Below are positions 1 to 64,000 of a stretch of DNA of 64,000 nt, one piece after another. This DNA is from an uncultured Methylococcaceae bacterium (GTDB lineage Bacteria > Pseudomonadota > Gammaproteobacteria > Methylococcales > UBA1147): positions 19,714-83,713 of the forward strand of contig CAZUGA010000017.1 of assembly GCA_964619885.1 (NCBI GenBank), in the 5' to 3' direction. How positions within the stretch are numbered: the first letter of the stretch is position 1; each line of letters starts with the position of its first letter. The notes under the pieces are model-generated. The model was not told the origin of the DNA. It saw only the letters and a program-made list of their open reading frames with translations, and did no database searches. A program made the translations under genes and the position numbers.

Positions 1-125
1 ACAGATTCTAAGCAAGTCGTTGTTAACAATTGGGCCAAACCAGCCGTTTGAATCGATAAGTTTAGGTCTAAACCATTTTTGATCATATGGGCGATATTTG
101 GGCCCATCAAAAACGAAATCAAGGG

Positions 126-434
126 TTATGAAAACATTTTTTTGATTGAATCGGTCAGGTTATCCCAGTTATCGTCAAATGTTTTTTTCGCATCGTTCCA
201 TCCCTGTTCAGCGGTCGCCATCATTTCATCCCAAGAATCGTCGGCTGCTTCAGCCATTTCCTGGGCTTTGGCTTTGGCTTGTTCGATCTTCGGTTCTAAG
301 TCGTCTATGGCTTTGCGAATATCGTCGAGGGCTTCTTGAGTTTCATCCAGAGCCTTGCTCCTGAGTTGTTCAAGATTTGCCTGTTGTTCGTCGATAGTTT
401 CCTGAAATTTTTTCAAATATTCGTCTTTGGTCAT
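126..434 (-). CDS. hypothetical acidic coiled-coil protein (start refined to MTKDEY; RBS GGAGGA upstream)
   Basis: The ORF is on the six-frame track. An internal ATG preceded by GGAGGA is the likely start. Composition is coiled-coil rich; no family recognised. Confidence 0.5.
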   Translation of the reverse strand: MTKDEYLKKFQETIDEQQANLEQLRSKALDETQEALDDIRKAIDDLEPKIEQAKAKAQEMAEAADDSWDEMMATAEQGWNDAKKTFDDNWDNLTDSIKKMFS

Positions 435-615
435 GCCGATTCCTCCTACATGTTGTGGAATGCTGTATACATGATATGTTGGCAATATAAGAATTATCAA
501 CCGTTATGATTAATAAAGAATAATTCTTTTCAGGGATAGTTAAGAGATAAATTTTGCGACTATGCCTGGAACAGAGTTTTGGGTGCCGCGTGTCAGCTCA
601 ACTTATCGAGAATTC

Positions 616-879
616 TTAGGTATCCTTTCGAATATCGATATCCACATCAATTTTTAATGTTCCATCTTCTTGCAAGATTCCGACACTTTTTCCATTCCCT
701 TCTATGACAATCGGAACGGGATCCTGAAACAGTGGTTGCCGTACGAATCGCAGAGACCATCCAAAGGATTCAAGCTGGCGTAACGCCAACAGTTGTTCCA
801 GAGAAAGTTTTGATTCCAGGTCCTTAGGAGTGGATTGAGTTGATATGCGTTTGTTTTCACTAATTTGAGGAGGTGCCAT
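616..879 (-). CDS. hypothetical protein
   Basis: 87-aa ORF with a plausible coding look. No recognisable domain. Confidence 0.35.
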   Translation of the reverse strand: MAPPQISENKRISTQSTPKDLESKLSLEQLLALRQLESFGWSLRFVRQPLFQDPVPIVIEGNGKSVGILQEDGTLKIDVDIDIRKDT

Positions 880-1036
880 GGGATCACGTATGTCGAACAG
901 AAGTCTCGTTATTGTCGGTAGATTGGCGGATTTCTTTAGTGTTCCCTGTACCTGTTAATTTTGTATTACTTGTTTTTTAGATCGTTCGATCTGTCAATAC
1001 GCTGATTTTGTGGAATTCGTTTCTATGGTGGTGCCG

Positions 1037-2677
1037 TTAACCGCTTGCGCGCCTCTCGATTTTGGCGCTGTTATTGCTGTCGTAAGCCTGGTATTGCGCC
1101 AGCCACGACGGAATTTGTCTGGCGGGTAACGGAATCCCAATATTGAATCCTTGCGCAAAGTCACAATTCAGCTTTTTTAGGATATTTAAAATTCCTGAAC
1201 TTTCAACGCCTTCGGCGACGACTTTTTTCCCCATATTATGCGCAAGATCGATTGTGGAGTGTACGATGAGCGCGTCGTTTTCGTCTTCCGACAGATCCAA
1301 GATAAATGAGCGATCTATTTTTAACACGCTGATCGGCATATTTTTCAACCTATAGAGAGAGGAATAGCCAGTACCAAAATCGTCTATCGCTAATTGGACG
1401 CCCAACTTATCCAGCTGTACTAGCGACCCCTCCACTTGTTGCAGGTCAGTCATTACACTGCTTTCAGTAATTTCTAACATAAGTTTTTCGGGCGCAATCC
1501 CACATTCTTCGAGAAGATCTTGGACTATTATGGCGATCCCGGTGTTTTGTAGATCTTTGACTGACAGGTTAACCGCCATAATGCAATCGATGCCCTGGCG
1601 TTGCCATAGCGCTAGTTGTGAAATTGCTGTTCTGAGTCCCCAATGTGTCAATTTCTGAATCAAGCCCGTACTTTCGGCTAATGGGATAAAATCGGTCGTA
1701 GGGATAAATTCGCCATTTTTAAGACGCCAACGGGAAAGTGCCTCCAGCCCACGTAAACGGTTGCTTTGAATGTCGACTACGGGTTGGTAATACATTTCCA
1801 ACCCGCTATTATTAATGGTCTCTTTGAGTTTATTGCTTTGCTTCAAACGGCTCAGGGAATATTGGTCTTGGTTTCTACTATAAATGGTGTAATCTAAGCC
1901 TTTCCGTTTGGCCATATACATGGCGACATCCGCGTGACGCAATAGCGTGTCTTGATTTTCGCCGTGTTGGGGATACATACAGATTCCCAGACTCAGTCCA
2001 ATCGTCAGCGTATTCTGCTCGACTTCGAAGGGTGGCTCCATGACTTCAAGTATGCGCCTCGCAACGGTAACAGCGGTGTCTGGGGAAGTATCCGGCAATA
2101 GAACCGCAAATTCATCGCCGCCAAGCCGCGCTACCGTATCGCAATCACGAATCGAATTGTGTAGCCGTGGGGTGATTTGCTGCAAAAGCTGATCCCCCAC
2201 GTGGTGTCCCAAAGTGTCGTTAACTTCTTTGAATCGGTCCAAGTCCATAAGCAGCACGGCCCCGATCAAATTATTTTCTTTTGCTGCTTTCAGAGCCTCG
2301 CCAATTCGATCACGCAAAAACTTTCGATTGGCTAGACCGGTTAAGTCGTCGTGTAGCGCGTGGTGCCGCGCCAATGCCGCGAGGCGTTCGGTGTACTCAA
2401 TACTTCGACTACACAATTTGATGACTAATATGACGAATCCGCTTCCAAAAACCAATACCAGCGATACAACCAATTCTATATAGGAAATCGGATGGTTGAG
2501 AATATGCCAGGCGAATAAACTGTACCCGATACAAAAGAAAATGATCAGAGAGAATAATATGATCCAGCCGGAATCGTGTCCAGGCTGCTTGCAAATTGCT
2601 AAGGATGGTTTCAACGAATACAGGAGTACAGTGATTCCCAAAATGACCAGTGCGAAACAAGCCAGTTTAAGCTCCAT
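1037..2677 (-). CDS. membrane-anchored diguanylate cyclase/phosphodiesterase (GGDEF-EAL)
   Basis: N-terminal TM helices, an RLGGDEFAVLL GGDEF motif and an EALSRW EAL motif in a 546-aa ORF. Confidence 0.85.
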   Translation of the reverse strand: MELKLACFALVILGITVLLYSLKPSLAICKQPGHDSGWIILFSLIIFFCIGYSLFAWHILNHPISYIELVVSLVLVFGSGFVILVIKLCSRSIEYTERLAALARHHALHDDLTGLANRKFLRDRIGEALKAAKENNLIGAVLLMDLDRFKEVNDTLGHHVGDQLLQQITPRLHNSIRDCDTVARLGGDEFAVLLPDTSPDTAVTVARRILEVMEPPFEVEQNTLTIGLSLGICMYPQHGENQDTLLRHADVAMYMAKRKGLDYTIYSRNQDQYSLSRLKQSNKLKETINNSGLEMYYQPVVDIQSNRLRGLEALSRWRLKNGEFIPTTDFIPLAESTGLIQKLTHWGLRTAISQLALWQRQGIDCIMAVNLSVKDLQNTGIAIIVQDLLEECGIAPEKLMLEITESSVMTDLQQVEGSLVQLDKLGVQLAIDDFGTGYSSLYRLKNMPISVLKIDRSFILDLSEDENDALIVHSTIDLAHNMGKKVVAEGVESSGILNILKKLNCDFAQGFNIGIPLPARQIPSWLAQYQAYDSNNSAKIERRASG

Positions 2678-2956
2678 TTTCTACATCCGATTGGAATGCC
2701 GGTCCAATGTATAGATTAACGAACGAATGCACGCGATTAATGCTCCTGTAGAATCAAACGCGAATATTGCATAATATTCCCATATTGTGTTTATCACAAT
2801 AGAGACCTTACAGCCGTCATTTTTATTACAAACCTTCGATTTTAGACAGTACAGAATGTTCTATCACATGGGGTCTGGCGATAAGTTTTTATGGATGATT
2901 AAACGGGTTAATCTTATATAGTTTCGCCGGTCTGTTTGGTATTGCTCAAATCAAGT

Positions 2957-5900
2957 TTATAGCAATTCTTCGGACGTGATATGACCATGGCTGAACTGGT
3001 GCAGGTAACCGCCGATTTGTGACCGGATAATATATAATGCGGGGACCACGAATAACGTAATCAGCGTTGCGAAGGCGACACCAAAAGCCAGACTAATTGC
3101 CATCGGGATTAGGAATTGGGCTTGCAGACTTTTTTCAGAAATGATCGGTGCCAGTCCGACGCAAGTGGTCAAAGTTGTGAAAAAGATGGGGCGAAAGCGT
3201 CTTTGGCCAGCTGCCAGCACAGCTGACCGTACTGACAAACCGTTTTTTCGAAGACGGTTGATCATATCCATCAGAATCAGTGAATCATTCACAACCACGC
3301 CAGATAACGCGACTAGACCGAACATCGAAAAAAAACTGATTGGGTAACCCAACACCCAGTGGCCAATCGCCGCACCTACAAATCCAAGCGGAATAACCGA
3401 CATAATGATTAAGGGCTGCGTATAGCTCCCCAGTTGGATAGCCAATACCGCAAAGATTGCAATTAGAGCGACAACTAGCGCTTTGGCCAGGCTTTTCAGA
3501 CTGTCCATGCGCTCTTTTTCTGCGCCTTCAAACGAAAAGTACAAACCCGGCATATCTCGCTGTAGTTTGGACAAGACATGATCGCGAAGAAACGCGTTTA
3601 TCTCGTTGGCATTTCCGGTTTCATCGTCGACTTTGGCGCTGATATTAACGACACGGCGTCGGTCGGCCCGGTTAATCGTCGCGTAGCCGCGTGATTCACT
3701 AACGCTGGCGACTGTGTGGAACGGAACTTCATCCCCGTTTGATAGGCGTATCCTCATGCGATACAGCGTTTCGAGGCTGCGCCTTTCAGATTCCGAGTAG
3801 CGGACTAGTACTCGTAGATCATCTCGACCACGCTGAACACGTTGTGCTTCGGCGCCATAAAAGGCTTGTCGTACTTGCCGAGCAAGATCATTTAAAGTTA
3901 ATCCTGCTGCGATACCGGTATCTTTCAGCGCCAAGCGCAATTCGGGTTTGCCAATTTCAAATGAATCGGTAATTTCGACGACTCCTGGTGAATCTCCCAT
4001 AGCGGTTTTTAGTCGATCCGCAGCGATCAATAGCTGATCAAAATCGGCGTGGGCGAGTTCCACATTAATGTCATCTCCAGCGGACAGTATATTGCTGTTA
4101 AAGGTAATTTCAGCGCCCGGGATATCGCCAACACGATTGCGCCAGTCTGATTCGATCGTAGAAGCCTTGAACGGTCGCAGTTCACCGCGCAATAGTTCAA
4201 TTTTTACTTCACCCAAATGGGTTCCTTTGGATGAATCACCTTGGGCCCCCGGTCCTCCCCGGCCAGAAAAAGGTGTGGAACCGACCGTGGCTGAAATATT
4301 TCGAATGATGGGCGGAGAATCGGGCGGCATTCGTTCGTCGTACTCGCGTCGGGTTTGCTCTGCTGCATCCAACATGTGTTTAATGATTACTTCAGTTTCA
4401 GATGTCGGAGTACCGCTGGGCATTCTGAGTTTCGCCGCAATGTTGTCGCCCTCGATGTGTGGGAAGTATATGGATTTCAAGTGCCCACCGGCGATGGAAC
4501 CCACCGCCAGCATCAGGATGCTCGCCGCGATAGCGACGACAACATAAGGCTGTTTCATCGTAAGCTTGAGGGCCGGTGTATAAAATCGATCTATACCACG
4601 GAGCAATAATGATCTAAATTTCTCCTGTACCCACGGCAATGCGCCTGTAGACTGAGTCATCCGAACGTTGGATAAATGCGCGGGTAGAATCAGGCTGGCT
4701 TCGATGAGTGACATCATTAATACGCTGATCACAACAATCGGGATAACCCACAATATCTTACCCAGAAAACCGCTGGTAAACAGCAACGGAACGAAAGCCA
4801 ATATTGTCGTTAAGATACCCACGCTGACTGGCGTGATTACGTCATGCAATCCTTCCACAGCAGCCGCTAGGGGCGTGCGGCCCTGTTCGCGCTTGGCATA
4901 AATATTTTCGCCTACGATTATCGCGTCGTCGACCACAATACCGAGTACCAGTATGAACGCGAACAATGTGATCATATTGATGGTTGCGCCGGCCATATGG
5001 ATCAACAAAAACGCGCCCAGAAAAGAGATTGGAATTCCCATGGTGGTCCAAAATGCCAACCGCAGGTTTAAAAATAAAACCAATACACCGAACACCAGAA
5101 CCAAACCCATCAAACCGTTACGTACTAGAAGGTCGATGCGATCGCGCAGGTTTTCCGCTCGATTAGACCAAATCGTGCTTTGTATACCTTGCGGTAATGG
5201 TAGGTTCTTGACATATTCCTTAACCGTTTCTTCGATCTCCAGGACTTGTTGATTTCCCACCCTCGATACGCTGATAAAGGCTGCCGGTTGGCCGTTGAAT
5301 AAGTTGGTTTGATCTATGTCTTCAAATCCGTCAACCGCCTGCCCGATGTCACCCAACCTGAGGATGGTTCCGTCGGTATTGGTTCGCAGAATAATCGATT
5401 CAAAGTCTTCACTGTTGTAAGCTTGGCCATCTGCACGCAGCAGAATTTCCTGATTTTTGCTATGGATTGTGCCGCCGGATAATTTCACCGAAAAATTACG
5501 CACCGCTGCCGCGACATCCTCAAAACGTATTCGATGTTCTCGCAGTGCGTGTTCGCTGACTTCCACGCCAATTTCGTAGTCGCGTATGCCTCGTACATTG
5601 GCAATCGAGATCCCATCGAGTGCGGTAATTTCATCGCGGATTCGGTAGGCCAATTCGTGCAAGCTTCGCTCGCTGGCTTGGCCATATATGGCGATAGTAA
5701 TGACGGAACTGATGGTCGAAGTGTCTTTGATTTCCGGTGCATCTGCATCTTCCGGCGGGAAATTTTGGATTTGTTCGACCGCTGACTTGATATCATCCAG
5801 AACCGTTCGGTCGTTGGCGTCATCTTCTAATTCTGCTGTAACGGTGCCGGCACCTTCAGCTGCGACCGATCTTATTTTTTCTATGCCCTCGATACCGGTG

Positions 5901-6142
5901 ATCGCTTCCTCGATACGCCGGTTGATAATTTCTTCGACTTCGTCCGGATTAGAACCTGGGTAGGGGACATTGATGGTAATTGTGCGAGGATCAACTTCCG
6001 GGAAGATTTCCACAGTAGTTGATAACATCGTTATGATGCCGCTTAACAGTAAAAACACCATCAGAAGGTTCGATGCGATATGGTTGTGGGCGAACCAAGC
6101 CAATATTCCCTTGTGTTCAGTCGCTATGCGTGTTTCTTTCAT
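2957..6142 (-). CDS. RND family efflux transporter permease (AcrB/CzcA-like)
   Basis: 1061 aa with 12-TM RND topology and large periplasmic loops. The 4-bp overlap with the upstream MFP gene is typical of an operon. Confidence 0.9.
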   Translation of the reverse strand: MKETRIATEHKGILAWFAHNHIASNLLMVFLLLSGIITMLSTTVEIFPEVDPRTITINVPYPGSNPDEVEEIINRRIEEAITGIEGIEKIRSVAAEGAGTVTAELEDDANDRTVLDDIKSAVEQIQNFPPEDADAPEIKDTSTISSVITIAIYGQASERSLHELAYRIRDEITALDGISIANVRGIRDYEIGVEVSEHALREHRIRFEDVAAAVRNFSVKLSGGTIHSKNQEILLRADGQAYNSEDFESIILRTNTDGTILRLGDIGQAVDGFEDIDQTNLFNGQPAAFISVSRVGNQQVLEIEETVKEYVKNLPLPQGIQSTIWSNRAENLRDRIDLLVRNGLMGLVLVFGVLVLFLNLRLAFWTTMGIPISFLGAFLLIHMAGATINMITLFAFILVLGIVVDDAIIVGENIYAKREQGRTPLAAAVEGLHDVITPVSVGILTTILAFVPLLFTSGFLGKILWVIPIVVISVLMMSLIEASLILPAHLSNVRMTQSTGALPWVQEKFRSLLLRGIDRFYTPALKLTMKQPYVVVAIAASILMLAVGSIAGGHLKSIYFPHIEGDNIAAKLRMPSGTPTSETEVIIKHMLDAAEQTRREYDERMPPDSPPIIRNISATVGSTPFSGRGGPGAQGDSSKGTHLGEVKIELLRGELRPFKASTIESDWRNRVGDIPGAEITFNSNILSAGDDINVELAHADFDQLLIAADRLKTAMGDSPGVVEITDSFEIGKPELRLALKDTGIAAGLTLNDLARQVRQAFYGAEAQRVQRGRDDLRVLVRYSESERRSLETLYRMRIRLSNGDEVPFHTVASVSESRGYATINRADRRRVVNISAKVDDETGNANEINAFLRDHVLSKLQRDMPGLYFSFEGAEKERMDSLKSLAKALVVALIAIFAVLAIQLGSYTQPLIIMSVIPLGFVGAAIGHWVLGYPISFFSMFGLVALSGVVVNDSLILMDMINRLRKNGLSVRSAVLAAGQRRFRPIFFTTLTTCVGLAPIISEKSLQAQFLIPMAISLAFGVAFATLITLFVVPALYIIRSQIGGYLHQFSHGHITSEELL

Positions 6143-7320
6143 AGCGGGTTATTTTGCGTTCGGATTTGCATTCCATCGGTGACGACTTCGAGCTGACTGG
6201 TGATGACTGTTGTGCCGCTATTAAGGCCTTTGATATATAATTCGCTATCGGACTGATAAACGATATCCGGTTTTATAAAGCGTAACCGTCCATCTTCCGC
6301 GATCCACAATGTGTTATCACCGCGCAATGTAGATTTTGGTATTACGGTAATGTCTGATAATTGTTTGGCCTTGATCTCCACATCGACGAACAAGCCCGGT
6401 ATGACCTTATTTTTCAGCGGGGCAGGGATATCTTCTGATTCCAGCTTGATAACCACGCGAACCATACGCGATAAACTGTCGATTTCGCTTTCAATTCGAT
6501 CGACTTTTCCCGGAAGCCGGTATGTTGTTCCCGCCATTGAAATCTTAATGATGACCTCGCTACCGTCGGTTTTATTATTGTGGCCAGGTGTTTGAATCAA
6601 CGCCAAATCATCCAATTCAAGTGGGATCGGAATTTCTAATATTTCGTCACTGAAAACAACCCCGACGGGTTGATTTGCGACCATAACTTCGCCGACGTCA
6701 ACCGAGCTTTGAACGACCCGTCCGGCAAACGGCATGCGGATTCTGGTGCGCTTTAAATCGAGGGACGCTTGTTGCAGTTTGGCTTCCGCGGCTTTGATAT
6801 TGGCGCGGGCTTCAGCGATCTGGGGTTGCCGTGCAACAATAGGTGGAATTTTCTCCTTCGGATGAAGGGTAAACCATTCCTGTTGGGATACGGTAGCCTG
6901 CGCGGTTTCTACCTCAAATTTCTTCTTGGCTGCAGCAACTTCGGCTTTATTGCGCGTGACAGCCAATTCGTAGTCGATGCGCTCAATTTCCAGCAATACC
7001 TCGTCGGCCTTAAATCGACCGCCGGCGCGCAGCTCCGGGTGAGCCCGCACGACGCGGCCGCCGACTTGAGGAATGATATTAACCCGGACCCGAGGTACAA
7101 GGGTGCCGTTACCTTGGATAAGCAGCGTTCTATCTTCAATTTTGCTGGATAAAGTTTTGACTAGCGGTGCATATATTTTGCGCTCGGTCGCTTTGGGTTC
7201 TTCATTAAACATGGATAAACCCATTGCGCCGAAAAAACCGAATAGCAGGATCATGACGACCAACAAGGGTTGGATGACCCATCGATAACTTGCTCTAAGC
7301 TTGGAAGATCTATTGCTCAT
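6139..7320 (-). CDS. efflux RND transporter periplasmic adaptor subunit (membrane fusion protein)
   Basis: N-terminal TM/signal anchor plus HlyD-like coiled-coil and beta-barrel segments. Immediately upstream of the RND pump. Confidence 0.85.
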   Translation of the reverse strand: MSNRSSKLRASYRWVIQPLLVVMILLFGFFGAMGLSMFNEEPKATERKIYAPLVKTLSSKIEDRTLLIQGNGTLVPRVRVNIIPQVGGRVVRAHPELRAGGRFKADEVLLEIERIDYELAVTRNKAEVAAAKKKFEVETAQATVSQQEWFTLHPKEKIPPIVARQPQIAEARANIKAAEAKLQQASLDLKRTRIRMPFAGRVVQSSVDVGEVMVANQPVGVVFSDEILEIPIPLELDDLALIQTPGHNNKTDGSEVIIKISMAGTTYRLPGKVDRIESEIDSLSRMVRVVIKLESEDIPAPLKNKVIPGLFVDVEIKAKQLSDITVIPKSTLRGDNTLWIAEDGRLRFIKPDIVYQSDSELYIKGLNSGTTVITSQLEVVTDGMQIRTQNNPL

Positions 7321-7429
7321 GTAGAAACCTTGGAAGGATCAGGGATAGCCGTTTTAGGCAGAGTACGCCTCGGGATCGAGGTTAATAATTTTCGCACCGT
7401 ATTAGCGATCACTGTTTTAGGCATAGTTA

Positions 7430-8059
7430 TCATTTTGAACTGTCAATATCTTGATCCTCGGCACGAAGTCCAGCCAGGCTGACCATTGCAATATGTTGGG
7501 CCAATGTTTCGACCTTCTGTTCGTTTAGCTCTATATCCGGGTACAACCGTGTGATTATAGGTTTGCCAAGCCGATACAGATTGCATTGGCCAATGATGCT
7601 GAAACAATGCCGCCGGATCATATCTTCGGTTGCGTTTTCTGGTAACAACGCGGATACGATGCAGCGAAGCTTCATATGCGTTGGGCGGATCAATTTTTCG
7701 ACCACCTTGTCCAGCACCGGGCTGGGTTGAAGCATTTCCTGCATGTGGATCTGATCCATCAGGGATTCGCGGTCGAAGCCCAGGCTTAAATGTAAAAACC
7801 AATAGACAAACGCACGAAGTTGTTCTTTCGGGTCCTTGGACACGGTCGAAAAATTTGGTTGCTGATCGCGGGTTTGCTCCAGTCCATAGACAACCACCTC
7901 GGCGTAGAAATTGGCTTTGTCGCGAAAATGATAGTTGATCGCCGCTATGTTAGTACCGGCGCGATCAACGATTTCCTGGATGGTTGCCGCACGGTAACCT
8001 TGTTCGGCAAACACATCCAATGCGGTTTTCAATAATTTTTCTCGTGTGTCCTTGGCCAT
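7430..8059 (-). CDS. TetR/AcrR family transcriptional regulator
   Basis: N-terminal TetR HTH (LLKTALDVFAEQGYRAATIQEIVDRAGTNIAAINYHF). First gene of the efflux operon. Confidence 0.85.
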   Translation of the reverse strand: MAKDTREKLLKTALDVFAEQGYRAATIQEIVDRAGTNIAAINYHFRDKANFYAEVVVYGLEQTRDQQPNFSTVSKDPKEQLRAFVYWFLHLSLGFDRESLMDQIHMQEMLQPSPVLDKVVEKLIRPTHMKLRCIVSALLPENATEDMIRRHCFSIIGQCNLYRLGKPIITRLYPDIELNEQKVETLAQHIAMVSLAGLRAEDQDIDSSK

Positions 8060-8126
8060 TCGCGTATTTTAATATTCAAAAATAAATTTCAAATAGTATT
8101 TTGAAAAATGCAATTGATTTTTTTTG

Positions 8127-8141
8127 AGACATTTGATGTCT
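8127..8141. promoter_or_regulatory. perfect palindrome AGACAT-TTG-ATGTCT upstream of tetR-RND operon (candidate TetR operator)
   Basis: A 6-3-6 inverted repeat seen directly, ~70 bp upstream of the tetR start. Confidence 0.25.
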
Positions 8142-8845
8142 TATATAGTTCGCGGTGAGGCGATATTAATAGAGGGCACGGCAGAAAACATTCTGATGGG
8201 CGTTAATTAATGCCGTTGTTTTTCATTCGCCAGAAAGATTATGCAAAGATAGCGAATTATAGAAATAACTCTAATACCAATGATCAATGATTTACTTGTT
8301 ACGATGGTGGCGTCGCTTAGGGATCTAAAACGTTATCGAATTGAAGGATCCAACCCGCTTCTTCGGCGACCAACTTATAATGTTTTTCACGCATGCCCCG
8401 GCAGGATTCGCATTGGTATCGCCACGCTTATAGATTGGATACCGACGACTCATTCGATTCGCAACTACAGCGAAACGATCATATCCCATGTAGGATTCAT
8501 CCAACTTGGCATTGCCTGAAACAGCAGCGAAAATAGATCGGGCTCATTGATTTTCGGTTGTTGACCGCTTGGCCGACAAGAGAACCGTAGGCGCCGCTTC
8601 CCGCCGACGGGATGCATCATAGATCTCAGGCGATCCATTATTATCCAAACCGGCAACCTCAACGCCGGTCACAATGCCGTCGGCTTGTAAAGTAATCGGG
8701 CTGTTATCTATTTCTAGCCCGGATACCTTAATATTAAGCGGATTCAATGAGCTATTGTTCGGGCAGAATACGGTGAAACTAATCCCCTGAAATTCGAGGA
8801 AATCCCCACATTCAAAAATTTTCGGTTAGGGATCCGCAATAACCA

Positions 8846-9661
8846 CTATCCAACAATACTTAGTGTGTCGCCACAACGGATAGTCCCGCTCTGCACAACC
8901 TCCGCGTAAACGCCAACATGCGCATTATTATGTTGCGCCGCAGTTCTGAGTATTTTTGTATCTCGCGGTAGGTCCCCCTGCGATAGCGTGGTCATCACGC
9001 AACGTGGGCAAGGGCCGGTTATTTTCAATACAACCTCGTCGCCGAACGCGAGTGTGTTACCGATCCACTCATTCTCTACAAACCCATTTTCTTGTGCGTT
9101 GACGATCATATTCGGACGGAATCTGCGTGCTTCGAATCGTCCCTCCGGGTACAGCTGGTTTAATTGAGCTAAGGTCGAAGTTGTTAGGATGTGGATAATA
9201 GCCAGGTCGAAAAAGGTCCCGGCGGGCATATCTTCGTCGGTAACGACGTCTTTGTTATCCAGTTCTTCTATATCCGGCCAATATTCTTCCAGTTGTGGTT
9301 TAGATGGGACTTGGCTAATCAGTTTGACTTCCCGGCCTAGCGCCTTCGATAATTTTGCGTTGACATTAGCATCGTCACTGGACACTGTAGAACCATCCGC
9401 TGTGGTAATTCGAACCGGCGTGGAATCAAGGCTCATGCCCGGAGATTGCTGGAATCGTGCGTGGAAAGAAAACATATTGGGCCATCGTTTCGGGTTTTTT
9501 GCGCTGGCGACTTTGCCTGTTTCAACGTCGATTAATGCGAAAGACCGGTCCCCAAAAATACCTTTGTCTGTAACGCTTGTAGAACGTAATTCTTCACCCA
9601 TCATCGACTTCACCGGATAGCGCCACAAAGAAGCTATCTCTCCCGTGCTATTTGATGCCAT
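8846..9661 (-). CDS. MOSC domain-containing protein (YcbX-like)
   Basis: MOSC N-terminal beta-barrel plus MOSC domain, with a conserved Cys near the C-terminus. Start taken at MASNST; the ORF could extend to 9733. Confidence 0.75.
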   Translation of the reverse strand: MASNSTGEIASLWRYPVKSMMGEELRSTSVTDKGIFGDRSFALIDVETGKVASAKNPKRWPNMFSFHARFQQSPGMSLDSTPVRITTADGSTVSSDDANVNAKLSKALGREVKLISQVPSKPQLEEYWPDIEELDNKDVVTDEDMPAGTFFDLAIIHILTTSTLAQLNQLYPEGRFEARRFRPNMIVNAQENGFVENEWIGNTLAFGDEVVLKITGPCPRCVMTTLSQGDLPRDTKILRTAAQHNNAHVGVYAEVVQSGTIRCGDTLSIVG

Positions 9662-9876
9662 TTTTTTGCCCCCAGATAAAATGTTATTGGAATAATTTTT
9701 AAACAGTATATCCGTGTTGCAGACCATGGGCAAAGTCAGTATTGGAAATGTATCGCCTGTTCAAACGGCACATGAAAAGCTAATTTGGACACGTGATAAT
9801 TTTGGATAAAATACAAAAATGCGGGCCATTCTTTAATTATCCAGAAATCAACGCAAGTTGGAAAACAGTCCATTGA

Positions 9877-10239
9877 TTAACAACGGTTCCAGTAAGCGAT
9901 AAGACCAGATATTCCGGCTAGCGTAATTACCACGATTCCACACACAATTTTCTTATTCACTACTAGCTTTACCGGTGTAGTCTCTGCCCGTACCAAGCTC
10001 TCCTGCCACACCGATTTTGGGATCATCCTTGCTACAACCCATTGTCCCATAGATACGATCAATAAATCATCCAGTTGACCGATGATCGGAATAAAATCCG
10101 GGACTAAATCTATAGGGCTGGCGGCGTAAGCGACGACCAATCCGATAATGGTTTTTGCGGCGAGCGGCGTTTGCCGGTGTTGGCTGGCCAGGTATAGGGC
10201 CAGTAGATGGTGTTTGGTCTTTACAAAGTAGCTTTTCAA
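9877..10239 (-). CDS. DUF1232 (YkvA-like) membrane protein
   Basis: The PIDLVPDFIPIIGQLDDL motif is characteristic of DUF1232. Confidence 0.6.
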   Translation of the reverse strand: MKSYFVKTKHHLLALYLASQHRQTPLAAKTIIGLVVAYAASPIDLVPDFIPIIGQLDDLLIVSMGQWVVARMIPKSVWQESLVRAETTPVKLVVNKKIVCGIVVITLAGISGLIAYWNRC

Positions 10240-10472
10240 ACGATACTTACGCTGGTTTTTAACATTTGCAATACAATAAACTGGTTCCTACAGCACAACA
10301 ACAAATCATCGGATTAAGGGCGCACCAACTGGGGAGGCTAGGCCACCTCAAATTGCACCTTTGAAATATCTTTGGGTCTGACATAACGTATAGCTAGCTG
10401 CAACACGTCGATGTGGGGTAGGCTATTGCAAATACGCAATAATTTAAATCGAATGTTTGGGGTAGACAATCA

Positions 10473-12704
10473 ATGGTTGAAAATCAAGCAGTGCTGAATG
10501 ATCCAATACGCTTATCGGTTACCGGTATGAGCTGCGCGGGTTGCGTGAAAACTGTTGAGGATGCGCTGAAATCGGTTGCCGGCGTAGATTTTGCCAGCGT
10601 CAATTTCGCCGATCATTCGGCCGTTGTGGAAGGCCAACCGGATGTTGCTGTATTGCGCCAATCGGTGCAGGCTGTTGGCTACGACATCGCCGTGATGGAA
10701 AGCTTGGATGACCCTAGCGTAGAAATCGAATTAGAGCAGCGCCATTATCATGAACTGGTCAAGAAGGCGGTCATTGCCGCGGCCGTGGGTGCACCGCTGA
10801 TGATTGCTGGTCATATGGGTTGGTTGCCGGAATTGGGTTCGGCGACTGCAAATTGGTTTTGGCCCGAGATCGCATTGATTACCTTCGGCGTAATGGTGTA
10901 TTCGGGCGGGCATTTTTTTGTCGGTGCCGCGCATGCATTGCAAAAAGGCCAAGCCAATATGGATACACTGATTGCACTGGGTACCGGCGCCGCGTGGATC
11001 TACTCGACGATCGTGATCGATTTTTCGGATACATTGCCGTCGTTGGCCAAGCACGCTTATTTTGAAGCGGCGGTGATTATTCTCGCTTTTATCAATTTTG
11101 GTGCTGCGCTGGAAACACGGGCGCGGGGTAAAACTTCCAGCGCGATACGGGAATTGATCGGATTGCAGCCGCGCACCGCGCGGGTGGTGCGCAACGGTGA
11201 GGAACTGGATATCCCAATTGATCAAGTTGGTCTGGACGAAACGCTAAGGGTCCGGCCCGGCGAAAAAATAGCCGTCGATGGCGTATTGATCAAAGGTCAT
11301 TCCAGTATTGATGAGTCGATGCTAACTGGTGAGCCGCTTCCGGTTGAAAAATCAGAAGGTGATGAAGTCGTTGCCGGCACATTGAACCAAAAGGGTAGTT
11401 TTTTGTACCGAGCCACGCGGATTGGCCGTGACACCGTATTAGCACAGATTATTGAAAGTGTGCGCCAGGCACAAGGTAGTAAACCTGAAATTGCGCGGAT
11501 GGTCGATCATATAGCCGCGGTATTCGTGCCCGCAGTCGTAGTAATCTCAATATTGACCTTTTTTGTCTGGCTTTGGGTCGGCCCTGACCCGGCCTTGGGT
11601 TATGCCTTCGTCACATCGATGACCGTATTGCTGATCGCTTGTCCCTGTGCTTTGGGGCTGGCTACGCCAATATCCGTGATGGTGGGTGTCGGACGCGCGG
11701 CGCAGGCGGGTATTCTGATTCGTAATGGCGACGCGTTACAAAGTGCTGGCAAATTAAGCTGCGTGGTGTTGGACAAAACCGGGACAGTAACAGAAGGCTG
11801 CCCCACAGTCTCCGCTGTCGAAGCTTTTTCCAATTGGACCGAAACGCAGGTGTTGCAATACGCTGTAAGTTTGGAGACCGGCTCAGAACATCCACTGGCC
11901 AGCGCGATATTGGCCCGGGGTGACGAGCAAGGCATTGAATCGATGGCCACGGAAAAATTCCAGGCGATCGCCGGGCACGGCGTATCCGCAACGGTGGACG
12001 GACAACTTATGTACTTTGGTAACCTGGAACTGATGCAGTCCAACAGGATCCCCTGCGACGATTTTAAGCTTATATTGGACGGCTATGCCGAGAACGCGCA
12101 AACGCCGATGCTGCTGGCGACCGCCGATCAGGTGGTCGGGTTGATCTCGGTATCGGATCCTATCAAGCTAGATTCCAAACAGGCGATAGCCGATTTAAAA
12201 GCCTCGGGTGTTCGGGTCTTAATGGTGACTGGCGATAATGAAAAAACCGCGCTGGCGGTTGCGCGTGAGGCGGGAATCGACGATGTACGCGCCCAGGTGT
12301 TGCCGCAGGACAAAGCGGCCATCGTAAAAACACTGCAAGACCAGGGTGAAAGCGTCGGCATGGTTGGGGACGGCATCAACGATGCGCCCGCATTGGCCCA
12401 GGCCAACGTCGGTTTTGCGATCGGCACCGGTACTGATATCGCGATTGAAAGCGGCGATGTCGTATTGATGCGCGGGTCGCTGAGCAAATTGACCGAAGCA
12501 ATCAAAGTTTCGCGGCTGACATTGCTCAATATTAAACAAAATCTGCTCGGCGCGTTTATCTATAATACGTTGGCGATACCGGTTGCGGCGGGTTTGTTGT
12601 ACCCAATGTTTGGCGTGCTGCTCAACCCGATGATCGCTGGTGCGGCGATGGCCATGTCGTCGGTGACCGTTGTGGCCAACGCCAACCGATTGCGCTGGCA
12701 ATAA
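10473..12704 (+). CDS. copA: copper-translocating P-type ATPase
   Basis: An N-terminal HMA domain with GMSCAGC, a CPC transmembrane metal site, the DKTGT phosphorylation motif and a GDGINDAP hinge. Confidence 0.9.
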
Positions 12705-12785
12705 CCCTAGGCTAATTGGGATAGGCGATTGACAGTAAACCTTTAAAGCTAAAGCGAAAAAATCCAGCCTTTAGCAACCGGCGGA

Positions 12786-13964
12786 TCATGGGCTTGATGC
12801 TACCGCTGTCGATGCTGGTTTTTCAGCCGGGTATTTTTTGCTCGCCTTAATGATGACAAATTTTTTGTTATTGGTGATTACTGTCACATTGCCAAAAATG
12901 CGCTTCAGTTTGAGGTGGTACGGGAGGTGTCTGTTTCCGATCACCCAGAGTTCACCGCCGGGCTTCAACACCTCGTTTGCTTCACTGAACATTTGCCAAG
13001 CGACAGCGTCGCTCATCGCATTATTATGGTGAAACGGCGGGTTATTCAGTACACAGTCGAAACTATCGTGTGGCACGCCGGATAAGCAATCTATGGTGGA
13101 GAATTCAGCGCGACGGCTATCGCCGAATAGCGCGTTAAAATTGGCTTTGGCCGATGCCACCGCCATATAAGATTCATCGAAAAAGCTTAATTCTGCGTTG
13201 GGATTGAGCTGTGCTGCGATCAAACCTACTATGCCGTTGCCGCAACCAAGGTCGATTATCTTTTTTGCGGCGTCCCCGGCTGGGATGTGCTGCAAGAAAA
13301 ATCGCGTACCCAAGTCCAGCTTTTCCCGCGAGAATACATTGGCGTGATTGATCAGCATGGCATCGCTACTGTCGAGTTGCCAAGTTATCGGATAAGGATT
13401 GTTGGGTGGATTCAAGTCCATGTTGGGATCGCAAAATATCAAGCGCGCCTTCTTTTTTGCCAGTGAGGTACGGGTCGGCCCAATAATCTGCTCAAACAAA
13501 TCTAATGTGGAGCGGTGAACCGTTTTGACCATTGCCGAGCCGATAAACTGCGTATCAGCATGTATTGCCGGGCGCAATCTGTGCAATTGTTCTTCAAGCA
13601 ATGCCAGACTTCGGGGGATCTTGATCAAAACCAGGTCAATTTTCGCAGTTGGTTCCGCAAGACTATCGAGTAACTGGACGCTTTTGCCAGACAGTCCGTT
13701 GCTTTTTAGGTTGTGAAGCGTTCCCTGGTGGGACAAATAAGAATCCGACAACATTTGCGGCTTGTACACGGCAAGCGCGACGGATAATGCCCCGAAGCTG
13801 TCGTTAACGATTAGAATCGACAGCGATGTTTCCGGTAAGTTGTTTTCGGCGATATGCTGCAACAGGTATTCATCTGCCGAGTCCCAAGCGCGTAAGCTTT
13901 GTTTCTTTAGAATCGGGTAGCGGGTGAGATTAAACGAACCTTGCGGCGATTTCAGGGTTTCCAT
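12786..13964 (-). CDS. rlmG: class I SAM-dependent rRNA (guanine-N2) methyltransferase, RlmG/RsmC family
   Basis: Two-domain methyltransferase with an NPPFH catalytic motif and a GxGxG SAM site. Its length is close to RlmG. Confidence 0.65.
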   Translation of the reverse strand: METLKSPQGSFNLTRYPILKKQSLRAWDSADEYLLQHIAENNLPETSLSILIVNDSFGALSVALAVYKPQMLSDSYLSHQGTLHNLKSNGLSGKSVQLLDSLAEPTAKIDLVLIKIPRSLALLEEQLHRLRPAIHADTQFIGSAMVKTVHRSTLDLFEQIIGPTRTSLAKKKARLIFCDPNMDLNPPNNPYPITWQLDSSDAMLINHANVFSREKLDLGTRFFLQHIPAGDAAKKIIDLGCGNGIVGLIAAQLNPNAELSFFDESYMAVASAKANFNALFGDSRRAEFSTIDCLSGVPHDSFDCVLNNPPFHHNNAMSDAVAWQMFSEANEVLKPGGELWVIGNRHLPYHLKLKRIFGNVTVITNNKKFVIIKASKKYPAEKPASTAVASSP

Positions 13965-14112
13965 AAATAAGCGTGCGATAAATATAACGGGCCTGCCCAG
14001 GGAATTCTGGGTCGGCTAGTTTAGCACAGGCTCCGGTGCGCATTGGTTGTGATTCGTGCTAGCATCCAGATCCACAGTGTCGTCAGTAAAATTAATTCGG
14101 ATCGATACACCC

Positions 14113-14655
14113 ATGGCCACAGTATTTACCCATCCCGCGGTCGCAATTGCATTGTTACCCTGGTTTCGCCGGTTGCAAAATCGATGGCAGATATTAATGA
14201 TTGGCGCATTACTGACAATTTTGCCCGATTTCGACGTGATTGGTCTGCGACTCGGCATCCCATATGGAGATATGTTGGGGCATCGCGGTCTGACCCACTC
14301 GATCTTTTTTGCCGTACTCGTGTCGGTCGTTTTTGCGCGCTGGTCAGCCGATAGATTCCAATTGAGGTTTTTGCCGGTCTGGTTGTATTATTTTTTGTGC
14401 CTGATCTCACACGGTGTGTTGGACGCGTTGACCGACGGCGGTTTGGGAATCGCATTTTTTGCACCGTTCGATAACCATCGTTATTTTTTCCCGCTGCGTC
14501 CGATAATGGTTTCGCCATTGAATATTGCGCGATTTTTCCAAGGCCAAGGGGCACCGGTGTTGATCAATGAATTGAAGTGGGTTTGGTTTCCCTGCCTTGT
14601 GATTTTTCTAGTAGGGTTTGCGGTATATCGCCGGACCACGCGTAACCATTGTTAA
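14113..14655 (+). CDS. membrane-bound metal-dependent hydrolase (DUF457/YbcI family)
   Basis: Multi-TM protein with the His-rich motifs of the YbcI/LexA-regulon hydrolase family. Start refined to MATVF. Confidence 0.6.
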   Translation: MATVFTHPAVAIALLPWFRRLQNRWQILMIGALLTILPDFDVIGLRLGIPYGDMLGHRGLTHSIFFAVLVSVVFARWSADRFQLRFLPVWLYYFLCLISHGVLDALTDGGLGIAFFAPFDNHRYFFPLRPIMVSPLNIARFFQGQGAPVLINELKWVWFPCLVIFLVGFAVYRRTTRNHC

Positions 14656-14819
14656 CATTAGTTGCTCAATAGTTGCGCTATTTGATGTCGCCAGGGTTTT
14701 GCCAAACTGGAATCAAGTCGCATGGATTTTTGGCCTCGTCGTAGGCTTGGAGCGGCGAGTGAATTTCGATAATATCACCGGTGTTGCTCCGCTATTGGAT
14801 TATATTAAGAGGGTTAAAG

Positions 14820-15206
14820 ATGAATAATAAAAAATTATGGACTTTACTGTTTGGCTCGGTCGCTTTGTTGGTTTCCAACTATGCGCAATCGGAAGGATCC
14901 ACAGTCACCGAATCTGGCATTGCCGCGTACTACAGTAATGTATTCCAAGGTCGCAAAACCGCCAGCGGTCAACGCTACGACAAAAACAAATTGACCGCCG
15001 CGCACAGAACCTACCCATTCGGCACCCAACTGAAAGTCACCAACCAGGAAAACGGTAAAAGCATCGAGGTCAAGGTAAATGATCGCGGGCCGACCACGCC
15101 GGGCAGAATTATTGATCTTTCCCGACGAGCCGCTAAAGAATTGGGCTATTTAAAAAAGGGTTTGGCGGATGTTACGTTGGAAGTTGTAGAAATGGGAAAT
15201 AAATGA
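14820..15206 (+). CDS. RlpA-like double-psi beta-barrel (DPBB) lipoprotein
   Basis: Signal peptide, then GIAAYYS...G..TASG and a DPBB core (KVNDRGP). Good RBS upstream. Confidence 0.7.
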   Translation: MNNKKLWTLLFGSVALLVSNYAQSEGSTVTESGIAAYYSNVFQGRKTASGQRYDKNKLTAAHRTYPFGTQLKVTNQENGKSIEVKVNDRGPTTPGRIIDLSRRAAKELGYLKKGLADVTLEVVEMGNK

Positions 15207-15207
15207 A

Positions 15208-15354
15208 ATGCGGCCGGGTAATTTGCCGATCAAGATCAAAGCCCAAGCAGCGGATCGGATGATCGAAGTGGAGTTCGACCCGCGCGTAATGTCCAAGGAC
15301 GAGGCCATCGCCGCGGCACGCAAGATTCAAGCATTGGTGGAACCGAAAGCGTAG
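15208..15354 (+). CDS. possible small protein (48 aa) immediately upstream of DGR target 1
   Basis: An ATG-initiated ORF below the 60-aa track cut-off, MRPGNLPIKIKAQAADRMIEVEFDPRVMSKDEAIAAARKIQALVEPKA. It looks protein-like, but no family is recognised. Confidence 0.2.
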   Translation: MRPGNLPIKIKAQAADRMIEVEFDPRVMSKDEAIAAARKIQALVEPKA

Positions 15355-15362
15355 AGGTTCAC

Positions 15363-17336
15363 GTGGCCAAAAAATATGCGTTACTGGTTGGAACCGATCG
15401 ATATGAGGACCGCGGCTTCTCACCGCTAACCGTCCCTCGCGCCGACGTCGCAGCGCTAAAAAATGTATTGACGGATCCGCAGATTGGCGGTTTTGATCAG
15501 GTCGATACACTGTTGAATGGTTCACTCGCCGAGATCATGGAGGCGGTCGGCGAGCTTTTCGGTGACAAATCCAAAGACGATCTTCTGTTACTGTATTTTT
15601 CCGGCCACGGCGCGTTGGATCGTTCGGGCGAATTGCACTTGAGTGTCGCCCAAACCAAGCTCAAACGTTTAAGCACCACCGCACTGTCTTCCACGCTGAT
15701 CAAGAATGAAATGAACCACAGCCGGTCGCGGCGCCAGGTGTTGATCTTAGATTGTTGCTACGCGGGTGCTTTTTCGCGCAATTCCGCGAAATCCAAAAGC
15801 GCAACCGCGGAGCCCGCAGTCACGGAAGCAACCTTCGATGTGAAGGGTTATGGGCGCGAAATTCTGGTGTCGTCATCGGCCACCCAGCGATCCTGGGAAG
15901 GTGATGAAATTATCGGCAACAGCGACAAATCGCTGTTTACCCATTTTCTGGTTCAAGGTCTGGCCGCGGGTGAAGCGGCGCCCCAGGGCGGGTCGGATAT
16001 CACCGTCGGTCAGTTGTACGATTATGTGCACGATAAAGTCGTCGCGGCCAGTCCAGCGGTGACGCCGCAGCGCTGGGCCGAGGCGCAGACCGATTCAATT
16101 GTGTTGGCGCAAAATCCCAAACCGGTGGTCAAAACCACGCCGTTGCCGGAAGATATTTTGAGAGATTTGGACGACGACCGGCCCCACGTTCGCGAGGGCG
16201 CGATACGGGAATTGGGACGGTTGGCGGCGGGTGAAGATCAAAAACGTACTGAAGCCGTGATCGAAGTATTGCGAAACAGGCGGGTTGTGGAGCGGGATAT
16301 TTATGTTCACGAGGCGATCGATGCGGTATTGAGCAAGTTGGAGGCGTCAGCAAATGACGTGGTGGGTGTTGAACAAAAGGATGCAATATCGGCTGAAGAA
16401 TCGGCGGGTCGTCATAGGACCCAAGTTTACCTGTTCATTAGTTTTTTGTTGATCGGGGTGATTGTCGTCTTCTGGAAATCTATAACTACCGACTCCCCAC
16501 CTGATATAGCGCCATCTGTTGTTACGAATCCTAGCGCTGGGGTTCGGACAACGAAAGCCCCACTTGAGGTATCGCCAACCCTTGTCGAATCTTCGAAACC
16601 AGTCGTGTCAGCCAAACGTAAACCGGGAACTGTTTTCCAGGATACCTTGAACGATGGTTCGAAGGGTCCTGAAATGGTTGTCATCCCGGCGGGCAGTTTC
16701 CGTATGGGGGATATTCAAGGTGTAGGTCATAGCGATGAGCAACCCGTGCATAAGGTCACGATCAAGCGGCCTTTTGCGCTAAGCAAATACCCAATCACCT
16801 TTGCCGAATACGACCATTATCGAGAAGCTATCAACAAGCCTAAACCTTCCGATAACGATTGGGGTCGAGGTAATCGACCCGTCATCAATGTTTCTTGGAT
16901 TGATGCAACGGCTTATGCGGCGTGGTTGAGTGATCAAACCGGAAAGCGCTACCGCTTGCCTTCGGAAGCCGAATGGGAATACGCGGCCCGCGGGTGGAAG
17001 GAAACCGAATATTGGTGGGGAGACGAAGCCGATAAGAAACATGCCAATTTTTCTGGATATAATACAACGCCGGTTGATAAATACGCCGCAAATCCGTTTG
17101 GATTGCATGATACTTCGGGGAATGTTTGGGAATGGGTGCAGGATACCTGGCACGATACCTATAAATCGGCCCCAATTGATGGATCTGCATGGTTTGATAG
17201 TGACTCTCGACTCCGCGTGCTGCGTGGCGGCTCTTGGGGCATTGAGCCGGACTTCGCGCGTTCGGCGTACCGGTACAGGTACAGACCGGAGACCTCGAGC
17301 TACTATGTTGGATTTCGCTTGGCCCAGGACCTATAA
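15363..17336 (+). CDS. DGR target protein 1
   Basis: GTG start. Caspase dyad motifs YFSGHG and LDCCYAG, HEAT-like repeats, then the TM segment YLFISFLLIGVIVVFW. The C-terminus carries SUMF1/FGE hallmarks (RLPSEAEWEYAARG, GNVWEWV, RVLRGGSW) and contains VR1. Confidence 0.85.
   Translation: MAKKYALLVGTDRYEDRGFSPLTVPRADVAALKNVLTDPQIGGFDQVDTLLNGSLAEIMEAVGELFGDKSKDDLLLLYFSGHGALDRSGELHLSVAQTKLKRLSTTALSSTLIKNEMNHSRSRRQVLILDCCYAGAFSRNSAKSKSATAEPAVTEATFDVKGYGREILVSSSATQRSWEGDEIIGNSDKSLFTHFLVQGLAAGEAAPQGGSDITVGQLYDYVHDKVVAASPAVTPQRWAEAQTDSIVLAQNPKPVVKTTPLPEDILRDLDDDRPHVREGAIRELGRLAAGEDQKRTEAVIEVLRNRRVVERDIYVHEAIDAVLSKLEASANDVVGVEQKDAISAEESAGRHRTQVYLFISFLLIGVIVVFWKSITTDSPPDIAPSVVTNPSAGVRTTKAPLEVSPTLVESSKPVVSAKRKPGTVFQDTLNDGSKGPEMVVIPAGSFRMGDIQGVGHSDEQPVHKVTIKRPFALSKYPITFAEYDHYREAINKPKPSDNDWGRGNRPVINVSWIDATAYAAWLSDQTGKRYRLPSEAEWEYAARGWKETEYWWGDEADKKHANFSGYNTTPVDKYAANPFGLHDTSGNVWEWVQDTWHDTYKSAPIDGSAWFDSDSRLRVLRGGSWGIEPDFARSAYRYRYRPETSSYYVGFRLAQDL
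17203..17327 (+). repeat. DGR variable repeat VR1 (3' end of target 1)
   Basis: ~123 bp matching the TR at 18834-18958. In the 115-bp core all 18 mismatches are at TR adenine positions. Confidence 0.85.
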
Positions 17337-17410
17337 CCCTTTTCGCTTTGTTCTTTTACTCTTTTTACTTCTTGAATGTTAGAAAATAATTCGAATATAG
17401 TCGTCACAGG

Positions 17411-17770
17411 ATGAGCCAAACCACTCCGCAAGCCATCCATCTATGCCATGAGTTGTTGGGTTGGCTCATCCCGTTGCTGGATAAATTCCCACGCAGCGGA
17501 CGTTTCAGCCTGGGTGATCGTTTGGAGAGTGCGCTATTGGATGTGCTGGAACGTTTGGTCGAAGCCGCCTATACCCGGGCAAATCTCAAAGGACAAGCCT
17601 TATCTTCGGCCAATCTCCGGTTAGAAGTTGCGCGGCAACTATGGCGGCTGTGCTTTGAATTCAAGCTGATCTCAACAAAACGCTATCGTTATGGTGCCGA
17701 ATTGATGGACGATTTGGGACGGCAAATCGGCGGTTGGTTGCGCAGCAGCAGCGCAGGTCGCGCTCGATGA
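17411..17770 (+). CDS. avd: DGR accessory variability determinant (Avd-like)
   Basis: 119-aa helical, basic protein directly upstream of the RT with an ATGA stop/start overlap, a typical Avd position. Confidence 0.75.
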   Translation: MSQTTPQAIHLCHELLGWLIPLLDKFPRSGRFSLGDRLESALLDVLERLVEAAYTRANLKGQALSSANLRLEVARQLWRLCFEFKLISTKRYRYGAELMDDLGRQIGGWLRSSSAGRAR

Positions 17771-18876
17771 AAAGGTTGGGTCAAATTTGGGGAAAAATCT
17801 GTAGTTTCGAAAATTTATGGATTGCCTATAGAAAAGCGCGGCTCGGCAAGACTTTACGGCCCAGTGTCGCCTTGTTTTCCATGAATGTGGAAAAAGAGTT
17901 AATGGTTTTGCAAAGAGAACTCCGCGATGGGAGTTATCAACCTGGGGAATATCGGCTTTTTACGATTTATGAACGCAAACCCCGCGCGATCGCCGCCGCG
18001 CCATTTCGGGACCGCGTTGTTCATCATGCGATCATGAATCTGTTAGAGCCCACGTTGGATCGAAGTTTTATAAACGATTCCTATGCATGCCGCAAAGGTA
18101 AAGGGGTTCACCGGGCGGTCGATCGGTTTCAGCGTTGGGCACAACGCTATACCTATGTTTTAAAACTTGATGTCGAGCAATATTTTTCGTCAATCGACCA
18201 TCCGATTCTCAAGGAAAAATTGCATCGCAAAATAAAGGACCGGTCAAGCTTAGCCTTATTGGAAAAAATAATTGATGCCAGCCCGCAAAATCCTAAACGG
18301 CCATTAGACTTTTTTCGGGGTGATGATCTATTGACGCCGTTGGGCAGGGGTGTGGGCATTCCAATCGGGAATCTTACCAGCCAGTTTTTCGCCAATCTTT
18401 TTCTGGATGATCTTGACCATTTCATTAAGCAGGAGCTGCGGGTAAAAGGATATCTCCGCTATGTTGATGATATGGTTTTATTGGCCGATAGCAAAACGGA
18501 GTTGGCCGAATACCGTGAGATTATTCGGGAGAAATTAGAAGATTTAAGGTTGCGAGTGCACCCGAGAAAAGCGCATATCAGCCGCGCTGTCGACGGGTTG
18601 AACTTATTCGGGTATTTGGTTTATCGGGATTATCGAAGGTTAAGGAACGACAATGGTTATCGATTCGCCAGAAAATTGCGCGGGTTTGCTAAGGCTTACG
18701 AAGTTTGGGAGGTTGATTGGGATACATTGAACAGTTCGGTCCAAAGCTGGATCGGTCATGCCAAGCACGCCGATATATGGGGATTGCGCACAGCGATTTT
18801 TTCTGACATTGTATTTCGCAGGGGACCCGACCCACAAACGAATCCGCGTGCTGCGTGGCGGCTCTTGGAACAATAA
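17767..18876 (+). CDS. DGR reverse transcriptase
   Basis: RT domains with the YVDD box and the DGR-specific motif-4 IGNLTSQ (versus QGxxxSP in group II/retron RTs). The 3' end overlaps the TR. Confidence 0.9.
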   Translation: MKRLGQIWGKICSFENLWIAYRKARLGKTLRPSVALFSMNVEKELMVLQRELRDGSYQPGEYRLFTIYERKPRAIAAAPFRDRVVHHAIMNLLEPTLDRSFINDSYACRKGKGVHRAVDRFQRWAQRYTYVLKLDVEQYFSSIDHPILKEKLHRKIKDRSSLALLEKIIDASPQNPKRPLDFFRGDDLLTPLGRGVGIPIGNLTSQFFANLFLDDLDHFIKQELRVKGYLRYVDDMVLLADSKTELAEYREIIREKLEDLRLRVHPRKAHISRAVDGLNLFGYLVYRDYRRLRNDNGYRFARKLRGFAKAYEVWEVDWDTLNSSVQSWIGHAKHADIWGLRTAIFSDIVFRRGPDPQTNPRAAWRLLEQ

Positions 18877-18958
18877 ACCGAACAACGCGCGTTCGGCGAA
18901 CCGGAACAGGAACAAACCGGAGAACTCGAACAACAATGTTGGATTTCGCTTGGCCCAG
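18834..18958 (+). repeat. DGR template repeat (TR)
   Basis: Non-coding copy of the VR, adenine-rich, translating as NNKPNNARSANRNRNKPENSNNNVGFRLAQ. It differs from VR1 and VR2 almost only at its A positions. Confidence 0.85.
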
Positions 18959-18968
18959 TCTACCTGTG

Positions 18969-18981
18969 CGGCCGAAAGCCG
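18969..18981 (+). other. TR-specific hairpin CGGC-CGAAA-GCCG immediately 3' of TR
   Basis: Lies within a 23-nt insertion present after the TR but absent after both VRs. Confidence 0.35.
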
Positions 18982-19093
18982 GACCTAGAGCCAGGTTGTT
19001 CATGGACAACATGGGAATGGTGCGCAGGTGTCCATGAGCCGGGTTCCCGGTTTCGCAAGGATGGGAAAGACGAATAGTATTGTTAGGAAAACG

Positions 19094-19134
19094 GCAAGCG
19101 GGGCTGGTAGGATTTTTCCGAAGGCCCCGCTTGC
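19094..19134 (+). terminator. 11-bp-stem hairpin (GCAAGCGGGGC...GCCCCGCTTGC) downstream of RT/TR
   Basis: Inverted repeat seen in sequence. A T-rich tract follows ~20 nt later, so this is a possible 3' end of the RT-TR transcript. Confidence 0.3.
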
Positions 19135-19178
19135 ATTACAAAGATGCTTTCGATCTTTTTAATTTTGGGGGTTGGGAA

Positions 19179-19271
19179 GCAGTTTGTTGATTGATCAGAA
19201 CGCGTGAATACGTCCGTGTAAGCTCCGCTGCAACATCCTTGTTGCAGAAGTCTGATCAATCAACAATCTGC
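19179..19271. repeat. nested inverted repeats between TR and target 2 (outer ~21-bp arms GCAGTTTGTTGATTGATCAGA / TCTGATCAATCAACAATCTGC; inner 8-bp hairpin CTGCAACA-TCCT-TGTTGCAG)
   Basis: Seen directly in sequence. Confidence 0.5.
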
Positions 19272-19393
19272 TTGCTTGCCGAATAGATGGATGGCCGTTT
19301 TATATAGATTTATAGGTTGTAAACATTGGGATTACTCGGAAAATTACAAAGACCTGGATTGATTGAGCCTCGGATTGGATACGGAAAATAAAC

Positions 19394-21136
19394 TTGGCAA
19401 AAAAATACGCGCTTTTGATTGGTAATACGGATTACAAAGACGAACATTTACCGCAATTGAGTGGTTCGCTTGTGGATATTAAATCCGTAGCAGCGGTGTT
19501 GAATAATCGGAAAATTTGTGGATTCGATGAGGTCATACGACTGCCAAACCCGACGTTTTCAGAGTCTATGCGGGCTTTGAGTCAGTTATTTGCAAATAAG
19601 ACCAAGGATGAACTGCTATTGTTTTATTTTAGCGGACACGGAGTTAAAGATCACGCGGGCGACTTGTTCTTCGCGATCAAGGAAACCGAGCATGGGTTGT
19701 ATGACGGAACCGCGATCGCGGCGTCACTGCTGAAAAACATCGTTAACAAAAGCGGCTCGCATCGCCAGGTATTGATACTGGACTGTTGCCACAGCGGAGC
19801 CATCACGCAGGGCCTAAAAGGAATCGATACGATGGTGACAACCGATACGTTCGATGTTACAGGCTATGGCTGTGGGATTATTGCCGCAACCCGCTCGCAT
19901 CAATACGCGGCGGATAGTACTGGCAGCGATGAAAGTAGCCAGCGTTCGTTATTTACGCATTTTTTGGTCGAAGGCTTGGAAACGGGTGCGGCAGCGGACG
20001 AAAGCTCCGATACGGTAACCGTCGAACAGCTCTACCAGTATGTCCACAAAAAAGTTACCGAAGTTCGGCCGGGTATGCAACCTGTGTACATCTGCGACCA
20101 ATCGATCGGGCGGATTGGATTGGCGAAGAATCCGCGCCAAGTTTTTAAATTGCCTGAGGATCTAATGAATGATCTGGTGGATGCCAACCCAAGGACCCGC
20201 ATCGGTGTATTACGCGAATTGAATACAATTGTTGTGAAAGGGGATGAGCGGAAGCGTGCAGCAGTACAAAATGTGCTGAGTGCTCGAATGGACGAAGAAC
20301 GTGACCGTTTTGTACACCAGGAGATTGAGCAATTGTTGACGGTCTTGAGCGAAGTCACCGCGGACACTGTTAAACCCGAGCGTATCTCAGTAACTCGTCC
20401 TGAAAATACCGATTCTCTTGACCCGGGACGGGTATTTAGTGATACCTTGAAAGACGGTTCGAATGGTCCCGAGATGATGGTAATACCTGCAGGAAAATTC
20501 CGAATGGGGGATATTTCAGGCAATGGGGATGAAGATGAAAAACCGGTTCACGAGGTCAAAATCGAACGTCTGTTCGCATTGGGTAAGTACCCGGTAAGCT
20601 TTGCCGAATACGATTATTATTGCGACCAGACCGGCGTGGACAAACCCGGTGATGAAGATTGGGGCCGAAATGATCGTCCGGTCATCAATGTTTCTTGGAA
20701 CGATGCTGTTGCGTACATCGAATGGTTGAGGGAACAAACTGGTAAGCGCTACCGTTTGCCTTCCGAGGCCGAATGGGAATACGCGGCACGGGGCGGGACA
20801 GACACAGCGTATTGGTGGGGAGATGAAGCCGACAAAAATCTTGCGAATTTTAGCGGCAAAAAAACCAATCCGGTGAAAAAATTCAAAGCGAATCTATTCG
20901 GCTTACACGACACATTGGGTAATGTTTGGGAGTGGGTGCAAGATACATGGCACGAGAATTATCAGTCTGCTCCATGCGATGGTTCTGCCTGGTTGGACGA
21001 TGAACTTCGACTCCGCGTACTGCGTGGCGGCTCTTGGTACAGTGAGCCGAACTACGCGCGTTCGGCGTTCCGGAACAGGGACGAACCGGAGTACTCGAAC
21101 TACAATGTTGGATTTCGCTTGGCCCAGGACCTTTAG
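19394..21136 (+). CDS. DGR target protein 2
   Basis: TTG start. Paralog of target 1 with YFSGHG and LDCCHSG caspase motifs and C-terminal FGE motifs containing VR2. No TM helix is evident. Confidence 0.85.
   Translation: MAKKYALLIGNTDYKDEHLPQLSGSLVDIKSVAAVLNNRKICGFDEVIRLPNPTFSESMRALSQLFANKTKDELLLFYFSGHGVKDHAGDLFFAIKETEHGLYDGTAIAASLLKNIVNKSGSHRQVLILDCCHSGAITQGLKGIDTMVTTDTFDVTGYGCGIIAATRSHQYAADSTGSDESSQRSLFTHFLVEGLETGAAADESSDTVTVEQLYQYVHKKVTEVRPGMQPVYICDQSIGRIGLAKNPRQVFKLPEDLMNDLVDANPRTRIGVLRELNTIVVKGDERKRAAVQNVLSARMDEERDRFVHQEIEQLLTVLSEVTADTVKPERISVTRPENTDSLDPGRVFSDTLKDGSNGPEMMVIPAGKFRMGDISGNGDEDEKPVHEVKIERLFALGKYPVSFAEYDYYCDQTGVDKPGDEDWGRNDRPVINVSWNDAVAYIEWLREQTGKRYRLPSEAEWEYAARGGTDTAYWWGDEADKNLANFSGKKTNPVKKFKANLFGLHDTLGNVWEWVQDTWHENYQSAPCDGSAWLDDELRLRVLRGGSWYSEPNYARSAFRNRDEPEYSNYNVGFRLAQDL
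21003..21127 (+). repeat. DGR variable repeat VR2 (3' end of target 2)
   Basis: Matches the TR. In the core there are 11 mismatches at TR adenines plus one G to A at 21019. Confidence 0.85.
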
Positions 21137-21283
21137 CCCTTTTTGCTTTGTTCTTTTACCCTTTTTTATCTGGTGTTAAAAAAGTCTGGAATAGTTAATT
21201 TTACATGCCATTTTTCTAAATCAGCGTCCAAAAAATGATTTACCAAAACGGAAAATAGTGCAGGTTTTCTGCTTTCATTTTCG

Positions 21284-21813
21284 CTAGCGAAAATGAAAGC
21301 GGATAATATCCAAAATATGGGTTAGGCCCTGACCCTGCGCCAAACTTTGCGCGGTGTTGGCTTGGTGGTCGGCGATGGTGGGGTTTGCGCCGTTCTTCAT
21401 CAGTAATTCTACGATTTTTTCCTGTCCGAATAACGAAGCCATCATCAACGCGGTTTGCCCGGCGTTGTTTCGGTGGTTGATGTCGCATTCGGTGTGTTCG
21501 ATCAGCCATTGCGCAGTTTGGGTATGCCCCTTGAACGCGACCCCATAAAAGCATTGCTACCTCTGGCATCCTGAGCACAAGCATTGGCACCGAAGGCGAG
21601 CAAATGCGCCGCGGTATCGTGATGCCCGTAATAGGTGGCGAGTATAAAAAGATTGTCACCGCGATCATTGCGCGCGTGAATATCGCCGCCAGCGGTGGCG
21701 TAGCTTCGAATGGCATTGATATTTCCGGTCCGGGCGGCATCGAAAGCGTCGATGTCTTCCGCTACAACCGAGTAAGAAATGACTAGTAAGCCTATGGCTA
21801 TGATTTTATTCAT
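21284..21813 (-). pseudogene. ankyrin-repeat protein with signal peptide, interrupted by a -1 frameshift near 21507 (G-run)
   Basis: The 103-aa ORF 21502-21813 ends at a stop, but ankyrin repeats continue in another frame (VAFKGHTQTAQWLIEHTECDINHRNNAGQTALMMAS...) down to the stop at 21284. Confidence 0.55.
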
Positions 21814-21888
21814 GCTGTTCTCCGTTAATAAATTTTATCAATCGCAAGATTGGGGCGGCAAAATATCTGCCGCCCTTAAATGGGTTGT

Positions 21889-22998
21889 CTAATTGGGATA
21901 AATTGCGGCAAGTTCTTTAACTTTGGTCATGTTTGCGTTGGCGGCAATACCGACCCGCATGCCATACTCGGGATCCGCCTTGTAAAGATACGATGTGATG
22001 ATATTGCGAATTTCCGGGCTTTTGACCTGGACCAAATCGCCACCGAATGCTTCCACTAACGCGTTTTTTGATCGGGCATCGAAGGACTGGTACAAATCCC
22101 CGGCTTGCTTGAAATCCTGGGTTTTGTGGAACGGGATTTGTTGTGTTGAACCGTTTAACGGTGTCGCGCAAGCCTTGTAATCCGCGTGGGTTACCGCGTA
22201 GCCTGCATCGCTTTGGTAGCGGCTGGGAAAATAATTGACGCTCTGCGCTTTGGTGGACGAAAAACCAATGCCGTCTTGAACGCTGATGGCGTGAACCGGC
22301 GAACGGGGTTTGTTGGGTGCTAATTCCAAATGGTTGGCGCCCAACCGGTAGCGCTGCGTGTCGGCGTACGAAAACAAGCGTCCCTGCAACATCCGGTCTT
22401 CCGAGGGTTCGATGCCGGGGATCATATTGCTCGGCGCAAACGCGGCTTGTTCGGTCCATTGGAAGAAGTTGTCCGGTACTTCGTTCAATACCATTTCACC
22501 GACTTTGCGCGCGGGAACTTGGGATTCTGGCCAGATGACCGTGGTATCCAGTGGGTTAAACGCAAACCGACCCAATTGATTTGGATCCATGGTCTGGATG
22601 TACAGATCCCAAACTGGGAAGTTGCCGCGGTCAATATTTTGGTATAAATCCTGGGTCAAATGGTTGAAGTTGGTCGCCTGGATTTTTTCCGCTTCTGCCG
22701 GTGTTAGACCTTTGATGCCCTGGCGTGATTTCCAGGTGAACTTAACATAGCGAACTTGGCAGTCGTCGGTGACGAATTTAAACGCGTGAACCCCGGAACC
22801 GTCCATCTGGCGCAAACTTTCGGGTATGCCCAACGGCGAGTACAAGAAGGTCAACATATGGGTCGCTTCGGGTTTGAACGAGAAAAAATCGAAATAGCGG
22901 TTTGGGTCCTGATTAAAGTCGCGTGACCGCAGAACCCCACCAAATATCGAGTCGGCAGACCGATAGATAGTTTGTTTGTAAAGAACACAAATAGTTCT
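21889..22998 (-). pseudogene. catalase, N-terminally truncated (lacks ~150 aa including distal-His region)
   Basis: Catalase core and C-terminal motifs are present (RLFSYADTQRYRLG, FDRERIPER-like). Similarity extends upstream of the annotated Met to an in-frame stop at 22999-23001, where homology ends abruptly. Confidence 0.75.
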
Positions 22999-23127
22999 TT
23001 ATTATATTTCACGGCCAACATATTAAATGCGCACCTTGCATTTTAAATCGGGTTGTTGTTTGACTTTGAAAAATATTACTATTTATATTCAATAACTTGC
23101 AATATTTGTGCGTGACATTCTGTCAAC

Positions 23128-23144
23128 TTGGCACAGCCTCTGCA
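23128..23144 (+). promoter_or_regulatory. candidate sigma54 -24/-12 promoter TTGGCAC-agcct-CTGCA upstream of GG-leader peptide array
   Basis: The GG and GC elements are spaced 12 nt apart, with one mismatch to TGGCAC-N5-TTGCA. It lies ~85 nt upstream of the first peptide ATG. Confidence 0.3.
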
Positions 23145-23227
23145 ATAACCCAGTCAAGCTATAAACGCTTGGATGTGTTTTAACCACGATTCATTACAAC
23201 GAAACGATTTTATTAGGAGAGCCAACC

Positions 23228-23497
23228 ATGACTACTGTAACGATTAAAGATTTGACCACCGAAAAAGAATTAGACCACAAAGCGATGTCTGAAGTCTCCG
23301 GCGGTAACGCTGCGATCGCAATGGCTGATAGCTTGGGTCTGGGCCTTTTCTTCGCCAGCCCTGTCATTCACAACGTCGCTAACGACCAATACAACATCGG
23401 TTCACAGAGCGCTGTCATCGGCGGCGGCAACCTGATCGGCGACGGCGTATTCGCACCGGTTCAATTTCAAGGTTTGTATCAAAGCAACAACGCTTAA
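23228..23497 (+). CDS. double-glycine leader peptide, bacteriocin/microcin-like precursor (paralog 1)
   Basis: The leader MTTVTIKDLTTEKELDHKAMSEVSGG fits the GG-leader consensus. The core is Gly/Ala/Asn-rich and has no Cys. Confidence 0.7.
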   Translation: MTTVTIKDLTTEKELDHKAMSEVSGGNAAIAMADSLGLGLFFASPVIHNVANDQYNIGSQSAVIGGGNLIGDGVFAPVQFQGLYQSNNA

Positions 23498-23538
23498 TTT
23501 TATTCACTGACTTATTTATTTAACGATTAATTGGAGAA

Positions 23539-23793
23539 ATGACCATGACAACTTTATCGATTACTGATTTGAGCAGCGAAAAAGCATTGGACCGTAAGGA
23601 AATGTCTGAAGTATCCGGCGGCACCGACTTTTCGGCTTTGCTAGCCATCGCTAGCCCGTTTATCACGAATATTGCAAACGACCAGTACAACATTGGCGCG
23701 CAGTCGTCTTTCATCGGCGGCGGTAACTATATCGAAGACGGCGTCTACGCACCGGTTCAAATCCAGTGGATGAACCAAAGCAACAACGCTTAA
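23539..23793 (+). CDS. double-glycine leader peptide, bacteriocin/microcin-like precursor (paralog 2)
   Basis: Leader ...KALDRKEMSEVSGG, with a conserved core motif. Confidence 0.7.
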   Translation: MTMTTLSITDLSSEKALDRKEMSEVSGGTDFSALLAIASPFITNIANDQYNIGAQSSFIGGGNYIEDGVYAPVQIQWMNQSNNA

Positions 23794-23838
23794 TTTGAGT
23801 TATTAATTTTAATTTAACAATTATTTGGAGAAACTATC

Positions 23839-24111
23839 ATGACATTATCAATCAAAGATTTGAGCGTAGCTAAAGAAATGGACCGCAAGGAAATGACAGA
23901 AGTCTCTGGCGGGAACGCTGCACTGGCTATGGCCGGTGGCTTCGGACTGGATATTGCGGCTTTCATCGGTAGCCCAGTGATCCACAACGTCGCTAACGAT
24001 CAGTACAACACTGGCGCACAAAGCGCTGGAATCGGCGGCGGCAACATGGTCGGCGACGGCGTATTCGCACCGGTTCAGTGGCAGGATCTGTACCAAAGCA
24101 ACAACGCTTAA
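23839..24111 (+). CDS. double-glycine leader peptide, bacteriocin/microcin-like precursor (paralog 3)
   Basis: Leader MTLSIKDLSVAKEMDRKEMTEVSGG. The upstream spacer and leader are near-identical to paralog 4. Confidence 0.7.
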   Translation: MTLSIKDLSVAKEMDRKEMTEVSGGNAALAMAGGFGLDIAAFIGSPVIHNVANDQYNTGAQSAGIGGGNMVGDGVFAPVQWQDLYQSNNA

Positions 24112-24156
24112 TTTGAGTTATTAATTTTAATTTAACAATTATTTGGAGAAACTATC

Positions 24157-24429
24157 ATGACATTATCAATCAAAGATTTGAGCGTAGCTAAAGAAATGGA
24201 CCGCAAGGAAATGACAGAGGTCTCTGGCGGAAACGCTGCACTGGCTATGGCCGGCGGCTTCGGATTGGATCTTGCTGCTTTCATCGGTAGCCCGGTCATC
24301 CACAACGTGGCTAACGATCAGAAAAACACGGGCGCACAAGCTGCTTCCATCGGCGGCGGCAACTTAGTCGGCGACGGCGTATTCGCACCGGTTCAGTGGC
24401 AGTCTATGTACCAAAGCAACGTATCTTAA
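24157..24429 (+). CDS. double-glycine leader peptide, bacteriocin/microcin-like precursor (paralog 4)
   Basis: Tandem duplicate of paralog 3, with a ~318-bp repeat period. Confidence 0.7.
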   Translation: MTLSIKDLSVAKEMDRKEMTEVSGGNAALAMAGGFGLDLAAFIGSPVIHNVANDQKNTGAQAASIGGGNLVGDGVFAPVQWQSMYQSNVS

Positions 24430-24452
24430 TTGATTGCCTCAAGCTGTATCCC

Positions 24453-24482
24453 AAAACGGGGGTCTTCGGACCCCCGTTTTTT
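24453..24482 (+). terminator. rho-independent terminator (AAAACGGGGGTC-TTCG-GACCCCCGTTTTTT)
   Basis: GC-rich 9-bp stem, a UUCG loop and a T-run, immediately after the last peptide gene. Confidence 0.8.
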
Positions 24483-24659
24483 ATTGTTGGAAGCCAGTTC
24501 GTAATTGAAAACGGCTATAAAAGGTGGAGATCGACGATCGAAGGAATATAGAGAAAAAATATCGATCGAGACGGACCTCATGGCTCTACATGGTTCTTTC
24601 AGCCAATTATAAAAAGTGGACTTGCGAATATCCAACGGCCTGAGGGATTTCTGGAGGGG

Positions 24660-25110
24660 TAAATTGGATTATTCAACCAGCCGAATGATCTGGTACTTTT
24701 CGGAGGCTGTATACCTCATGTATTGTCCCCCCATCCCCGATCATACATTTTTTAAAGTAGACGGTTCTCCATAGACAGCAGGGTTTTGACTTTATCGGTC
24801 GTCGCTTCTCGAACCGTGTCACGCGTAAGCCGTTTTTCACCTGCTTCAAGCAATTCCTTCGACCAGCAATAGTAAATATTGGTATGACCCCTTCCCAGCG
24901 ACACAGCTCGGCAAGGCTGTCTTCACCCCGAAGACCTTCCAGTACAATACGAATCATTTCTTCAGCAGAATAATGACGTCGCGTGGCCCGACGGATATCT
25001 TGAACGGTTTTTTCTGCGCTGTGTTTCTTGGTCATCATCGTTTCCTCTTTGGGTCAACGATGAACCAAAACTGTCTCTTAGGCAATCAGGCTATTCTGTC
25101 CAACTTGGGC
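24660..25110 (-). mobile_element. IS3-family insertion sequence remnant (orfA with frameshift; orfB/integrase part absent)
   Basis: ORF 24673-25038 encodes an IS3-type OrfA N-terminus (MTKKHSAEKTVQDIRRATRRHYSAEEMIRIVLEGLRGEDSLAELCRWEG). An IS3-like continuation (NIYYCWSKELLEAGEKRLTRDTVREA) appears in another frame. No DDE catalytic domain follows. Confidence 0.55.
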
Positions 25111-25477
25111 TGACGGGGTACAACGCTAATTGGTAAAAAAGTCTCTCTTTGGAATGTATTACAACGTATACAAAAGCTAATTAGGCCCTTCAACCTGGGG
25201 CCACCTAAAGCGACGTTGCGCCAAGTTCACCTTACTAGTCAAACAGGATGGTACTCCAAAATTTATCGACTCGTTGTCGGTGGTGCAGTTAATCCTGGCT
25301 TAAGGTTCTTGAAAAAATCCGTGGAGGTAGTTGAAGAACCAAAGGTGTCAGCCATTTTGATATCTTTCTACTTGCCTTTTCATTACTTTTTCGATCGAAG
25401 GTTTTTTCCAGCAAATCCGCTCAAGAAGCGATGCTTATTGCTTGGAATAGGTGAATTGTTGCACGGTACCGAATAAT

Positions 25478-26986
25478 CTAATTGCTTCGGTCCAATTTTC
25501 GATAGCCAATTGCTTCGCTTAAATGTTTTATCTGGATTTGCTCCGATCCGGCTAAATCGGCGATGGTCCTGGCAACCTTCAAGATACGGTGGTACGCGCG
25601 GTGGGACAGTCCGAATTGATGCATGGCTTGTTCCATTAATTGATCCCCGGATTTTTCCAGTTGGCAATATTTCTTTACTTCCGGGGCGGTCATCGATGCG
25701 TTGGGTTGGCCACGTTGGGTGATAGCGCGGTCGCGGGCGATAATCACGCGTTGTCGGATCTGGCCGCTGGTTTCTTCGCCGTGGGGGCTGCCCTTGCGTA
25801 GAATCTTGTGTGCAATGCGCGGGACTTCCACATGAATGTCTATTCGATCCAACAATGGCCCGGATATCTTGCTTCGATAACGGCGTACTTGTTCTGAGGT
25901 GCAGCGGCATTTACCGGATTCATCCCCATAAAAGCCACAGAAACACGGATTCATTGCGGCGATTAATTGGAATTTTGCTGGATAATTGGCCTGTTGCGCT
26001 GCACGCGAAATGGTGATGTGTGCGGTTTCCAGGGGTTCGCGCAATACTTCCAGAACTTTCCGATCAAACTCGGGTAGTTCGTCCAAAAAAAGCGTGCCGT
26101 TATGTGCCAATGAAATTTCGCCGGGTTTTGGGTTGCTGCCACCGCCGACGAGTGCGGGCGCTGATGCGGTGTGGTGCGGCGCACGAAATGGCGGTTTTCG
26201 CCAATTTGATAAATCGATCGCCTGGTTGGCGACGGACATAATGGCGGCGGTTTCAAGTGCTTCATCTTCCGTAAGTGGCGGTAATATACTTGGCAGACGC
26301 GATGCGAGCATGGACTTACCCGTACCTGGAGGACCTATCATGACCAGATTGTGCGATCCGGCCGCGGCAACTTCCAACGCTCTTTTGGCGTGATATTGTC
26401 CGTGGACATCATGGAAATCGGGGCAATTCTGATTTGTCAAAGTGGATTGGGATGGCGCGGTGGGTTCGATTGGTTTTTGACCGTTCAAGTGTGCGCAAAT
26501 TTCCAAGAGGTGGTTGGCGCCAATAATATGAGCGTCCTTAACCATCGCGGCTTCGGTCTGGTTGCTGGTCGAAACCAGCAATGAGCGTCCCGCGTTTCGC
26601 GCCTGTACCGCAATCGGTAATGCGCCCTTGATTGGCCTGAGCTCTCCTCCAAGTGATAGTTCTGCGGCAAATTCGAGCTTTTCTAACTGGTCAATTTTGA
26701 TTTGGGCAGATGCAGCGAGTATGCCAATTGCGATGGGCAAATCGAAGCGACCGCCTTCTTTGGGTAGATCGGCCGGTGCTAAATTGACCGTGATTCGGCG
26801 GGTCGGAAATTCCAGCCGTGAATTTAGCAATGCCCCGCGTACCCTGTCTTTACTCTCTTTGACCGCCGTTTCGGGAAGGCCAACGATGGATAAACTGGGT
26901 AAGCCGTTGGATATATGGACTTCGACGGTGACTTGAGGAGCTTGTATGCCTTGGCTACCGCGGCTATATACAATGGCAAGAGACAT
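25478..26986 (-). CDS. yifB: YifB/ComM family Mg-chelatase-like AAA+ ATPase
   Basis: N-terminal Lon-like domain, Walker A GPPGTGKS, a sensor and a C-terminal Mg-chelatase subunit ChlI-like domain. Confidence 0.85.
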   Translation of the reverse strand: MSLAIVYSRGSQGIQAPQVTVEVHISNGLPSLSIVGLPETAVKESKDRVRGALLNSRLEFPTRRITVNLAPADLPKEGGRFDLPIAIGILAASAQIKIDQLEKLEFAAELSLGGELRPIKGALPIAVQARNAGRSLLVSTSNQTEAAMVKDAHIIGANHLLEICAHLNGQKPIEPTAPSQSTLTNQNCPDFHDVHGQYHAKRALEVAAAGSHNLVMIGPPGTGKSMLASRLPSILPPLTEDEALETAAIMSVANQAIDLSNWRKPPFRAPHHTASAPALVGGGSNPKPGEISLAHNGTLFLDELPEFDRKVLEVLREPLETAHITISRAAQQANYPAKFQLIAAMNPCFCGFYGDESGKCRCTSEQVRRYRSKISGPLLDRIDIHVEVPRIAHKILRKGSPHGEETSGQIRQRVIIARDRAITQRGQPNASMTAPEVKKYCQLEKSGDQLMEQAMHQFGLSHRAYHRILKVARTIADLAGSEQIQIKHLSEAIGYRKLDRSN

Positions 26987-27099
26987 AAGGTCCTTGTCGG
27001 TCGTTTCGCCAATAACTTGAGCGTACTACTCAATTGTAGAGCGTAAGAATTTGTGCGATACGCGTTTGAAGGGCTACGAAACCCACGCCCCGCTGAGAG

Positions 27100-27345
27100 C
27101 TATTCTGAATCTGCCTCCATTTTGGCGATTTGTTTTTCCAATGCGTCAAGTTTTTCCCGGGTCTTGGCTAGCACGGCTCTTTGTACCTCAAATTCTTCGC
27201 GCGAAACCAAATCCATTTTGGCGAAAGTACTTTGTAATACCGCGCGAAAATTCTTTTCTAAGTCTTTATGAAGATGCTGCAAACCCGTGGGCAAACTATT
27301 TGCTAACCGCCGGACCGTTTCATCTAGTGTATTCGAATCAATCAT
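27100..27345 (-). CDS. ubiK: ubiquinone biosynthesis accessory factor UbiK (YqiC/BMFP family)
   Basis: 81-aa coiled-coil protein with a typical YqiC-family sequence (VSREEFEVQRAVLAKTREKLDALEKQI). Confidence 0.65.
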   Translation of the reverse strand: MIDSNTLDETVRRLANSLPTGLQHLHKDLEKNFRAVLQSTFAKMDLVSREEFEVQRAVLAKTREKLDALEKQIAKMEADSE

Positions 27346-27431
27346 TCGTGAAGCATAGCGGAATGGGGGGGTGGGCGTCTACGAGAAACTGTAAGCGCGA
27401 TCTGCACCAACATGACGCGCCCGGGATCCTA

Positions 27432-27454
27432 AAGCGCACTAATATTGTGCGCTT
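27432..27454. promoter_or_regulatory. inverted repeat AAGCGCAC-N7-GTGCGCTT (NtrC-type enhancer-like site) upstream of glnK1
   Basis: Perfect 8-bp arms resembling the NtrC GCAC...GTGC half-sites. A second TGCACCA-like element lies at 27401. Confidence 0.3.
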
Positions 27455-27510
27455 CTGTCGGAGGCTTCCCGCGTTAAAGCTTATACTATTGATTTTTATA
27501 TTTAAAAAAT

Positions 27511-27526
27511 AGGCATACTTTGTGCT
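27511..27526 (+). promoter_or_regulatory. candidate sigma54 promoter AGGCAT-acttt-GTGCT upstream of glnK1-amtB1
   Basis: GG/GC spacing of 12 nt, ~100 nt upstream of the glnK ATG, in the position expected for an Ntr-regulated glnK promoter. Confidence 0.35.
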
Positions 27527-27623
27527 TTAACGAGTTCAGGAATACAGCGCTGCAGCTCTTGTGCTGCCAGAATACTCATAAATTAGGTCGTTGAACGATC
27601 TCAATAATATCAAGGGGGCGTAG

Positions 27624-27962
<339 letters not shown>

Positions 27963-27991
27963 TTTTTTAATAATTTCCGGGAGATATTGAA

Positions 27992-29305
27992 ATGATAAAT
28001 GCTAAAAAGAATACTTCTATCAACAAGGGTTTAGTGGGGGGATTATTTGCTATCTCGGCGATGACGATGCCGGCGATATCGCACGCAGAAGATGTCCTGA
28101 ATTCGGGGGATACCGCGTGGATGTTGACATCGATGGTGTTGGTTTTGTTTATGACAATTCCAGGTCTTTCATTGTTCTACGCGGGAATGGTAAGAAGCAA
28201 AAACCCACTGTCAGTGATGATGCAATGTTTCACCATTACCTGTTTGATTACGGTCATTTGGGTGATTTATGGCTACAGTCTGGCGTTTGGTGACGGCGAT
28301 GCCTTTGTCGGTTATCTAGGCAAAGCTTTTATGGCAGGCGTCGGCGTGGAAACTTTGAGCGGAACTATACCGGAATCAGTGTTCGCAATGTTCCAATTAA
28401 CCTTTGCGATCATTACACCAGCTTTGATCGTTGGTGCTTTTGCCGAGCGCATGAAATTTTCTGCGATGCTCTGGTTTATGGCCTTATGGGTGACGGTAGT
28501 TTACGCGCCGGTTTGTCACTGGGTATGGGGCGGCGGTTGGCTCGGCGACCAAGGCGTACTGGATTTCGCAGGCGGTACAGTTGTACATATTAACGCGGGC
28601 ATTGCCGGATTGGTTTGTGCGATTGTTCTGGGCAAGAGAAAAGGCTATCCATCAACTGCAATGCCGCCCCATAGTATGGTGTTGACCTTGGTTGGTGCTG
28701 GAATGTTGTGGGTAGGGTGGTTTGGTTTTAACGCGGGCAGCGAGCTTGCCGCGGACGGAACTGCCGGAATGGCAATGGTAGTGACTCAGGTGGCAACTGC
28801 GACGGCTGCGTTAACCTGGATGTTCGTTGAGTGGAAAATTCATGGCAAACCTAGCGCATTGGGGATTGCGTCGGGCGCGGTTGCTGGACTGGTTGCCATT
28901 ACTCCTGCGTCCGGTTACGTTGGGCCGATGGGAGCGTTGGCGATCGGTGCTGCCTCAGGTTTGGGTTGTTACATTGTTGCGGTGCACATTAAGCGGGCTT
29001 TGGGCTTTGATGACTCATTGGATGCGTTTAGCGTTCACGGGGTTGGCGGAATTATCGGGGCTATATTGACTGGCGTCTTTGCGGATGCGGCACTCGGTGG
29101 GGTTGGTCTGGAGGAAGGCGTCACGATCGGCGGACAAGTTTGGAAACAAATGATTGGAATAGGTGCGACCGTAGTTTACGATCTAATCGCAACGCTGATC
29201 TTGTTGAAAATTGTTGATCTTGTCATAGGTCTGCGCGTAACCGGCGACGAAGAGTCGGAAGGATTGGATATCGCGTTGCATGATGAACGGGGATACAACT
29301 TGTAG
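27992..29305 (+). CDS. amtB: ammonium transporter
   Basis: Signal peptide plus an 11-TM Amt fold with conserved signature motifs. Immediately downstream of glnK. Confidence 0.9.
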   Translation: MINAKKNTSINKGLVGGLFAISAMTMPAISHAEDVLNSGDTAWMLTSMVLVLFMTIPGLSLFYAGMVRSKNPLSVMMQCFTITCLITVIWVIYGYSLAFGDGDAFVGYLGKAFMAGVGVETLSGTIPESVFAMFQLTFAIITPALIVGAFAERMKFSAMLWFMALWVTVVYAPVCHWVWGGGWLGDQGVLDFAGGTVVHINAGIAGLVCAIVLGKRKGYPSTAMPPHSMVLTLVGAGMLWVGWFGFNAGSELAADGTAGMAMVVTQVATATAALTWMFVEWKIHGKPSALGIASGAVAGLVAITPASGYVGPMGALAIGAASGLGCYIVAVHIKRALGFDDSLDAFSVHGVGGIIGAILTGVFADAALGGVGLEEGVTIGGQVWKQMIGIGATVVYDLIATLILLKIVDLVIGLRVTGDEESEGLDIALHDERGYNL

Positions 29306-29326
29306 TGATAGACTTATCGATTCACT

Positions 29327-29354
29327 AAAAAAGGGCGCTTCGGCGCCCTTTTTT
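29327..29354 (+). terminator. rho-independent terminator (AAGGGCGC-TTCG-GCGCCCTT + T6)
   Basis: Perfect 8-bp GC-rich stem, a UUCG loop and a T-run after amtB1. Confidence 0.8.
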
Positions 29355-29544
29355 AGTGCTTACCCCTTCCAGTAATATCTAAAAAATAATAAATTTAGGA
29401 GTTTATGTAAATAAAAACAGAAACATACGGGTATATAAGAGAGTTCTTTAACGACCAAACTCGTTAGTGCTCCAAATAAGGGCGAATTTGTGATCTGTCG
29501 AGTAGAATGTTGTAAACTACCGATTTGTTCTGACCTTAAAATAA

Positions 29545-29901
<357 letters not shown>

Positions 29902-29919
29902 ATTGTCTGGAGCTCGGTC

Positions 29920-31215
29920 ATGAAAAATTATTCTAAAAAAATGATAGCTGTGACATCAGCTGCTTTGTTGTTGCCTTCGGTTGCCCTTGGGGATGAGTTG
30001 AATCAAGCTAATACGGCGTGGATATTGACCTCGACTGCACTGGTGTTGTTTATGACGATTCCTGGCTTATCGCTGTTCTATGCCGGATTGGTGCGCGCCA
30101 AGAATGTGCTCTCGGTATTGATGCAATGCTTTGTGATTACCTGCGCGATTTCGATTTTATGGTTGATAGGTGTTTATAGCCTGGCATTTGACGATGGCGG
30201 TAGTGTTCAGGCCTACATTGGTGGGACGGACAAGGTTATGGCATTTGGCATCGATGTGAACAGTCTGATCGGAGATATACCGGAAACTGTATTTTTTATG
30301 TTTCAGATGACCTTTGCCATCATAACTCCGGCCTTGATTGTTGGCGGTTTTGCAGAGCGCATGAAGTTTTCTGCGATGTTATTATTTAGTATGTTGTGGA
30401 TTGTTTTTGTCTACGCGCCGGTTTGTCATTGGGTATGGGGTGGCGGTTGGTTGTCGGAGATGGGCTTTTTGGATTTTGCTGGTGGCTCGGTAGTGCATAT
30501 CAACGCTGGCGTCGCGTCGTTGGTGGCTGCAATGGTAATTGGCAGACGACGTGGATTTCCGGATACGGCAATGCCTCCGCATAATCTAACCATGTGTATA
30601 ACTGGTGCTGGCATGCTATGGGTAGGCTGGTTTGGGTTTAACGCGGGTAGCGCGTTAGCAGCAAACGGTTCCGCTGGGATGGCGATGTTGGTCACGCATA
30701 TAGGTGCGGCTGCCGGGGCTTTGACCTGGATGCTGATCGAATGGGTACGTTTTGGCAAGCCCAGCGTTTTGGGTATTGTAACTGGAATGGTCGCGGGATT
30801 GGGAACGATTACGCCGGCATCGGGTTTTGTTGGACCGATTGGAGCATTGGCGATCGGATGTATCGCTGGAACAGTGTGTTTTATGGCGACACAGTTTTTG
30901 AAGCGTGTCCTTAAAATTGATGATTCTTTAGATGTTTTTCCGGTTCACGGTGTTGGGGGGATGGTTGGGACTACGTTAACCGGTGTATTTGCTGCGAGTT
31001 CTCTCGGCGGCATGGGTTTAGCGGATGGCGTGACGATCGGTGACCAAGTTGTAGTTCAATTGATCGGGGTGTTTGCAACTATAGTATGGAGCGCAGTAAT
31101 TAGTTATGTGTTGCTCAAAGTAGTTGACATGGTCTCTGGTTTGCGCGTTGAGGTTGACGACGAAACCCAAGGTTTGGATGTTGTTCTACACGAAGAAACG
31201 GGTTACAACATGTAA
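29920..31215 (+). CDS. amtB: ammonium transporter, second copy
   Basis: Paralog of 27992-29305. Confidence 0.9.
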   Translation: MKNYSKKMIAVTSAALLLPSVALGDELNQANTAWILTSTALVLFMTIPGLSLFYAGLVRAKNVLSVLMQCFVITCAISILWLIGVYSLAFDDGGSVQAYIGGTDKVMAFGIDVNSLIGDIPETVFFMFQMTFAIITPALIVGGFAERMKFSAMLLFSMLWIVFVYAPVCHWVWGGGWLSEMGFLDFAGGSVVHINAGVASLVAAMVIGRRRGFPDTAMPPHNLTMCITGAGMLWVGWFGFNAGSALAANGSAGMAMLVTHIGAAAGALTWMLIEWVRFGKPSVLGIVTGMVAGLGTITPASGFVGPIGALAIGCIAGTVCFMATQFLKRVLKIDDSLDVFPVHGVGGMVGTTLTGVFAASSLGGMGLADGVTIGDQVVVQLIGVFATIVWSAVISYVLLKVVDMVSGLRVEVDDETQGLDVVLHEETGYNM

Positions 31216-31267
31216 AACTTGTCACAACCGCTCTGTCGTCCTGCGGAGCGGTTGTGAAGGATTTAAA

Positions 31268-32734
31268 TCAAGACTCTGAGCGGATGTCGATTTCTTCGTT
31301 GTCGATATCCAAGACGATATCGTCACCACCTTTAAACTCGTTTAACGATGAGATTGCTTCGGCTAGGACTGATTTACGCGCGTCGTCGATCAGATTGCGA
31401 AAATCTGTTGAATCCTCCGGATAATCAAGGCCCAAAGATGATGATTTTCGGTCATCTTGTAGAAGACTATGTAAGGCTTGGGTCTTTGCTTGGACCGATG
31501 CCGGGGTTGGCAGTTTTATATCATCTGGAACTTTAGGCAGATGCTTTAAGATTTCCAATTGAACTTGTAGAGGAATATTCTTATCGGACAAAGAAACAAA
31601 TGCGCGTATAAGAGATTGAACCCCTTCCGCATGAGCTTTATAAAACTCGCTAGTTCGAGCGTTGATTAACATGCTGCTACGTTTGGATTCCGTTGCTGCT
31701 TGCAGCATTGCAATTTGATTCTTCCGTTCCGCTTTTTCCAATTCCCGTGCCGTTAGAATTTGCTCTTCAGCTTGAGCGGCTTCTGCTTTGGCCAAGCTTG
31801 CCTTTGTTTGCGCTTTTGACTGTTCAACCCGTTTTTCGGCGACATCGATAACTTTTATATGCTCAGCGTGTTCTATTTCTTTTTCGGCAACCATTTCGGA
31901 TTGTTGTTGCTGAATCTGCATATCGGATTGGATTTTTGCGGTTTCAGCTCGCTTGGTCGCATCCATGATCGCAAGCTCATGATCGTTTTCAAGTTTTAGT
32001 GAATCTTTCTGGTTATTTAGTTCCTGAATTAAACGTTCGCTATCGATCTGTTTTTTCGCAATGTCTATACGGCTTTCCTGCTCAATATCGTTTCTGGCCT
32101 TGCGCTTGTTCAGAGTCAAGTCAATCAATTTTGTCAAACCTTCCGCATCGAAAATATTGTCGGGATCAAAAAATTCCTTGCCGGTCTGGTCCAGTCGGGT
32201 CACTGCAATTGATTCTAAAATCAAGCCATTTTTTAGCATTCGCCCAGAGCAAATATTTTGTACTTGCTCGACAAAAGTGTCGCGCTTAGATTGAAGTTCT
32301 TCTAATGTTAATTCCGCTGCGGCAGTTCGCATCGCATCTATCAATTTTCCTTCGATGAGTTGTTTGAGTTCATCGGGCGATACGCTTCTTGCGCCTAGTT
32401 GTTTAGCCGCGACCGCAATTGACGATTCTTCGGCTTCTACGTGAACGTAAAAATCCAATTCAACGTCGGCGCGTAACCGGTCGATAGTCATCAGCGCCTG
32501 TTGGTCCACCTGGCTTACAGAAATGCATATTTCCGCCAAATTTATGGGAATTACTTTGTGTAGAATAGGCAATACAAAAGCGGGTTTATTTAAGATGATG
32601 CTTTCTCCACCATGTCCGCTACGGATATATGCGCGGTTTTTGGTTGGCCGGACATAAATGCGGGAAATGACGAAACCCAAGAGTAGGGTTATAAGGAGTA
32701 CAGTAGTTACGATAGTAAACGTTATCATGCTCAT
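31268..32734 (-). CDS. flotillin-like SPFH/band-7 family protein (YqiK-like)
   Basis: N-terminal TM anchor, an SPFH domain, and a long E/A/Q-rich coiled coil. Confidence 0.8.
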   Translation of the reverse strand: MSMITFTIVTTVLLITLLLGFVISRIYVRPTKNRAYIRSGHGGESIILNKPAFVLPILHKVIPINLAEICISVSQVDQQALMTIDRLRADVELDFYVHVEAEESSIAVAAKQLGARSVSPDELKQLIEGKLIDAMRTAAAELTLEELQSKRDTFVEQVQNICSGRMLKNGLILESIAVTRLDQTGKEFFDPDNIFDAEGLTKLIDLTLNKRKARNDIEQESRIDIAKKQIDSERLIQELNNQKDSLKLENDHELAIMDATKRAETAKIQSDMQIQQQQSEMVAEKEIEHAEHIKVIDVAEKRVEQSKAQTKASLAKAEAAQAEEQILTARELEKAERKNQIAMLQAATESKRSSMLINARTSEFYKAHAEGVQSLIRAFVSLSDKNIPLQVQLEILKHLPKVPDDIKLPTPASVQAKTQALHSLLQDDRKSSSLGLDYPEDSTDFRNLIDDARKSVLAEAISSLNEFKGGDDIVLDIDNEEIDIRSES

Positions 32735-33177
32735 TTTTGTAGGTATAGCAGATTTAGGACGTCAAAGCATACGGTAATGCTAAATTTGCGAAAAAGCAAT
32801 CTAAAATATTATTTTTTCTTTCTTATTTAAATGACTAGGTAACTTATCTTGGGTAAATTATTAAAGGAGGAACATAAATTATTGATAAGTTAATAAGGTT
32901 GTAGAGGGAGTTTTGATATGGGGGTTACTTTTGAAAAATTAATCTGCATAGCGTTGTTGATATCGGCATTCCCTGGAAAATTTGATACTTTGCTTATATT
33001 TATATTTCTACAGCAGCTGGTTGGAATACAAAGAGCGCAACGGGGGGCTTGTTTGAATTCAAACGCGATGACTTGATGCTCGTATATTAAAAATGGGGTT
33101 TAATTTATAGGGTCATCCTTGCTCATAGGCTATAAAAATTTAGGTCAATGTCAATCGGTGTATATTAGGAGAATTTA

Positions 33178-34032
33178 ATGAAAGTAGGTTTCGTAGGATT
33201 GGGAGCGATGGGCGCGTCGATGGCGCGCAATATCGCAGGGGCCGGGCTGCTTGCCAGTGTTTGGAATAGGACTTCGATGCGTGCCCAGGGTTTGGGTCAT
33301 GAACTGAAAGTAGCAGTTGCCGATAACCTACCGGAATTGGCCAGTCAGGTTAATATTGTAGTATGTTGCGTTTCAGCTGATAGCGATGTTGTAGAAGTGG
33401 TTAATGCGTTGCGCCCAGGGCTTAAGGCCGGATCGGTCGTTGTTGATACGTCCACCGTTAGTAGCGAAACGGCCCAGCAAATAGAAAAGATTCTCGCCGA
33501 GGTTGGGGTGGCTTTTTTAGATTCCCCAGTTTCCGGAGGAGTTGAAGGCGCGCGCATCGGAAATCTGGCTATGATGGTCGGTGGTAATTCTACGAATTTG
33601 GAAAAGGTTAGACCGGTGCTTGAAGCCATGGGTAGTCAGATTGTGCACATGGGACCGGTCGGTGCTGGTCAGGCGACAAAAGCGGTCAATCAGATTATGG
33701 CGGCAGGGATCAACCAGGCCGTAACAGAAGCGCTAGCTTTTGGAGACAGCCAGGCGTTACCGATGGATCAACTAATAGATGTCATTTCGGCTGGTGCGGC
33801 TGGAAATTGGTTTCTAGAGCACCGTGGACCTAGCTTGGTAAAAAATTCATTTAAGCCGGGTTTCAAGCTCGGATTGCACCATAAGGATCTGGAGATTTGT
33901 AGACAGATGGCGGCTAAAAAGGGATTTGAATCCAGTGTAATCAAAAAAACTTTGGAAGATTATAAGTTGCTTATGGACCAAGGCTTTCAGGATGAAGATA
34001 TTTCTGCATTGTATCGTTTGAAAACGTCCTAA
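33178..34032 (+). CDS. NAD(P)-dependent oxidoreductase, 3-hydroxyisobutyrate dehydrogenase family
   Basis: N-terminal GFVGLGAMG Rossmann motif and beta-hydroxyacid dehydrogenase signature regions. Confidence 0.8.
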   Translation: MKVGFVGLGAMGASMARNIAGAGLLASVWNRTSMRAQGLGHELKVAVADNLPELASQVNIVVCCVSADSDVVEVVNALRPGLKAGSVVVDTSTVSSETAQQIEKILAEVGVAFLDSPVSGGVEGARIGNLAMMVGGNSTNLEKVRPVLEAMGSQIVHMGPVGAGQATKAVNQIMAAGINQAVTEALAFGDSQALPMDQLIDVISAGAAGNWFLEHRGPSLVKNSFKPGFKLGLHHKDLEICRQMAAKKGFESSVIKKTLEDYKLLMDQGFQDEDISALYRLKTS

Positions 34033-34646
34033 TGGACCGAATTACACAAGCTCTTGTTGCGCATCAAAGGTCTTTGCTCAAATGTAACAAGTGTACCCAA
34101 ATGGTGGGCCCCGTAGTGACCGGTGAACCAATTCGATCGTCAGTTTATCTAATAGGCCAAGCGCCAGGTACTAGAGAAGGTTTGGCTGGAAGGCCCTTTG
34201 CTTGGACAGCAGGCAAAACGCTGTTTAAATGGTTTGCAAAGATTGGGCTGGACGAAGAAGCGTTTCGCCAGCGTGTATTCATGGCAGCGGTGTGCCGGTG
34301 TTTTCCAGGTAAGAATCCTAACGGCGGAGATCGAGTTCCAGATGAAAAGGAGATGAATGAATGTGCCGGTTGGATGAACGCGGAATTGGCTTTGCTCGAA
34401 CCGCAATTGATCCTGCCGGTCGGTAAGCTGGCCATTGGACGTTTGATCCCGGTAAATAAACTGAAAGACGTGATCGGTAATTGTTACACCTGCGAGGTTA
34501 ATGGCGTTGAACGTGATGTAATACCCCTACCGCATCCCTCTGGAGCATCAACCTGGCACCGAGTCGAACCGGGAAAAACGCTATTATTGCAAGCGTTACA
34601 TTTAATCCAGCGTCATTCTGCGTGGAAAAGTGTTTGTAATTTATAG
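34032..34646 (+). CDS. uracil-DNA glycosylase superfamily protein
   Basis: GQAPG-like motif A and HPSG-type motif B of the UDG superfamily. Confidence 0.65.
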   Translation: MDRITQALVAHQRSLLKCNKCTQMVGPVVTGEPIRSSVYLIGQAPGTREGLAGRPFAWTAGKTLFKWFAKIGLDEEAFRQRVFMAAVCRCFPGKNPNGGDRVPDEKEMNECAGWMNAELALLEPQLILPVGKLAIGRLIPVNKLKDVIGNCYTCEVNGVERDVIPLPHPSGASTWHRVEPGKTLLLQALHLIQRHSAWKSVCNL

Positions 34647-34699
34647 TTTAGATGTCCTATCCATACTAAATTCGTACCAATCAGAAACCGCAAATAAGA

Positions 34700-36115
34700 A
34701 TGTCACACACAGCCCGCAGTCAATCGTCTATTGATACTCAAGCTTCCTCAAATCAAAAGGTTAATGCGCTGGTATCCCCTGGGGAAAGCCTTGATATTTT
34801 ATCTAAGATTGAAATGGAGCAGCTTCTAGATAGCAGCCAGGGTGGCTTATACAAACTTTTCCGCCGGTGCTCTCTTGCGGTTTTGAATTGTGGTAGCGAA
34901 ATCGACGATGGCAGGGCCGTATTAGATGAATTCTCCGATTATTCTATCCGGGTGTTACAACAGGGACGTGGAATCAAATTAGATCTGGAAAATGCACCCG
35001 GTAGTGCTTTTGTTGATGGGGTTCTGGTGCATGGGATCAAAGACCATTTATTTGCGGTATTACGGGATATTGTTTTTATCAATACTGAAATAAAGGGCGA
35101 TCAAGGCCTGGATCTAACTCAATCGAGCGATATTACCAATGTCGTATTTCATATTCTCAGGAATGCTGGGATATTGCGACCGCGTAAACGTCCGGATATG
35201 ATTGTGTGTTGGGGCGGGCACTCAATTAAGCGGGAAGAATACGATTATTCAAAAGAAATAGGTTACCAGCTGGGACTGCGAGGACTTAATATTTGCACCG
35301 GATGTGGTCCCGGAGCGATGAAAGGTCCAATGAAGGGTGCGATGATTGGTCATACCAAGCAACGCATCAAAGATGGCCGTTATGTAGGAATTACCGAACC
35401 CGGTATTATCGCAGCGGAACCACCCAATCCTATCGTCAATGAATTGGTGATTTTGCCGGATATCGAAAAACGCCTGGAAGCATTCGTTCGCACGGGTCAC
35501 GGTTTTGTGGTATTTCCAGGCGGTGTAGGAACGGCTGAAGAAGTTCTGTTATTAGTTGGGATCTTGTTGCATCCGTCTAACGCTGATATGCCTTTCCCGC
35601 TGATATTTACGGGGCCTAAATCCAGCGAAAAATATTTTGAGCAAATAGACCGTTTTATAGGCGACACGCTGGGTGAAGTCGCCCGGCAAAAATATTCAAT
35701 CATCATAGATAATCCGGTATTGGTAGCGCGCGAGATAAAACAGCAGATTAAAGCGGTACAGCAGTTCAGAAAAAGTAATCATGATGCATACTATTTTAAT
35801 TGGCAGTTGAGAATTCAGCCAGCTTTTCAATTGCCTTTTATACCCAATCATGCGGAAATGGCGGGATTGGCTTTGCATAAGAACCAACCTGTGCATGAAT
35901 TGGCGGCGAATCTACGCAAAGCTTTCTCGGGTATAGTCGCCGGAAATGTCAAAGAAGAGGGTATCCGTTCCATAGCCCAATTTGGCCCCTTTAAAATAGA
36001 CGGGGATCAAGCGATTACCAAACCTTTGGATCATCTACTGCGGTCATTTGTAGCTCAACAGCGGATGAAATTACCAGGCACCAGCTATGAACCTTGTTAC
36101 GAAATTATTACCTAA
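34700..36115 (+). CDS. ppnN: nucleotide 5'-monophosphate nucleosidase PpnN (LOG family, YgdH-like)
   Basis: 471 aa with a central LOG/Rossmann PGGxGTxxE motif. The length and architecture match PpnN. Confidence 0.75.
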   Translation: MSHTARSQSSIDTQASSNQKVNALVSPGESLDILSKIEMEQLLDSSQGGLYKLFRRCSLAVLNCGSEIDDGRAVLDEFSDYSIRVLQQGRGIKLDLENAPGSAFVDGVLVHGIKDHLFAVLRDIVFINTEIKGDQGLDLTQSSDITNVVFHILRNAGILRPRKRPDMIVCWGGHSIKREEYDYSKEIGYQLGLRGLNICTGCGPGAMKGPMKGAMIGHTKQRIKDGRYVGITEPGIIAAEPPNPIVNELVILPDIEKRLEAFVRTGHGFVVFPGGVGTAEEVLLLVGILLHPSNADMPFPLIFTGPKSSEKYFEQIDRFIGDTLGEVARQKYSIIIDNPVLVAREIKQQIKAVQQFRKSNHDAYYFNWQLRIQPAFQLPFIPNHAEMAGLALHKNQPVHELAANLRKAFSGIVAGNVKEEGIRSIAQFGPFKIDGDQAITKPLDHLLRSFVAQQRMKLPGTSYEPCYEIIT

Positions 36116-36267
36116 GAATTCTTGCTAGGACTTGGTTTGCCATTTTTGGGGAAATACATAAATGTTGAGATTATTGCAAGAATTACTCAAGCATTACGCG
36201 GTAATTTTGACCGCTTTGGAAACAAGAGCCAGTGCAATATGTTGTAGCGTAGTCTCTGATTTGGTTA

Positions 36268-36837
36268 TTAATTCTTGGTGCTTATTATTATAGTATCGAT
36301 GTTGTTCTCCCGAAGCTTGATGCGTATGGTATCGACCACAGAGAGCTTGGAGAATGGACCTATTTTGACACGATTCCATGTTGTTGAATCATTTTTGGCT
36401 ATTTCAATTTTTGATTCGACGCCAATTAAAGCAAGCTGGGCCTTCAATTTGTCCGCTTGGCTGTGTTTTCTGAACGATCCGGCTTGAATGACATAGTGAC
36501 TAGGTTTTGCTTTGCCAAGTTTTTCCTCACGTTTTCGTATTTTTATTTCAGATTCTGGGATAACAATTTCTTGTTCTGGAAGGATGTTGTAAAAATCGAA
36601 TTTGGGTTTGGCCGTTGATACCGGAATGTGTTTTTTCGCTTTCGTTTTAGCTTTGGATTTTGCCGGAATAGACGTTTTAATTTTGTGTTCGGTTCTGTCT
36701 TGATTTCGAAGGAAGATCAGGAAAGATACAAATGATCCGATAAGTACCGCAGCCAATAACCATTTCCACAGCGCGATTTTGTTTTTTTTCTTTTTTCGAT
36801 TACCGGAGCGCGCGCGGTGTTTGTAATCCTTGGTCAT
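36268..36837 (-). CDS. SPOR domain-containing membrane protein
   Basis: N-terminal TM, a basic linker and a C-terminal SPOR domain (YVIQAGSFRKHSQADKLKAQLALIG). Sits downstream of argS, as often seen. Confidence 0.7.
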   Translation of the reverse strand: MTKDYKHRARSGNRKKKKNKIALWKWLLAAVLIGSFVSFLIFLRNQDRTEHKIKTSIPAKSKAKTKAKKHIPVSTAKPKFDFYNILPEQEIVIPESEIKIRKREEKLGKAKPSHYVIQAGSFRKHSQADKLKAQLALIGVESKIEIAKNDSTTWNRVKIGPFSKLSVVDTIRIKLRENNIDTIIISTKN

Positions 36838-36839
36838 TC

Positions 36840-38600
36840 TTACATCGTTTCCGGTGCGGAAATATCTAATAAGCCTAGCCCATTAGAAATTATCTGGCGG
36901 ACCGCATAAACAAGATTCAGACGAGCATTGCGAATTGCGTTGTCGTCGACCAAAAATTGATGTGCGTTATAGTAGGTATGAAAATCGTTGGCCAATTCAC
37001 GCAAATATTGAATCAGCAAATGGGGTTCGTGTTTCAAAGCGGCGTTTTTTATTGTTTCTGAATAGGCAGAAAGACTTTTTAGCAGCGCCTGTTCATGGCT
37101 CTCGGTCAAAAGATTCAAATTCGACATACCCGTTTCGATGTCCCAAACCATATGCTTGTCATCCAATTGTCTGAAAACACTGCAAACGCGGGCGTGTGCG
37201 TATTGTACATAATACACCGGATTTTCATTCGATTGAGACATCGCCAATTGCAGGTCAAAATCCATATGTTGTTGACAGCGCCGCATCATATAAAAGAAGC
37301 GCGCGGCATCTTTGCCGACTTCGTTGCGCAGCTGTCGTAACGTGATGAATTCACCCGACCGGGTAGACATCGATACTTTTTCTTTGCCCCGATACAAAAC
37401 CGCAAACTGTACCAACAGGATTTTGAGCTTCGAAGCGTCCCCGCCTAATGCTTGAATCGCTGCTTTGACTCTTGGGACGTACCCGTGATGATCGGCGCCC
37501 CAAATATCAATAAGAATATCGTAACCTCGTTCTAATTTGTTCAAATGATAGGCTATGTCGGACGCCAAATAAGTGGTTTGCCCATTTTCTCTAACGACGA
37601 CACGATCTTTTTCATCACCCAATTTGCTACAAGCAAACCAAGTGGCGCCATTTTTTTCATAAAGATGGCCAGATTCTTGAAGTTTATTTAAGGCTTTTTG
37701 TACTGCGCCTGAATCCATCAGTTGCCGTTCTGAAAACCATTCGTCAAAGTTGACACCGAAATCTTCCAGATCGTTTTTAATATCCAACAAGATTCCGTCC
37801 AATCCACTAGTAAGAAAGAACTGATATTGATCGGGCGTCAGTAATTTGCGGGCTTTATCTATAAGTGCATCAATATAAGCCTCTTTATCGCCCCCATCCA
37901 CTTGGTCGGCTGGAAGGCCTTCAAGAATCAAATCAGCGGGGTGCTGAAATTCGTTAGCACCTGCGGTGTGTATTTTTTTTGCTACGCTACGGACGTATTC
38001 ACCGCGGTAGGCATTGCTTGGAAACGGCAAAATTTCGCCGCATTCTTCTAGATAACGTAACCAAATCGTTGTTGCCAATATATCCATCTGGCGCCCTGCA
38101 TCATTGACATAGTATTCCCGGTAAACCTCATAGCCAATCGCGGTAAGTAGATTGCCCAGTGCAGATCCATAGGCGGCCCCGCGGCCGTGCCCAACGTGTA
38201 AAGGCCCGGTAGGGTTCGCCGAAACAAATTCAATTTGTACCTTTGTTCCGATACCTATATTGCTTTTGCCAAACCGGTCAGCTTGTTCGTGAATTTGACG
38301 GATGATATCTGATTGGGTCCCTTGGGCTATGAAGAAATTGATGAAGCCCGGGCCGGCAATATTGGTCTCTTGAATTTCAGCAGCAGAGGGTAGTACGTCA
38401 ACGATAGCTTGCGCAAGGTCGCGTGGTTTTTGTTTTGCTGCTTTCGCCAATGTCAACGCCAAGTTGGATGCAAAATCTCCGTGTTGGGCATCGCGTGTGC
38501 GTTCAACAACAATATTAGGTGTAATCTGTTTGTCCAGCTTACCCGCTTTTTGTAGTGTTTTGACCGCTTCGCGTAGGAGTTCTTCGAGTTTTAGTTTCAT
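36840..38600 (-). CDS. argS: arginine--tRNA ligase
   Basis: 586 aa with a class I HIGH motif ([11 protein letters not shown]) and an ArgRS anticodon-binding domain. Confidence 0.9.
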
Positions 38601-38749
38601 GCAGCGATAGATTTGTATTGCAATTCGTAAATGATTGAAGGGGGCGTATTATCCTAAAATCGATTGGGGCGATGCAATGTTTTGTTGTATTACCCGCAAA
38701 CTTGCATCGTGTATTGAAGGTTGGTCCAAAGCATTTTTGTACTCGGCAG

Positions 38750-40948
38750 CTAGAAAAGATCGATTGGGTCGATGTCTATGGACCATTTAATTTTTTTGCT
38801 ATTGGGCAGATCCTCTATAGCTCGTATTAATTTGTCTGTTGTTTTGTGTAATAGTTTGCGGTCGGTACTTTGAAGCAAAAATTGATAACGGTAGTCACCC
38901 GCCCGTTTGACCATTGGTGCGGGGGCTGGACCCATAAGGATAATTTTATTACCACCTAGCATGCTGGCATGCTGCCTAACCTGATCGAGGAAAGCAGCGG
39001 TATTTTCTTGGTTTTTGGATTGGGCCCGTATCAATGCCTGAAAGCTAAACGGGGGTAAGCAAGCACTGCGTCGTTCGCTGATAGCTTCGCTGGCGAATTG
39101 TCGATATCCTTTCTCGATCAATGTTTTTAGCAGGGGATGGTCTGGATGACGTGTTTGTAGGATGACACGTCCAGGTTTTTTGGCTCTACCGGCTCTGCCT
39201 GCGACTTGAACGATCAATTGCGCGAGTCGTTCGGTTGCGCGAAAATCGGTGCTGAATAAGCCTGAATCCGTATCCAAGACCCCGACCAGGGTGACATTAG
39301 GAAAGTGATGCCCCTTGGCAAGCATTTGGGTTCCGATCAGTATGTCGACAGTGCCTTGCTTTATATCGTTTATAGTTTTATCCATACTGCCCTTTCTTCT
39401 GGTACTATCCCGATCCACTCGCCGTATCGACGCGGCCGGAAATATCTTTGCAAGGACTTCTTCGACACGTTCGGTACCGATTCCTAGTGATTCCATTTTT
39501 TTCGAACGACACTGATCGCAACCTCGCGGGATCGGGCTTTCGTAATCGCAGTGGTGGCATCGCAGGCGTTGGTCTTGTAAATGGATGACTAAATTGCTAT
39601 CGCACCGATGGCATTGAGCGACCCATCCGCAATTATTACAGATCATGCAAGGGGCAAAACCACGCCGATTTAAAAACAGTAATACCTGTTCTTTTTTGTT
39701 CAAGGTTTGTTTGATAGTTTGGATCAGTTTGGCGGACAAACCCTGGCTTAAATTTTTATTCTTTATATCGAGTAGATGGATCACTGGGGGCCGAGCGCCA
39801 GTCGCTCTGATTGGGAGTATCAGTTGTTTATAACGTCCCTGTTCTGCATTAACAATCGTTTCAAACGATGGTGTGGCGGAGCCTAAAATGATCGGAATTT
39901 GCAATCGCTGGGCTCGTTTGATTGCGATATCTCTGGCCGAAAATCTAAATTTCTCTTGTTGCTTAAAGGAGCTATCATGTTCTTCATCAAGAATGATCAA
40001 TCCAGGACGGTTTAGCGGAATAAATGCAGCAGACCGGGTACCCAACAATATTGGTGCAGTACCTGCCTGCGCGCGCATCCAAGCCTGAGCGCGACATTGG
40101 TCGCTTAAACCCGAATGAAATACTGCTATTGGTGTATCGAAGCGCGATTGAAATCGGCTTTGGAGCTGAGGGGTCAGGCTTATTTCGGGTAATAACACCA
40201 TCGTTTGTAAGTTGCGATCGATCGCAAGTCGAATTAGCTGGAAATAAACTTCGGTTTTGCCGCTACCTGTAACGCCATCTAACATAAACACGCTGAACGA
40301 ACCGATAGACCCTTCAATTGCGTGTATAGCATTATTCTGGTCCGCATTGGTTTGAAATGTGGATTGAGTGTATCGAGTTTTAGATTGCAATATACGCGGT
40401 CTGTTTTCGACTAAATTTTTTGCCATTAGCGTTCTAGCGGTATTGCGCCAATTCCAGCCGAGATCGTCCAGCTGCGTTTGCGTCGGCCCTAGTGCGTGAG
40501 ATTCAAGAAATTTTAGTAGTGCAGTTTGGCGTGGTGCACGTTTGTTAGGATTGATTGCCGTAGCCTTCCCCTGATCGGTCAGGAACAAAGATTGTTCCAG
40601 TTCCAGTTTAGCTATTTTGCCCTTTCGGAACTTGGCGGGAAAAGCCGTGCTTACCACTTCACCTATGGGATAGTGATAGTATCGACTAGCCCAGATTAAC
40701 AATTGGAGATCGTCGATGGAAATCAACGGTTGATCATCTAATACCAGCAGAATTTGTTTGAGTTTGGATGCGTCTACATTGCTACTTGTAGTCGTATCCA
40801 ATACCACCCCAGTCTTGGTTTGTGCTCCGAACGGTACGGCAACCCGGGTGCCCGGTATCCAATTACGGACTTGGTTTTCGAGCGGGGGAAGATAATCGAA
40901 TATTTTTCGAATCGGAACCGGGACCGCAACTTTTACTATGATCGACAT
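38750..40948 (-). CDS. priA: primosomal protein N' (replication restart helicase PriA)
   Basis: Walker A GVTGSGKTEVY, DExH helicase motifs and the Cys-rich zinc-binding insert typical of PriA. Confidence 0.9.
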   Translation of the reverse strand: MSIIVKVAVPVPIRKIFDYLPPLENQVRNWIPGTRVAVPFGAQTKTGVVLDTTTSSNVDASKLKQILLVLDDQPLISIDDLQLLIWASRYYHYPIGEVVSTAFPAKFRKGKIAKLELEQSLFLTDQGKATAINPNKRAPRQTALLKFLESHALGPTQTQLDDLGWNWRNTARTLMAKNLVENRPRILQSKTRYTQSTFQTNADQNNAIHAIEGSIGSFSVFMLDGVTGSGKTEVYFQLIRLAIDRNLQTMVLLPEISLTPQLQSRFQSRFDTPIAVFHSGLSDQCRAQAWMRAQAGTAPILLGTRSAAFIPLNRPGLIILDEEHDSSFKQQEKFRFSARDIAIKRAQRLQIPIILGSATPSFETIVNAEQGRYKQLILPIRATGARPPVIHLLDIKNKNLSQGLSAKLIQTIKQTLNKKEQVLLFLNRRGFAPCMICNNCGWVAQCHRCDSNLVIHLQDQRLRCHHCDYESPIPRGCDQCRSKKMESLGIGTERVEEVLAKIFPAASIRRVDRDSTRRKGSMDKTINDIKQGTVDILIGTQMLAKGHHFPNVTLVGVLDTDSGLFSTDFRATERLAQLIVQVAGRAGRAKKPGRVILQTRHPDHPLLKTLIEKGYRQFASEAISERRSACLPPFSFQALIRAQSKNQENTAAFLDQVRQHASMLGGNKIILMGPAPAPMVKRAGDYRYQFLLQSTDRKLLHKTTDKLIRAIEDLPNSKKIKWSIDIDPIDLF

Positions 40949-41368
40949 TAAATTAGATGGAGTGGTAGTCAGTTAGGTTTGAATTTTAAATCGGTTTCTA
41001 TCAAAATCGATTAAGTTATTCTTGTTAAACTGGTAATTCGTTTGTTAACAATATCTGTGGATAAATCTGTGTATGAATTGATGACAGACCCGCCTAGGTC
41101 TTGTTGCGTAAAGGTTTTTTTGAATTGTAAAAATTATGCGCAGATATTTTATTTTCAATAAAAACAATTGGTTGTGGTTTTTTAGGGTGTTTTTCCTTAT
41201 TCATTGCGGCATCGAGCAGTGGTACATAACCAGGATTCTCTCTCTGTTAATAAATTGTCGAATTAAGGGTTTATCTTTGTCTTCAAGGCCTTGCGCGTGG
41301 GCGTATAGGATATAATCGGCTCGCGTGGGTAACAAAAGAAAAATCAACATCACCAGGCAGGAGGAAAC

Positions 41369-41959
41369 ATGTGGGGGTTGAATCAACAGGTTTTGCGAAC
41401 GGATGCGTCTGGCATGCCTTTAGAATGGATTGACTATCAAGAGGCGGTAAAACTTTATCATTTGGGGCAAGTTGCGTATTCGTTGGGAGCATTATTGTAC
41501 AATATCCATGGCGGCATCAATGCGCTGACCGGTGATCGTAGCGTGGTCAAAGTTAGCTCTATTTTGGCAACTTACAGCCGAAATTTTGCGCTACGTAAGA
41601 CCGGTAAAGATTATATTCCACCGTTGAATAATCCAACATTGTTTAAGCGTGATAATTTTATTTGTCTTTATTGCGGCGAACGCTTCCGTTCGCGTGATCT
41701 ATCACGTGACCATGTTACCCCGATTAGCCAGGGGGGCGTAGATTTGTGGTCAAATGTTGTAACCGCCTGTAAACGTTGTAATAATCATAAGGCGGGTCGT
41801 ACGCCAGAGCATGCGGGTATGCAGTTGTTGGCGATTCCTTTTGCGCCGACCCATGCTGAATACGTTTATTTGCAGGGGCGCCGGGTGCTTACCGATCAGA
41901 TGGATTTTTTGCGCGCGCATTTTCCCCGGAAAAGCCCATTGCATGAGCGGCTTTGTTGA
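41369..41959 (+). CDS. HNH endonuclease family protein
   Basis: HNH motif C..C...DHV.P.S.GG....N....C..CN..K. Confidence 0.7.
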   Translation: MWGLNQQVLRTDASGMPLEWIDYQEAVKLYHLGQVAYSLGALLYNIHGGINALTGDRSVVKVSSILATYSRNFALRKTGKDYIPPLNNPTLFKRDNFICLYCGERFRSRDLSRDHVTPISQGGVDLWSNVVTACKRCNNHKAGRTPEHAGMQLLAIPFAPTHAEYVYLQGRRVLTDQMDFLRAHFPRKSPLHERLC

Positions 41960-41995
41960 TTTGAAAGAAATCAGGCTTTCCTTGAATCTTCTCTA

Positions 41996-42493
41996 ATGGA
42001 CACGAAAAAAGCGGAATATGACCGCTTGGTTGTAGTCTATGCTTCTGATTTATACCGCTATGCGATTTGGTTATGCAAGGATTCAACCCAAGCCGAAGAT
42101 TTGGTTCAGGAGACTTTTCTTAGAGCTTGGAAGTCATTGAGTAAACTGAAGAACAGAGACGCACCGAAGCCGTGGCTATTTACCATTTTGCGTAATGAAT
42201 TTGCGCGACAATATAGTCGGTATAGACCTGAAATGAGTGATATCGACCCCGATATTTTGGAACTAAAAGATACCGGGAACGATACCAGTACCGATGCGTT
42301 TGTTTTACGCAGAGCATTGGATATTTTGGCAGAAGAATACCGCGAACCGCTGCTTTTACAAGTTTTGGGTGGCTTTAGTTGCGAAGAAATTGGTGCAATA
42401 TGTGGGATTAGCAAAGGCGCGGCAATGACACGACTTTTTAGAGCGAAAAAGAAACTACGTGAAATGTTAGATCCGACGTTGGTTGAAAAATGA
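41996..42493 (+). CDS. RNA polymerase sigma-70 factor, ECF subfamily
   Basis: Sigma-70 region 2 (FLRAWKSL, FTILRNEF) and region 4 HTH. Confidence 0.85.
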   Translation: MDTKKAEYDRLVVVYASDLYRYAIWLCKDSTQAEDLVQETFLRAWKSLSKLKNRDAPKPWLFTILRNEFARQYSRYRPEMSDIDPDILELKDTGNDTSTDAFVLRRALDILAEEYREPLLLQVLGGFSCEEIGAICGISKGAAMTRLFRAKKKLREMLDPTLVEK

Positions 42494-43197
42494 AAGACTG
42501 TGAACAATTTCAAATAGCTTATGCTTCAAGTCCAGATAATATGGATGTGGATTTGGCCTCGCATTCTGAAATATGCAGGGAGTGCGCGATATATGCGGAT
42601 GCGATTCGAGAGCTAGATCTAAAATTGGTTGATTCGATGAAATTTAATGTTCCCGACGATCTCCTTTCAGTGCTGAAGGCAATTCCCGAGCATTCCGGTT
42701 CAGGCAAATCAAGGTGGATGGTATTTGGCGGATTTGCGTTGGCGGCGTCGCTATTATTGGGATTAGGATTGTCATCGGTATTTCGGTTGGATTTGATTAC
42801 TCAATCGGTGCCGTTACAGCAGGTTGTATACCAACATATCCTTGGTGAGCCGAAGGCTTTAACCGCAATATTCCCGGTTCAACCAGCTGTTATGAACGCC
42901 AGGTTAAAAGAATTTGGGGTGAGTCTGGTGCAGCCCATCGGTGAAGTAATGTATGTCAAATTATGCCCGGTTGGAAATACACAGGGATTGCATTTAGTTG
43001 TGCAGGGCCAGAAGGGTCCGGTAACATTTTTATTTTTGCCGAAAGAAAATATTGCCGAGTCGGTTAGCTTTGGCAAAGGTCGTTTTGTTGGTTATATCAA
43101 ACCGTCTGAACTTGGTGTTGTTGCCGTCGTAGGAGAAAAAGGTGAGGCATTGAACGAAACCGACGCTTTGGTTCAATCGTCGCTCAAATGGTTATAG
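42490..43197 (+). CDS. putative anti-sigma factor (zf-HC2-like N-terminus, single TM)
   Basis: Start overlaps the sigma-factor stop. N-terminal Cys/His cluster (HSEICRECAIYAD) and one central TM. Confidence 0.5.
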   Translation: MKDCEQFQIAYASSPDNMDVDLASHSEICRECAIYADAIRELDLKLVDSMKFNVPDDLLSVLKAIPEHSGSGKSRWMVFGGFALAASLLLGLGLSSVFRLDLITQSVPLQQVVYQHILGEPKALTAIFPVQPAVMNARLKEFGVSLVQPIGEVMYVKLCPVGNTQGLHLVVQGQKGPVTFLFLPKENIAESVSFGKGRFVGYIKPSELGVVAVVGEKGEALNETDALVQSSLKWL

Positions 43198-43210
43198 ATT
43201 GGCAATGCCA

Positions 43211-44089
43211 TTATGGCTTGATTGAAGAGGATTTTGGTGCCGTTTTAGGTTTTCGGAATTTGAGCGTCATTCGGTCACTTTCGCCAATGGCCAAATATTT
43301 TTCCTGGTCAAGTTTCCCAAGTCGCAGCGTTGGGGGTAATGTCCATACGCCTTCCGGGTAATTCTTAGTGTCTTTGGGGTTACCGTTGATTTCTGAACGC
43401 CCGATGGTTTCGAATCCAGTTTTTTCTGCGAGTGAGATAACGTAAGCTTCGGTAACATAGCCAGATTTTGCTGCTGGGTCTTGGGTTTTGTCTGGGATAC
43501 CGCGGTGTTCGACTACGCCCAAAATCCCGCCGGGTTTTAAGGCGCGAAACATCGCTTCGAAAACCAAACTATCGTGCCCGCTCTTAATCCAGTTATGTAC
43601 GTTTCTAAAGGTTAGTACTCGGTCGACCGAATCCGCTGGCGCGATTGTCAGTTGGTCCGGTGGTTGGAGTGTAGTTAGTTTCACTCGTTTATAAACGCGT
43701 GGATGAGCCGCAAGTTTTTTCTTATAGGAATCTAAGCTGGTGGTAAAGAACGGGATGTCAGATTTTGCTGAAAAATGCGCGGCATATAGCTTGCCCTTTT
43801 TTCGCAGGAGTGGTGCTAAAATTTCGCTGTACCATCCCCCTGCTCCAGGCCAGATTTCTACAATTGTCATATCCGGTTGTAACTCGAAGAAATGCAATGT
43901 TTCCAGCGGATGTCGATAGACATCCCGCGCCACATTGGCAGCGCTCCTGTGAGACCCCGAAAGTGCCTTTACCAGTTCTGATGCGAGTGGGTTGTAAAAT
44001 CGTTGTTCGGCAAGTCCGCTATTGGATATCCCTAGGCTAAAACATATCAATATCAGTAAATTAAACTGCCGGATAAAAATTATTTTCAT
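43211..44089 (-). CDS. class I SAM-dependent methyltransferase with signal peptide
   Basis: Start refined to MKIIFIRQF (signal peptide). Methyltransferase fold motifs VEIWPGAGGW (SAM motif I) and LKPGG. Confidence 0.6.
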   Translation of the reverse strand: MKIIFIRQFNLLILICFSLGISNSGLAEQRFYNPLASELVKALSGSHRSAANVARDVYRHPLETLHFFELQPDMTIVEIWPGAGGWYSEILAPLLRKKGKLYAAHFSAKSDIPFFTTSLDSYKKKLAAHPRVYKRVKLTTLQPPDQLTIAPADSVDRVLTFRNVHNWIKSGHDSLVFEAMFRALKPGGILGVVEHRGIPDKTQDPAAKSGYVTEAYVISLAEKTGFETIGRSEINGNPKDTKNYPEGVWTLPPTLRLGKLDQEKYLAIGESDRMTLKFRKPKTAPKSSSIKP

Positions 44090-44103
44090 AGTGTATGCGT
44101 AGT

Positions 44104-44598
44104 TTATTGTGGTTGCGCATTCCAAAATTGGGCGATGTTGACCGCGGCTAGTAGGATGAATGCCACAAATGTCCATGCCGGTATACTTAGGCCAAGGAAT
44201 GTCCAAAGAATTTCGGCACATTCACCGGTTCCGCTCAGTAGTAATTCTATAGTTTTGCTCAACGGAAAATGTTTAAAGACATACTCGAGTCCTGGGCCGC
44301 AGGAGGGTACTTCTTCCGGTGGCAAATTTTGTAGCCATACATGCCGGCCGGATACGCTGGCGCCGAGCAATGCGGTGATTAAGCCGATGATCGAGTAGGT
44401 TTTAATGCCATAAGATTTGGGATTGTGTAAAACTGCAATAAGGAAAATTATTCCTACCACTAATACAAGGACGCGTTGTGAAATACACAGCGGACAAGGT
44501 TCTAGATTCTTAACGAATTGAAAATAGCCTGCTGCGAGCAACATTGCTAAACAAGCCAGAAAGCCAATAAAAAACCAATTTCTGGCTGAGCACTTCAT
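44104..44598 (-). CDS. dsbB: disulfide bond formation protein B
   Basis: 4-TM protein with CPLC in the first periplasmic loop and a second Cys pair in loop 2. Start refined to MKCSARNWFF. Confidence 0.8.
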   Translation of the reverse strand: MKCSARNWFFIGFLACLAMLLAAGYFQFVKNLEPCPLCISQRVLVLVVGIIFLIAVLHNPKSYGIKTYSIIGLITALLGASVSGRHVWLQNLPPEEVPSCGPGLEYVFKHFPLSKTIELLLSGTGECAEILWTFLGLSIPAWTFVAFILLAAVNIAQFWNAQPQ

Positions 44599-44760
44599 TA
44601 GTTTGTGATCCTGCATTAATTGCTGGGTGGATTGAATTATTCTTTGCTGATTTTTGAATATTCTTTGCGTTCGGCTACGTTGTAACACAACACCCGATAC
44701 TGCGGCTAAAGTAACAGATTTTTAAATAGAATTCAGTAGTGCTTCTCGTCTACCTGATAC

Positions 44761-45474
44761 TTAAGAGTCGAATTGTATAACTTTGTTCAATGGGCTTAGA
44801 TTGATTTCGTCGATCAGGGTGCCACGACGAAGTGTCAGGATTAATTGTACTAATTCGGCGATATCTTGGGGTAAAATGTAATTGCTTTCGTGTCGACCCG
44901 GCTGAAATTTCAATTGATCAAAAAACGCAGTTTTGACCATGCCCGGATTGATCAACGCGACTCGGACATTGCTATTTCTACACTCTTCTCGTAAGGCTTG
45001 AGAGAAGCCGCGAAGCGCAAATTTGCTGGCGCAATATAGCGAACCTTTTTGAGTGCCTTTAAGTGCGGCCTCAGAGCCTATAAATATCAAATCTCCGAGG
45101 TGCTTTTTTTTGAGTATCGGAATCAGTGCGCGGCTAATTAAAGCTTGGCTGGTAAAATTAAGATCGATCAATTGTTTTATTTGCGCGAATGAAAATTCTT
45201 CCAATGAGGAGAATTGTCCGCGTCCGGAACAAAAAACCGCGCCGTCGATATTGGGGTATTGTTTCAATAACGAGGATATTACGTCCGGTAGGGTATCCAG
45301 TTTGGAGCAATCACATTCGACCCAATGTACTGCCGTCGGGTTAGATTTTTTGTCTTTGATGTTTCTCGACAGGCCAATTACAGAATGACCTCCACTGATT
45401 AACTGGTCGGTGATGGCACGCCCAATTCCTGAGCTTGCGCCGGTAATCAGCAGGGTTCTGTTCATGGGTCGCAA
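44761..45474 (-). CDS. SDR family NAD(P)-dependent oxidoreductase
   Basis: TGASSGIG cofactor motif and the YCASK catalytic motif. Confidence 0.8.
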   Translation of the reverse strand: MRPMNRTLLITGASSGIGRAITDQLISGGHSVIGLSRNIKDKKSNPTAVHWVECDCSKLDTLPDVISSLLKQYPNIDGAVFCSGRGQFSSLEEFSFAQIKQLIDLNFTSQALISRALIPILKKKHLGDLIFIGSEAALKGTQKGSLYCASKFALRGFSQALREECRNSNVRVALINPGMVKTAFFDQLKFQPGRHESNYILPQDIAELVQLILTLRRGTLIDEINLSPLNKVIQFDS

Positions 45475-46526
45475 CGGAATAGCAATGATTCCGGAACGTA
45501 TTTTAGAAGTTCATTCGTGCAAAATTCAATCATTGCATTCTCCAGCGGTGTCGAGTAAGCAGTGGTACCGGACTTGGTTTGTAATGGGCCCGCGAACAGT
45601 TTTTCTCGAGGATAAAGCTTTTGCATTTTGCGGAAGAATTTCTCGGGTAGTCTAAAGCCACCCAAGCTGACAGAATGTATAGAATTTAAATTTAGCCTTG
45701 AGAATACTTTATTGAACAATTCGCGGTATTGTGTCTGATAGTTTGACTGATAAATAATGGGATCGAAGCGTAAGCCCAGTTTCCAACCGCAGGATTGGAG
45801 CTTCTCTAGCGCATCCAATCGTTTTGCAAGTGAAGGTGCCTTGTGTTCCACGGATTTTGACGTTTCATGCGGTGCAAGGCTATACGCGATAATGCAGTTT
45901 GGTACGACGGGCCGTTCGAGTAAAGAGCGAATTTGGGTGCTTTTGGTTCTGAGCTCTAGGAATGCATGGGGAATCGCTTCAAAGGTAGTTAAAAATGAAT
46001 CGACAAATTGAGTGATCGGTTCCATGGCCAAGCTGTCGCAATCGTAACCCGAGAAAAAATGGATTTCGGATTCAGCAACGGATTGAGCGGTCTGTTGAAT
46101 TTCGTACTGAAAATCTTCATAGTTTACGAAAACGATATAATGTGCGGACTGAAACATGCCTTGTAAAAAGCAATATCTACAATCGTATAAACAGTTCAGC
46201 ATATGCGAAAAATAATAATTGTGATCTGCGCCTATCGAATACCCTTGTGGTGCCTTCAACACAAAGTTTTTAAACTTTTTGGCCAATATCATTGCTGGCC
46301 GAAGTTTTTGCAGACGGAAATTTTGCGCTTTTGGGTTGAATACTTCTGTATATCGTTCACACAGAATTTGCTTCGCATTCGGAAAACGCTGGCAAATCAA
46401 GCGAGACCTTGGGTGATTAACTATTTCGCGTTCTATGTAAAGGGTTTCAATCACGCCACAATTTTTCCGTAGTTTAATAATATCAGCGAAAAACTGGTTC
46501 TGGCCGATTGCCAAGGACTGCGCCAA
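45462..46526 (-). CDS. spore-photoproduct-lyase-family radical SAM protein (SplB-like DNA repair photolyase)
   Basis: CLYDCRYCFLQ radical SAM cluster motif. The size and layout are typical of SPL-family proteins. Confidence 0.65.
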   Translation of the reverse strand: MAQSLAIGQNQFFADIIKLRKNCGVIETLYIEREIVNHPRSRLICQRFPNAKQILCERYTEVFNPKAQNFRLQKLRPAMILAKKFKNFVLKAPQGYSIGADHNYYFSHMLNCLYDCRYCFLQGMFQSAHYIVFVNYEDFQYEIQQTAQSVAESEIHFFSGYDCDSLAMEPITQFVDSFLTTFEAIPHAFLELRTKSTQIRSLLERPVVPNCIIAYSLAPHETSKSVEHKAPSLAKRLDALEKLQSCGWKLGLRFDPIIYQSNYQTQYRELFNKVFSRLNLNSIHSVSLGGFRLPEKFFRKMQKLYPREKLFAGPLQTKSGTTAYSTPLENAMIEFCTNELLKYVPESLLFRCDP

Positions 46527-46566
46527 CTAGGGTAGAATATCGCAACGTTTAAAATGGGTAAATGTA

Positions 46567-47394
46567 ATGAGGCAACAGACGATTGGGTTTGTCGGTGGCG
46601 GCAATATGGCCACAGCGTTGATCAGTGGATTGATCGACGATGGGTATGCACCTCAAAATATCTGGGTTTCGGATCTGGATAAGCAAAAACTAAATGTTTT
46701 AGCAAAACAGTTTGGGTTGAATATTACATCTGATAATCAACATGTCGTCGAGCATGCACAAGTATTGGTGTTATCTGTAAAGCCACAAACGATGCGCCAA
46801 GTTGCCGAGGAAATCAGTCAGCCGGTGTTGCGATTAAAACCAGTTATCGTTTCAATCGCAGCAGGGATTCGCGTCGTGGATCTTGCAAAGTGGCTGGGGG
46901 GCGGCGTGGCGATTGTTCGCTGTATGCCAAATACCCCTGCATTGGTGCGCACGGCTGCTACAGCGCTTTATGCCAATGACCAGGTTTCAGCCGAGCAGCG
47001 GGATGTAGCGGAGTCGGTGATGAGAGCGGTAGGTTTAGTCGCGTGGGTTGATAAGGAATCAGCCTTAGATATAGTGACAGCGCTGTCGGGAAGTGGACCG
47101 GCTTACTTTTTTCTGCTGATGGAATCTATGGAGCGAGCCGCGTTGGAGCTTGGGCTAGATACCGAGACCGCGCGCTTGTTAATCGAGCAAACCGCTTTCG
47201 GTGCAACCAAATTGGCATTAGAGGTGGAAGGAGCACCCGCGGAATTACGCAAACGCGTGACATCACCCGGCGGTACAACGCAGTATGCGATAGACGTATT
47301 CGAGAAAGGTGATTTTTCCGATCTGGTTGGTTCCGCTTTGTGTGCTGCATACGAACGTTCGATCGAATTATCTAATGAGCTTGGAGGAGACTGA
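46567..47394 (+). CDS. proC: pyrroline-5-carboxylate reductase
   Basis: GFVGGGNMA NADP motif and a ProC dimerisation domain. Confidence 0.85.
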   Translation: MRQQTIGFVGGGNMATALISGLIDDGYAPQNIWVSDLDKQKLNVLAKQFGLNITSDNQHVVEHAQVLVLSVKPQTMRQVAEEISQPVLRLKPVIVSIAAGIRVVDLAKWLGGGVAIVRCMPNTPALVRTAATALYANDQVSAEQRDVAESVMRAVGLVAWVDKESALDIVTALSGSGPAYFFLLMESMERAALELGLDTETARLLIEQTAFGATKLALEVEGAPAELRKRVTSPGGTTQYAIDVFEKGDFSDLVGSALCAAYERSIELSNELGGD

Positions 47395-47969
47395 TGGGTT
47401 CGTCATATTTTGTTAATCCCGTAATATTTATAATAGATACGGTTTTCGCCCTTTATATATTGGCGATAATGCTACGTTTTCTTCTGCAATGGGTGAATGC
47501 GGACTTTTATAATCCTATCTCCCAGTTTTTGGTCAAGATAACCCATCCCCCGTTGAAACTATTACGCCGAGCGATTCCGTCGATCGGGCGAATCGATACC
47601 GCGTCAATTGTTTTTATGTTGGTGTTGCAAATGTTGGCGGGTTTTTTGATTTTCACAATGAAAGGTGCGGTTACGCCGATTGGTGCATTGTTTGTTTGGG
47701 CGCTGGCGGAATTATTGACGTTGTTGATAAACCTTTATGTGTTTGCGATTCTTATTCAGGTCATTGTCAGTTGGGTGAACCCTGGAACCTATAATCCCGG
47801 CGTTTCTTTGATCTACAATTTGACCGAACCGATGCTAAGAGTAGTGCGAAATATTCTTCCACCTATGGGAGGTATAGATTTGTCGGCATTGGTGGTATTG
47901 ATCGGACTTCAATTGATCAAAATGGTGTTATTACCCCCGTTAATTCAGGCAATCGAAATATTGAGTTAA
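47394..47969 (+). CDS. yggT: YggT family membrane protein
   Basis: Duplicated YGGT motifs. Coupled to proC, a conserved synteny. Confidence 0.75.
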   Translation: MGSSYFVNPVIFIIDTVFALYILAIMLRFLLQWVNADFYNPISQFLVKITHPPLKLLRRAIPSIGRIDTASIVFMLVLQMLAGFLIFTMKGAVTPIGALFVWALAELLTLLINLYVFAILIQVIVSWVNPGTYNPGVSLIYNLTEPMLRVVRNILPPMGGIDLSALVVLIGLQLIKMVLLPPLIQAIEILS

Positions 47970-48249
47970 GTTTGGTTGGCGTTCAGGTAAATAATGAGAT
48001 ATATCAGCTTATTGTGATGTCGAATTGGTTCCCACGCGTAAAAATAAAAAGATCATATTCACCCGCCTAAAAGTTGTTTGGTAGCAATGACCTACTATGG
48101 TTTTTGCGTGGACCATTATTACTGTTAATTTGAGTCTTCTCATTCCTCCTTAGCAGTAAAAATTAGACGGATTTCGTATTTCGTCTAAACTTTCTATAGA
48201 TCGTTTTTAGAGTCAAATATCCGTCTATGGGGCCAGGTGAAGTTTAGAC

Positions 48250-50226
48250 ATGACAAATACACAATTTAAAGAACAGTTACAGGTCTACGCGCAGTGGCGA
48301 GAGGAAAAAGTTGAAGCCATTGAACAATACCAAGCTTGGTTGGATCGTCATCAGTTGAATGACCCAGCGGTCAACGAAACAATATTGAATATTCTATCTG
48401 GATTACGTTCAGATCAGATTACCTTGGCGTTTGCGGCTGAGTTCTCACGCGGAAAGACCGAACTCATCAACGCAATGTTTTTTTCCGAAACCGGTGTTCG
48501 CCTTTTGCCTTCAACACCGGGAAGAACCACGATGTGTCCGACCGAATTGCTTTATGATGCTGATGACGGCAGTTATATTCGATTGTTGTCAATTGAAAGC
48601 CGTCTTGAAGACATGTCGATTGCAGAATACAAAAACCGGCCTAGAAGTTGGATGCAGATCGACCTTGATAGTAGTTCGCCGTTGCAGATGCAGGAAGCTT
48701 TTCAAGAGCTTATCGCGGTTAAGCGGGTCAGTTTGGAGGATGCCAAGCGACTTGGTTTGTACCACGAGGATATGGACGGCGGAGAAACCGAGCCACCAGA
48801 AACGGTAGAGATCCCGTGCTGGAGACACGCAATAATTAGTTTTCCACATCCGCTATTGCAGGAAGGCTTGGTGATATTGGATACCCCGGGGTTGAATGCA
48901 TTGGGGACCGAACCGGAATTGACGATAAATATGTTACCGAGCGCGCAAGCTGTGATTTTTGTGTTGGCTGCGGATACCGGTGTTACCAAAAGCGATTTGG
49001 ATATGTGGCGAAACCATGTGCGTGGTGCACGTAAAGGACATAAGTCCGGGTTAGCGGTAGTAATGAATAAAATCGATGCATTATGGGACGATCTTTCCGG
49101 AGAAGAAGGGGTTGAAAAATCGATCCAATCTCAAATTCAGACCACAGCATCTATTTTGGAGGTTGATCAGAAGGTTATTTTTCCGGTTTCGGCGAAACAG
49201 GCGTTGTTGGCCAAAGTTAAATCTGATGATGAATTGTTCAACAAAAGCCGAGTGCAGGCCTTGGAAAGTTATCTTTCCGATGAAGTGCTTAGCGAACGCC
49301 AGGAGCTTCTGAATCATTCGGTTTCTAAAGGAATCGGTCGAATGGTCGAGGACTCTGAGCGCGTTGTTTCCAGCCGAATTGAGGATCTGTCCGATCAATT
49401 GGGTAAGATGAGCCAAGTCGGTGGAGAAAATCGGGAAATGACCCTGCAGTTGATGACCGAAGCTCGCGATGACCAAAGTCGCTATTTGACCAATGTAGAA
49501 AATTTTCAGGCGAGCCGCCGCGTATTTTCGGTACAGGCGCGCTTACTAGTCGAGGCATTGTCCCCGGCTAAAGCAGAAGAGATTATCAAGCGCACCAAGA
49601 AGCAAATGTCGGGAAGCCTAACCACGTTCGGAATGAAGAATTCTATGAAGAATGTGTTTCAAGAGCTTAGCGAATTCTTCGATGAAGCTGTGGATTCGAC
49701 ACAAGAAACGCGTCGGTTGGTCAAGGCAATCTTTAAAAAGTTTCAGGAAGAATATGGATTTGAGACGGTTGATCCTCAATTATTTTCGGTAAAAAAATAT
49801 CAGATCGAATTACAGCGTTTGATCGATGAGGGTGAATCGTTCAGGAACAGTGCGTCTTCAACGTTTATGGAGCAGGGGTTGGTGGTACAGAAGCTGTATA
49901 CGTCCATTATCGCTCAGTCTCAGGATGTTTTTACCAATGCCCATAAAGAAGCATCGAATTGGAGCGCAGTCGTGCTCAGTCCCTTATTAAGACAAATCAA
50001 AGACCATAAAAAATCGATTGAAAACCGGTTGGATATGCTTCGAAAAATAAATTCGTCCAAAGAATCTCTGGAAAGTAATATTGCCAAGTTGAAAGCGGAA
50101 TTGGAACCTCTGAATTCCCAATTTGAAGAATTAAAAGCGATCCAGGATGCGATGCAGCTCGACCATATGGCTGCGCATAATGAAGAGCACGACGAAGCAA
50201 TGCCGTTTAAGGAGGCATTGGCATAA
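48250..50226 (+). CDS. bacterial dynamin-like GTPase
   Basis: G1 motif EFSRGKTELINAMF, a G2 Thr and a G3 DTPG motif, followed by a long helical stalk. Confidence 0.8.
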   Translation: MTNTQFKEQLQVYAQWREEKVEAIEQYQAWLDRHQLNDPAVNETILNILSGLRSDQITLAFAAEFSRGKTELINAMFFSETGVRLLPSTPGRTTMCPTELLYDADDGSYIRLLSIESRLEDMSIAEYKNRPRSWMQIDLDSSSPLQMQEAFQELIAVKRVSLEDAKRLGLYHEDMDGGETEPPETVEIPCWRHAIISFPHPLLQEGLVILDTPGLNALGTEPELTINMLPSAQAVIFVLAADTGVTKSDLDMWRNHVRGARKGHKSGLAVVMNKIDALWDDLSGEEGVEKSIQSQIQTTASILEVDQKVIFPVSAKQALLAKVKSDDELFNKSRVQALESYLSDEVLSERQELLNHSVSKGIGRMVEDSERVVSSRIEDLSDQLGKMSQVGGENREMTLQLMTEARDDQSRYLTNVENFQASRRVFSVQARLLVEALSPAKAEEIIKRTKKQMSGSLTTFGMKNSMKNVFQELSEFFDEAVDSTQETRRLVKAIFKKFQEEYGFETVDPQLFSVKKYQIELQRLIDEGESFRNSASSTFMEQGLVVQKLYTSIIAQSQDVFTNAHKEASNWSAVVLSPLLRQIKDHKKSIENRLDMLRKINSSKESLESNIAKLKAELEPLNSQFEELKAIQDAMQLDHMAAHNEEHDEAMPFKEALA

Positions 50227-50435
50227 GGTTTGATGAAAACGGATTTCGTCAAATGAATGGAATAAAAATTCTATAACGGGATCTGAAGACTGGATCAGAA
50301 CTGTTCAACAGGTTTAGACGACATACAATCGGAACTATACTGAATATTAAGGTTCAGCCGATCGCAAACCTTTATAGTGTCTATTGGTTTGTGGGCGACA
50401 CCGAATCGTCGCCAGAAATTGAAATTTCGATGATG

Positions 50436-51131
50436 CTAAATTCTTTCGAAGATTAGGTCCCAGATTTGGTGCCCTAGGCGAATTCCCCGGCGCTCGAATT
50501 TGGTTACGCCGCGTTCGACCGGTTTTTGTACAAATTTTCTATTGCTGGCCGTGTTTTTTAGTACGGTGCAGTCATTCAGGGTCTCTAACATTTGCAGTGC
50601 GTAATCTTCCCAGTCAGTCGCGCAGTAAAATCGTCCTCCGGTTCGTAATTTCTTCCCCACCAGGTCGGCGAATACCGGATTAACCAGTCTGCGTTTACGG
50701 TGCCGTTTTTTCGGCCACGGGTCGGGGAAGAAAAGGTTGACACCGTCAATGCTGGCATCTGAGATATTTTGATTTAGGATATCAACAGCATCTGCGAAGT
50801 ATACACGCACGTTTTGTAGATTGCGTTCTTGTAGTTGCGCCAATAATCGGCCAATCCCGGGACGATGCACATCGATACCTATAAAATTTTTTTCCGGATT
50901 ACGTTCAGCGGTTTCAACTAGGGTGTCGCCATTGCCAAAGCCGATATCCAGGATTAATGGTCCCGGGCGTGCAAAAATCGTAGAGGGGCATAATTTACCC
51001 GTTGGATCAAGACCGAATACATTCCAAAGCGAATTCAGCGCAGCTTGTTGCGAGGCTGTAATCCTGCCTTGCCGGCGTGAAAAGCTGCGGATATGTGTGG
51101 CAGGTTTTGCCAATATGTTTGTTATTGCCAT
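50436..51131 (-). CDS. trmB: tRNA (guanine46-N7)-methyltransferase
   Basis: IRSFSRRQGRIT N-terminal motif, then a DIGFGNGD SAM site. Start refined to MAITNI. Confidence 0.85.
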   Translation of the reverse strand: MAITNILAKPATHIRSFSRRQGRITASQQAALNSLWNVFGLDPTGKLCPSTIFARPGPLILDIGFGNGDTLVETAERNPEKNFIGIDVHRPGIGRLLAQLQERNLQNVRVYFADAVDILNQNISDASIDGVNLFFPDPWPKKRHRKRRLVNPVFADLVGKKLRTGGRFYCATDWEDYALQMLETLNDCTVLKNTASNRKFVQKPVERGVTKFERRGIRLGHQIWDLIFERI

Positions 51132-51168
51132 AATCGATGTGAATCTGCTACGTGTGGGTAGTTCTCGA

Positions 51169-52149
51169 TTAAAGAAACATTCCATCAATTGGTGAAGAAG
51201 CTGATGCGAAACGTTTCCTGGGCATCCGGCCGGCAAGAAAGGCTTCGCGGCCGGCTTCGATCGCTTTTTTCATCGCGGAAGCCATCATTATCGGTTTTTG
51301 TGCTGCGGCGATTGCGGTATTCATAAGCACTCCATCACAACCCAATTCCATTGCTATCGCGGCGTCTGAAGCAGTGCCAACCCCCGCATCGACAATGATA
51401 GGAACTTTTGCGTTTTCAATAATCGTTAGTATGTTGTAGGGATTTCGAATACCCAAGCCCGACCCAATTGGTGCTGCCAAGGGCATGACGGCAACACATC
51501 CAGCGTCTTCCAATTCACTGGCAATGATCGGATCATCATTGGTGTAGACCATCACGTCAAATCCATCCCCAATTAAAACCTCACACGCTTTGAGTGTCTG
51601 AATTACATTGGGGAATAGGGTTTTTTGATCAGCCAAGACTTCCAGTTTGACCAGTGAATGGCCATCCAACAGTTCCCTGGCCAGATGGCAAGTCCGGACG
51701 GCGTCGTCGCAATTGAAGCAACCTGCTGTGTTCGGCAAGATGGTATATTCATCGGGCGGAATTACATCCAATAGGTTTAGCTCGCCTGGGTTTTGGCCGA
51801 TATTGGTTCTGCGAATCGCAACAGTAACGATTTCGGCGCCGCTGGCTCCGACTGATTTTTGGGTTTCTTCAAGGTTGGTATATTTGCCAGTTCCGACTAA
51901 TAATCGCGAATTGAAAGTCTTGTTTGCGATTATTAGGGGATCTTCGATCTGGCCGCCGCCTATAGCTCGGACAATTTCCACACGGTCTCCGCAACTAAGT
52001 ATGTGATTGTCATAGTGTTGACGGGGGATGATTTCTTTGTTCAATTCTACCGCGATTCTCTTTTTCAGGTAGCCTAGTTCGGCAATGAGATCGGCGATTG
52101 TACTGTCGGGGGCTACTGTATGATTGTCGCCGTTAAGAGTAATGTTCAT
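51169..52149 (-). CDS. thiG: ThiS-ThiG fusion: sulfur carrier ThiS domain (ends ...AIGGG) fused in frame to thiazole synthase ThiG
   Basis: A ThiS-like N-terminal 66 aa (MNITLNGD...IVRAIGGG) is followed, with no intervening stop, by full ThiG (LLVGTGKY...). Confidence 0.8.
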
Positions 52150-52426
52150 GGATCGAAAGGATTGGGTTGCCGCGCGCTTGGTTATTCGCTGTCGATCAAT
52201 CATGTTCTACCATAACAGGTTCGGTTACGTCCATTAACTGAATTTTCGCCGAGCATCGGCCTACGCGCTAATCAAACTAAAATATCAATATAAACAAGCC
52301 AGTTTTCCCGAAATGGGTGAAAGAGATGCATTTCAATATATACGGGTTGCGACGCTGTTCGGCTTTGACGATTGATTTTTTTAGAACAGGGTTACCGAGG
52401 ATAATATCAATGCACGTTAAACCACA

Positions 52427-53536
52427 TCAATTACGAAGTTGCGATAATCGCAAATTTCGACGGTCACCGACGGCCGCAGCCAACTGTTCCAATACCAGAA
52501 CCGTATCGTCCCAACCGATACAAGCATCTGTGATACTTTGCCCGTAGGTTAATTGTTGATTCTGCACAACTTTTTGATTGCCCGCATTGATGTGGCTTTC
52601 GATCATAACGCCAAAAATTTTAGGGTTTCCAGACGCCAATTGTGCGGAAACGTTTTGGCTTACATCCAATTGTTTTTCGTGTTGTTTGCAGCTGTTCGCG
52701 TGGCTGAAATCAACCATAACAACTTGAGGGAGGCCCGCTTTTTTAAGTGCTTCAGTGGATTGCTGGATGCTTTCCGCATCAAAGTTAGGCGTTTGTCCTC
52801 CGCGAAGAATTAGGTGGCAATCTTCATTTCCGTGAGTAGAAAAAATTGCTGAATGCCCACCTTTGGTTAGTGACAAAAAGTGATGTGGACAGCGCGCGGA
52901 TCCAATTGCATCTACCGCGACACTGACGGTTCCGTCCGTTGCATTTTTAAATCCGACAGGGCACGAAAGGCCGGAAGCCAATTCCCGGTGAACTTGACTC
53001 TCGGTCGTGCGTGCTCCGATGGCGCCCCAGCTAATCAAATCGGAGACATATTGGGGTGTGATCAAATCCAGATATTCCGTACCGGCGGGTAAGCCAAGTT
53101 CATTGATGTCCAGCAATAAGCTGCGCGCAAGATGCAATCCTTTGTTTATGTTAAAGCTTTCGTCCAGATCCGGGTCGTTTATTAAGCCTTTCCAGCCGAC
53201 GGTCGTTCTGGGTTTTTCAAAATAAACCCGCATGACGATCATCAAACGGTCCTTAAGTTGTTGCCGAATTTCTATCAATCGGCCAGCATATTCCCGGGCG
53301 GCGACTGGGTCATGTATTGAGCACGGACCGACTATGGCCAACAATCGGTCATCCTGACCAGATAGAATTTGCTGTATTTCCCGGCGTGCGTCGAAAGTCG
53401 TCTGAGCCGCAACTTCGGTTATTGGTAGTTCTTGGTGAACTTTTTCGGGCGATATCACTTCCTTGACATCTGAAATTCTGAGGTCTTCGGTGCAGTGTAT
53501 ATTTTTCATCGCCGTGACATTATCAGGTGTGTTCAT
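52427..53536 (-). CDS. aroG: 3-deoxy-7-phosphoheptulonate (DAHP) synthase, class I (AroG/F/H type)
   Basis: DDRLLAIVGPCSIHD and KPRT motifs of class I-alpha DAHP synthases. Confidence 0.85.
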   Translation of the reverse strand: MNTPDNVTAMKNIHCTEDLRISDVKEVISPEKVHQELPITEVAAQTTFDARREIQQILSGQDDRLLAIVGPCSIHDPVAAREYAGRLIEIRQQLKDRLMIVMRVYFEKPRTTVGWKGLINDPDLDESFNINKGLHLARSLLLDINELGLPAGTEYLDLITPQYVSDLISWGAIGARTTESQVHRELASGLSCPVGFKNATDGTVSVAVDAIGSARCPHHFLSLTKGGHSAIFSTHGNEDCHLILRGGQTPNFDAESIQQSTEALKKAGLPQVVMVDFSHANSCKQHEKQLDVSQNVSAQLASGNPKIFGVMIESHINAGNQKVVQNQQLTYGQSITDACIGWDDTVLVLEQLAAAVGDRRNLRLSQLRN

Positions 53537-54090
53537 TTCGTTTTTTCTCGACCAAAGGTACGTCGAATATTGTTCTAGTAAAACCCTATATACTAACGTG
53601 AATTAGTCACCAATGCCTAATCTCTGTATCCATGTTGAATATTTTTGAATTTGATAATGCTCGGGATCGGGTTAAATTACGCTAGTAAAGTATTCAATTT
53701 CACCGTCTGGTTGAAGTTGAAACCGAGGGATCACAATCCTATGTGAAAGGGCTGACAGACGCGTTTATTCTGCTATGGAACAGTATAAAAATGTAGTTTG
53801 TTCGATATATGGGATATGACATAGTTTAATTATTGCGCTTGTTTGTGTGCCGGTCTGTGGTAAAGTTTTGACCATTTTTGACGTGTTCGGTGCACCGGTT
53901 TTCTGAGTTAAAAGCTAAGTAGACAGGCGAGCCTGGCTCCTCAATGGTTCTGGTTCGAACAGGGACGCAAACCATTCCAATGAAGGATTTACGGATATTT
54001 TGACGGCCGTAACCCATTAACAGCGTCGGGATTCACCGACTAGCATAGTTCTTTTGTACCTATTGCTGGATAGAGACTAATTGACTGATT

Positions 54091-54876
54091 ATGAAATGTT
54101 ATTTGATTCGATGTAGACGAATGATTGTATCGGCATTTGTAGTTATCGTGGCGACTTCATTTGTTCCAATTTTTGCAGATCCTCTCAATGACGCGATCCA
54201 AACGCAAGTTAAAGATAGCGTTGATGCGGTCCGGTCGCAAAATAAGATCGACCAACTCAGTGACGAAACCCACAATATGCTTGCTGAGTATCGACAAAAT
54301 TTAAGGGAAACCAAGGTCCTGGGCGAGTATAACGATCATTTGGCAAAATTGGTTGAATCGCAGGTTTCGGAAAAGACGTTGTTGCAAGAACAACTGCAAG
54401 AGATTGAAGTGACTAAGCGGGAAATCGTACCGCTTATGCTTAAAATGTTGGAGACATTGGAGGCGTTTGTAGGTTTCGATTTACCATTTTTACCTCAGGA
54501 ACGGCAAAATCGCCTGGCGAACTTGCAAGAGTTGATGGTTAGGGCCGATGTAAGCACCGCAGAAAAATTCCGTCGGGTTTTGGAAGCTTATCAGGTCGAA
54601 AGCGATTACGGGCAGACTATCGAAGCCTATCGTGCCAATCTTAAAAGCGGTGATTCTGAACGACCGGTTGATTTCCTGCGCTTGGGGCGGGTTGCATTAT
54701 TTTATCAGTCGTTGGATGGGAGTGAATCGGGTCTATGGAATCAAGCGAATAAATCATGGGATGTATTGCCGGGCAAATATACTAAGGCGGTGCGCGATGG
54801 TTTGCGAATTGCGCGCAAAGAAGCAGCCCCGGATTTATTGATGCTGCCGGTTCCGGCTCCGGAGGCGGTTAAATGA
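54091..54876 (+). CDS. DUF3450 family protein (TtpB-like, TonB2-system associated)
   Basis: Secreted coiled-coil protein directly upstream of the large MotA/TolQ/ExbB gene. The start may be the internal Met at 54121. Confidence 0.65.
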   Translation: MKCYLIRCRRMIVSAFVVIVATSFVPIFADPLNDAIQTQVKDSVDAVRSQNKIDQLSDETHNMLAEYRQNLRETKVLGEYNDHLAKLVESQVSEKTLLQEQLQEIEVTKREIVPLMLKMLETLEAFVGFDLPFLPQERQNRLANLQELMVRADVSTAEKFRRVLEAYQVESDYGQTIEAYRANLKSGDSERPVDFLRLGRVALFYQSLDGSESGLWNQANKSWDVLPGKYTKAVRDGLRIARKEAAPDLLMLPVPAPEAVK

Positions 54877-56210
54877 ATAAGTTGATTATCGCTGCATTGG
54901 TTTTGCTACCTTTTAGTTGGGTAAAGGCCGATCATATCGATCTGGATAAATTGTTACGCGAAGTTAAACAGTCTCACGGCAAGGAATCAAAGATCAATCG
55001 AGAACGCGAAGCTCGATTTTTAACGCAACGTGGCGAGCAAAAGCGATTGCTTGACAAAACAAGGGCGACGTTGCACGCACAACAAAGTAGAACTGATGCT
55101 TTAAAACAAGCGTTCGATGCGAATGAGCAAGCGCTGGAAGCTATGGAGACCCAGTTGAAGGGCCAATCTGGCGAATTGGGTGAATTGTTTGGAGTGGTGC
55201 GACAGGTTGCCGGAGATACAAAGGCAATGATCGACAATTCGATAACTTCGGCGCAGTTTCCAGACCGAATTCAGTTATTTGAATCCATTGCGGCAAGCAA
55301 ACAAATTCCAACAATCGGTCAATTGGAAGAATTGTGGTATTCGCTACAACAGGAAATGACCGAGCAGGGCAAAGTGGTCAAATTCCCCGCCAAAGTAATA
55401 TCCGCTGCCGGTGAGCCACGTCAGACAGAAGTTGTTCGTGTTGGCCCGTTCAATATATTTGCCGACGGTTTGTACTTGAAATATTTACCTGAAACAGGGG
55501 AAATGGTTGAGTTGGCCAGGCAGCCGGCGTCGAGGTATTTGGATTTAGCGGAATCGCTGGACGAAGCTGAGGGAGAGTGGTCTGCGGCCGGAATTGATCC
55601 GACTGGCGGTGTCATACTTAGTATGTTGGTTCGAGCCCCGAGTTTTACGGAACGAATCGACCAAGGTGGGGTCATCGGTTATATCATTCTGGTGCTTGGC
55701 GTAATAGGTCTAATTGTCGTTGTTGTCCGTATGGTCGATTTGGTCGGTGTATCGAAGCGGGTTTCTGCCCAATTGGATAATTTGGCGAATATTGACGATA
55801 CCAACCCATTGGGACGGGTCCTAGCCGTTGCAAAGGATACGCAAGCGACTGACGTTGAGTCGTTTGAATTGATGATAGATGAGGCTGTGGTTCGAGAGAT
55901 ACCGCTGCTCGAGAAAGGTCAATCTTTGGTTAAACTTTTGGTTGCAGTAGCGCCGCTGCTTGGTTTATTGGGTACGGTGACTGGCATGATCGAAACCTTT
56001 CAGTCGATTAGTTTGTTTGGGACTGGCGATCCAAAATTGATGGCAGGGGGGATATCTCAAGCTTTGGTCACAACGATGTTGGGCTTAATGGTGGCTATTC
56101 CTTTGTTATTTTTGCATAGCCTGATGGCGACTCGAAGCAAACAAATGGTTCAAATCCTTGAAGAACAAAGTTCTGGTTTGATTTGTCAATCGTTGGAGAA
56201 AGTCCGCTAA
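54873..56210 (+). CDS. large MotA/TolQ/ExbB proton-channel family protein (TtpC-like)
   Basis: 445 aa with a periplasmic N-domain and a C-terminal 3-TM MotA/TolQ/ExbB core (LLGLLGTVTGMIETF). Confidence 0.8.
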   Translation: MNKLIIAALVLLPFSWVKADHIDLDKLLREVKQSHGKESKINREREARFLTQRGEQKRLLDKTRATLHAQQSRTDALKQAFDANEQALEAMETQLKGQSGELGELFGVVRQVAGDTKAMIDNSITSAQFPDRIQLFESIAASKQIPTIGQLEELWYSLQQEMTEQGKVVKFPAKVISAAGEPRQTEVVRVGPFNIFADGLYLKYLPETGEMVELARQPASRYLDLAESLDEAEGEWSAAGIDPTGGVILSMLVRAPSFTERIDQGGVIGYIILVLGVIGLIVVVVRMVDLVGVSKRVSAQLDNLANIDDTNPLGRVLAVAKDTQATDVESFELMIDEAVVREIPLLEKGQSLVKLLVAVAPLLGLLGTVTGMIETFQSISLFGTGDPKLMAGGISQALVTTMLGLMVAIPLLFLHSLMATRSKQMVQILEEQSSGLICQSLEKVR

Positions 56211-56728
56211 TGAACGGTGGCGTGCTATTTTTTATCGACAACCTGATGGATGCCGGCGGCACAGTTTTGTGGTTTATCATGTTGCTGTCATTTTTGCTCT
56301 GGTCACTGATTATCGAGCGGTTTCTGTATATGCGTTATGTTTATCCTGAATGCCGGCAACGTTGGATTGATACGTGGAAGACTACGACAGAGAAACATTC
56401 GTGGCGCGGGCACAGTATTCGGGCGTATTACATTGCTCAGGCGAAATTGGAATTGGGGAAAACCATTCCGATCATCAAAAGCCTAATCGCGCTATGCCCT
56501 TTATTGGGGCTTTTGGGAACCGTGACCGGCATGATTGAGACCTTTGACGTTATGGCGGTAATTGGGACTGGAAATGCGCGCGCGATGGCCAGCGGGGTTT
56601 CGGAGGCAACGGTGACGACAATGGCAGGAATGGTTGTAGCCATTTCGTGCTTGTATTTCAGTAAAAGAATAGAAGATCGAGTTGATGAAGAGGCGCGACA
56701 TCTGGCCGATTTATTGACCTACGAATAA
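56210..56728 (+). CDS. exbB: biopolymer transport protein ExbB (MotA/TolQ/ExbB family)
   Basis: 3-TM core with LLGLLGTVTGMIETF. The TAATG overlap with the upstream gene gives the start. Confidence 0.8.
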   Translation: MNGGVLFFIDNLMDAGGTVLWFIMLLSFLLWSLIIERFLYMRYVYPECRQRWIDTWKTTTEKHSWRGHSIRAYYIAQAKLELGKTIPIIKSLIALCPLLGLLGTVTGMIETFDVMAVIGTGNARAMASGVSEATVTTMAGMVVAISCLYFSKRIEDRVDEEARHLADLLTYE

Positions 56729-56738
56729 GGGTGTTGAG

Positions 56739-57152
56739 ATGCGGCGACGTAGGTACCATTCAAATACAGAGCAAGAGTCGGAAATCAATCTGACACCGAT
56801 GCTGGATATCGTCTTTATTATGTTGATTTTTTTCATTGTAACCACATCCTTCGTTAAAGAATCTGGCATCGATGTAAATCGGCCCACCGCGCAAACTGCC
56901 GAACGTAAAGAACGTGGCAATATCATAATATCAATCAAAGCTAACGGTGAGATCTGGATAGACAAACGTACCGTTGACATACGCGCTGTACGAGCTAATG
57001 TCGCTAGGTTGCACGCGGAAAATCCGTTGGGATCGGTTATTATTGCTGGTGATAAGAACGCGATACTCCAAGTATTGGTCGAAGTTATGGATCAAGTTCG
57101 GTTAGCTGGTGTTTACAATGCATCGATTGCGGCGGAAGCGGAGTCGAGGTGA
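56739..57152 (+). CDS. exbD: biopolymer transporter ExbD/TolR
   Basis: 137 aa with one TM (INLTPMLDIVFIMLIFF) and a periplasmic ExbD domain. Confidence 0.85.
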   Translation: MRRRRYHSNTEQESEINLTPMLDIVFIMLIFFIVTTSFVKESGIDVNRPTAQTAERKERGNIIISIKANGEIWIDKRTVDIRAVRANVARLHAENPLGSVIIAGDKNAILQVLVEVMDQVRLAGVYNASIAAEAESR

Positions 57153-57787
57153 GTCAGAGGTGGGTCCCAGCTTTTATATTGGGTGTGCTAGTTACGCTTA
57201 CACTTTTCTGGTTGATGCAAACTATGGTATTGAATTCGGGCCGCGGATTACGGCCAACGGATGATATAAAAATGGTTGAATTCGTCAGGCTAAAGCGGGA
57301 TACGACCATAAAGACGAAAAAACGTGCTCTACCGGAAAAACCCCCACCAAAGAAGCGACCGCCGCCTCCCAAAATGACATCGACGCAACGGCAACAGGTC
57401 AAAACCAAGATGCCCAAAATTGACGTGCCGAATCTGGAGTTTCCGACTCATAACGCGAGGATTGGCGGTTCTTTGGTTGGGGATTTACAAATGGGCGGAT
57501 TTAGTGGGGAGATAAGTTCGAATTTGATACCGATTTTTCGAGTACCGCCACGATATCCAATGCGCGCGGCGAGTCGCAGAATTGAGGGTTGGGTCAGGGT
57601 CGAATTTACCATTACCGAGTTGGGTACGGTAACGGATGCAGAGGTCATCGAAGCCCATCCAAACAGCATATTTAATCGTGCTGCGCTTCGGGCGATCGCC
57701 AAATGGAAATTTAAGCCCAAGTTAGTAGCGGGTGAACCCGTTGAACAACGTGCTTTGCAGGTTTTGCAGTTCAAGCTGAAAAAATAG
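57149..57787 (+). CDS. tonB: energy transducer TonB
   Basis: N-terminal TM anchor, a Pro/Lys-rich spacer (PEKPPPKKRPPPPK) and a C-terminal TonB domain. Confidence 0.8.
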   Translation: MSQRWVPAFILGVLVTLTLFWLMQTMVLNSGRGLRPTDDIKMVEFVRLKRDTTIKTKKRALPEKPPPKKRPPPPKMTSTQRQQVKTKMPKIDVPNLEFPTHNARIGGSLVGDLQMGGFSGEISSNLIPIFRVPPRYPMRAASRRIEGWVRVEFTITELGTVTDAEVIEAHPNSIFNRAALRAIAKWKFKPKLVAGEPVEQRALQVLQFKLKK

Positions 57788-57788
57788 T

Positions 57789-59003
57789 ATGAGCCGGTTA
57801 CGTTGCTGCAATATTTTTGTGTTAATGATTTTAGTGCTAGTCGCGTCGGTATCAAACGCTAAAAGTGATAAGTCCACCACCACTGTTTCCCCTGCCGTTT
57901 ACAAGCAATTGCAGCGAGTTGATGCACTGTTAAAAAAATCTGCCTACGGTGAAGCATTGCAAAAGCTAACCGCGCTGGTACCGGAAGTTAAAGCCGGTAG
58001 TTATGAAAAAGCGGTAATTTGGCGATCTATCGCGTCTATCTTTTCACAGCAGGGGAACTATAAGCAAGCTGCGGAGGCGCTAAAGAAATCATTGGCGACT
58101 CAAGCTCTGCCGTCGGACCAAAAGGTGAAAGCGCAGGTAAATCTGGGTGAATTGTATGTCGCCGCTGGGGACTACAAAAAAGCCGTGGCTATATTGAAGG
58201 AAGGTATTGCGCGCGCCAATTCGCCATCCAGTGACCAATACTTTAAATTGGCCAACGCTTATGCACAATTGAAGCAATTCAAAAATGCAGTACCCCCGAT
58301 GCAAAAAGCGATAAATCTTGCCAAGAAACCGCCTGAATCTTGGTATAAATTGCTTTTGGCGATGCAGTACGAGGCGGGTGATTACGCTGGCGCGGTCACA
58401 GTATTGCGCAAGCTGATCGTCAAATTTGCGCCCAACAAAGAATATTGGTTGCAATTGATCGCGATGCACCAGCAGTTGAACCAATTCAAAAAGGCGCTGG
58501 CCGTTAATGAATTGGCCTATCGTGAAGGTTTTGTAACCACACCTGGGGAAATCGTAAATCTTGCCAATATGTTGTCATCGCAAGATACACCGTATAGAGC
58601 CGCGGAGCTCATTGAAAAAGAAATCGGTACTGGACGATTAGCGAACTCGTCAAAGCATTGGGAAATGGTTGCCAATGCCTGGACCGATGCGCGCGAATTT
58701 GATAAGGCGATCGCAGCGTATAAAAAAGCATCGGCTGCTCATCCGACCGGAGAGTTATATTATCGTTTGGGGCGGTTATACATTGAGCAAGAAGATTGGC
58801 AGAATGCACACAAGTCGCTTTTGAATGCATTTCAAAAAGGTGGCTTAAAGGATCCCGGGAACGCGCATGTACTTTTTGGGGTTAGCTGTTACGAGCTACA
58901 TTTTACCGACAAAGCTGAGCGGGCGTTCAATAAAGCGCAGAGTTATAAGAATACTCGAAAAATTGGCCGGCAATGGTTGGATTTTCTCCGGTCGGATTCT
59001 TAG
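57789..59003 (+). CDS. tetratricopeptide repeat protein (TtpD-like, TonB2 cluster)
   Basis: Signal peptide followed by multiple TPR units. Last gene of the cluster. Confidence 0.7.
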   Translation: MSRLRCCNIFVLMILVLVASVSNAKSDKSTTTVSPAVYKQLQRVDALLKKSAYGEALQKLTALVPEVKAGSYEKAVIWRSIASIFSQQGNYKQAAEALKKSLATQALPSDQKVKAQVNLGELYVAAGDYKKAVAILKEGIARANSPSSDQYFKLANAYAQLKQFKNAVPPMQKAINLAKKPPESWYKLLLAMQYEAGDYAGAVTVLRKLIVKFAPNKEYWLQLIAMHQQLNQFKKALAVNELAYREGFVTTPGEIVNLANMLSSQDTPYRAAELIEKEIGTGRLANSSKHWEMVANAWTDAREFDKAIAAYKKASAAHPTGELYYRLGRLYIEQEDWQNAHKSLLNAFQKGGLKDPGNAHVLFGVSCYELHFTDKAERAFNKAQSYKNTRKIGRQWLDFLRSDS

Positions 59004-59632
59004 AAGCTGTCCGTATTTCATTTACAACACTCCTTCTCATCGCTATGAGATTAGTGTGTTGCATCGATCGGTTGAATCCACACTCTAGAATGACCTATTT
59101 TTCCGATAATTCTCGTTAAATACTTCAAATATTCGCCTCTAATCATCGATAAAGTACCCTAATTCTGGCTCGTTTTTGGGTCAAAAATGTTAACCGGACA
59201 GCTTCTTAATATTGAATAACCGGCCCTGTGATTTGGCAGCAAACCGATGCTTATCGGCCGTTTTTAAAAAATGGTCATTTTTTAAGCAGTTGTTACAGAC
59301 ATAATTATTGGCAAAATATCGTCTTGTTTATTGGGTTATTCAATATCCCATTTGTTCCCCTGATTCACCACTTTTCCAGGTATCCATTCAAACTCGTTAA
59401 GTTAGCCCCATAAGATTGCCAGCTTATTTATTCGGAATATTGTTGTATCCCTGTCTTCACCCAAAATCCAGCTATACTTTTTTCCAGAGTACATCGAATA
59501 TATAGATTAAATGGTTGGGGGTATTGCCTAGTGTTTATGACAAAGTGTATAAGATTTGGGCTAATTTGTTTGTCTTCGGTGTTTTTCCAATTAACTGATT
59601 TGATGCGATCTTAGGCGATCATTCTTTCATCT

Positions 59633-60235
59633 ATGTTGTTCATGCATGGTGATGCATACCTTGGGAAGGTCTTTTGGCATAGATGGCCCTGGGTTTTTTT
59701 ATACTGCTGTGCCACTGTCGTACAGTTAGGATTGATTTTCCCATTCTCACTTCATGCAGAAGAGAATTCCGTAGAGTATAAAATCAAAGCCGGATACTTA
59801 TATAACTTTAGCAAATTTATCGAATGGCCAATTGGAGAAAGTCCAAAGAATGGTCAATCCCTAAATATCTGTCTGTTGGGTAACGACCACTTTGGGAATG
59901 TACTCGACCCTATTCGAACAAAAAAATCCAAAGGGCGCCCCATTCAGTTGTTTCGATATGAGCAAATGGCTGCCGAGGTTCGTCAATGCAAAATATTATT
60001 CATTGCAGACTCCGAAATTGATAGGGTTGAAACGATCATTGGCGATCTGTCGGGGACAAGTCTTTTGACGGTGGGTGATACCGAGAAATTTGCCGCTATT
60101 GGGGGGATGGTCGGATTTGTAGTCAAGAACGGCAGGGTTCGATTGCAGATTAATCGACTAGCCGTCGAGAATGCTGGATTGAACATTAGCGCCAAACTGT
60201 TGGAAGTTGCGCAGATTGTGGAGACGCAACGATGA
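59633..60235 (+). CDS. yfiR: YfiR family (DUF4154) periplasmic regulator
   Basis: Signal peptide plus the YKIKAGYLYNFSKFIEWP core of YfiR/TpbA-type repressors of diguanylate cyclases. Confidence 0.65.
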   Translation: MLFMHGDAYLGKVFWHRWPWVFLYCCATVVQLGLIFPFSLHAEENSVEYKIKAGYLYNFSKFIEWPIGESPKNGQSLNICLLGNDHFGNVLDPIRTKKSKGRPIQLFRYEQMAAEVRQCKILFIADSEIDRVETIIGDLSGTSLLTVGDTEKFAAIGGMVGFVVKNGRVRLQINRLAVENAGLNISAKLLEVAQIVETQR

Positions 60236-62655
60236 AGCAATTTGGCGGGCATTCAATTAGACGCAAGCTTTGGATGATTGTTCTAGTTTCCAGCTCGATG
60301 GCTTTGTTGTTCGCGGGTTTCTTTCTATTTATCCTAGAATTTTACGAGCTGAGGAATACCGTTCAGGATGAAATTAAGTTAACCGCGAATTTGGTCGGAA
60401 GTCGCAGCACTGCCGCTTTGGTTTTCGAAGATAGCGATTTGGCTAATGAAAATTTGGCAAAGCTAGCCTCTAATCCTTCGATTGTTGCGGCCTGTATTTT
60501 TCACCAGGATGGTGATCTGTTTGCGAAAATTATTCGATCGCAAACTGTCGATTTTGAGTGTCCAAAGGCCCTGTTTAGTGCGGCCTCAGAGTTTGACGGC
60601 ACAGAAATATCACTGTTCGAGCCAATTGCGCTGGATAGCGAAATTATAGGATCGATATTCGTTCGCGCGGACCTCAGTGCATTATATTTGCGCAAGTTGC
60701 GGTTTCTGGGATTAGTTTGCCTAGTGTTTATCGCCGCGTTGATTATCACATTCGCCATTTCTTCCCCACTCTTACAGGTAATTTCGGGCCCGGTCAGGCG
60801 TCTGGTTGATACCGCACAGAGTATTAGTAAACACAAAGACTATTCATTGCGGGCGGAAAAAGAAGACGACGACGAACTCGGTCAGTTGGTGAACGAATTC
60901 AACGGTATGTTGGAGACCTTGGAAAAGCAGAATCAAGCGCTGGTCGCGACCAAAAACCGGTACCTAGCTTTATATAACGATAACCCGACCATGATCGTCA
61001 ATTCGGATCTCCAAGGTCGAATTGTATCGATAAACCGATTTGGCGCGGAGTTATTAGGTATACCGCACAATGAATTAGAGGGGCATTCGATATTTGACTA
61101 TACCTTTCCAGACGATGTGCGGCCGTTGCTGGGTTTGCTGGCCCTATGTGCAGAGCGGCCTGACGCTGTTCACAAGCTGGATATTCGCAATGTGCGGGGT
61201 GACGGTGAAACAATTTGGGTCCGTCAGTCGGCGCGATTAATCGTCAACGAACAACAAGACGAGAATGTGTTAATCGTTAGTGAGGACATTACCGAGACCC
61301 GTAAGCTATCTGAAAAAATTGCGTACCAAGCCAGTCATGATGCACTGACGGATCTTGTAAACAGGACGGAATTTGAGGAACACATCAAAAGAGCTGTTCA
61401 ATACGCTAGAAACAGTCAGGTCGAGCACGCTCTCTGCTATTTGGATTTGGATCAGTTCAAAGTAGTTAATGATACCTGCGGTCATATTGCCGGAGATGAA
61501 CTTCTGCGTCAGTTAGGCGCTACGTTGAAGAAAAGTATTCGCCAATATGACGTATTGGCGCGTCTCGGTGGGGATGAGTTCGGTATCTTGATGCAAAATT
61601 GCTCAATGGATAATGCGATTATGGCGCTGGAAAAAATCAGGGCGCGCGTAGGCGATTTTCAATTTGCCTGGGAAGAAAGCAGTTTCAGTGTTGGGGTCAG
61701 TATTGGCGTGACTTCGATAAACGGCACGAGTGGCAATCAAGTTGAATTGCTCAAAGAAGCGGATGCGGCGTGTTATGCGGCTAAGGACAAGGGTCGTGAC
61801 CGGGTTCATGTATTTAGGCGTGACGACGAGGAATTGGCGGTAAGGCAAGGTGAAATGCAATGGGTAGGAAGAATCCGGGCGGCTTTGGAGGAAGACCGGT
61901 TTTGTCTGTTTGGTCAGCAGATAATTACCATCGGAAATAAGAATCCGGACCAGAGTATTCATTTTGAGACGTTGATTCGCTTGAGAGAGAAAGATGGGCG
62001 ACTGGTCCCACCAGGGGCGTTTCTTCCAGCCGCAGAGCGCTATAACCTGTCTCCAAGTATCGATCGATGGGTCTTTAGTACGATTCTGGAATGGTTGTCC
62101 AGCAATCCACAATTTTTGGAACGATTGTCGGTTTGCTCGATTAATCTTTCGGGGCTTTCGTTGTCCGAAGACAGCTTTCTTGGATTCATAATTGATGAAT
62201 TTTCCAGGTGGTCGGTACCTGCTCAAAAAATCTGTTTTGAAATCACTGAAACGGCAGCGATTTCGAATTTAACCAATGCAACGAATTTTATCCAGATTTT
62301 GAAGAAGGAAAATTGTCTGTTTTCGCTGGATGATTTTGGTAGTGGTTTATCGTCGTTTGCTTACCTAAAAAATTTACCGGTTGACTTTCTAAAGATCGAT
62401 GGATTATTCGTCAAAGATATCGCCACCGACCCAGTTGATTTGGCCATGGTGCGTTCCATCAACGAAGTGGGGCACGTGATGGGTAAAAAAACTGTAGCCG
62501 AATTTGTCGAAAATCAGACAATTCTAGATATATTGAAAACCCTTGGGGTTGACTACGCGCAGGGTTATGGCATAGGTAAACCGGTTGCCTTAGACGAGTT
62601 GTTGGTATCTTTTGAGGAAAAAAATATTCTTATGGGAGAGTCCGCCAATGAGTAA
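60232..62655 (+). CDS. sensor diguanylate cyclase/phosphodiesterase (2TM periplasmic sensor - HAMP - PAS - GGDEF - EAL)
   Basis: ATGA overlap with yfiR. Contains a PAS domain, the RLGGDEFGIL GGDEF motif and the EITE EAL motif; 807 aa. Confidence 0.85.
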   Translation: MKQFGGHSIRRKLWMIVLVSSSMALLFAGFFLFILEFYELRNTVQDEIKLTANLVGSRSTAALVFEDSDLANENLAKLASNPSIVAACIFHQDGDLFAKIIRSQTVDFECPKALFSAASEFDGTEISLFEPIALDSEIIGSIFVRADLSALYLRKLRFLGLVCLVFIAALIITFAISSPLLQVISGPVRRLVDTAQSISKHKDYSLRAEKEDDDELGQLVNEFNGMLETLEKQNQALVATKNRYLALYNDNPTMIVNSDLQGRIVSINRFGAELLGIPHNELEGHSIFDYTFPDDVRPLLGLLALCAERPDAVHKLDIRNVRGDGETIWVRQSARLIVNEQQDENVLIVSEDITETRKLSEKIAYQASHDALTDLVNRTEFEEHIKRAVQYARNSQVEHALCYLDLDQFKVVNDTCGHIAGDELLRQLGATLKKSIRQYDVLARLGGDEFGILMQNCSMDNAIMALEKIRARVGDFQFAWEESSFSVGVSIGVTSINGTSGNQVELLKEADAACYAAKDKGRDRVHVFRRDDEELAVRQGEMQWVGRIRAALEEDRFCLFGQQIITIGNKNPDQSIHFETLIRLREKDGRLVPPGAFLPAAERYNLSPSIDRWVFSTILEWLSSNPQFLERLSVCSINLSGLSLSEDSFLGFIIDEFSRWSVPAQKICFEITETAAISNLTNATNFIQILKKENCLFSLDDFGSGLSSFAYLKNLPVDFLKIDGLFVKDIATDPVDLAMVRSINEVGHVMGKKTVAEFVENQTILDILKTLGVDYAQGYGIGKPVALDELLVSFEEKNILMGESANE

Positions 62656-63530
62656 GTTCACGCTAGCGAAGGTGATAGTGTATTTCTTATTGTTAGCGGT
62701 ATTTCAGATTGCCAATGCGGGTTCTGAAACAGGAGAAGGTGCCAACGAAGCAACCTTAAATGATTATGGGGCTGAGCCGAGCATGGATGATTTTTTTGAG
62801 TTGTCGCCGTCCGAACTGGCTAATATACCAATTGAAATCGCAAGCGGCAGTGCGCGACCGGCGAAAAGTGCTGCTGGTGTGACCACAGTGATTACGGCTG
62901 ATCAAATTGAAGCCATGTGAGCATAGACCCCCTCAGCAATGATTCGAATTATTCCGTTCGTGGGATTCGCAATACAACGGGGGCACTGGTTTTGGTGCTG
63001 CTTGATGGAACTAGGCTTTCGGTACCCTATTTTGGTGGCCGGACCTTCGGTTTTCGCATGCCCACGCAGAACATTCAGCGAGTTGAGGTGATTCGGGGGC
63101 CCGGTTCCGCTGTGTATGGGGCTGATGCCTTTGCCGGAGTAATTAATATAATTAGCAAGAGTGCGATGGATATCGACGGTACCACGGTTGGTGGGCGGGT
63201 TGGGAATTTCGATAGCCAAAGTGGTTGGGGTCAACACGGCGGTCATTGGGCTGGATGGGATGTGGCTGCCAGTTTACAGTACCAGCATAGCAATGGAGAT
63301 AGGGGACGGATTATTGACTCCGATTCGCAAAGTGGAATCGATAGCGTGTTAGGAACGGATGCCTCGTTGGCGCCCGGTTCGATGGATAACCGCTTCGAAT
63401 TATGGAATGCGCAATTGGGATTAAAACGAAAATATTGGGATATAAGATTTTGGGCTTCAAACCAAAACGATGCTGGGGTTAGAGCCGGCATTGGGTCAGC
63501 GTTAGATTTGAGGCGGGTGTCCATTTCTAG
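62648..63530 (+). pseudogene. TonB-dependent receptor fragment (signal peptide + plug), interrupted by stop at 62918 and truncated before the beta-barrel
   Basis: Plug motifs are present (ITADQIEAM; SVRGI; LVLLDG; VEVIRGPGSAVYG). There is an in-frame stop plus a frame change at 62918-62920, and no ~500-aa barrel follows. Confidence 0.6.
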
Positions 63531-64000
63531 GTGCCAACACGTAAGCGATAACTGTTGGTTTTTGATCGTTTGTCCGAATTATATAACGAATAAGATCTAC
63601 AGGTTTGTGTGATTTGACTCATATCTAATTTTCACTAGGCCTTATCACGTGAATAACGGTTAACAATCGATCGATCGCGTACCGTCAATCCAATTAATCT
63701 TTGATATTCAATCCTCTTTTCTTTGGGTCATGATTGGCATCCGATTTGCCTCTGTCTAAGGTCTATCCAATAAATTATTACTAAATATGGACATTAACGG
63801 CATATCACCGATTCAACTGGATTCGATGTCGTTTGTTACCTTCCGAGGAAACTATTATGCGAACCGATGAATTGATCAGCAATGGTTTTATAGGGACTTG
63901 TCCTGAGCAAGCTGGATGTTGCCAAGCTGCGTTTCCAGTGGGTCTGCCGCAGCCATCATTTTTTAAAAAAAATACAACCATCGACTGCGCATCGTGGAGA

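What the first reader, a model, noticed from the sequence alone, without database searches (positions are those of the whole stretch)
15363..21136. Complete diversity-generating retroelement: Avd - RT - TR with two VR-bearing target genes
All DGR hallmarks are readable directly from the sequence.

- RT (17767-18876): it has the YVDD box and the DGR-specific motif-4 IGNLTSQ.
- Avd: a 119-aa basic helical ORF sits directly upstream with an ATGA overlap.
- TR (~18834-18958): a non-coding template repeat begins inside the 3' end of the RT. It is A-rich and translates as NNKPNNARSANRNRNKPENSNNNVGFRLAQ.
- VR1 and VR2: the same ~120 bp recurs at the 3' ends of two paralogous genes (17203-17327 and 21003-21127).
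- Mismatch pattern: in the 115-bp core, TR versus VR1 shows 18 substitutions and TR versus VR2 shows 11. Every one sits at a TR adenine. The AAC codons become Tyr/Ser/Gly/Asp/Phe/Ile/Glu/Thr codons. This is the adenine-specific mutagenic-homing signature. The single exception is a G to A change at 21019.

The element layout is target1 - avd - RT - TR - target2, with the TR downstream of the RT.
Basis: partly seen in the sequence, partly recalled or inferred. Interest (0 to 1): 0.9.

Follow-up and report, generated by a model that had tools for sequence, protein, structure and literature searches.

The report
Complete diversity-generating retroelement, two caspase-lectin targets
This is a genuine, complete diversity-generating retroelement (a reverse-transcriptase cassette that rewrites the binding tip of two protease-linked sensor proteins); it is a well-known kind of system, and only some of its flanking DNA and RNA signals may be undescribed.

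Summary
A 120-bp template repeat (TR, 18839-18958) recurs at the 3' ends of two paralogous genes: VR1 at 17208-17327 and VR2 at 21008-21127. VR1 differs from the TR at 17 positions, all TR adenines. VR2 differs at 13: 12 are TR adenines and one is a synonymous G>A change.

- **Avd:** the upstream ORF passes NCBI's curated Avd cut-off.
- **RT:** it matches the Bordetella phage DGR RT far better than group II intron RTs (E 4e-46 against 1e-19). It falls below every group II, retron, DRT and Abi cut-off.
- **Targets:** both are caspase plus C-type-lectin (FGE-sulfatase) fusions. One has a transmembrane helix and the other does not.
- **Layout:** avd-RT-TR is the published architecture B2. The closest RT relatives (44-65% identity) diversify TIR, STAND and caspase sensors.

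So this is a new member of a known kind.

- a 155-nt structured RNA after the TR, supported by covariation;
- a 9-bp duplex enclosing the TR;
- a CTTT-repeat motif directly after each target's stop codon. It is specific to this RT clade, where the classical GC hairpin is absent.

Ongoing diversification could not be shown, because all available assemblies carry identical VRs. Interest is moderate to low.

The parts
15363..17336 (+). Target gene 1 (657 aa). It has an N-terminal caspase-like protease (aa 3-239, motifs SGHG and DCCYAG), one transmembrane helix (aa ~355-373, nt 16425-16481), a Pro/Ser/Thr-rich linker and a C-terminal FGE-sulfatase/C-type-lectin domain (aa 435-654) that carries VR1.
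   Evidence: Pfam PF00656 scores 9e-16 and PF03781 scores 9e-61. NCBIfam NF047832 'caspase, EACC1-associated type' scores 167.5 bits against a cut-off of 140. The best 19-residue hydropathy window averages 2.26.
17208..17327 (+). VR1, the variable repeat at the 3' end of target 1.
   Evidence: It has 17 mismatches to the TR, all at TR adenines.
17337..17366 (+). CTTT-repeat motif directly after the stop codon of target 1 (CCCTTTTCGCTTTGTTCTTTTACTCTTTTT). It is a candidate target-recognition element.
   Evidence: The motif is conserved after the target stop codon in nearly all related loci. It is rare elsewhere.
17372..17401 (+). Promoter-like site (TTGAAT-18-TATAGT) upstream of avd. It may drive an avd-RT-TR-RNA transcript.
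   Evidence: It comes from a consensus scan only, and the region has no more such sites than shuffles give. This is weak evidence.
17411..17770 (+). avd, the accessory variability determinant (119 aa, pI 9.9).
   Evidence: NCBIfam NF033474 scores 87.8 bits against a cut-off of 80. Pfam PF22296 scores 1e-13.
17767..18876 (+). DGR reverse transcriptase (369 aa) with YVDD and IGNLTSQ motifs. Its start overlaps the avd stop (ATGA).
   Evidence: The best solved relative is the Bordetella phage bRT (8ub7, E 3.8e-46), against 1.3e-19 for a group II intron RT. It falls below all NCBIfam cut-offs for group II, retron, Drt and AbiA.
18821..18829 (+). Upstream arm (GGGGACCCG) of a long-range RNA duplex that encloses the TR. 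It lies inside the RT coding end.
   Evidence: It pairs with 19040-19048. Duplexes of 9-14 bp at the same position, with compensatory changes, occur in 17 of 19 related loci.
18839..18958 (+). TR, the template repeat (120 bp, 34 adenines, 17 variable codons). Its first 38 nt overlap the RT ORF.
18981..19135 (+). Conserved structured RNA downstream of the TR, resembling the BPP-1 'Spacer'. Its parts are:
- a 10-bp stem with a tetraloop at 18991-19014;
- an invariant GGTGTCCATGAG at 19027-19038;
- the downstream duplex arm at 19040-19048;
- a GAATAG box at 19072-19077;
- a terminal hairpin at 19096-19132.
   Evidence: RNAalifold predicts 38 pairs, 28 with compensatory changes. Pairing is 90% against 37-45% in slid controls. 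The covariance model R1 hits at full length right after the TR in 19 further loci. There is no Rfam match.
19394..21136 (+). Target gene 2 (580 aa). It has a caspase-like protease (SGHG, DCCHSG), no transmembrane helix, and a C-terminal FGE-sulfatase/C-type-lectin domain carrying VR2. It is a paralogue of target 1 (46% amino-acid identity).
   Evidence: Pfam PF00656 scores 3e-20 and PF03781 scores 9e-59. NF047832 scores 150.3 bits against a cut-off of 140..
21008..21127 (+). VR2, the variable repeat at the 3' end of target 2.
   Evidence: It has 12 mismatches at TR adenines plus one synonymous G>A at 21019.
21137..21167 (+). CTTT-repeat motif directly after the stop codon of target 2 (CCCTTTTTGCTTTGTTCTTTTACCCTTTTTT).

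Best explanation
This is a chromosomal diversity-generating retroelement of architecture target-avd-RT-TR-target. The steps below are marked as shown or inferred.

**Transcript (inferred).** avd, the RT, the TR and the structured RNA after it are read as one transcript.

**RNA scaffold (fold shown by covariation, function inferred).** The RNA folds so that a duplex encloses the TR. A stem-loop-rich 'spacer' follows the TR. By analogy with the Bordetella phage complex, this scaffold would bind the RT-Avd complex and supply the primer.

**cDNA synthesis (boundary shown, mechanism inferred).** The RT copies the TR into cDNA starting roughly 19-23 nt before the TR 3' end. It misincorporates opposite adenines.

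**Homing (outcome shown).** The cDNA replaces the homologous 120 bp at the 3' end of either target gene. The outcome is visible in the sequence. The two VRs match the TR at 86/86 and 85/86 non-adenine positions, and differ from it at 17 and 12 of 34 adenines. The surrounding paralogous DNA is only 72% identical.

**Target marking (inferred).** The recipient sites are probably marked by the CTTT-repeat motif after each stop codon. The TR lacks this motif.

**Diversity (calculated).** About 10^18 variants of the ligand-binding face of a C-type-lectin domain are possible.

**Biological role (inferred from published models).** The lectin domain is fused to a caspase-like protease. One copy would be displayed outside the membrane and the other would be cytoplasmic. 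The lectin domains would act as hypervariable ligand sensors that switch on the protease, as proposed for conflict or defence systems.
For: **Mismatch pattern.** It is adenine-only, with p = 1e-11 and 5e-7.

**Proteins.**
- Avd is above the curated cut-off.
- The RT is closest to the Bordetella bRT, with IGNLTSQ aligned to bRT IGSLTSQ.
- It is below the cut-offs for all other RT families.

**Relatives.** About 80 RT relatives were fetched, and most carry A-biased TR/VR pairs. The closest have the TR at the RT 3' end and sometimes two flanking targets.

**Homogenisation.** VR non-A positions are far more alike than the neighbouring paralogous DNA.

**Mutagenesis boundary.** The 3'-most varied adenine lies at least 19 nt from the TR end in 14 TR/VR pairs.

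**RNA elements.**
- The post-TR RNA has strong covariation.
- The TR-enclosing duplex is supported in related loci.
- Both match elements predicted for most Avd-containing DGRs (bioRxiv 10.1101/2023.10.23.563531).

**Targets.**
- Their lectin domains match the solved DGR variable protein TvpA and the FGE fold.
- The caspase His/Cys motifs are intact (read).
- The transmembrane helix is present only in target 1.
- Relatives' targets carry TIR, nSTAND1 or caspase domains. This matches the description of conflict-system DGRs in PMC10907252.
Against: **No sign of ongoing diversification.** Seven contigs from several runs carry 100% identical VRs. The 90% clusters of both target proteins hold no variants. 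These contigs seem to come from one site, so the test is weak.

**No hairpin.** No GC-rich hairpin or cruciform follows either VR.

**Identical 3' ends.** The TR and VR 3' ends are identical within the homology, so donor and recipient must be told apart by downstream sequence. That is unproven.

**Weaker points.**
- The promoter is a weak consensus match.
- The priming nucleotide could not be assigned.
- The sensor-protease role rests on domain content and published models, not on data from this locus.
Confidence: 0.9

Rival explanations
1. This is a fossil or currently silent DGR. The cassette diversified both VRs in the past but no longer homes, and the A-pattern is a historical trace.
For: VRs are identical in all seven contigs recovered. 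No variant target proteins occur in a collection of 15 billion proteins. VR2 carries one non-adenine (synonymous) change that the TR has not overwritten.
Against: avd, the RT (with YVDD) and both targets are intact ORFs. The TR-flanking RNA elements still fit the clade's structural consensus at full length (135 bits). Non-adenine positions of the VRs are 99-100% identical to the TR although the paralogues are 72% identical nearby, so the last homing events are recent compared with the gene duplication. The identical contigs probably represent one population from one site, and consensus assembly hides minority variants.
Confidence: 0.2
2. This is a working DGR, but the targets are not defence or cell-death sensors. 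The variable lectin domains would bind changing surface, nutrient or signalling ligands. The caspase domain would then serve for processing or ordinary regulated proteolysis.
For: No function has been tested for any caspase-lectin DGR target. No EACC1 partner gene or other recognised defence gene sits next to the targets. A cyanobacterial study proposed regulatory tuning rather than immunity for similar targets (PMC7517822).
Against: The caspase domain passes the curated cut-off of the 'EACC1-associated' conflict-system subfamily. The closest DGR relatives diversify TIR- and STAND-NTPase-containing proteins, which are typical immune architectures (PMC10907252).
Confidence: 0.3
3. This is not a retroelement product. 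The three repeats would be ordinary paralogous sequence kept similar by gene conversion, next to an unrelated RT (group II intron, retron or defence RT).
For: The RT gives sub-threshold hits to group II, retron and DRT models, as any RT does.
Against: Gene conversion would not restrict 29 of 30 differences to adenines of the one non-coding copy. The RT is below all curated cut-offs of those families and matches the DGR RT 26 orders of magnitude better. There is no Rfam group II intron or retron RNA in the region. Avd is present.
Confidence: 0.01

Closest known systems
Bordetella phage BPP-1 DGR (mtd-avd-TR-brt), the prototype
   Same: It shares the RT family (E 3.8e-46, IG.LTSQ motif), Avd and adenine-specific TR-to-VR transfer into the C-terminus of a C-type-lectin-fold protein. 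It also has a fixed 3' boundary of mutagenesis about 17-23 nt before the TR end, a structured RNA after the TR and a duplex enclosing the TR.
   Different: The gene order here is avd-RT-TR, with the TR overlapping the RT 3' end. This element is chromosomal, not phage-borne, and has two targets. The targets are FGE-type lectin domains fused to a caspase rather than a tail-fibre protein. No GC hairpin follows the VR. The post-TR RNA is not detectably similar in sequence or structure to the BPP-1 Spacer.
Cellular 'clade 5' DGRs that diversify conflict-system sensors (Thiohalocapsa PB-PSB1 and relatives; PMC10907252), especially the group described as clade 5D
   Same: Both commonly have two targets, each with a single C-terminal CLec/FGE domain. 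Relatives of this RT diversify nSTAND1, TIR-nSTAND1, TIR and caspase fusions, as described for that clade.
   Different: The window's targets join the protease directly to the lectin domain with no STAND NTPase.
Orthocaspase/metacaspase-FGE-sulfatase proteins and cyanobacterial DGR variable proteins with orthocaspase N-termini (PMC3501461; PMC7517822)
   Same: They share the domain order (caspase at the N-terminus, FGE/CLec at the C-terminus). Variants with transmembrane helices between the two domains are already described. Orthocaspase domains occur in DGR variable proteins.
   Different: Those examples are mostly cyanobacterial. This element comes from an uncultured marine bacterium whose closest RT relatives are in Methylococcales, Nitrospiraceae and Thiotrichaceae genomes.
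EACC1-caspase two-gene conflict system (PMC7159879, 'System 4')
   Same: The caspase domain of both targets passes NCBIfam's cut-off for the EACC1-associated caspase subfamily. That system also shows variable C-terminal domains and frequent transmembrane helices.
   Different: The defining 5' EACC1 gene, with its conserved transmembrane helix, is absent. The 48-aa ORF upstream of target 1 has no hydrophobic segment and no family match.

Membership tests
Diversity-generating retroelement (DGR) | Reverse transcriptase of the DGR lineage, with the [I/L]GxxxSQ motif and an intact YxDD catalytic box. | tested here: met
   The best solved relative is the Bordetella phage bRT (E 3.8e-46, against 1.3e-19 for a group II RT). 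IGNLTSQ aligns to bRT IGSLTSQ, and YVDD is present. No formal phylogeny was run.
Diversity-generating retroelement (DGR) | Template/variable repeat pair whose differences fall at template adenines. | tested here: met
   17 of 17 mismatches (VR1) and 12 of 13 (VR2) are at TR adenines, with p = 1e-11 and 5e-7.
Diversity-generating retroelement (DGR) | VR lies at the 3' end of a protein-coding target with a C-type-lectin (or Ig) fold. Variable adenines sit at codon positions 1-2 (AAY codons). | tested here: met
   PF03781 scores 1e-59 to 1e-61 and there are PDB matches including TvpA. 30 of 34 adenines are at codon positions 1-2. The TR has 9 AAC and 2 AAT codons.
Diversity-generating retroelement (DGR) | Accessory protein Avd (present in most, not all, DGRs). 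| tested here: met
   NF033474 scores 87.8 bits against a cut-off of 80.
Diversity-generating retroelement (DGR) | An IMH-like invariant 3' segment of the repeat that marks the 3' boundary of mutagenesis, with donor and recipient distinguishable. | tested here: inconclusive
   The last 23 nt (VR1) and 26 nt (VR2) are unvaried although they contain adenines. The boundary is at least 19 nt from the TR end across 14 pairs. However, the TR and VR are identical up to the end of the homology, so discrimination must lie downstream.
Diversity-generating retroelement (DGR) | GC-rich inverted repeat (hairpin/cruciform) just downstream of the VR. It is found in only about 34% of DGRs (PMC5758913). | tested here: not met
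   No GC-rich inverted repeat lies within 120 nt after either VR. A CTTT-repeat motif occupies that place. More distant DGRs in the fetched set do have the hairpin.
Diversity-generating retroelement (DGR) | Structured non-coding RNA next to the TR: a stem-loop downstream of the TR, and a duplex between the sequences upstream and downstream of the TR. | tested here: met
   The comparison is with the elements described in bioRxiv 10.1101/2023.10.23.563531. Binding to Avd or the RT was not testable.
Diversity-generating retroelement (DGR) | Ongoing diversification, seen as VR heterogeneity restricted to TR-adenine positions in populations. | tested here: inconclusive
   All seven contigs are identical. 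There are no variant proteins. Two pattern scans of a metagenome collection returned nothing, not even the element itself. No reads were available.
Diversity-generating retroelement (DGR) | Adenine-mutagenic, cis-primed cDNA synthesis by RT-Avd. | not testable with these tools
   This needs biochemistry or RT-PCR.
Group II intron | Intron-encoded RT/maturase above the family threshold, together with the intron ribozyme RNA. | tested here: not met
   TIGR04416 scores 136 bits against a cut-off of 300. Rfam gives no group II intron hit in the window.
Retron / defence-associated RTs (DRT, Abi) | RT above the family threshold, with the associated ncRNA or effector. | tested here: not met
   The retron St85 model scores 54 against 235. 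Drt2, Drt3a, Drt3b, Drt4, Drt5 and AbiA are all far below their cut-offs. There is no retron RNA in Rfam.
EACC1-caspase two-gene conflict system | A 5' gene encoding EACC1 (with a conserved transmembrane helix) next to the caspase gene. | tested here: not met
   The caspase subfamily model is met. However, the only upstream ORF (48 aa, 15208-15354) has no hydrophobic helix and no family hit.
DGR RT clade 5D (Dore et al. 2024) | Phylogenetic placement of the RT within that clade. | not tested
   There is only indirect agreement: relatives' targets carry nSTAND1, TIR or peptidase plus a single CLec domain, often as two targets.

The most novel reading that the evidence does not exclude
In this whole RT clade the classical GC hairpin/cruciform after the VR is replaced by a different signal. 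It consists of four ~7-8-nt (Y)CCTTT(K) units starting right after the target's stop codon.

This motif would be the element that marks a sequence as a recipient for mutagenic homing and tells VR from TR, in a clade where IMH and IMH* are identical. It is not a pairing site for the DGR RNA. It would therefore have to be read by a protein (Avd, the RT or a host factor) or act through DNA structure.

If true, it would give a handle on target recognition for some of the roughly two thirds of DGRs that lack the hairpin.
Probability: 0.35. Interest if true: 0.55.

Novelty: new member of a known kind. Interest (0 to 1): 0.35.

Why it matters
As a DGR, this adds one more example to tens of thousands already catalogued. 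Its layout, its accessory protein and its target fold are all described.

Three features are more useful:

- **Paired targets.** One template feeds two paralogous caspase-lectin proteins. One is predicted to expose its variable lectin domain outside the membrane and the other to keep it in the cytoplasm. This natural pair could be used to ask whether such sensors watch for external or internal ligands.
- **RNA scaffold.** The well-supported RNA around the TR, defined here with a covariance model across about 20 loci, could guide reconstitution of a non-phage DGR.
- **VR flank motif.** The CTTT-repeat motif after every VR of this clade is a concrete, testable candidate for the unknown target-recognition signal of DGRs that lack a hairpin.

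Tried and rejected
1. **Remote targets.** blastn of the TR against the whole window found none.
2. **VR variants in nature.**
   - Exact-protein look-ups gave seven contigs, all identical.
   - The 90% clusters of both targets hold only start-codon variants.
   - Two pattern scans of the JGI metagenome collection, with N at the TR-adenine positions, returned nothing, not even the element itself. That collection evidently does not hold it.
3. **Rfam.** There were no gathering-level hits in the window. The DGR region gave only two chance-level hits.
4. **Homology of the post-TR RNA to the BPP-1 Spacer.** The covariance model gave no credible match with filters off (best 8.6 bits, elsewhere in the locus).
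5. **Priming nucleotide.** I looked for conserved pairing between the TR tail and the invariant GGUGUCCAUGA block or the loop of the terminal hairpin. RNAduplex results were inconsistent between loci, so I make no assignment.
6. **CTTT motif as a pairing site for the DGR RNA.** Complementarity was no better than shuffles in 14 flanks. Rejected.
7. **GC hairpin after the VRs.** None was found.
8. **The 48-aa ORF upstream of target 1 as EACC1.** It has no family hit, no transmembrane helix and no relative in the fetched loci.
9. **Mobile-element context.** There are no tRNA genes and no marked GC shift. The neighbours are housekeeping genes. The element looks chromosomal.
10. **Organism.** One source sample is deep water from the Kolumbo submarine crater.

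Full report
**1. The observation**

The ORF map and a three-way alignment show the same ~120-bp sequence three times on the + strand:
- inside and just after the 3' end of the RT ORF (18839-18958);
- at the 3' end of the 657-aa ORF 15363-17336 (17208-17327);
- at the 3' end of the 580-aa ORF 19394-21136 (21008-21127).

The mismatch counts are as follows:
- The central copy differs from VR1 at 17 positions, and every one is an adenine in the central copy (34 A in 120 nt; p = 1e-11).
- It differs from VR2 at 13 positions. Twelve are adenines (p = 5e-7).
- The exception is G>A at 21019, which is synonymous (GTG>GTA).

Its counts for a '115-bp core' (18 and 11) should read 16 and 12, of which 11 are at A. 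Nothing else needs correcting.

Thirty of the 34 adenines fall on codon positions 1 and 2. The TR frame holds 9 AAC, 2 AAT and 2 AAA codons. It has 17 variable codons, which allow about 10^17.8 protein variants. blastn finds no other copy in the window.

**2. The proteins**

- **Avd.** ORF 17411-17770 (119 aa, pI 9.9) passes NCBIfam's curated Avd model (87.8 bits against a cut-off of 80) and Pfam bAvd.
- **RT.** It starts at ATG 17767, overlapping the avd stop as ATGA. It has YVDD and IGNLTSQ.
  - Against all solved structures, its best match by 26 orders of magnitude is the Bordetella phage DGR RT (8ub7, E 3.8e-46). IGNLTSQFFAN aligns to bRT IGSLTSQLFAN.
  - The next match is a group II intron RT at 1.3e-19.
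  - It falls far below NCBIfam cut-offs for group II maturase, retron, Drt2-5 and AbiA.
- **Targets.** Both have an N-terminal caspase-like domain above the curated cut-off of the 'EACC1-associated caspase' subfamily. The His and Cys motifs are intact (SGHG; DCCYAG / DCCHSG). Both have a C-terminal FGE-sulfatase/C-type-lectin domain (E about 1e-60) that also matches the solved DGR variable protein TvpA.

The two targets are paralogues with 46% identity. Target 1 carries one strongly hydrophobic helix (aa ~355-373) followed by a Pro/Ser/Thr-rich linker, and target 2 has nothing comparable. Neither has a signal peptide. I therefore infer that target 1 has a cytoplasmic protease and an extracytoplasmic lectin domain, and that target 2 is wholly cytoplasmic.

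**3. Evidence that the TR has been copied into both VRs**

I compared target 1 with target 2 without gaps:

| Region | Identity |
|---|---|
| 240 nt upstream of the VR | 72.5% |
| VR, TR non-adenine positions | 85/86 |
| VR, TR adenine positions | 20/34 |
| First 45 nt downstream | 36/45 |
| 46-120 nt downstream | 27% (about random) |

Both VRs have therefore been overwritten from the TR long after the paralogues diverged. Only adenine positions were randomised. That is the expected outcome of mutagenic homing.

**4. Relatives**

The exact RT protein occurs on seven metagenome contigs from several runs. All are 100% identical to the window over the DGR, both VRs included. One source, IMG 3300009703, is bottom water from the Kolumbo submarine crater (PMC13534618). 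These contigs probably represent one population, so the lack of VR variation says little. The 90% clusters of the two targets contain no variants.

A scan of one genome per species returned 80 loci. The closest RTs (44-65% identity) are in Methylococcales, Nitrospiraceae, Thiotrichaceae and Hahella genomes.
- In these loci the TR again sits at or over the RT 3' end, with adenine-only differences to a VR in the upstream gene.
- In several loci (L013, L018) there is also a VR in a downstream gene.
- Their targets share the lectin domain (~50% identity) but have other N-termini: nSTAND1, TIR-nSTAND1, DUF4062-nSTAND1, TIR, or caspase-PEGA in Hahella (L019).

This fits the published description of cellular DGRs that diversify putative antigen sensors of conflict systems ('clade 5D': often two targets, a single CLec, STAND NTPase or peptidase/TIR N-termini; PMC10907252).

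The gene order avd-RT-TR is architecture B2 of Wu et al. About 13% of DGRs have two targets, and FGE-type CLec targets are the largest class (PMC5758913). Metacaspase-FGE-sulfatase fusions, including versions with transmembrane helices, were catalogued in 2012 (PMC3501461). Orthocaspase N-termini occur in cyanobacterial DGR variable proteins (PMC7517822).

**5.

*Structured RNA after the TR.* The ~180 nt after the TR are conserved across the clade.
- RNAalifold predicts 38 pairs, 28 with compensatory changes.
- On the named structure, 90% of cells pair, against 37-45% when partners are slid.
- 89 cells show double changes, against 10-29 in controls.
- A covariance model hits at full length in the window and 18 further loci at strong scores, eight of which were not used to build it, plus one weak hit (L023). 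The hit is always right after the TR.
- This includes L019, where TR and RNA lie upstream of avd.
- It has no Rfam counterpart and does not match the BPP-1 Spacer.

*Window coordinates.*

| Element | Coordinates |
|---|---|
| 10-bp stem with tetraloop | 18991-19014 |
| Invariant GGTGTCCATGAG | 19027-19038 |
| GAATAG box | 19072-19077 |
| Terminal hairpin | 19096-19132 |

*Duplex enclosing the TR.* The segment 19040-19048 (CGGGTTCCC) pairs with 18821-18829 (GGGGACCCG), which lies 10 nt upstream of the TR. In 17 of 19 loci, perfect 9-14-bp duplexes occur at the same two places with different sequences, mostly matched by 1% or fewer of shuffles.

Both features correspond to what the cryo-EM study of the Bordetella complex calls the Avd-binding stem-loop and the duplex between sequences upstream and downstream of the TR. 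That study predicted such elements in 207 of 278 Avd-containing DGRs. This RNA is therefore expected in kind, although this family is not in Rfam. I could not assign the priming nucleotide.

*Boundary of mutagenesis.* Across 14 TR/VR pairs the 3'-most varied adenine is always at least 19 nt from the TR end. This is consistent with a fixed cDNA start, as in BPP-1.

**6. The VR flank**

No GC hairpin follows either VR. Instead, directly after each stop codon there is a pyrimidine-rich motif of four ~7-8-nt units:
- 17337-17366: CCCTTTTCGCTTTGTTCTTTTACTCTTTTT
- 21137-21167: CCCTTTTTGCTTTGTTCTTTTACCCTTTTTT

The same motif follows the stop codon of essentially every target gene in the clade, in different species.
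- 17 of 19 flanks have at least 3 CTTT in 45 nt, against 0.28% of background windows.
- A regular expression for four spaced CTTT units matches 17 times in 1.83 Mb (both strands). Fifteen matches are right after a DGR target, and the only two in this 64-kb window are the two VR flanks.
- The TR lacks the motif.
- More distant DGRs in the same data set (Firmicutes) have the classical GC hairpin about 20 nt after the VR instead.
- The motif shows no complementarity to the DGR RNA beyond chance.

Wu et al. found GC inverted repeats in only 34% of DGRs. They noted that where IMH and IMH* are identical, recognition must extend downstream. A literature search found no description of a CTTT or pyrimidine-rich element. 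I regard it as a candidate recipient-site signal. This is inference only.

**7. Mechanism and verdict**

*Shown:*
- the components of the cassette;
- the adenine-specific transfer outcome;
- the conserved RNA fold;
- the conserved flank motif.

*Inferred from the Bordetella model:*
- co-transcription of avd, RT, TR and the RNA (only a weak promoter-like site at 17372-17401 supports this);
- RT-Avd binding to the RNA;
- cis-primed, adenine-mutagenic cDNA synthesis;
- replacement of the VR.

*Inferred from domain content and published models:* the lectin domains act as hypervariable sensors coupled to a caspase-like protease, one facing outward and one inward. The EACC1 partner gene that defines the related two-gene conflict system is absent.

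The element is a real and apparently intact DGR, a new member of a known kind.

Noticed in passing
window 21889-22857 (-): A catalase ORF of only 322 aa. It matches Pfam Catalase profile positions 168-382 of 383, so the N-terminal ~167 residues are missing and it is probably a truncated pseudogene.
   Followed up: partly
window 21284-21813 (-): Two short overlapping ankyrin-repeat ORFs (54 and 103 aa) lie between the catalase remnant and target 2. They look like one ankyrin gene split by a frameshift, which recalls a katB-ankB type pair.
   Followed up: no
window 23228-24420 (+): Three or four tandem paralogous small ORFs (84-90 aa) each carry a conserved N-terminal ...(E/A)MSEVSGG(N/T) motif, which resembles a double-glycine leader. 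They have no Pfam or NCBIfam hit and may be a bacteriocin- or RiPP-like precursor array.
   Followed up: partly
window 19177-19273 (+): A 23-nt inverted repeat (96% complementary, 51-nt spacer holding a second 8-bp hairpin) lies between the post-TR RNA and the start of target 2. The 258-nt intergenic stretch folds with z = -3.97, and the repeat is single-copy in the window. It is followed at ~19283-19291 by CCGAATAGA, which resembles the conserved GAATAG box of the post-TR RNA.
   Followed up: partly
window 15208-15354 (+): A 48-aa ORF (MRPGNLPIKIKAQAADRMIEVEFDPRVMSKDEAIAAARKIQALVEPKA) sits 8 nt upstream of target 1 and is called as a gene in all assemblies. It has no family hit, no transmembrane helix and no relative next to the targets of related DGRs.
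   Followed up: yes
L019 5615-5790 (Hahella sp. MAG): In this relative the TR and the structured RNA lie upstream of avd. A second short lectin-like repeat lies downstream of the RT and is followed by the CTTT-repeat motif (5759). It may be a second, truncated recipient site.
   Followed up: no
window 17685-17695 (contig ends in L004, L005, L087): In two independent assemblies the contigs break inside avd (~17680-17695) rather than at a repeat. The cause is unknown; low coverage and local heterogeneity are both possible.
   Followed up: no
window 27992-29305 and 29920-31215 (+): Two ammonium transporter (Amt) paralogues lie close together. They are unrelated to the DGR.
   Followed up: no

Follow-up and report, generated by a model that had tools for sequence, protein, structure and literature searches.

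Paralogous EACC1-type caspase–lectin proteins, one with a transmembrane helix and one without, as targets of a single DGR next to a truncated EACC1 gene

The locus described here, located in a 64,000-nt stretch of DNA (the window) from a gammaproteobacterial, Methylococcales-like host, raises the question of what a caspase-type protease joined to a hypervariable lectin domain may do in the cell, and what is left of that role when the partner gene of the protease is mostly gone. On balance, we favor the reading that a chromosomal DGR (Avd, RT and one TR) serves two paralogous EACC1-type caspase sensor-proteases which belong to a conflict (anti-invader) system.

The two DGR targets (Table 1) were the longest open reading frames in the ORF listing of the window. 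Their unusual GTG and TTG starts, pointed out already in a preliminary description of this DNA, were upheld: no in-frame ATG was present upstream of either start, both proteins shared the N-terminus MAKKYALL, which the Peptidase_C14 model matches from its position 1 on, and gene calls made independently agreed on the lengths of both targets. No Rfam family was found within the window at gathering threshold, and a scan of genome contigs with target 1 retrieved no near-identical genome, most matches being relatives of the FGE domain that share the WEWVQDTW pattern. The homologs of ArgS place the host near Methylococcales. Next to the locus, the ankyrin gene carries a frameshift and the catalase gene is truncated at its N-terminus, a state that would fit a region in decay.

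Table 1. Coordinates of the DGR, its two targets and the EACC1 remnant (positions in the window)
Feature	Position	Strand	Description
EACC1 remnant, 5'-truncated	15208..15354	+	48 aa; corresponds to the final beta-hairpin and helix of EACC1 proteins of 125-146 aa
DGR target 1	15363..17336	+	657 aa, GTG start; caspase, helical linker, single TM helix, P/S/T-rich tether, FGE-type CLec with VR1
Target 1 Peptidase_C14 domain	15369..16079	+	aa 3-239; His82 codon 15606-15608, Cys132 codon 15756-15758
Target 1 helical linker	16149..16388	+	aa 263-342, four helices; HEAT-like below threshold only
Target 1 TM helix	16425..16475	+	V355-W371 (VYLFISFLLIGVIVVFW); from hydropathy, AlphaFold and homolog positions
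Target 1 FGE-sulfatase-type C-type-lectin domain	16665..17324	+	aa 435-654; Pfam E 9e-61
VR1	17208..17327	+	17 mismatches to TR, all at TR adenines (17/17); 14 codons affected
Avd accessory protein	17411..17770	+	119 aa; NF033474 DivGenRetAVD 87.8 bits (cutoff 80); Pfam bAvd
DGR reverse transcriptase	17767..18876	+	369 aa from ATG at 17767; RVT_1 E 6e-22; YVDD at aa 232
TR	18839..18958	+	overlaps RT 3' end; 34 adenines, 17 variable codons, mostly AAC/AAT
DGR target 2	19394..21136	+	580 aa, TTG start; caspase, helical linker, FGE-type CLec; no TM helix
Target 2 caspase domain	within 19394..21136	+	aa 3-224; His82 codon 19637-19639, Cys132 codon 19787-19789
Target 2 FGE-type CLec domain	within 19394..21136	+	aa 358-577; Pfam E 9e-59
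VR2	21008..21127	+	13 mismatches to TR: 12 at TR adenines, one G-to-A; 11 variable residues

The locus carries the hallmarks of a DGR, including an RT, whose best NCBIfam relatives were group II RTs, an Avd, adenine-confined differences between TR and VR, and a VR at the C-terminus of a CLec target. Each VR would allow about 10^17.8 peptide variants. The VRs lie at the very end of the FGE-sulfatase domains, within their last ~40 codons, in agreement with their initial placement at the end of the lectin fold, but according to the AlphaFold model this region spans several short strands and loops rather than one terminal strand. No VR variation was present among the assemblies carrying the locus, a weak test with consensus assemblies, and ongoing diversification was therefore not demonstrated. 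The cluster variants P0277 and P0279, considered as candidate VR variants, were rejected, since they differ only in the translation of the non-ATG start.

The N-terminal peptidase C14 assignment was confirmed for both targets, which scored above cutoff with Pfam Peptidase_C14 (PF00656; E 9e-16 for target 1 and 3e-20 for target 2) and with NCBIfam NF047832, “caspase, EACC1-associated type” (167.5 and 150.3 bits, respectively, at a cutoff of 140). The dyad residues H82 and C132, whose contexts had been described as intact, were invariant among 44 homologs and were paired in a profile search of the PDB with the MALT1 His of “YAGHG” and Cys of “LLDMC”, which we take to be H415 and C464. The sequence relationship to MALT1 is remote (profile E 1e-6) and required a profile to be detected, a phmmer search of the PDB with the caspase domain having returned nothing, while a Foldseek search with the model of target 1 recovered MALT1 at E 1e-11. 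Both targets are members of Peptidase C14 with the caspase-hemoglobinase fold and a His-Cys dyad; they share this fold and the sequence contexts of the dyad with the MALT1 paracaspase and metacaspases, and differ from them in accessory domains and biological setting.

The C-terminal halves were assigned to the FGE-sulfatase CLec fold by Pfam (Table 1) and, for the target 1 model, by Foldseek matches to PvdO (5hha, E 4e-26), FGE (2q17) and the DGR variable protein TvpA (2y3c, E 6e-15). The top-scoring NCBIfam and Foldseek matches being PvdO and FGE, the domains might be read as enzymes, i.e. FGE, PvdO or EgtB-like oxidases, with the hydrophobic segment of target 1 as a buried helix; this we regard as hardly tenable and already effectively refuted, because the enzyme-family scores were all far under the curated cutoffs (for example, 188 bits vs 500 for PvdO) and because the stretch expected to hold the FGE Cys pair is the one mutagenised by the DGR and is free of Cys in both targets. 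The conserved Cu-binding catalytic Cys pair of FGE sits in the stretch matching the VR here. It is absent from target 1, since the lectin domain of this protein holds no Cys and none occurs anywhere after residue 132; in target 2 the VR stretch (aa 540-580) is likewise devoid of Cys. The lectin domains share the FGE fold but are outside the FGE enzyme family.

Between the two domains of target 1 the Kyte-Doolittle hydropathy of a 19-residue window reached a maximum of 2.26 at V355-W371, compared with only 1.01 in target 2, and the AlphaFold model shows the same segment as an isolated helix (356-372) between low-confidence unstructured linkers. Of 120 homologs, about half likewise have one hydrophobic segment in this place between the domains. 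The three lines of evidence agree on a TM helix in target 1, as originally proposed, and the low maximum in target 2 is in line with its soluble nature. The buried-helix interpretation was ruled out by the isolation of the segment between disordered linkers, by its recurrence and by a strong positive-inside bias in the family: an excess of K/R on the caspase side of the helix was found in 31 of 34 homologs and the reverse in none (p = 1e-6). The positive residues invoked for target 1 itself amount to a weak bias (2 K/R vs 1), so that its topology was taken from the family-wide statistics, which predict a cytoplasmic caspase and a periplasmic lectin domain. The proposed orientation was thus retained, but “external”, in a diderm, has to be understood as the periplasmic side of the inner membrane.

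The segment following the caspase had been described as HEAT-like repeats, a call that Pfam did not support at threshold. HEAT_2 matched target 1 only below threshold (E 0.007, 17.1 bits vs a cutoff of 27.7) and target 2 not at all, while AlphaFold modelled the linker of target 1 as a four-helix segment (263-269, 274-288, 293-309 and 313-342) with pLDDT of about 90. Precomputed HEAT_2 or HEAT_EZ matches exist for a few homologs.

The combination of a TM-containing and a TM-free target is shared by three loci and represents an old duplication. In target 1, a copy of the target 2 type seems to have replaced the original lectin domain.

A partner gene, EACC1, lies immediately upstream of target 1; it had been missed in the earlier reading of the sequence alone. 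In the closest relatives a full-length EACC1 gene (118-146 aa) is located directly upstream of the TM-type target (loci L003, L027 and L029), and EACC1 genes also precede caspase-FGE genes in L028 and L030; locus L027 has the same gene order as the window with EACC1 intact, and natural EACC1-caspase fusions occur in P0151 and P0219. In the window only the last 48 codons remain; the N-terminal autoinhibitory domain, the region of cleavage and the hydrophobic helix are all missing. A tblastn search of the window with the 118-aa protein of L003 matched residues 69-115 only (49% identity, E 2e-13) and gave no other match, including to the N-terminal 68 residues. A complete EACC1 gene, consisting of an N-terminal alpha+beta domain, a hydrophobic helix rich in small residues and C-terminal beta strands, is absent 5' of the caspase in the window. 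A full-length EACC1-like protein was modelled by AlphaFold with low confidence (pLDDT 58, six sequences), and from this model only the layout of secondary structure was used. The remnant was the shortest protein among the 150 best family matches listed, and the same 48-aa gene was found in independent assemblies.

The EACC1 identity was reached only through the family profile and its Pfam-positive members, because neither Pfam nor NCBIfam gave an EACC1 match for the 48-aa ORF, for the 118-aa protein of L003 or for P0122-P0125, even at permissive thresholds. An HMM of the family of the remnant matched L027_146 (4e-53), L029_141 (5e-32), L030_127 (2e-5) and L028_127 (2e-3); the L028 protein scored 31 bits on Pfam PF19953 EACC1 (cutoff 23.6), and this model was matched by 17 of the 99 family members. 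The pairing of EACC1 with a caspase is not obligatory, since no plausible EACC1 ORF was found upstream of the homologs from Lamprocystis and Nostoc that carry this caspase annotation.

The EACC1 two-gene system has been described before: at least 33% of its caspases contain TM helices and their variable C-terminal sensor region is frequently located behind such a helix (Kaur et al., 2020, eLife, PMC7159879), the caspase cuts EACC1 and thereby yields a toxic C-terminal fragment that forms pores, and some EACC1-protease loci include DGRs (Evans et al., 2025, bioRxiv 10.1101/2025.11.14.688446). The locus in the window belongs with this system by its caspase subtype, by the variable C-terminal sensor, which in the system often lies behind a TM helix, by the small EACC1 gene immediately 5' in its closest relatives and by the DGR versions listed by Evans et al. 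It differs in having EACC1 reduced to a 3' remnant of 48 codons lacking the N-terminal domain and the hydrophobic helix, and in having one EACC1 position for two caspase paralogues, a TM and a soluble one. The Ktedonobacter racemifer pair is the one case in which cleavage with release of a membrane-permeabilising fragment was demonstrated (bioRxiv 10.1101/2025.11.14.688446).

Under the conflict-system reading, the DGR would rewrite the C-terminal ligand-binding face of both FGE-type lectin domains. Target 1 would be a single-pass inner-membrane protein with the caspase and the helical linker in the cytoplasm and a ~45-residue P/S/T-rich tether carrying the hypervariable lectin domain into the periplasm, while target 2 would be its soluble cytoplasmic paralogue, consistent with the earlier suggestion of one membrane-spanning and one soluble copy, given the TM helix in target 1 only and the topology statistics of the family. 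Extrapolating from the characterised relatives, binding of a ligand to the variable lectin domain would induce assembly and activation of the caspase, which would then cut the upstream-encoded EACC1 into a pore-forming fragment killing the infected cell; a function in defence and the current working state of the locus are likewise inferred. The general idea of a hypervariable binding domain coupled to a protease agrees with the domain assignments, the dyad, the fold, the hydropathy, the structural model and the topology, but the view of the protease as the effector calls for refinement, for in the EACC1-associated family this enzyme probably serves as a relay and not as the terminal effector.

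With the cis EACC1 truncated, the genes of the window do not suffice for the canonical mechanism: the sensors and the DGR are intact, but the canonical cis death effector is gone. Either a copy of EACC1 or some other substrate encoded elsewhere in the genome would therefore have to supply the output, or the kill switch has been disarmed. The whole module might also have become non-functional after the loss of the toxin, forming a decaying relic whose large ORFs have not yet acquired disabling changes, an explanation which we consider unlikely. It would account for the reduction of EACC1 to 48 codons, the disruption of the adjacent ankyrin and catalase genes, the invariance of the VRs across assemblies and the fact that the related locus L003 has already lost RT and TR; yet the ORFs of both targets, of Avd and of the YVDD-bearing RT are intact, the dyad is preserved in both targets, and the mismatches between the VRs and TR fall nearly all on adenines, with one non-A change in 240 nt and no background drift, which argues for recent DGR activity.

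Improbable, in our judgement, is a role in non-defence signalling, in which the lectins would sense environmental or self ligands and the orthocaspase would process regulatory substrates, serving regulatory tuning or programmed differentiation and not abortive infection. Such a role has been proposed for the cyanobacterial orthocaspase-CLec variable proteins (PMC7517822) and would fit both the retention of the sensors after the loss of EACC1, as expected of an EACC1-independent function, and the homologs lacking an upstream EACC1. However, the caspase subtype is defined by its association with EACC1 (NF047832), the closest relatives retain EACC1 in the operon, and the characterised EACC1-caspase pair is a phage-triggered toxin (bioRxiv 10.1101/2025.11.14.688446). 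Distinctly improbable is a further reading, in which the lineage lost the toxin part of EACC1 and its two intact sensors were rewired to a non-suicidal output, or in which the translatable 48-residue EACC1 tail acts as a decoy or cap, binding the caspase or blocking the oligomerisation of EACC1; if true, a pore-forming immune effector would here have given rise, in nature, to a “disarmed” or anti-toxin derivative.

Returning to the favored conflict-system reading, its individual parts have close counterparts. Orthocaspase-CLec fusions are DGR targets in cyanobacteria (Vallota-Eastman et al., 2020, PMC7517822), with the same N-terminal caspase-type peptidase and C-terminal VR-bearing CLec and, as here, with predicted membrane-bound (or secreted) forms among them; the present locus differs from them in its gammaproteobacterial host, its explicit link to EACC1 and the presence of a TM and a soluble protein in one cassette. 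Paired cytoplasmic and periplasmic DGR targets were reported by Dore et al. (2024, PNAS, PMC10907252): DGR loci 3 and 9 of Thiohalocapsa PB-PSB1 have two paralogous CLec targets per DGR, predicted to be cytoplasmic and periplasmic and read as hypermutating antigen sensors of conflict systems, but their N-termini are STAND NTPases or of unknown type and not EACC1-type caspases. The Treponema denticola variable protein 1, TvpA (2y3c), has the same FGE-type C-type-lectin fold with a C-terminal DGR VR (Foldseek TM-score 0.67 to the target 1 model, normalised to the target), but is a surface lipoprotein that stands alone and carries no protease domain. DGR-diversified FGE-type (“FGS”) domains have been considered as adaptive-immunity-like sensors (PMC8195603). 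The architecture is thus already published with respect to caspase-CLec DGR targets, paired locations, TM-containing EACC1 caspases and EACC1-protease-DGR loci, and, because each design element has been described, current concepts remain unchanged.

What the locus offers is a clean gammaproteobacterial case of immune-receptor-like proteins under hypermutation: a single DGR template supplies a caspase sensor predicted to face the periplasm as well as a cytoplasmic one, a pairing conserved in at least three related loci. Its relatives with intact EACC1, such as L027, represent a compact system for asking whether DGR-varied lectins sense an antigen and trigger caspase-dependent pores, and could also reveal how the signal is transmitted by the single-pass membrane version, while the truncated EACC1 in the window constitutes a natural experiment on the loss of a death effector.

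The region 15208-21136 is a canonical diversity-generating retroelement (DGR) cassette, in which two targets combining a caspase domain with an FGE-type lectin (CLec) domain are accompanied by an Avd, a reverse transcriptase (RT) and a template repeat (TR). The variable repeat of target 1 (VR1) differs from the TR in 17 positions, all of them TR adenines, and that of target 2 (VR2) in 13 positions, 12 of which are TR adenines. The 17 variable codons of the TR are for the most part AAC/AAT, and the number of possible peptide variants computed from them is ~10^17.8 per VR. The stretch from the TR to target 2 contains a GC-rich hairpin (11-bp stem, 19-nt loop) and a second hairpin whose arms of 23 nt, complementary at 96%, are separated by 51 nt; these may represent a terminator, a 3' structure in the DGR RNA or a small mobile element.

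Features of the DGR cassette and its surroundings (window positions)
Feature	Position	Strand	Details
rlpA-like (DPBB) ORF	14781-15206	+	
48-codon ORF	15208-15354	+	
Target 1	15363-17336	+	GTG start, 657 aa
VR1	17208-17327	+	within final ~120 nt of target 1
Avd	17411-17770	+	
Reverse transcriptase	ATG 17767 to 18876	+	369 aa, YVDD motif
TR	18839-18958	+	120 nt
Hairpin	19094-19134		
Hairpin	19177-19273		
Target 2	19394-21136	+	TTG start, 580 aa
VR2	21008-21127	+	within final ~120 nt of target 2
Ankyrin-repeat gene	21284-21813	-	ORFs of 103 and 54 aa
Catalase ORF	21889-22857	-	322 aa
Four tandem paralogous ORFs	23228-24429	+	84-90 aa
OrfA-like ORF	24673-25038	-	121 aa
AmtB paralogue	27992-29305	+	
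AmtB paralogue	29920-31215	+	

The domain organization proposed in the preliminary description was confirmed for both targets: Peptidase_C14 was matched in Pfam with E 9e-16 and 3e-20, and FGE-sulfatase with E 9e-61 and 9e-59, in targets 1 and 2, respectively. Both caspase domains exceeded the curated cutoff (140 bits) of the NCBIfam model NF047832, 'caspase, EACC1-associated type', with 167.5 bits for target 1 and 150.3 bits for target 2. As modelled by AlphaFold2 (mean pLDDT 84.7), target 1 has a caspase domain (1-250), a four-helix linker (263-342) and an FGE-type domain (421-657, pLDDT > 94), and Foldseek searches against PDB matched its N-terminal domain to MALT1 (E 1e-11) and its C-terminal domain to PvdO (E 4e-26), FGE and the DGR variable protein TvpA (2y3c, E 6e-15). 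The His/Cys dyad is intact, as had been claimed: H82 lies in YFSGHG, and C132 is the second of the two Cys in LILDCC; both were invariant in an alignment of 44 sequences. A caspase-domain profile (E 1e-6) aligned them to residues of the MALT1 paracaspase in 'YAGHG' (His) and 'LLDMC' (Cys), which are its catalytic H415 and C464. No Cys is present after residue 132 of target 1 or in residues 540-580 of target 2; therefore, the FGE catalytic Cys pair is absent, its position being occupied by the VR, and a role of the targets as FGE enzymes was rejected. The HEAT-like repeats of the preliminary description are weakly supported: HEAT_2 was matched in target 1 only, and at 17 bits (cutoff 27.7). The unusual GTG and TTG starts are forced, because no in-frame ATG is present upstream of either, the first residues of both targets, MAKKYALL, align at the very start (position 1) of the Pfam model, and gene calls made independently concur.

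The presence of a transmembrane (TM) helix in target 1 and its absence in target 2 were likewise borne out. The single strongly hydrophobic segment of target 1, V355-W371, had a Kyte-Doolittle 19-mer maximum of 2.26, while no such segment was found in target 2 (maximum 1.01). In the AlphaFold2 model, helix 356-372 was isolated between low-confidence unstructured stretches, and a single hydrophobic segment occurred at this same inter-domain position, after the caspase and before the lectin domain, in about half of the best 120 homologs. The proposed orientation, with the caspase cytoplasmic and the lectin domain external, was supported by the family: Lys/Arg, counted over 15 residues, were commoner on the caspase side in 31 of 34 segment-bearing proteins and on the other side in none (mean 3.8 vs 1.3; Wilcoxon p = 1e-6), albeit the bias of target 1 itself was only 2 vs 1. 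Because of this family bias, the lack of an N-terminal signal peptide in target 1 and its folded N-terminal part of 350 residues, the N-in/C-out topology is by far the most likely. Judging by sequence, the host is a gammaproteobacterium (nearest named relatives of the window ArgS: Methylobacter, Methylovulum and Methylomarinum, 67-69% identity), and in such a diderm host the lectin domain of target 1 would face the periplasm via a ~45-residue P/S/T-rich tether.

The partner gene EACC1, encoding a small pore-forming toxin, was overlooked in the preliminary description. In the closest homologous loci, a small gene is located directly 5' of the TM-type target in L003 (118 aa), L027 (146 aa) and L029 (141 aa), and 5' of the caspase-FGE gene in L028 and L030 (127 aa each). 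The L028 protein matched Pfam EACC1 (PF19953) with 31 bits (cutoff 23.6), and the same model, with no competing family, was matched by 17 of 99 family members. The profile of the window-proximal subfamily matched 552 cluster representatives, typically of 125-145 aa, including two natural fusions to an EACC1-type caspase (P0151 and P0219). The 48-aa ORF of the window aligned with residues 69-115 of the L003 protein (49% identity, E 2e-13), whose N-terminal 68 residues had no match anywhere in the window, and the family HMM ties its family to Pfam-positive EACC1 proteins. For a full-length relative, the layout modelled at low confidence (pLDDT 58) is beta-alpha, linker, hydrophobic segment, beta-hairpin, alpha, and in it the remnant would correspond to the final hairpin and helix. 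Neither the autoinhibitory domain nor the cleavage region nor the hydrophobic helix is left in the window gene, and therefore the canonical output is not encoded in cis; the truncated form recurs in independent assemblies. The ATG of the remnant is 2 nt past the stop of the rlpA-like ORF, whose match to the RlpA model (208 positions) is confined to positions 1-95. One deletion may have clipped both genes, but short DPBB-only proteins are also common.

The TM/soluble pair is an old duplication and no local accident, because the caspase domains cluster by type across loci and the TM helix is confined to the target 1 type in all three (window, L003 and L027). The target 1 caspase domain of the window is 84% and 64% identical to its counterparts in L003 and L027, and that of target 2 73% and 59%, compared to 41-49% between the two types (41% in the window). 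With the VR excluded, the two lectin domains of the window (16623-17207 vs 20423-21007) are 71% identical, and that of target 1 is 36-37% identical to those of its L003 and L027 counterparts, suggesting that in the window lineage the whole target 1 lectin domain was replaced or gene-converted by a copy of the target 2 type. The common sequence of the L027 targets is limited to the last ~300 nt. L028, L029 and L030 are EACC1-caspase-FGE modules without a nearby DGR, while L003 (9643-14465 of a 240-kb ENA contig) is a DGR stripped of its diversifying machinery: it retains EACC1, both targets (TM and soluble) and an Avd that matches weakly, with neither RT nor TR between the targets.

Directly downstream of target 2, a frameshift has broken the ankyrin-repeat gene in two, and the catalase ORF beside it misses its N-terminal third, no remnant of which was found upstream; both look like pseudogenes. 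The four tandem ORFs, with double-glycine-leader-like N-termini (…KEMSEVSGG), matched the TIGR01847 bacteriocin signal weakly (E 0.054) and may be bacteriocin or secreted-peptide genes. The ORF ~3.5 kb downstream of the DGR, with an N-terminus presumably resembling the IS3-family transposase OrfA, may be a mobile-element fragment. The remaining window, apart from two closely spaced AmtB ammonium transporter paralogues, is ordinary chromosome (PriA, ArgS, YifB, PpnN, GGDEF/EAL proteins), and no Rfam families were found at gathering threshold in the whole window. The decay of the ankyrin and catalase genes, together with VRs identical across all assemblies with the locus, would fit a possible relic; against this, the intact targets, Avd and RT and the TR/VR differences nearly confined to adenines argue for sensors that were recently functional.

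By homology, the targets would represent the sensor-protease component of the two-gene EACC1 system defined by Kaur et al. (PMC7159879), in which at least 33% of the caspase proteins have TM helices and some of these place sensor domains outside the cell. In the pair from Ktedonobacter racemifer, the caspase, once activated through its sensor, cuts EACC1 near Asp49 and yields a toxic C-terminal fragment of ~7 kDa that makes liposomes permeable, an effect abolished by mutation of the catalytic Cys; EACC1-protease loci with DGR were listed in the same work (Evans et al., bioRxiv 10.1101/2025.11.14.688446). Every element of the locus design has been published previously, including orthocaspase-CLec DGR targets (PMC7517822), paired cytoplasmic/periplasmic DGR sensor targets (PMC10907252), DGR-bearing FGE-type lectin domains as proposed analogues of adaptive immune receptors (PMC8195603) and TM and DGR-associated variants of the EACC1-caspase system (PMC7159879; bioRxiv 10.1101/2025.11.14.688446). 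Peptidase_C14 combined with FGE-sulfatase is a common architecture, present in most of the 120 best database matches, with hosts among Methylococcales, Chromatiaceae (Thiodictyon, Lamprocystis), Competibacter, Nostoc, Chloroflexi and Moduliflexus. This locus is distinguished by the truncation of EACC1, by a conserved pairing of TM and soluble targets inside an EACC1-DGR cassette and by its mosaic lectin domain. With these refinements the receptor-like interpretation is supported: the DGR would provide binding diversity in the lectin domains, the caspase would relay the signal, and the execution step would belong to EACC1.

What the first reader, a model, noticed from the sequence alone, without database searches (positions are those of the whole stretch)
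23228..24429. Tandem array of four double-glycine-leader peptides: candidate microcin/class II bacteriocin-like family with no transporter in cis
Four consecutive ORFs of 84-90 aa share a ~25-aa leader that fits the GG-leader consensus: hydrophobic residues at -4, -7 and -12, Glu at -8, and Gly-Gly at -2/-1. An example is MTLSIKDLSVAKEMDRKEMTEVSGG.

The ~60-65-aa cores are Cys-free and Gly/Ala/Asn/Gln-rich. They share a conserved motif SPVIHNVANDQYNxGAQSAxIGGGNxVGDGVFAPVQWQxxYQSNNA.

Copies 3 and 4, together with their spacers, form a recent ~318-bp tandem duplication. Each gene has its own GGAGA RBS.

No C39-peptidase ABC exporter, immunity gene or modification enzyme is visible within the window. 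This raises the question of where the processing and export machinery is encoded. It also leaves open whether these peptides are bacteriocins, signalling peptides or other RiPP-like precursors.
Basis: partly seen in the sequence, partly recalled or inferred. Interest (0 to 1): 0.7.

Follow-up and report, generated by a model that had tools for sequence, protein, structure and literature searches.

The report
Satellite operon of double-glycine secreted peptides
Four real small genes form one sigma-54-driven operon of peptides carrying a double-glycine export tag; it is one of several scattered copies, and the matching exporter sits beside another copy, as part of a widespread, undescribed secretion system.

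Summary
Four + strand genes (23228-24429) encode 82-90-aa precursors with a 25-26-aa double-glycine leader and Cys-free, acidic, Gly/Ala/Asn/Gln-rich cores, under purifying selection.

They form one operon:
- a sigma-54 promoter (23129-23144), unique in the window;
- an upstream inverted repeat;
- one terminator (24453-24480).

"No transporter in cis" is true for the window but explained. The ~1.6-kb module occurs in at least four genomic contexts in the same metagenomes. One copy lies next to an operon for an FHA membrane protein, a HlyD adaptor, a PpiC-type isomerase and a 1027-aa exporter (two cNMP-binding domains, C39 peptidase with catalytic Cys, ABC transporter).

Distant gammaproteobacterial loci repeat this design. 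They add a sigma-54 activator, a Ser/Thr kinase, a PP2C phosphatase and a TolC-like protein. Sigma-54 motifs sit about 90 bp upstream of their peptide genes.

The leader family (about 100 clusters, at least 8 unrelated core types) matches no Pfam or NCBIfam model, and I found no paper on it.

The exporter architecture matches HetC/PteB of cyanobacteria. The closest characterised cargo is EbfG1-4 (biofilm amyloids) and class II microcins. No immunity gene is present in any array, so antibacterial function is unproven. The "recent" 318-bp duplication is old (dS 0.23).

The parts
22913..24537 (+). Portable ~1.6-kb module: regulatory region, four peptide genes and terminator. It is shared with paralogous copies in other genomic contexts.
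   Evidence: blastn: window 22913-24528 matches L001 8757-10374 at 92.6%. Window 22917-24113 and 23522-24537 match L011 at 94.7% and 74.8%. There is no other homology to those 20-kb loci. The boundary alignments are A2 and A3. In L016 the homology extends left to 22538.
22980..23000 (+). Inverted repeat AAAGAAC-N7-GTTCTTT, about 140 bp upstream of the -24 element. It is a candidate enhancer (UAS) for a sigma-54 activator.
   Evidence: Read. It is conserved in contexts A and B. Distant loci carry GTTCGC..GCGAAC or TGTTTGA..TCAAACA inverted repeats at a similar distance. Its function is inferred.
23129..23144 (+). Sigma-54 (-24/-12) promoter TGGCACAGCCTCTGCA.
   Evidence: It is the only match to TGGCAC-N5-YTGCW in 64 kb on both strands (0.14 expected). 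It is conserved in all paralogous copies. In distant loci, 13 of 24 leader-family genes carry the strict motif 88-115 bp upstream. Those 13 account for 13 of the 17 motifs found in 159 kb.
23154..23172 (+). Stem-loop at the predicted 5' end of the transcript (TCAAGC-N7-GCTTGG).
   Evidence: Found by the terminator-like scan. Most distant loci have a hairpin of different sequence at the same position (CATGAG...CTCATG, z -2.6 to -5.7). The window's own hairpin is weak (z -0.6). This is suggestive only.
23228..23497 (+). Peptide gene 1: 26-aa GG leader plus 63-aa core.
   Evidence: The core is 6.4 kDa, pI 4.05, with no Cys, Lys or Arg.
23545..23793 (+). Peptide gene 2: 26-aa GG leader plus 56-aa core. 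The ORF listing places the start at 23539; 23545 is preferred.
   Evidence: The protein is identical in contexts A, B and C despite synonymous differences (dN = 0).
23839..24111 (+). Peptide gene 3: 25-aa GG leader plus 65-aa core.
24157..24429 (+). Peptide gene 4: 25-aa GG leader plus 65-aa core. It is the tandem paralogue of gene 3.
   Evidence: It differs from gene 4 of the exporter-linked array at only 3 of 270 nt.
24453..24486 (+). Intrinsic terminator closing the operon (12-bp stem, T-run).
   Evidence: It is conserved in contexts A and B.
21889..22857 (-). 5'-truncated catalase gene abutting the left end of the module (junction marker).
   Evidence: The Pfam Catalase match covers profile positions 168-383 only. 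The same catalase-module junction (window 22538-22913) is carried in context D, L016.

Best explanation
What it is. The locus is a single sigma-54-dependent operon of four paralogous genes. Each encodes a precursor with a 25-26-aa double-glycine leader and a 56-65-aa core. The cores are unmodified, acidic, Cys/Lys/Arg-poor and rich in Gly/Ala/Asn/Gln.

Where it sits in the genome. It is a satellite copy of a ~1.6-kb module that has been duplicated to at least four places in the same organism or population. The window copy truncates a catalase gene. It was itself re-copied, junction included, to a further site.

How export works. The precursors are processed and exported in trans by machinery encoded beside the home copy of the module:
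- A HetC/PteB-type PCAT (two cNMP-binding domains, an active C39 peptidase, ABC transporter) cleaves after Gly-Gly and pumps the core out.
- It works through a HlyD-type adaptor and a TolC-like channel.
- A cytoplasmic PpiC-type isomerase/chaperone and a membrane-anchored double-FHA protein assist.

How it is regulated. All copies are switched on together by a dedicated sigma-54 activator. In relatives this activator is encoded with a Hanks-type Ser/Thr kinase and a PP2C phosphatase.

Likely role outside the cell. I favour a non-suicidal, mass-produced 'public good': self-associating surface or matrix proteins like EbfG1-4, possibly with microcin-like membrane activity as in MccAB1. I do not favour a classical bacteriocin with cognate immunity.

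Shown:
- the genes and purifying selection on them;
- the promoter motif and its conservation;
- the paralogous copies;
- linkage of the leader family to this exporter.

Inferred:
- that all copies share one genome;
- cleavage and export;
- which activator acts;
- the extracellular role.

Rough probabilities: export by this PCAT type 0.85; sigma-54 dependence 0.8; matrix or self-assembly role 0.4.
For: Genes and leader. dN/dS of 0.05-0.4 confirms coding.

One transcription unit:
- a unique sigma-54 motif;
- no terminator between the genes and one after gene 4;
- spacers of 45-47 nt.

Conservation of the promoter:
- It is conserved across paralogues.
- It lies about 90 bp upstream of 13 of 24 distant leader-family genes.
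- A sigma-54 activator gene is adjacent to the PCAT in L007, L020 and L021.

Multi-copy module with sharp shared boundaries in contexts A-D.
- Contexts co-occur in the same samples.
- Contigs break inside the arrays.
- Tetranucleotide correlation to the window is 0.96-0.97 for A, C and D.

Exporter operon beside the array:
- L001/L014.
- Domains: two cNMP_binding, Peptidase_C39 at 4.5e-38, ABC_membrane, ABC_tran.
- Full-length alignment to PCAT1 and ComA. Cys is present where HlyB has Tyr.
- The same operon order is found in L007 (69% identical PCAT), L020 and L021. L021 also has an OEP gene.

Kinase and PP2C next to arrays in L007, L009, L018 and L020.

No immunity-like ORF in eight arrays.

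No modification enzymes.

Analogues in the literature:
- EbfG1-4 are a co-transcribed four-gene operon of GG-motif proteins exported by PteB, which has a HetC-like organisation (PMC4997328).
- EbfG1-3 form amyloid and act as matrix public goods (PMC9981879).
- HetC carries a cNMP-binding domain (PMC10986499).
- The microcin MccAB1 forms amyloid (PMC13188072).
Against: - The exporter is not in the window. That the exporter-linked contig belongs to the same genome is inferred from co-occurrence, composition and assembly breaks. It is not demonstrated.
- TIGR01847 scores fall below the curated cut-off.
- No activator, kinase or rpoN was seen in the window or within 10 kb of the arrays in this organism. 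The kinase gene beside context A looks N-terminally truncated.
- The matrix/self-assembly role rests on analogy and composition only. Both AlphaFold runs gave no usable model (pLDDT 45 and 42). This neither supports nor refutes amyloid.
- No Pfam curli or Fap match exists.
- Several features also fit bacteriocins: a hydrophobic Gly/Ala-rich N-terminal core segment, a weak TIGR03949 (class IIb) hit extending into the core, and many unrelated core types under one leader.
Confidence: 0.55

Rival explanations
1. They are genuine class II microcin-like bacteriocins. The exported cores insert into or cross the envelope of competitors and kill them. Multiple paralogues broaden the target range. Immunity is provided by an unlinked gene or by intrinsic insensitivity.
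For: - The cores are 6.0-6.5 kDa, acidic and Gly/Ala-rich. They have a hydrophobic N-terminal segment (Kyte-Doolittle 1.65-1.67 over 19 residues).
- Weak hits to TIGR03949 (class IIb) and PF10439 extend past the cleavage site.
- Export is by PCAT, adaptor and OEP, as for microcins (PMC12219008).
- One conserved leader carries at least 8 unrelated core types. This is typical of toxin diversification.
- The core of the gene 3/gene 4 pair evolves faster (dN/dS 0.41) than the leader (0).
Against: - No small membrane-protein gene lies next to any peptide gene in eight arrays. Verified immunity genes are immediately adjacent (PMC12219008).
- The leader is 25-26 aa, not 15-18.
- Several core types are conserved at 55-80% identity across many clusters. 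This looks more like conserved function than an arms race.
- At least 14 gene copies sit behind strong inducible promoters.
Confidence: 0.3
2. They are signalling peptides. The exported cores are sensed by the periplasmic domain of the linked Ser/Thr kinase, or by the SH3/FGE-sulfatase-like protein. This feeds back through FHA proteins and the sigma-54 activator. The result would be a quorum- or development-type circuit comparable to the role proposed for HetC.
For: - Kinase, PP2C, FHA protein, activator and sigma-54 promoters are linked to the arrays in L007, L009, L018, L020 and L021.
- The exporter has a HetC-like architecture with regulatory cNMP domains (PMC10986499).
- Gram-positive bacteriocin loci couple a GG-leader pheromone with the same exporter (own knowledge).
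Against: - Cores of 56-80 aa present in many paralogous copies are oversized and overproduced for a signal.
- A better candidate signal exists in relatives. It is the short (64-68 aa), differently regulated peptide that always follows PP2C. It was not found in this organism's loci.
Confidence: 0.12
3. They are RiPP precursors whose cores are modified by enzymes encoded elsewhere.
For: - Weak leader-only hits to TIGR04149 and TIGR04497.
- A weak TIGR04500 'peptide maturation' hit for the PpiC-like protein (74 bits against a cut-off of 180).
Against: - No radical-SAM, ATP-grasp, LanM, YcaO or other tailoring gene occurs in any of about 10 loci.
- The cores lack Cys, and the conserved residues give no modification pattern.
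- All the HMM hits fall far below their cut-offs.
Confidence: 0.04
4. The window copy is a decaying, unexpressed remnant left by rearrangement, with no function of its own.
For: It lies between a truncated catalase gene and an unannotated ORF that may be an IS remnant. It is separated from its exporter.
Against: - The promoter, inverted repeat, ribosome-binding sites, reading frames and terminator are all intact.
- Comparisons with the other copies show mostly synonymous change (dN/dS 0.05-0.3).
- Orphan leader-family genes also occur in other taxa (L019).
Confidence: 0.05

Closest known systems
EbfG1-4 / PteB of Synechococcus elongatus PCC 7942 (PMC4997328, PMC9981879)
   Same: - It is a co-transcribed four-gene operon of small proteins with a GG secretion motif.
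- Export depends on the catalytic Cys of a PCAT described as having HetC-like domain organisation.
- No immunity gene or antibacterial activity has been reported.
- The products are mass-produced extracellular 'public goods', and EbfG1-3 form amyloid.
   Different: - That system is cyanobacterial, not proteobacterial.
- The ebfG operon lies next to pteB, whereas here most copies are remote from the exporter.
- Regulation there involves an extracellular inhibitor and SigF. It does not involve sigma-54, an activator, a kinase, PP2C or FHA proteins.
- No FHA or PpiC partners are described for PteB.
HetC of Nostoc PCC 7120 (PMC10986499)
   Same: - The exporter architecture is the same: N-terminal cyclic-nucleotide-binding domain, active C39 peptidase, ABC transporter.
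- The regulatory N-terminal domain is required for function.
   Different: - HetC's substrate is unknown. No GG-leader gene or adaptor gene lies near hetC.
- Here the exporter has two cNMP domains, and an adaptor, an FHA protein, a PpiC protein and obvious GG substrates lie alongside it.
Class II microcins (MccV, MccE492 and others; PMC12219008) and MccAB1 of Acinetobacter (PMC13188072)
   Same: - They are Gram-negative, with cores under 10 kDa that are Gly/Ala-rich and mostly acidic.
- They have a GG signal and use a PCAT + MFP + TolC type I secretion route.
- MccAB1 shows that such proteins can also be amyloid scaffolds.
   Different: - The microcin signal is 15-18 aa; here it is 25-26 aa, with a conserved extra N-terminal block (MTT.xIKDL).
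- Microcins have an adjacent membrane immunity protein. None is present here.
- Microcin PCATs lack cNMP domains.
- Antibacterial activity is untested here.
Gram-positive class IIb bacteriocin loci with a GG-leader pheromone (blp, pln) - own knowledge
   Same: Several GG-leader peptides with unrelated cores share one PCAT. They are co-induced by a dedicated signal-transduction module.
   Different: - Those loci use a histidine kinase and response regulator with sigma-70 promoters, and they pair each bacteriocin with immunity genes.
- Here the regulators are a Hanks kinase, PP2C, FHA proteins and a sigma-54 activator, and there are no immunity genes.
Threonine-phosphorylation pathway of type VI secretion (PpkA/PppA/Fha1) - own knowledge
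   Same: A Hanks-type kinase, a PP2C phosphatase and an FHA-domain protein are encoded with a secretion machine.
   Different: - The secretion system is different (T6SS against a PCAT type I system).
- No phosphorylation has been shown here.
- The resemblance lies in gene content only.

Membership tests
Double-glycine-leader substrates of C39-peptidase ABC transporters (PCAT cargo) | N-terminal leader ending in Gly-Gly, with hydrophobic residues at -4, -7 and -12 | tested here: met
   Read from the translations and alignments A1 and A4: V/-4, M/-7, L or M/-12, GG invariant in 16 diverse leaders.
Double-glycine-leader substrates of C39-peptidase ABC transporters (PCAT cargo) | Score above the curated cut-off of the leader model TIGR01847 | tested here: not met
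   Scores are 14.2, 13.1, 14.5 and 14.8 bits against a cut-off of 15.7. The matches are correctly placed, ending at GG.
Double-glycine-leader substrates of C39-peptidase ABC transporters (PCAT cargo) | Genomic linkage to a PCAT with a catalytic Cys, plus a HlyD-type adaptor | tested here: met
   This is not met in the window. It is met in the 92.6%-identical paralogous array (L001/L014) and in L007, L020 and L021. The Cys is present.
Double-glycine-leader substrates of C39-peptidase ABC transporters (PCAT cargo) | Cleavage after GG coupled to export | not testable with these tools
   This needs an in vitro protease assay or mass spectrometry of the secretome.
Class II microcins | Secreted core of about 5-10 kDa from a Gram-negative bacterium | tested here: met
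   The predicted cores are 6.0-6.5 kDa. The closest exporter relatives are in Methylococcales and other Proteobacteria.
Class II microcins | 15-18-aa double-glycine signal sequence | tested here: not met
   The leader is 25-26 aa with a conserved additional N-terminal block. The criterion is taken from PMC12219008.
Class II microcins | Immediately adjacent small inner-membrane immunity protein | tested here: not met
   No ORF of 40 aa or more with a hydrophobic segment was found in eight arrays, other than the peptides themselves and antisense overlaps.
Class II microcins | Antibacterial activity | not testable with these tools
   This needs self-inhibition or zone-of-inhibition assays.
EbfG/PteB-type secreted matrix proteins | Co-transcribed operon of several GG-motif small proteins | tested here: met
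   There is one sigma-54 promoter, spacers of 45-47 nt and one terminator. Co-transcription is inferred, not measured.
EbfG/PteB-type secreted matrix proteins | Exporter with HetC/PteB domain organisation (cNMP-binding + C39 + ABC) | tested here: met
   Pfam on the L001 exporter. The exporter is encoded in trans to the window.
EbfG/PteB-type secreted matrix proteins | Sequence homology to EbfG1-4 | not tested
The exhaustive profile search found no relatives outside the narrow family.
EbfG/PteB-type secreted matrix proteins | Amyloid formation or requirement for biofilm | not testable with these tools
   The AlphaFold models are uninformative (pLDDT 45 and 42).
RiPP precursors (TIGR04149, TIGR04497, NHLP/Nif11 types) | Family HMM above cut-off and a linked modification enzyme | tested here: not met
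   Hits are 13-14 bits against cut-offs of 25-32. No tailoring enzyme occurs in any locus.
Curli/Fap functional amyloid subunits | Match to curlin or Fap repeat models | tested here: not met
   There is no such Pfam hit at E up to 10 for the window peptides, nor at E up to 1 for 10 other core types.

The most novel reading that the evidence does not exclude
The window peptides would be cargo of an undescribed, widespread proteobacterial secretion-and-regulation system.

The proposed system:
- A HetC-type type I exporter is built with a membrane-anchored double-FHA subunit and a cytoplasmic PpiC chaperone.
- Cargo genes are fired from dedicated sigma-54 promoters.
- Export is gated by Thr phosphorylation through the linked Hanks kinase and PP2C phosphatase, as type VI secretion is gated by PpkA/PppA/Fha1.
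- The FHA subunit may read a phospho-Thr in the near-universal Thr-x-x-(I/D) at the leader's extreme N-terminus.

If so, this system would also supply the missing cargo paradigm for HetC.
Probability: 0.15. Interest if true: 0.85.

Novelty: new variant of a known kind. Interest (0 to 1): 0.58.

Why it matters
PCAT-exported double-glycine peptides are a known kind. This variant combines features I found described nowhere:
- a conserved 25-26-aa leader family absent from Pfam and NCBIfam;
- sigma-54 promoters in front of the cargo genes;
- an exporter operon carrying FHA and PpiC partners, with a kinase, a PP2C phosphatase and a sigma-54 activator nearby;
- cargo modules scattered around the genome away from the exporter.

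The exporter family is large and highly conserved: more than 1300 homologues at about 70% identity. It is present in cultured Parahaliea, Noviherbaspirillum and Aromatoleum, so the predictions can be tested directly.

It offers a tractable proteobacterial model for HetC/PteB-type exporters. The natural substrate of HetC is still unknown. The system also bears on whether 'microcin-like' genes without immunity partners are weapons, building material or signals. Finally, it is a caution for genome mining: orphan GG-peptide arrays can be satellite copies of a system encoded elsewhere.

Tried and rejected
- Exhaustive profile search with the full-length family. Only one true full-length relative (P0008) and three leader-only relatives turned up. 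The top hit P0007 (2297 aa, 22 stretches) is a repetitive adhesin-like protein matching 'SPVI..Y..DQ..IGAQ' by repeat accumulation. P0012 and P0013 are likewise repeats. All three were rejected as spurious.
- Structure prediction of gene 3 with the family alignment, and of the 102-aa 'type 1' relatives with 21 sequences. pLDDT was 45.5 and 42.4, so neither was usable and no fold search was run.
- Curli/Fap resemblance suggested by the GGGN and N/Q patterns. No profile supports it.
- Transposon hypothesis for the module. I saw no terminal inverted repeats or target duplications in the boundary alignments. Context D carries 375 bp of the catalase junction from the window-type context. Spread by segmental duplication or recombination is therefore favoured.
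- The ORF at 24673-25038 looked to me like an IS3 OrfA remnant, but Pfam gives nothing at E up to 0.01. This is left unverified.
- Rfam scan of 22800-24700. Only a sub-threshold antisense HtrA-thermometer hit (22 bits against 52), which I rejected.
- Organism identification. Exact look-ups of four housekeeping proteins failed. The species-representative genome scan found leader-only relatives in other taxa. Only 'Methylococcales-like gammaproteobacterium' can be said, from exporter identity.
- Literature. Leader strings, and sigma-54 combined with double-glycine, C39 or FHA, found nothing relevant. PMC3262810 is unrelated.
Full report
**1. The observation**

The ORF listing and the raw sequence show four consecutive + strand ORFs: 23228-23497, 23539-23793, 23839-24111 and 24157-24429.
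- Their products align over their whole length (alignment A1).
- Each has a leader ending in Gly-Gly: MT(T)xxIKDLxxxKExDxKxMxEVxGG.
- By direct reading, the hydrophobic positions -4 (V), -7 (M) and -12 (L/M) are kept. Position -8 is Glu in three of the four.
- The cores have no Cys and essentially no Lys or Arg. Predicted mass is 6.0-6.5 kDa, pI about 4, and 43-52% of residues are Gly, Ala, Asn or Gln.
- Each start codon follows a GGAGA box. For gene 2, the second ATG (23545) gives the same spacing and N-terminus as the paralogues. It is also the start called on a related contig.

Tandem Repeats Finder reports a 318-bp period over 23677-24420 at 88% matches. Genes 3 and 4 differ at 27 of 270 coding positions (dS 0.23). 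The same pair exists in a paralogous array elsewhere. The duplication is therefore real but not recent.

Nei-Gojobori comparisons between copies give dN/dS of 0.05-0.4. Gene 2 is protein-identical in three contexts despite synonymous changes. These are functional coding genes.

**2. Profile evidence for the leader**

NCBIfam TIGR01847 (bacteriocin-type signal) matches all four at the right place. The scores are 13.1-14.8 bits against a curated cut-off of 15.7. Other hits (TIGR03949, TIGR04149, TIGR04497, PF10439) are far below threshold. Profiles alone are therefore suggestive but not significant. The question is settled by gene context instead.

**3. The window has no exporter**

Pfam scans of 30 larger ORFs across the window found no C39 peptidase or bacteriocin-type ABC transporter. 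The single HlyD_3 hit belongs to a TetR/adaptor/AcrB efflux operon (2957-8059).

The immediate neighbours of the array are:
- on the left, a catalase gene lacking its first ~167 residues (Pfam profile positions 168-383 only);
- on the right, an unannotated 121-aa ORF, followed by a YifB/ComM-type Mg-chelatase-like ATPase gene.

**4. Where the exporter is**

Homology search finds only a handful of close relatives. Their contigs are informative. The same array occurs in four different settings.
- **Context A** (L001, L014, and the array-truncated contigs L002-L005). Four peptide genes are divergent from an operon encoding four proteins: an 836-aa protein with two FHA domains, a transmembrane segment and a large C-terminal domain; a 455-aa HlyD/AprE-type adaptor; a 264-aa cytoplasmic PpiC-type isomerase with a SurA-N-like chaperone region; and a 1027-aa exporter.
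- **Context B** (L011, L012, L015). Three genes lie beside PEGA and GGDEF-EAL genes, a TPR protein, a recombinase and a relaxase.
- **Context C.** This is the window's own setting (L013 at 98.9% identity, L017 at 99.98%).
- **Context D** (L016). Three genes lie between a sulfatase gene and unknown genes.

The exporter in context A has two cNMP_binding stretches, Peptidase_C39 (4.5e-38), ABC_membrane and ABC_tran. It aligns end to end with PCAT1 and ComA. It keeps Cys in the EEMDCGAACL motif where HlyB's inactive domain has Tyr.

Evidence that the module is a discrete copied unit:
- blastn shows the shared block is sharply bounded. Window 22913-24528 equals L001 8757-10374 at 92.6%. The left end is the same (22917) in L011. 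Nothing else is shared.
- In L016 the homology continues to 22538, that is, into the truncated catalase. Context D was therefore copied from a window-type junction.
- Spread by segmental duplication or recombination fits better than transposition. I saw no terminal repeats.
- Gene 3 of context D is a chimera of the context-A gene 3 and gene 4 types. This indicates recombination between copies.

Evidence that the contexts belong to one genome or population:
- Contexts co-occur in the same samples. Sample 3300009703 holds A, B and C. Sample 3300024344 holds A and D. ERZ27251151 holds A and C.
- Many contigs end inside the array.
- Tetranucleotide profiles of A, C and D correlate with the window at 0.96-0.97.
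- Copies differ by 5-8%, whereas the same context is 98.9-99.98% identical across samples.

I therefore infer, but cannot prove, several paralogous copies in one genome, with one exporter.

**5. A broader leader family tied to the same machine**

A search with a mixed alignment recovered about 100 clusters of proteins of 60-135 aa, all unannotated. They share the same leader but carry at least eight unrelated core types. None hits Pfam or NCBIfam.

Their loci repeat the architecture:
- **L007.** PP2C and a Hanks kinase, then six peptides, then a sigma-54 activator, a PCAT 69% identical to that of L001, PpiC and HlyD.
- **L020.** SH3/FGE-sulfatase protein, kinase and PP2C, then six peptides, then activator, PCAT, PpiC, HlyD and FHA protein.
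- **L021.** OEP, FHA protein, HlyD, PpiC and PCAT, then a peptide, then PP2C, a rotamase and the activator.
- **L009 and L018.** Kinase and PP2C sit next to the arrays.
- **L019.** An orphan peptide gene.

The exporter family itself is large and conserved. It has more than 1300 homologues at E below 1e-50, mostly about 1015 aa and about 70% identical. The closest are in Methylococcales MAGs (75-77%). Others are in Halioglobus, Parahaliea, Noviherbaspirillum, Aromatoleum and Thiogranum. All carry only generic names.

**6. Regulation**

The only match in the window to the sigma-54 consensus TGGCAC-N5-YTGCW is at 23129-23144 on the + strand, 99 bp before gene 1 (0.14 matches expected).
- It is invariant in the paralogous copies.
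- In the distant loci, 13 of 24 leader-family genes carry the strict motif 88-115 bp upstream (17 with a relaxed motif). Those 13 account for 13 of the 17 motifs in 159 kb.
- Genes without the motif are mostly second genes of a pair.
- About 140 bp upstream lies an inverted repeat, AAAGAAC-N7-GTTCTTT (22980-23000). Relatives have other inverted repeats at a similar distance. These are candidate activator sites.
- The predicted 5' end of the transcript forms a stem-loop (23154-23172). Relatives have stronger hairpins of different sequence at the same place (z to -5.7). This is suggestive of an mRNA-stabilising or regulatory element.
- A strong terminator follows gene 4 (24453-24480).

The four genes are thus one inducible operon. 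All copies would respond to the same activator in trans.

**7. What the peptides do**

Export by the PCAT after cleavage at GG is well supported by linkage. The extracellular role is not established.

Points against a classical bacteriocin:
- None of the eight arrays contains a small membrane-protein gene. Verified microcin immunity genes are adjacent (PMC12219008).
- The leader is longer than the microcin signal.
- Several core types are conserved across many clusters.

Points for a non-lethal, bulk-secreted product:
- The only characterised cargo of this exporter architecture is EbfG1-4. This is a co-transcribed four-gene GG-motif operon required for biofilm. Its products form amyloid and act as public goods (PMC4997328, PMC9981879).
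- Gene dosage is high, with at least 14 copies, behind dedicated inducible promoters.
- The composition is low in charge and rich in N, Q, G, S and T.

Microcin and matrix roles need not exclude each other, as MccAB1 shows (PMC13188072). A signalling role fits the kinase/PP2C/activator linkage. It fits the peptide size and copy number poorly.

AlphaFold gave no confident fold for either family.

**8. Comparison and novelty**

The locus works like PCAT cargo, and I file it there. It fails two defining features of class II microcins that could be tested: signal length and adjacent immunity. It matches the testable features of the EbfG/PteB arrangement. Homology to EbfG is untested.

I found no publication on this leader family or on sigma-54-driven GG peptides. 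HetC's own substrate remains unknown (PMC10986499). I rate the locus a new variant of a known kind. The system it belongs to is the interesting part.

Noticed in passing
window 15363-21136: A complete diversity-generating retroelement.
- Reverse transcriptase at 17734-18876.
- Template repeat at 18839-18958.
- Two variable repeats at 17208-17327 and 21008-21127.
- The variable repeats lie at the 3' ends of two caspase (Peptidase_C14) + FGE-sulfatase-fold genes (15363-17336, 19394-21136).
- 17 of 17 and 12 of 13 mismatches fall on template adenines.
   Followed up: yes
window 19394-21136; L007 3835-5298; L009 3472-5622; L018 3487-4788; L020 2384-3715: FGE-sulfatase-fold proteins (with SH3 and/or caspase domains) recur just upstream of the kinase/PP2C/peptide arrays in four distant loci. 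In the window, DGR-diversified versions lie 2-8 kb upstream of the array. This could be a functional link, for example a binding or sensing partner of the peptides. It could also be coincidence.
   Followed up: partly
window 21889-22857 and L016 9314-9690: The catalase gene is truncated at its 5' end exactly where the peptide module begins. A 375-bp piece of the same junction travels with the module to another genomic site. This shows the order of the duplication events.
   Followed up: yes
L007 8760-8960; L018 8426-8620; L020 7370-7564: A short (64-68 aa) leader-family peptide with a distinct hydrophilic core (GGCADxSYLSRSPY...FSWASG) is always the first gene after PP2C. The one copy I checked (L007 8760) lacks the sigma-54 motif, strict or relaxed. 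It may be the signal or regulatory peptide of the system. It was not seen in the loci of the window's organism.
   Followed up: no
L014 346-675 (= L001 1-57, cut): A fifth GG-leader gene (107-109 aa, unrelated Thr/Asn/Gln-rich core) lies just beyond the exporter gene in context A. Related proteins are P0036 and P0056.
   Followed up: no
L001 10445-11710: The Ser/Thr kinase gene next to the exporter-linked array appears to lack its N-terminal lobe. The ORF starts near the activation-loop/APE region and continues into a multi-pass membrane domain. It may be truncated or mis-started.
   Followed up: no
window 24673-25038 (-): A 121-aa ORF whose first ~50 residues look to me like an IS3-family OrfA helix-turn-helix, followed by apparent frame decay. 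Pfam finds nothing at E up to 0.01, so this is unverified.
   Followed up: partly
L011 14274-19655: Context B of the module lies next to a serine recombinase, a NikA-like protein and a relaxase. One copy may therefore sit on or beside an integrative mobile element.
   Followed up: no
window 2957-8059: A TetR(CecR-type)/adaptor/AcrB RND efflux operon. Its HlyD_3 hit could be mistaken for a type I secretion adaptor, but it is not one.
   Followed up: yes
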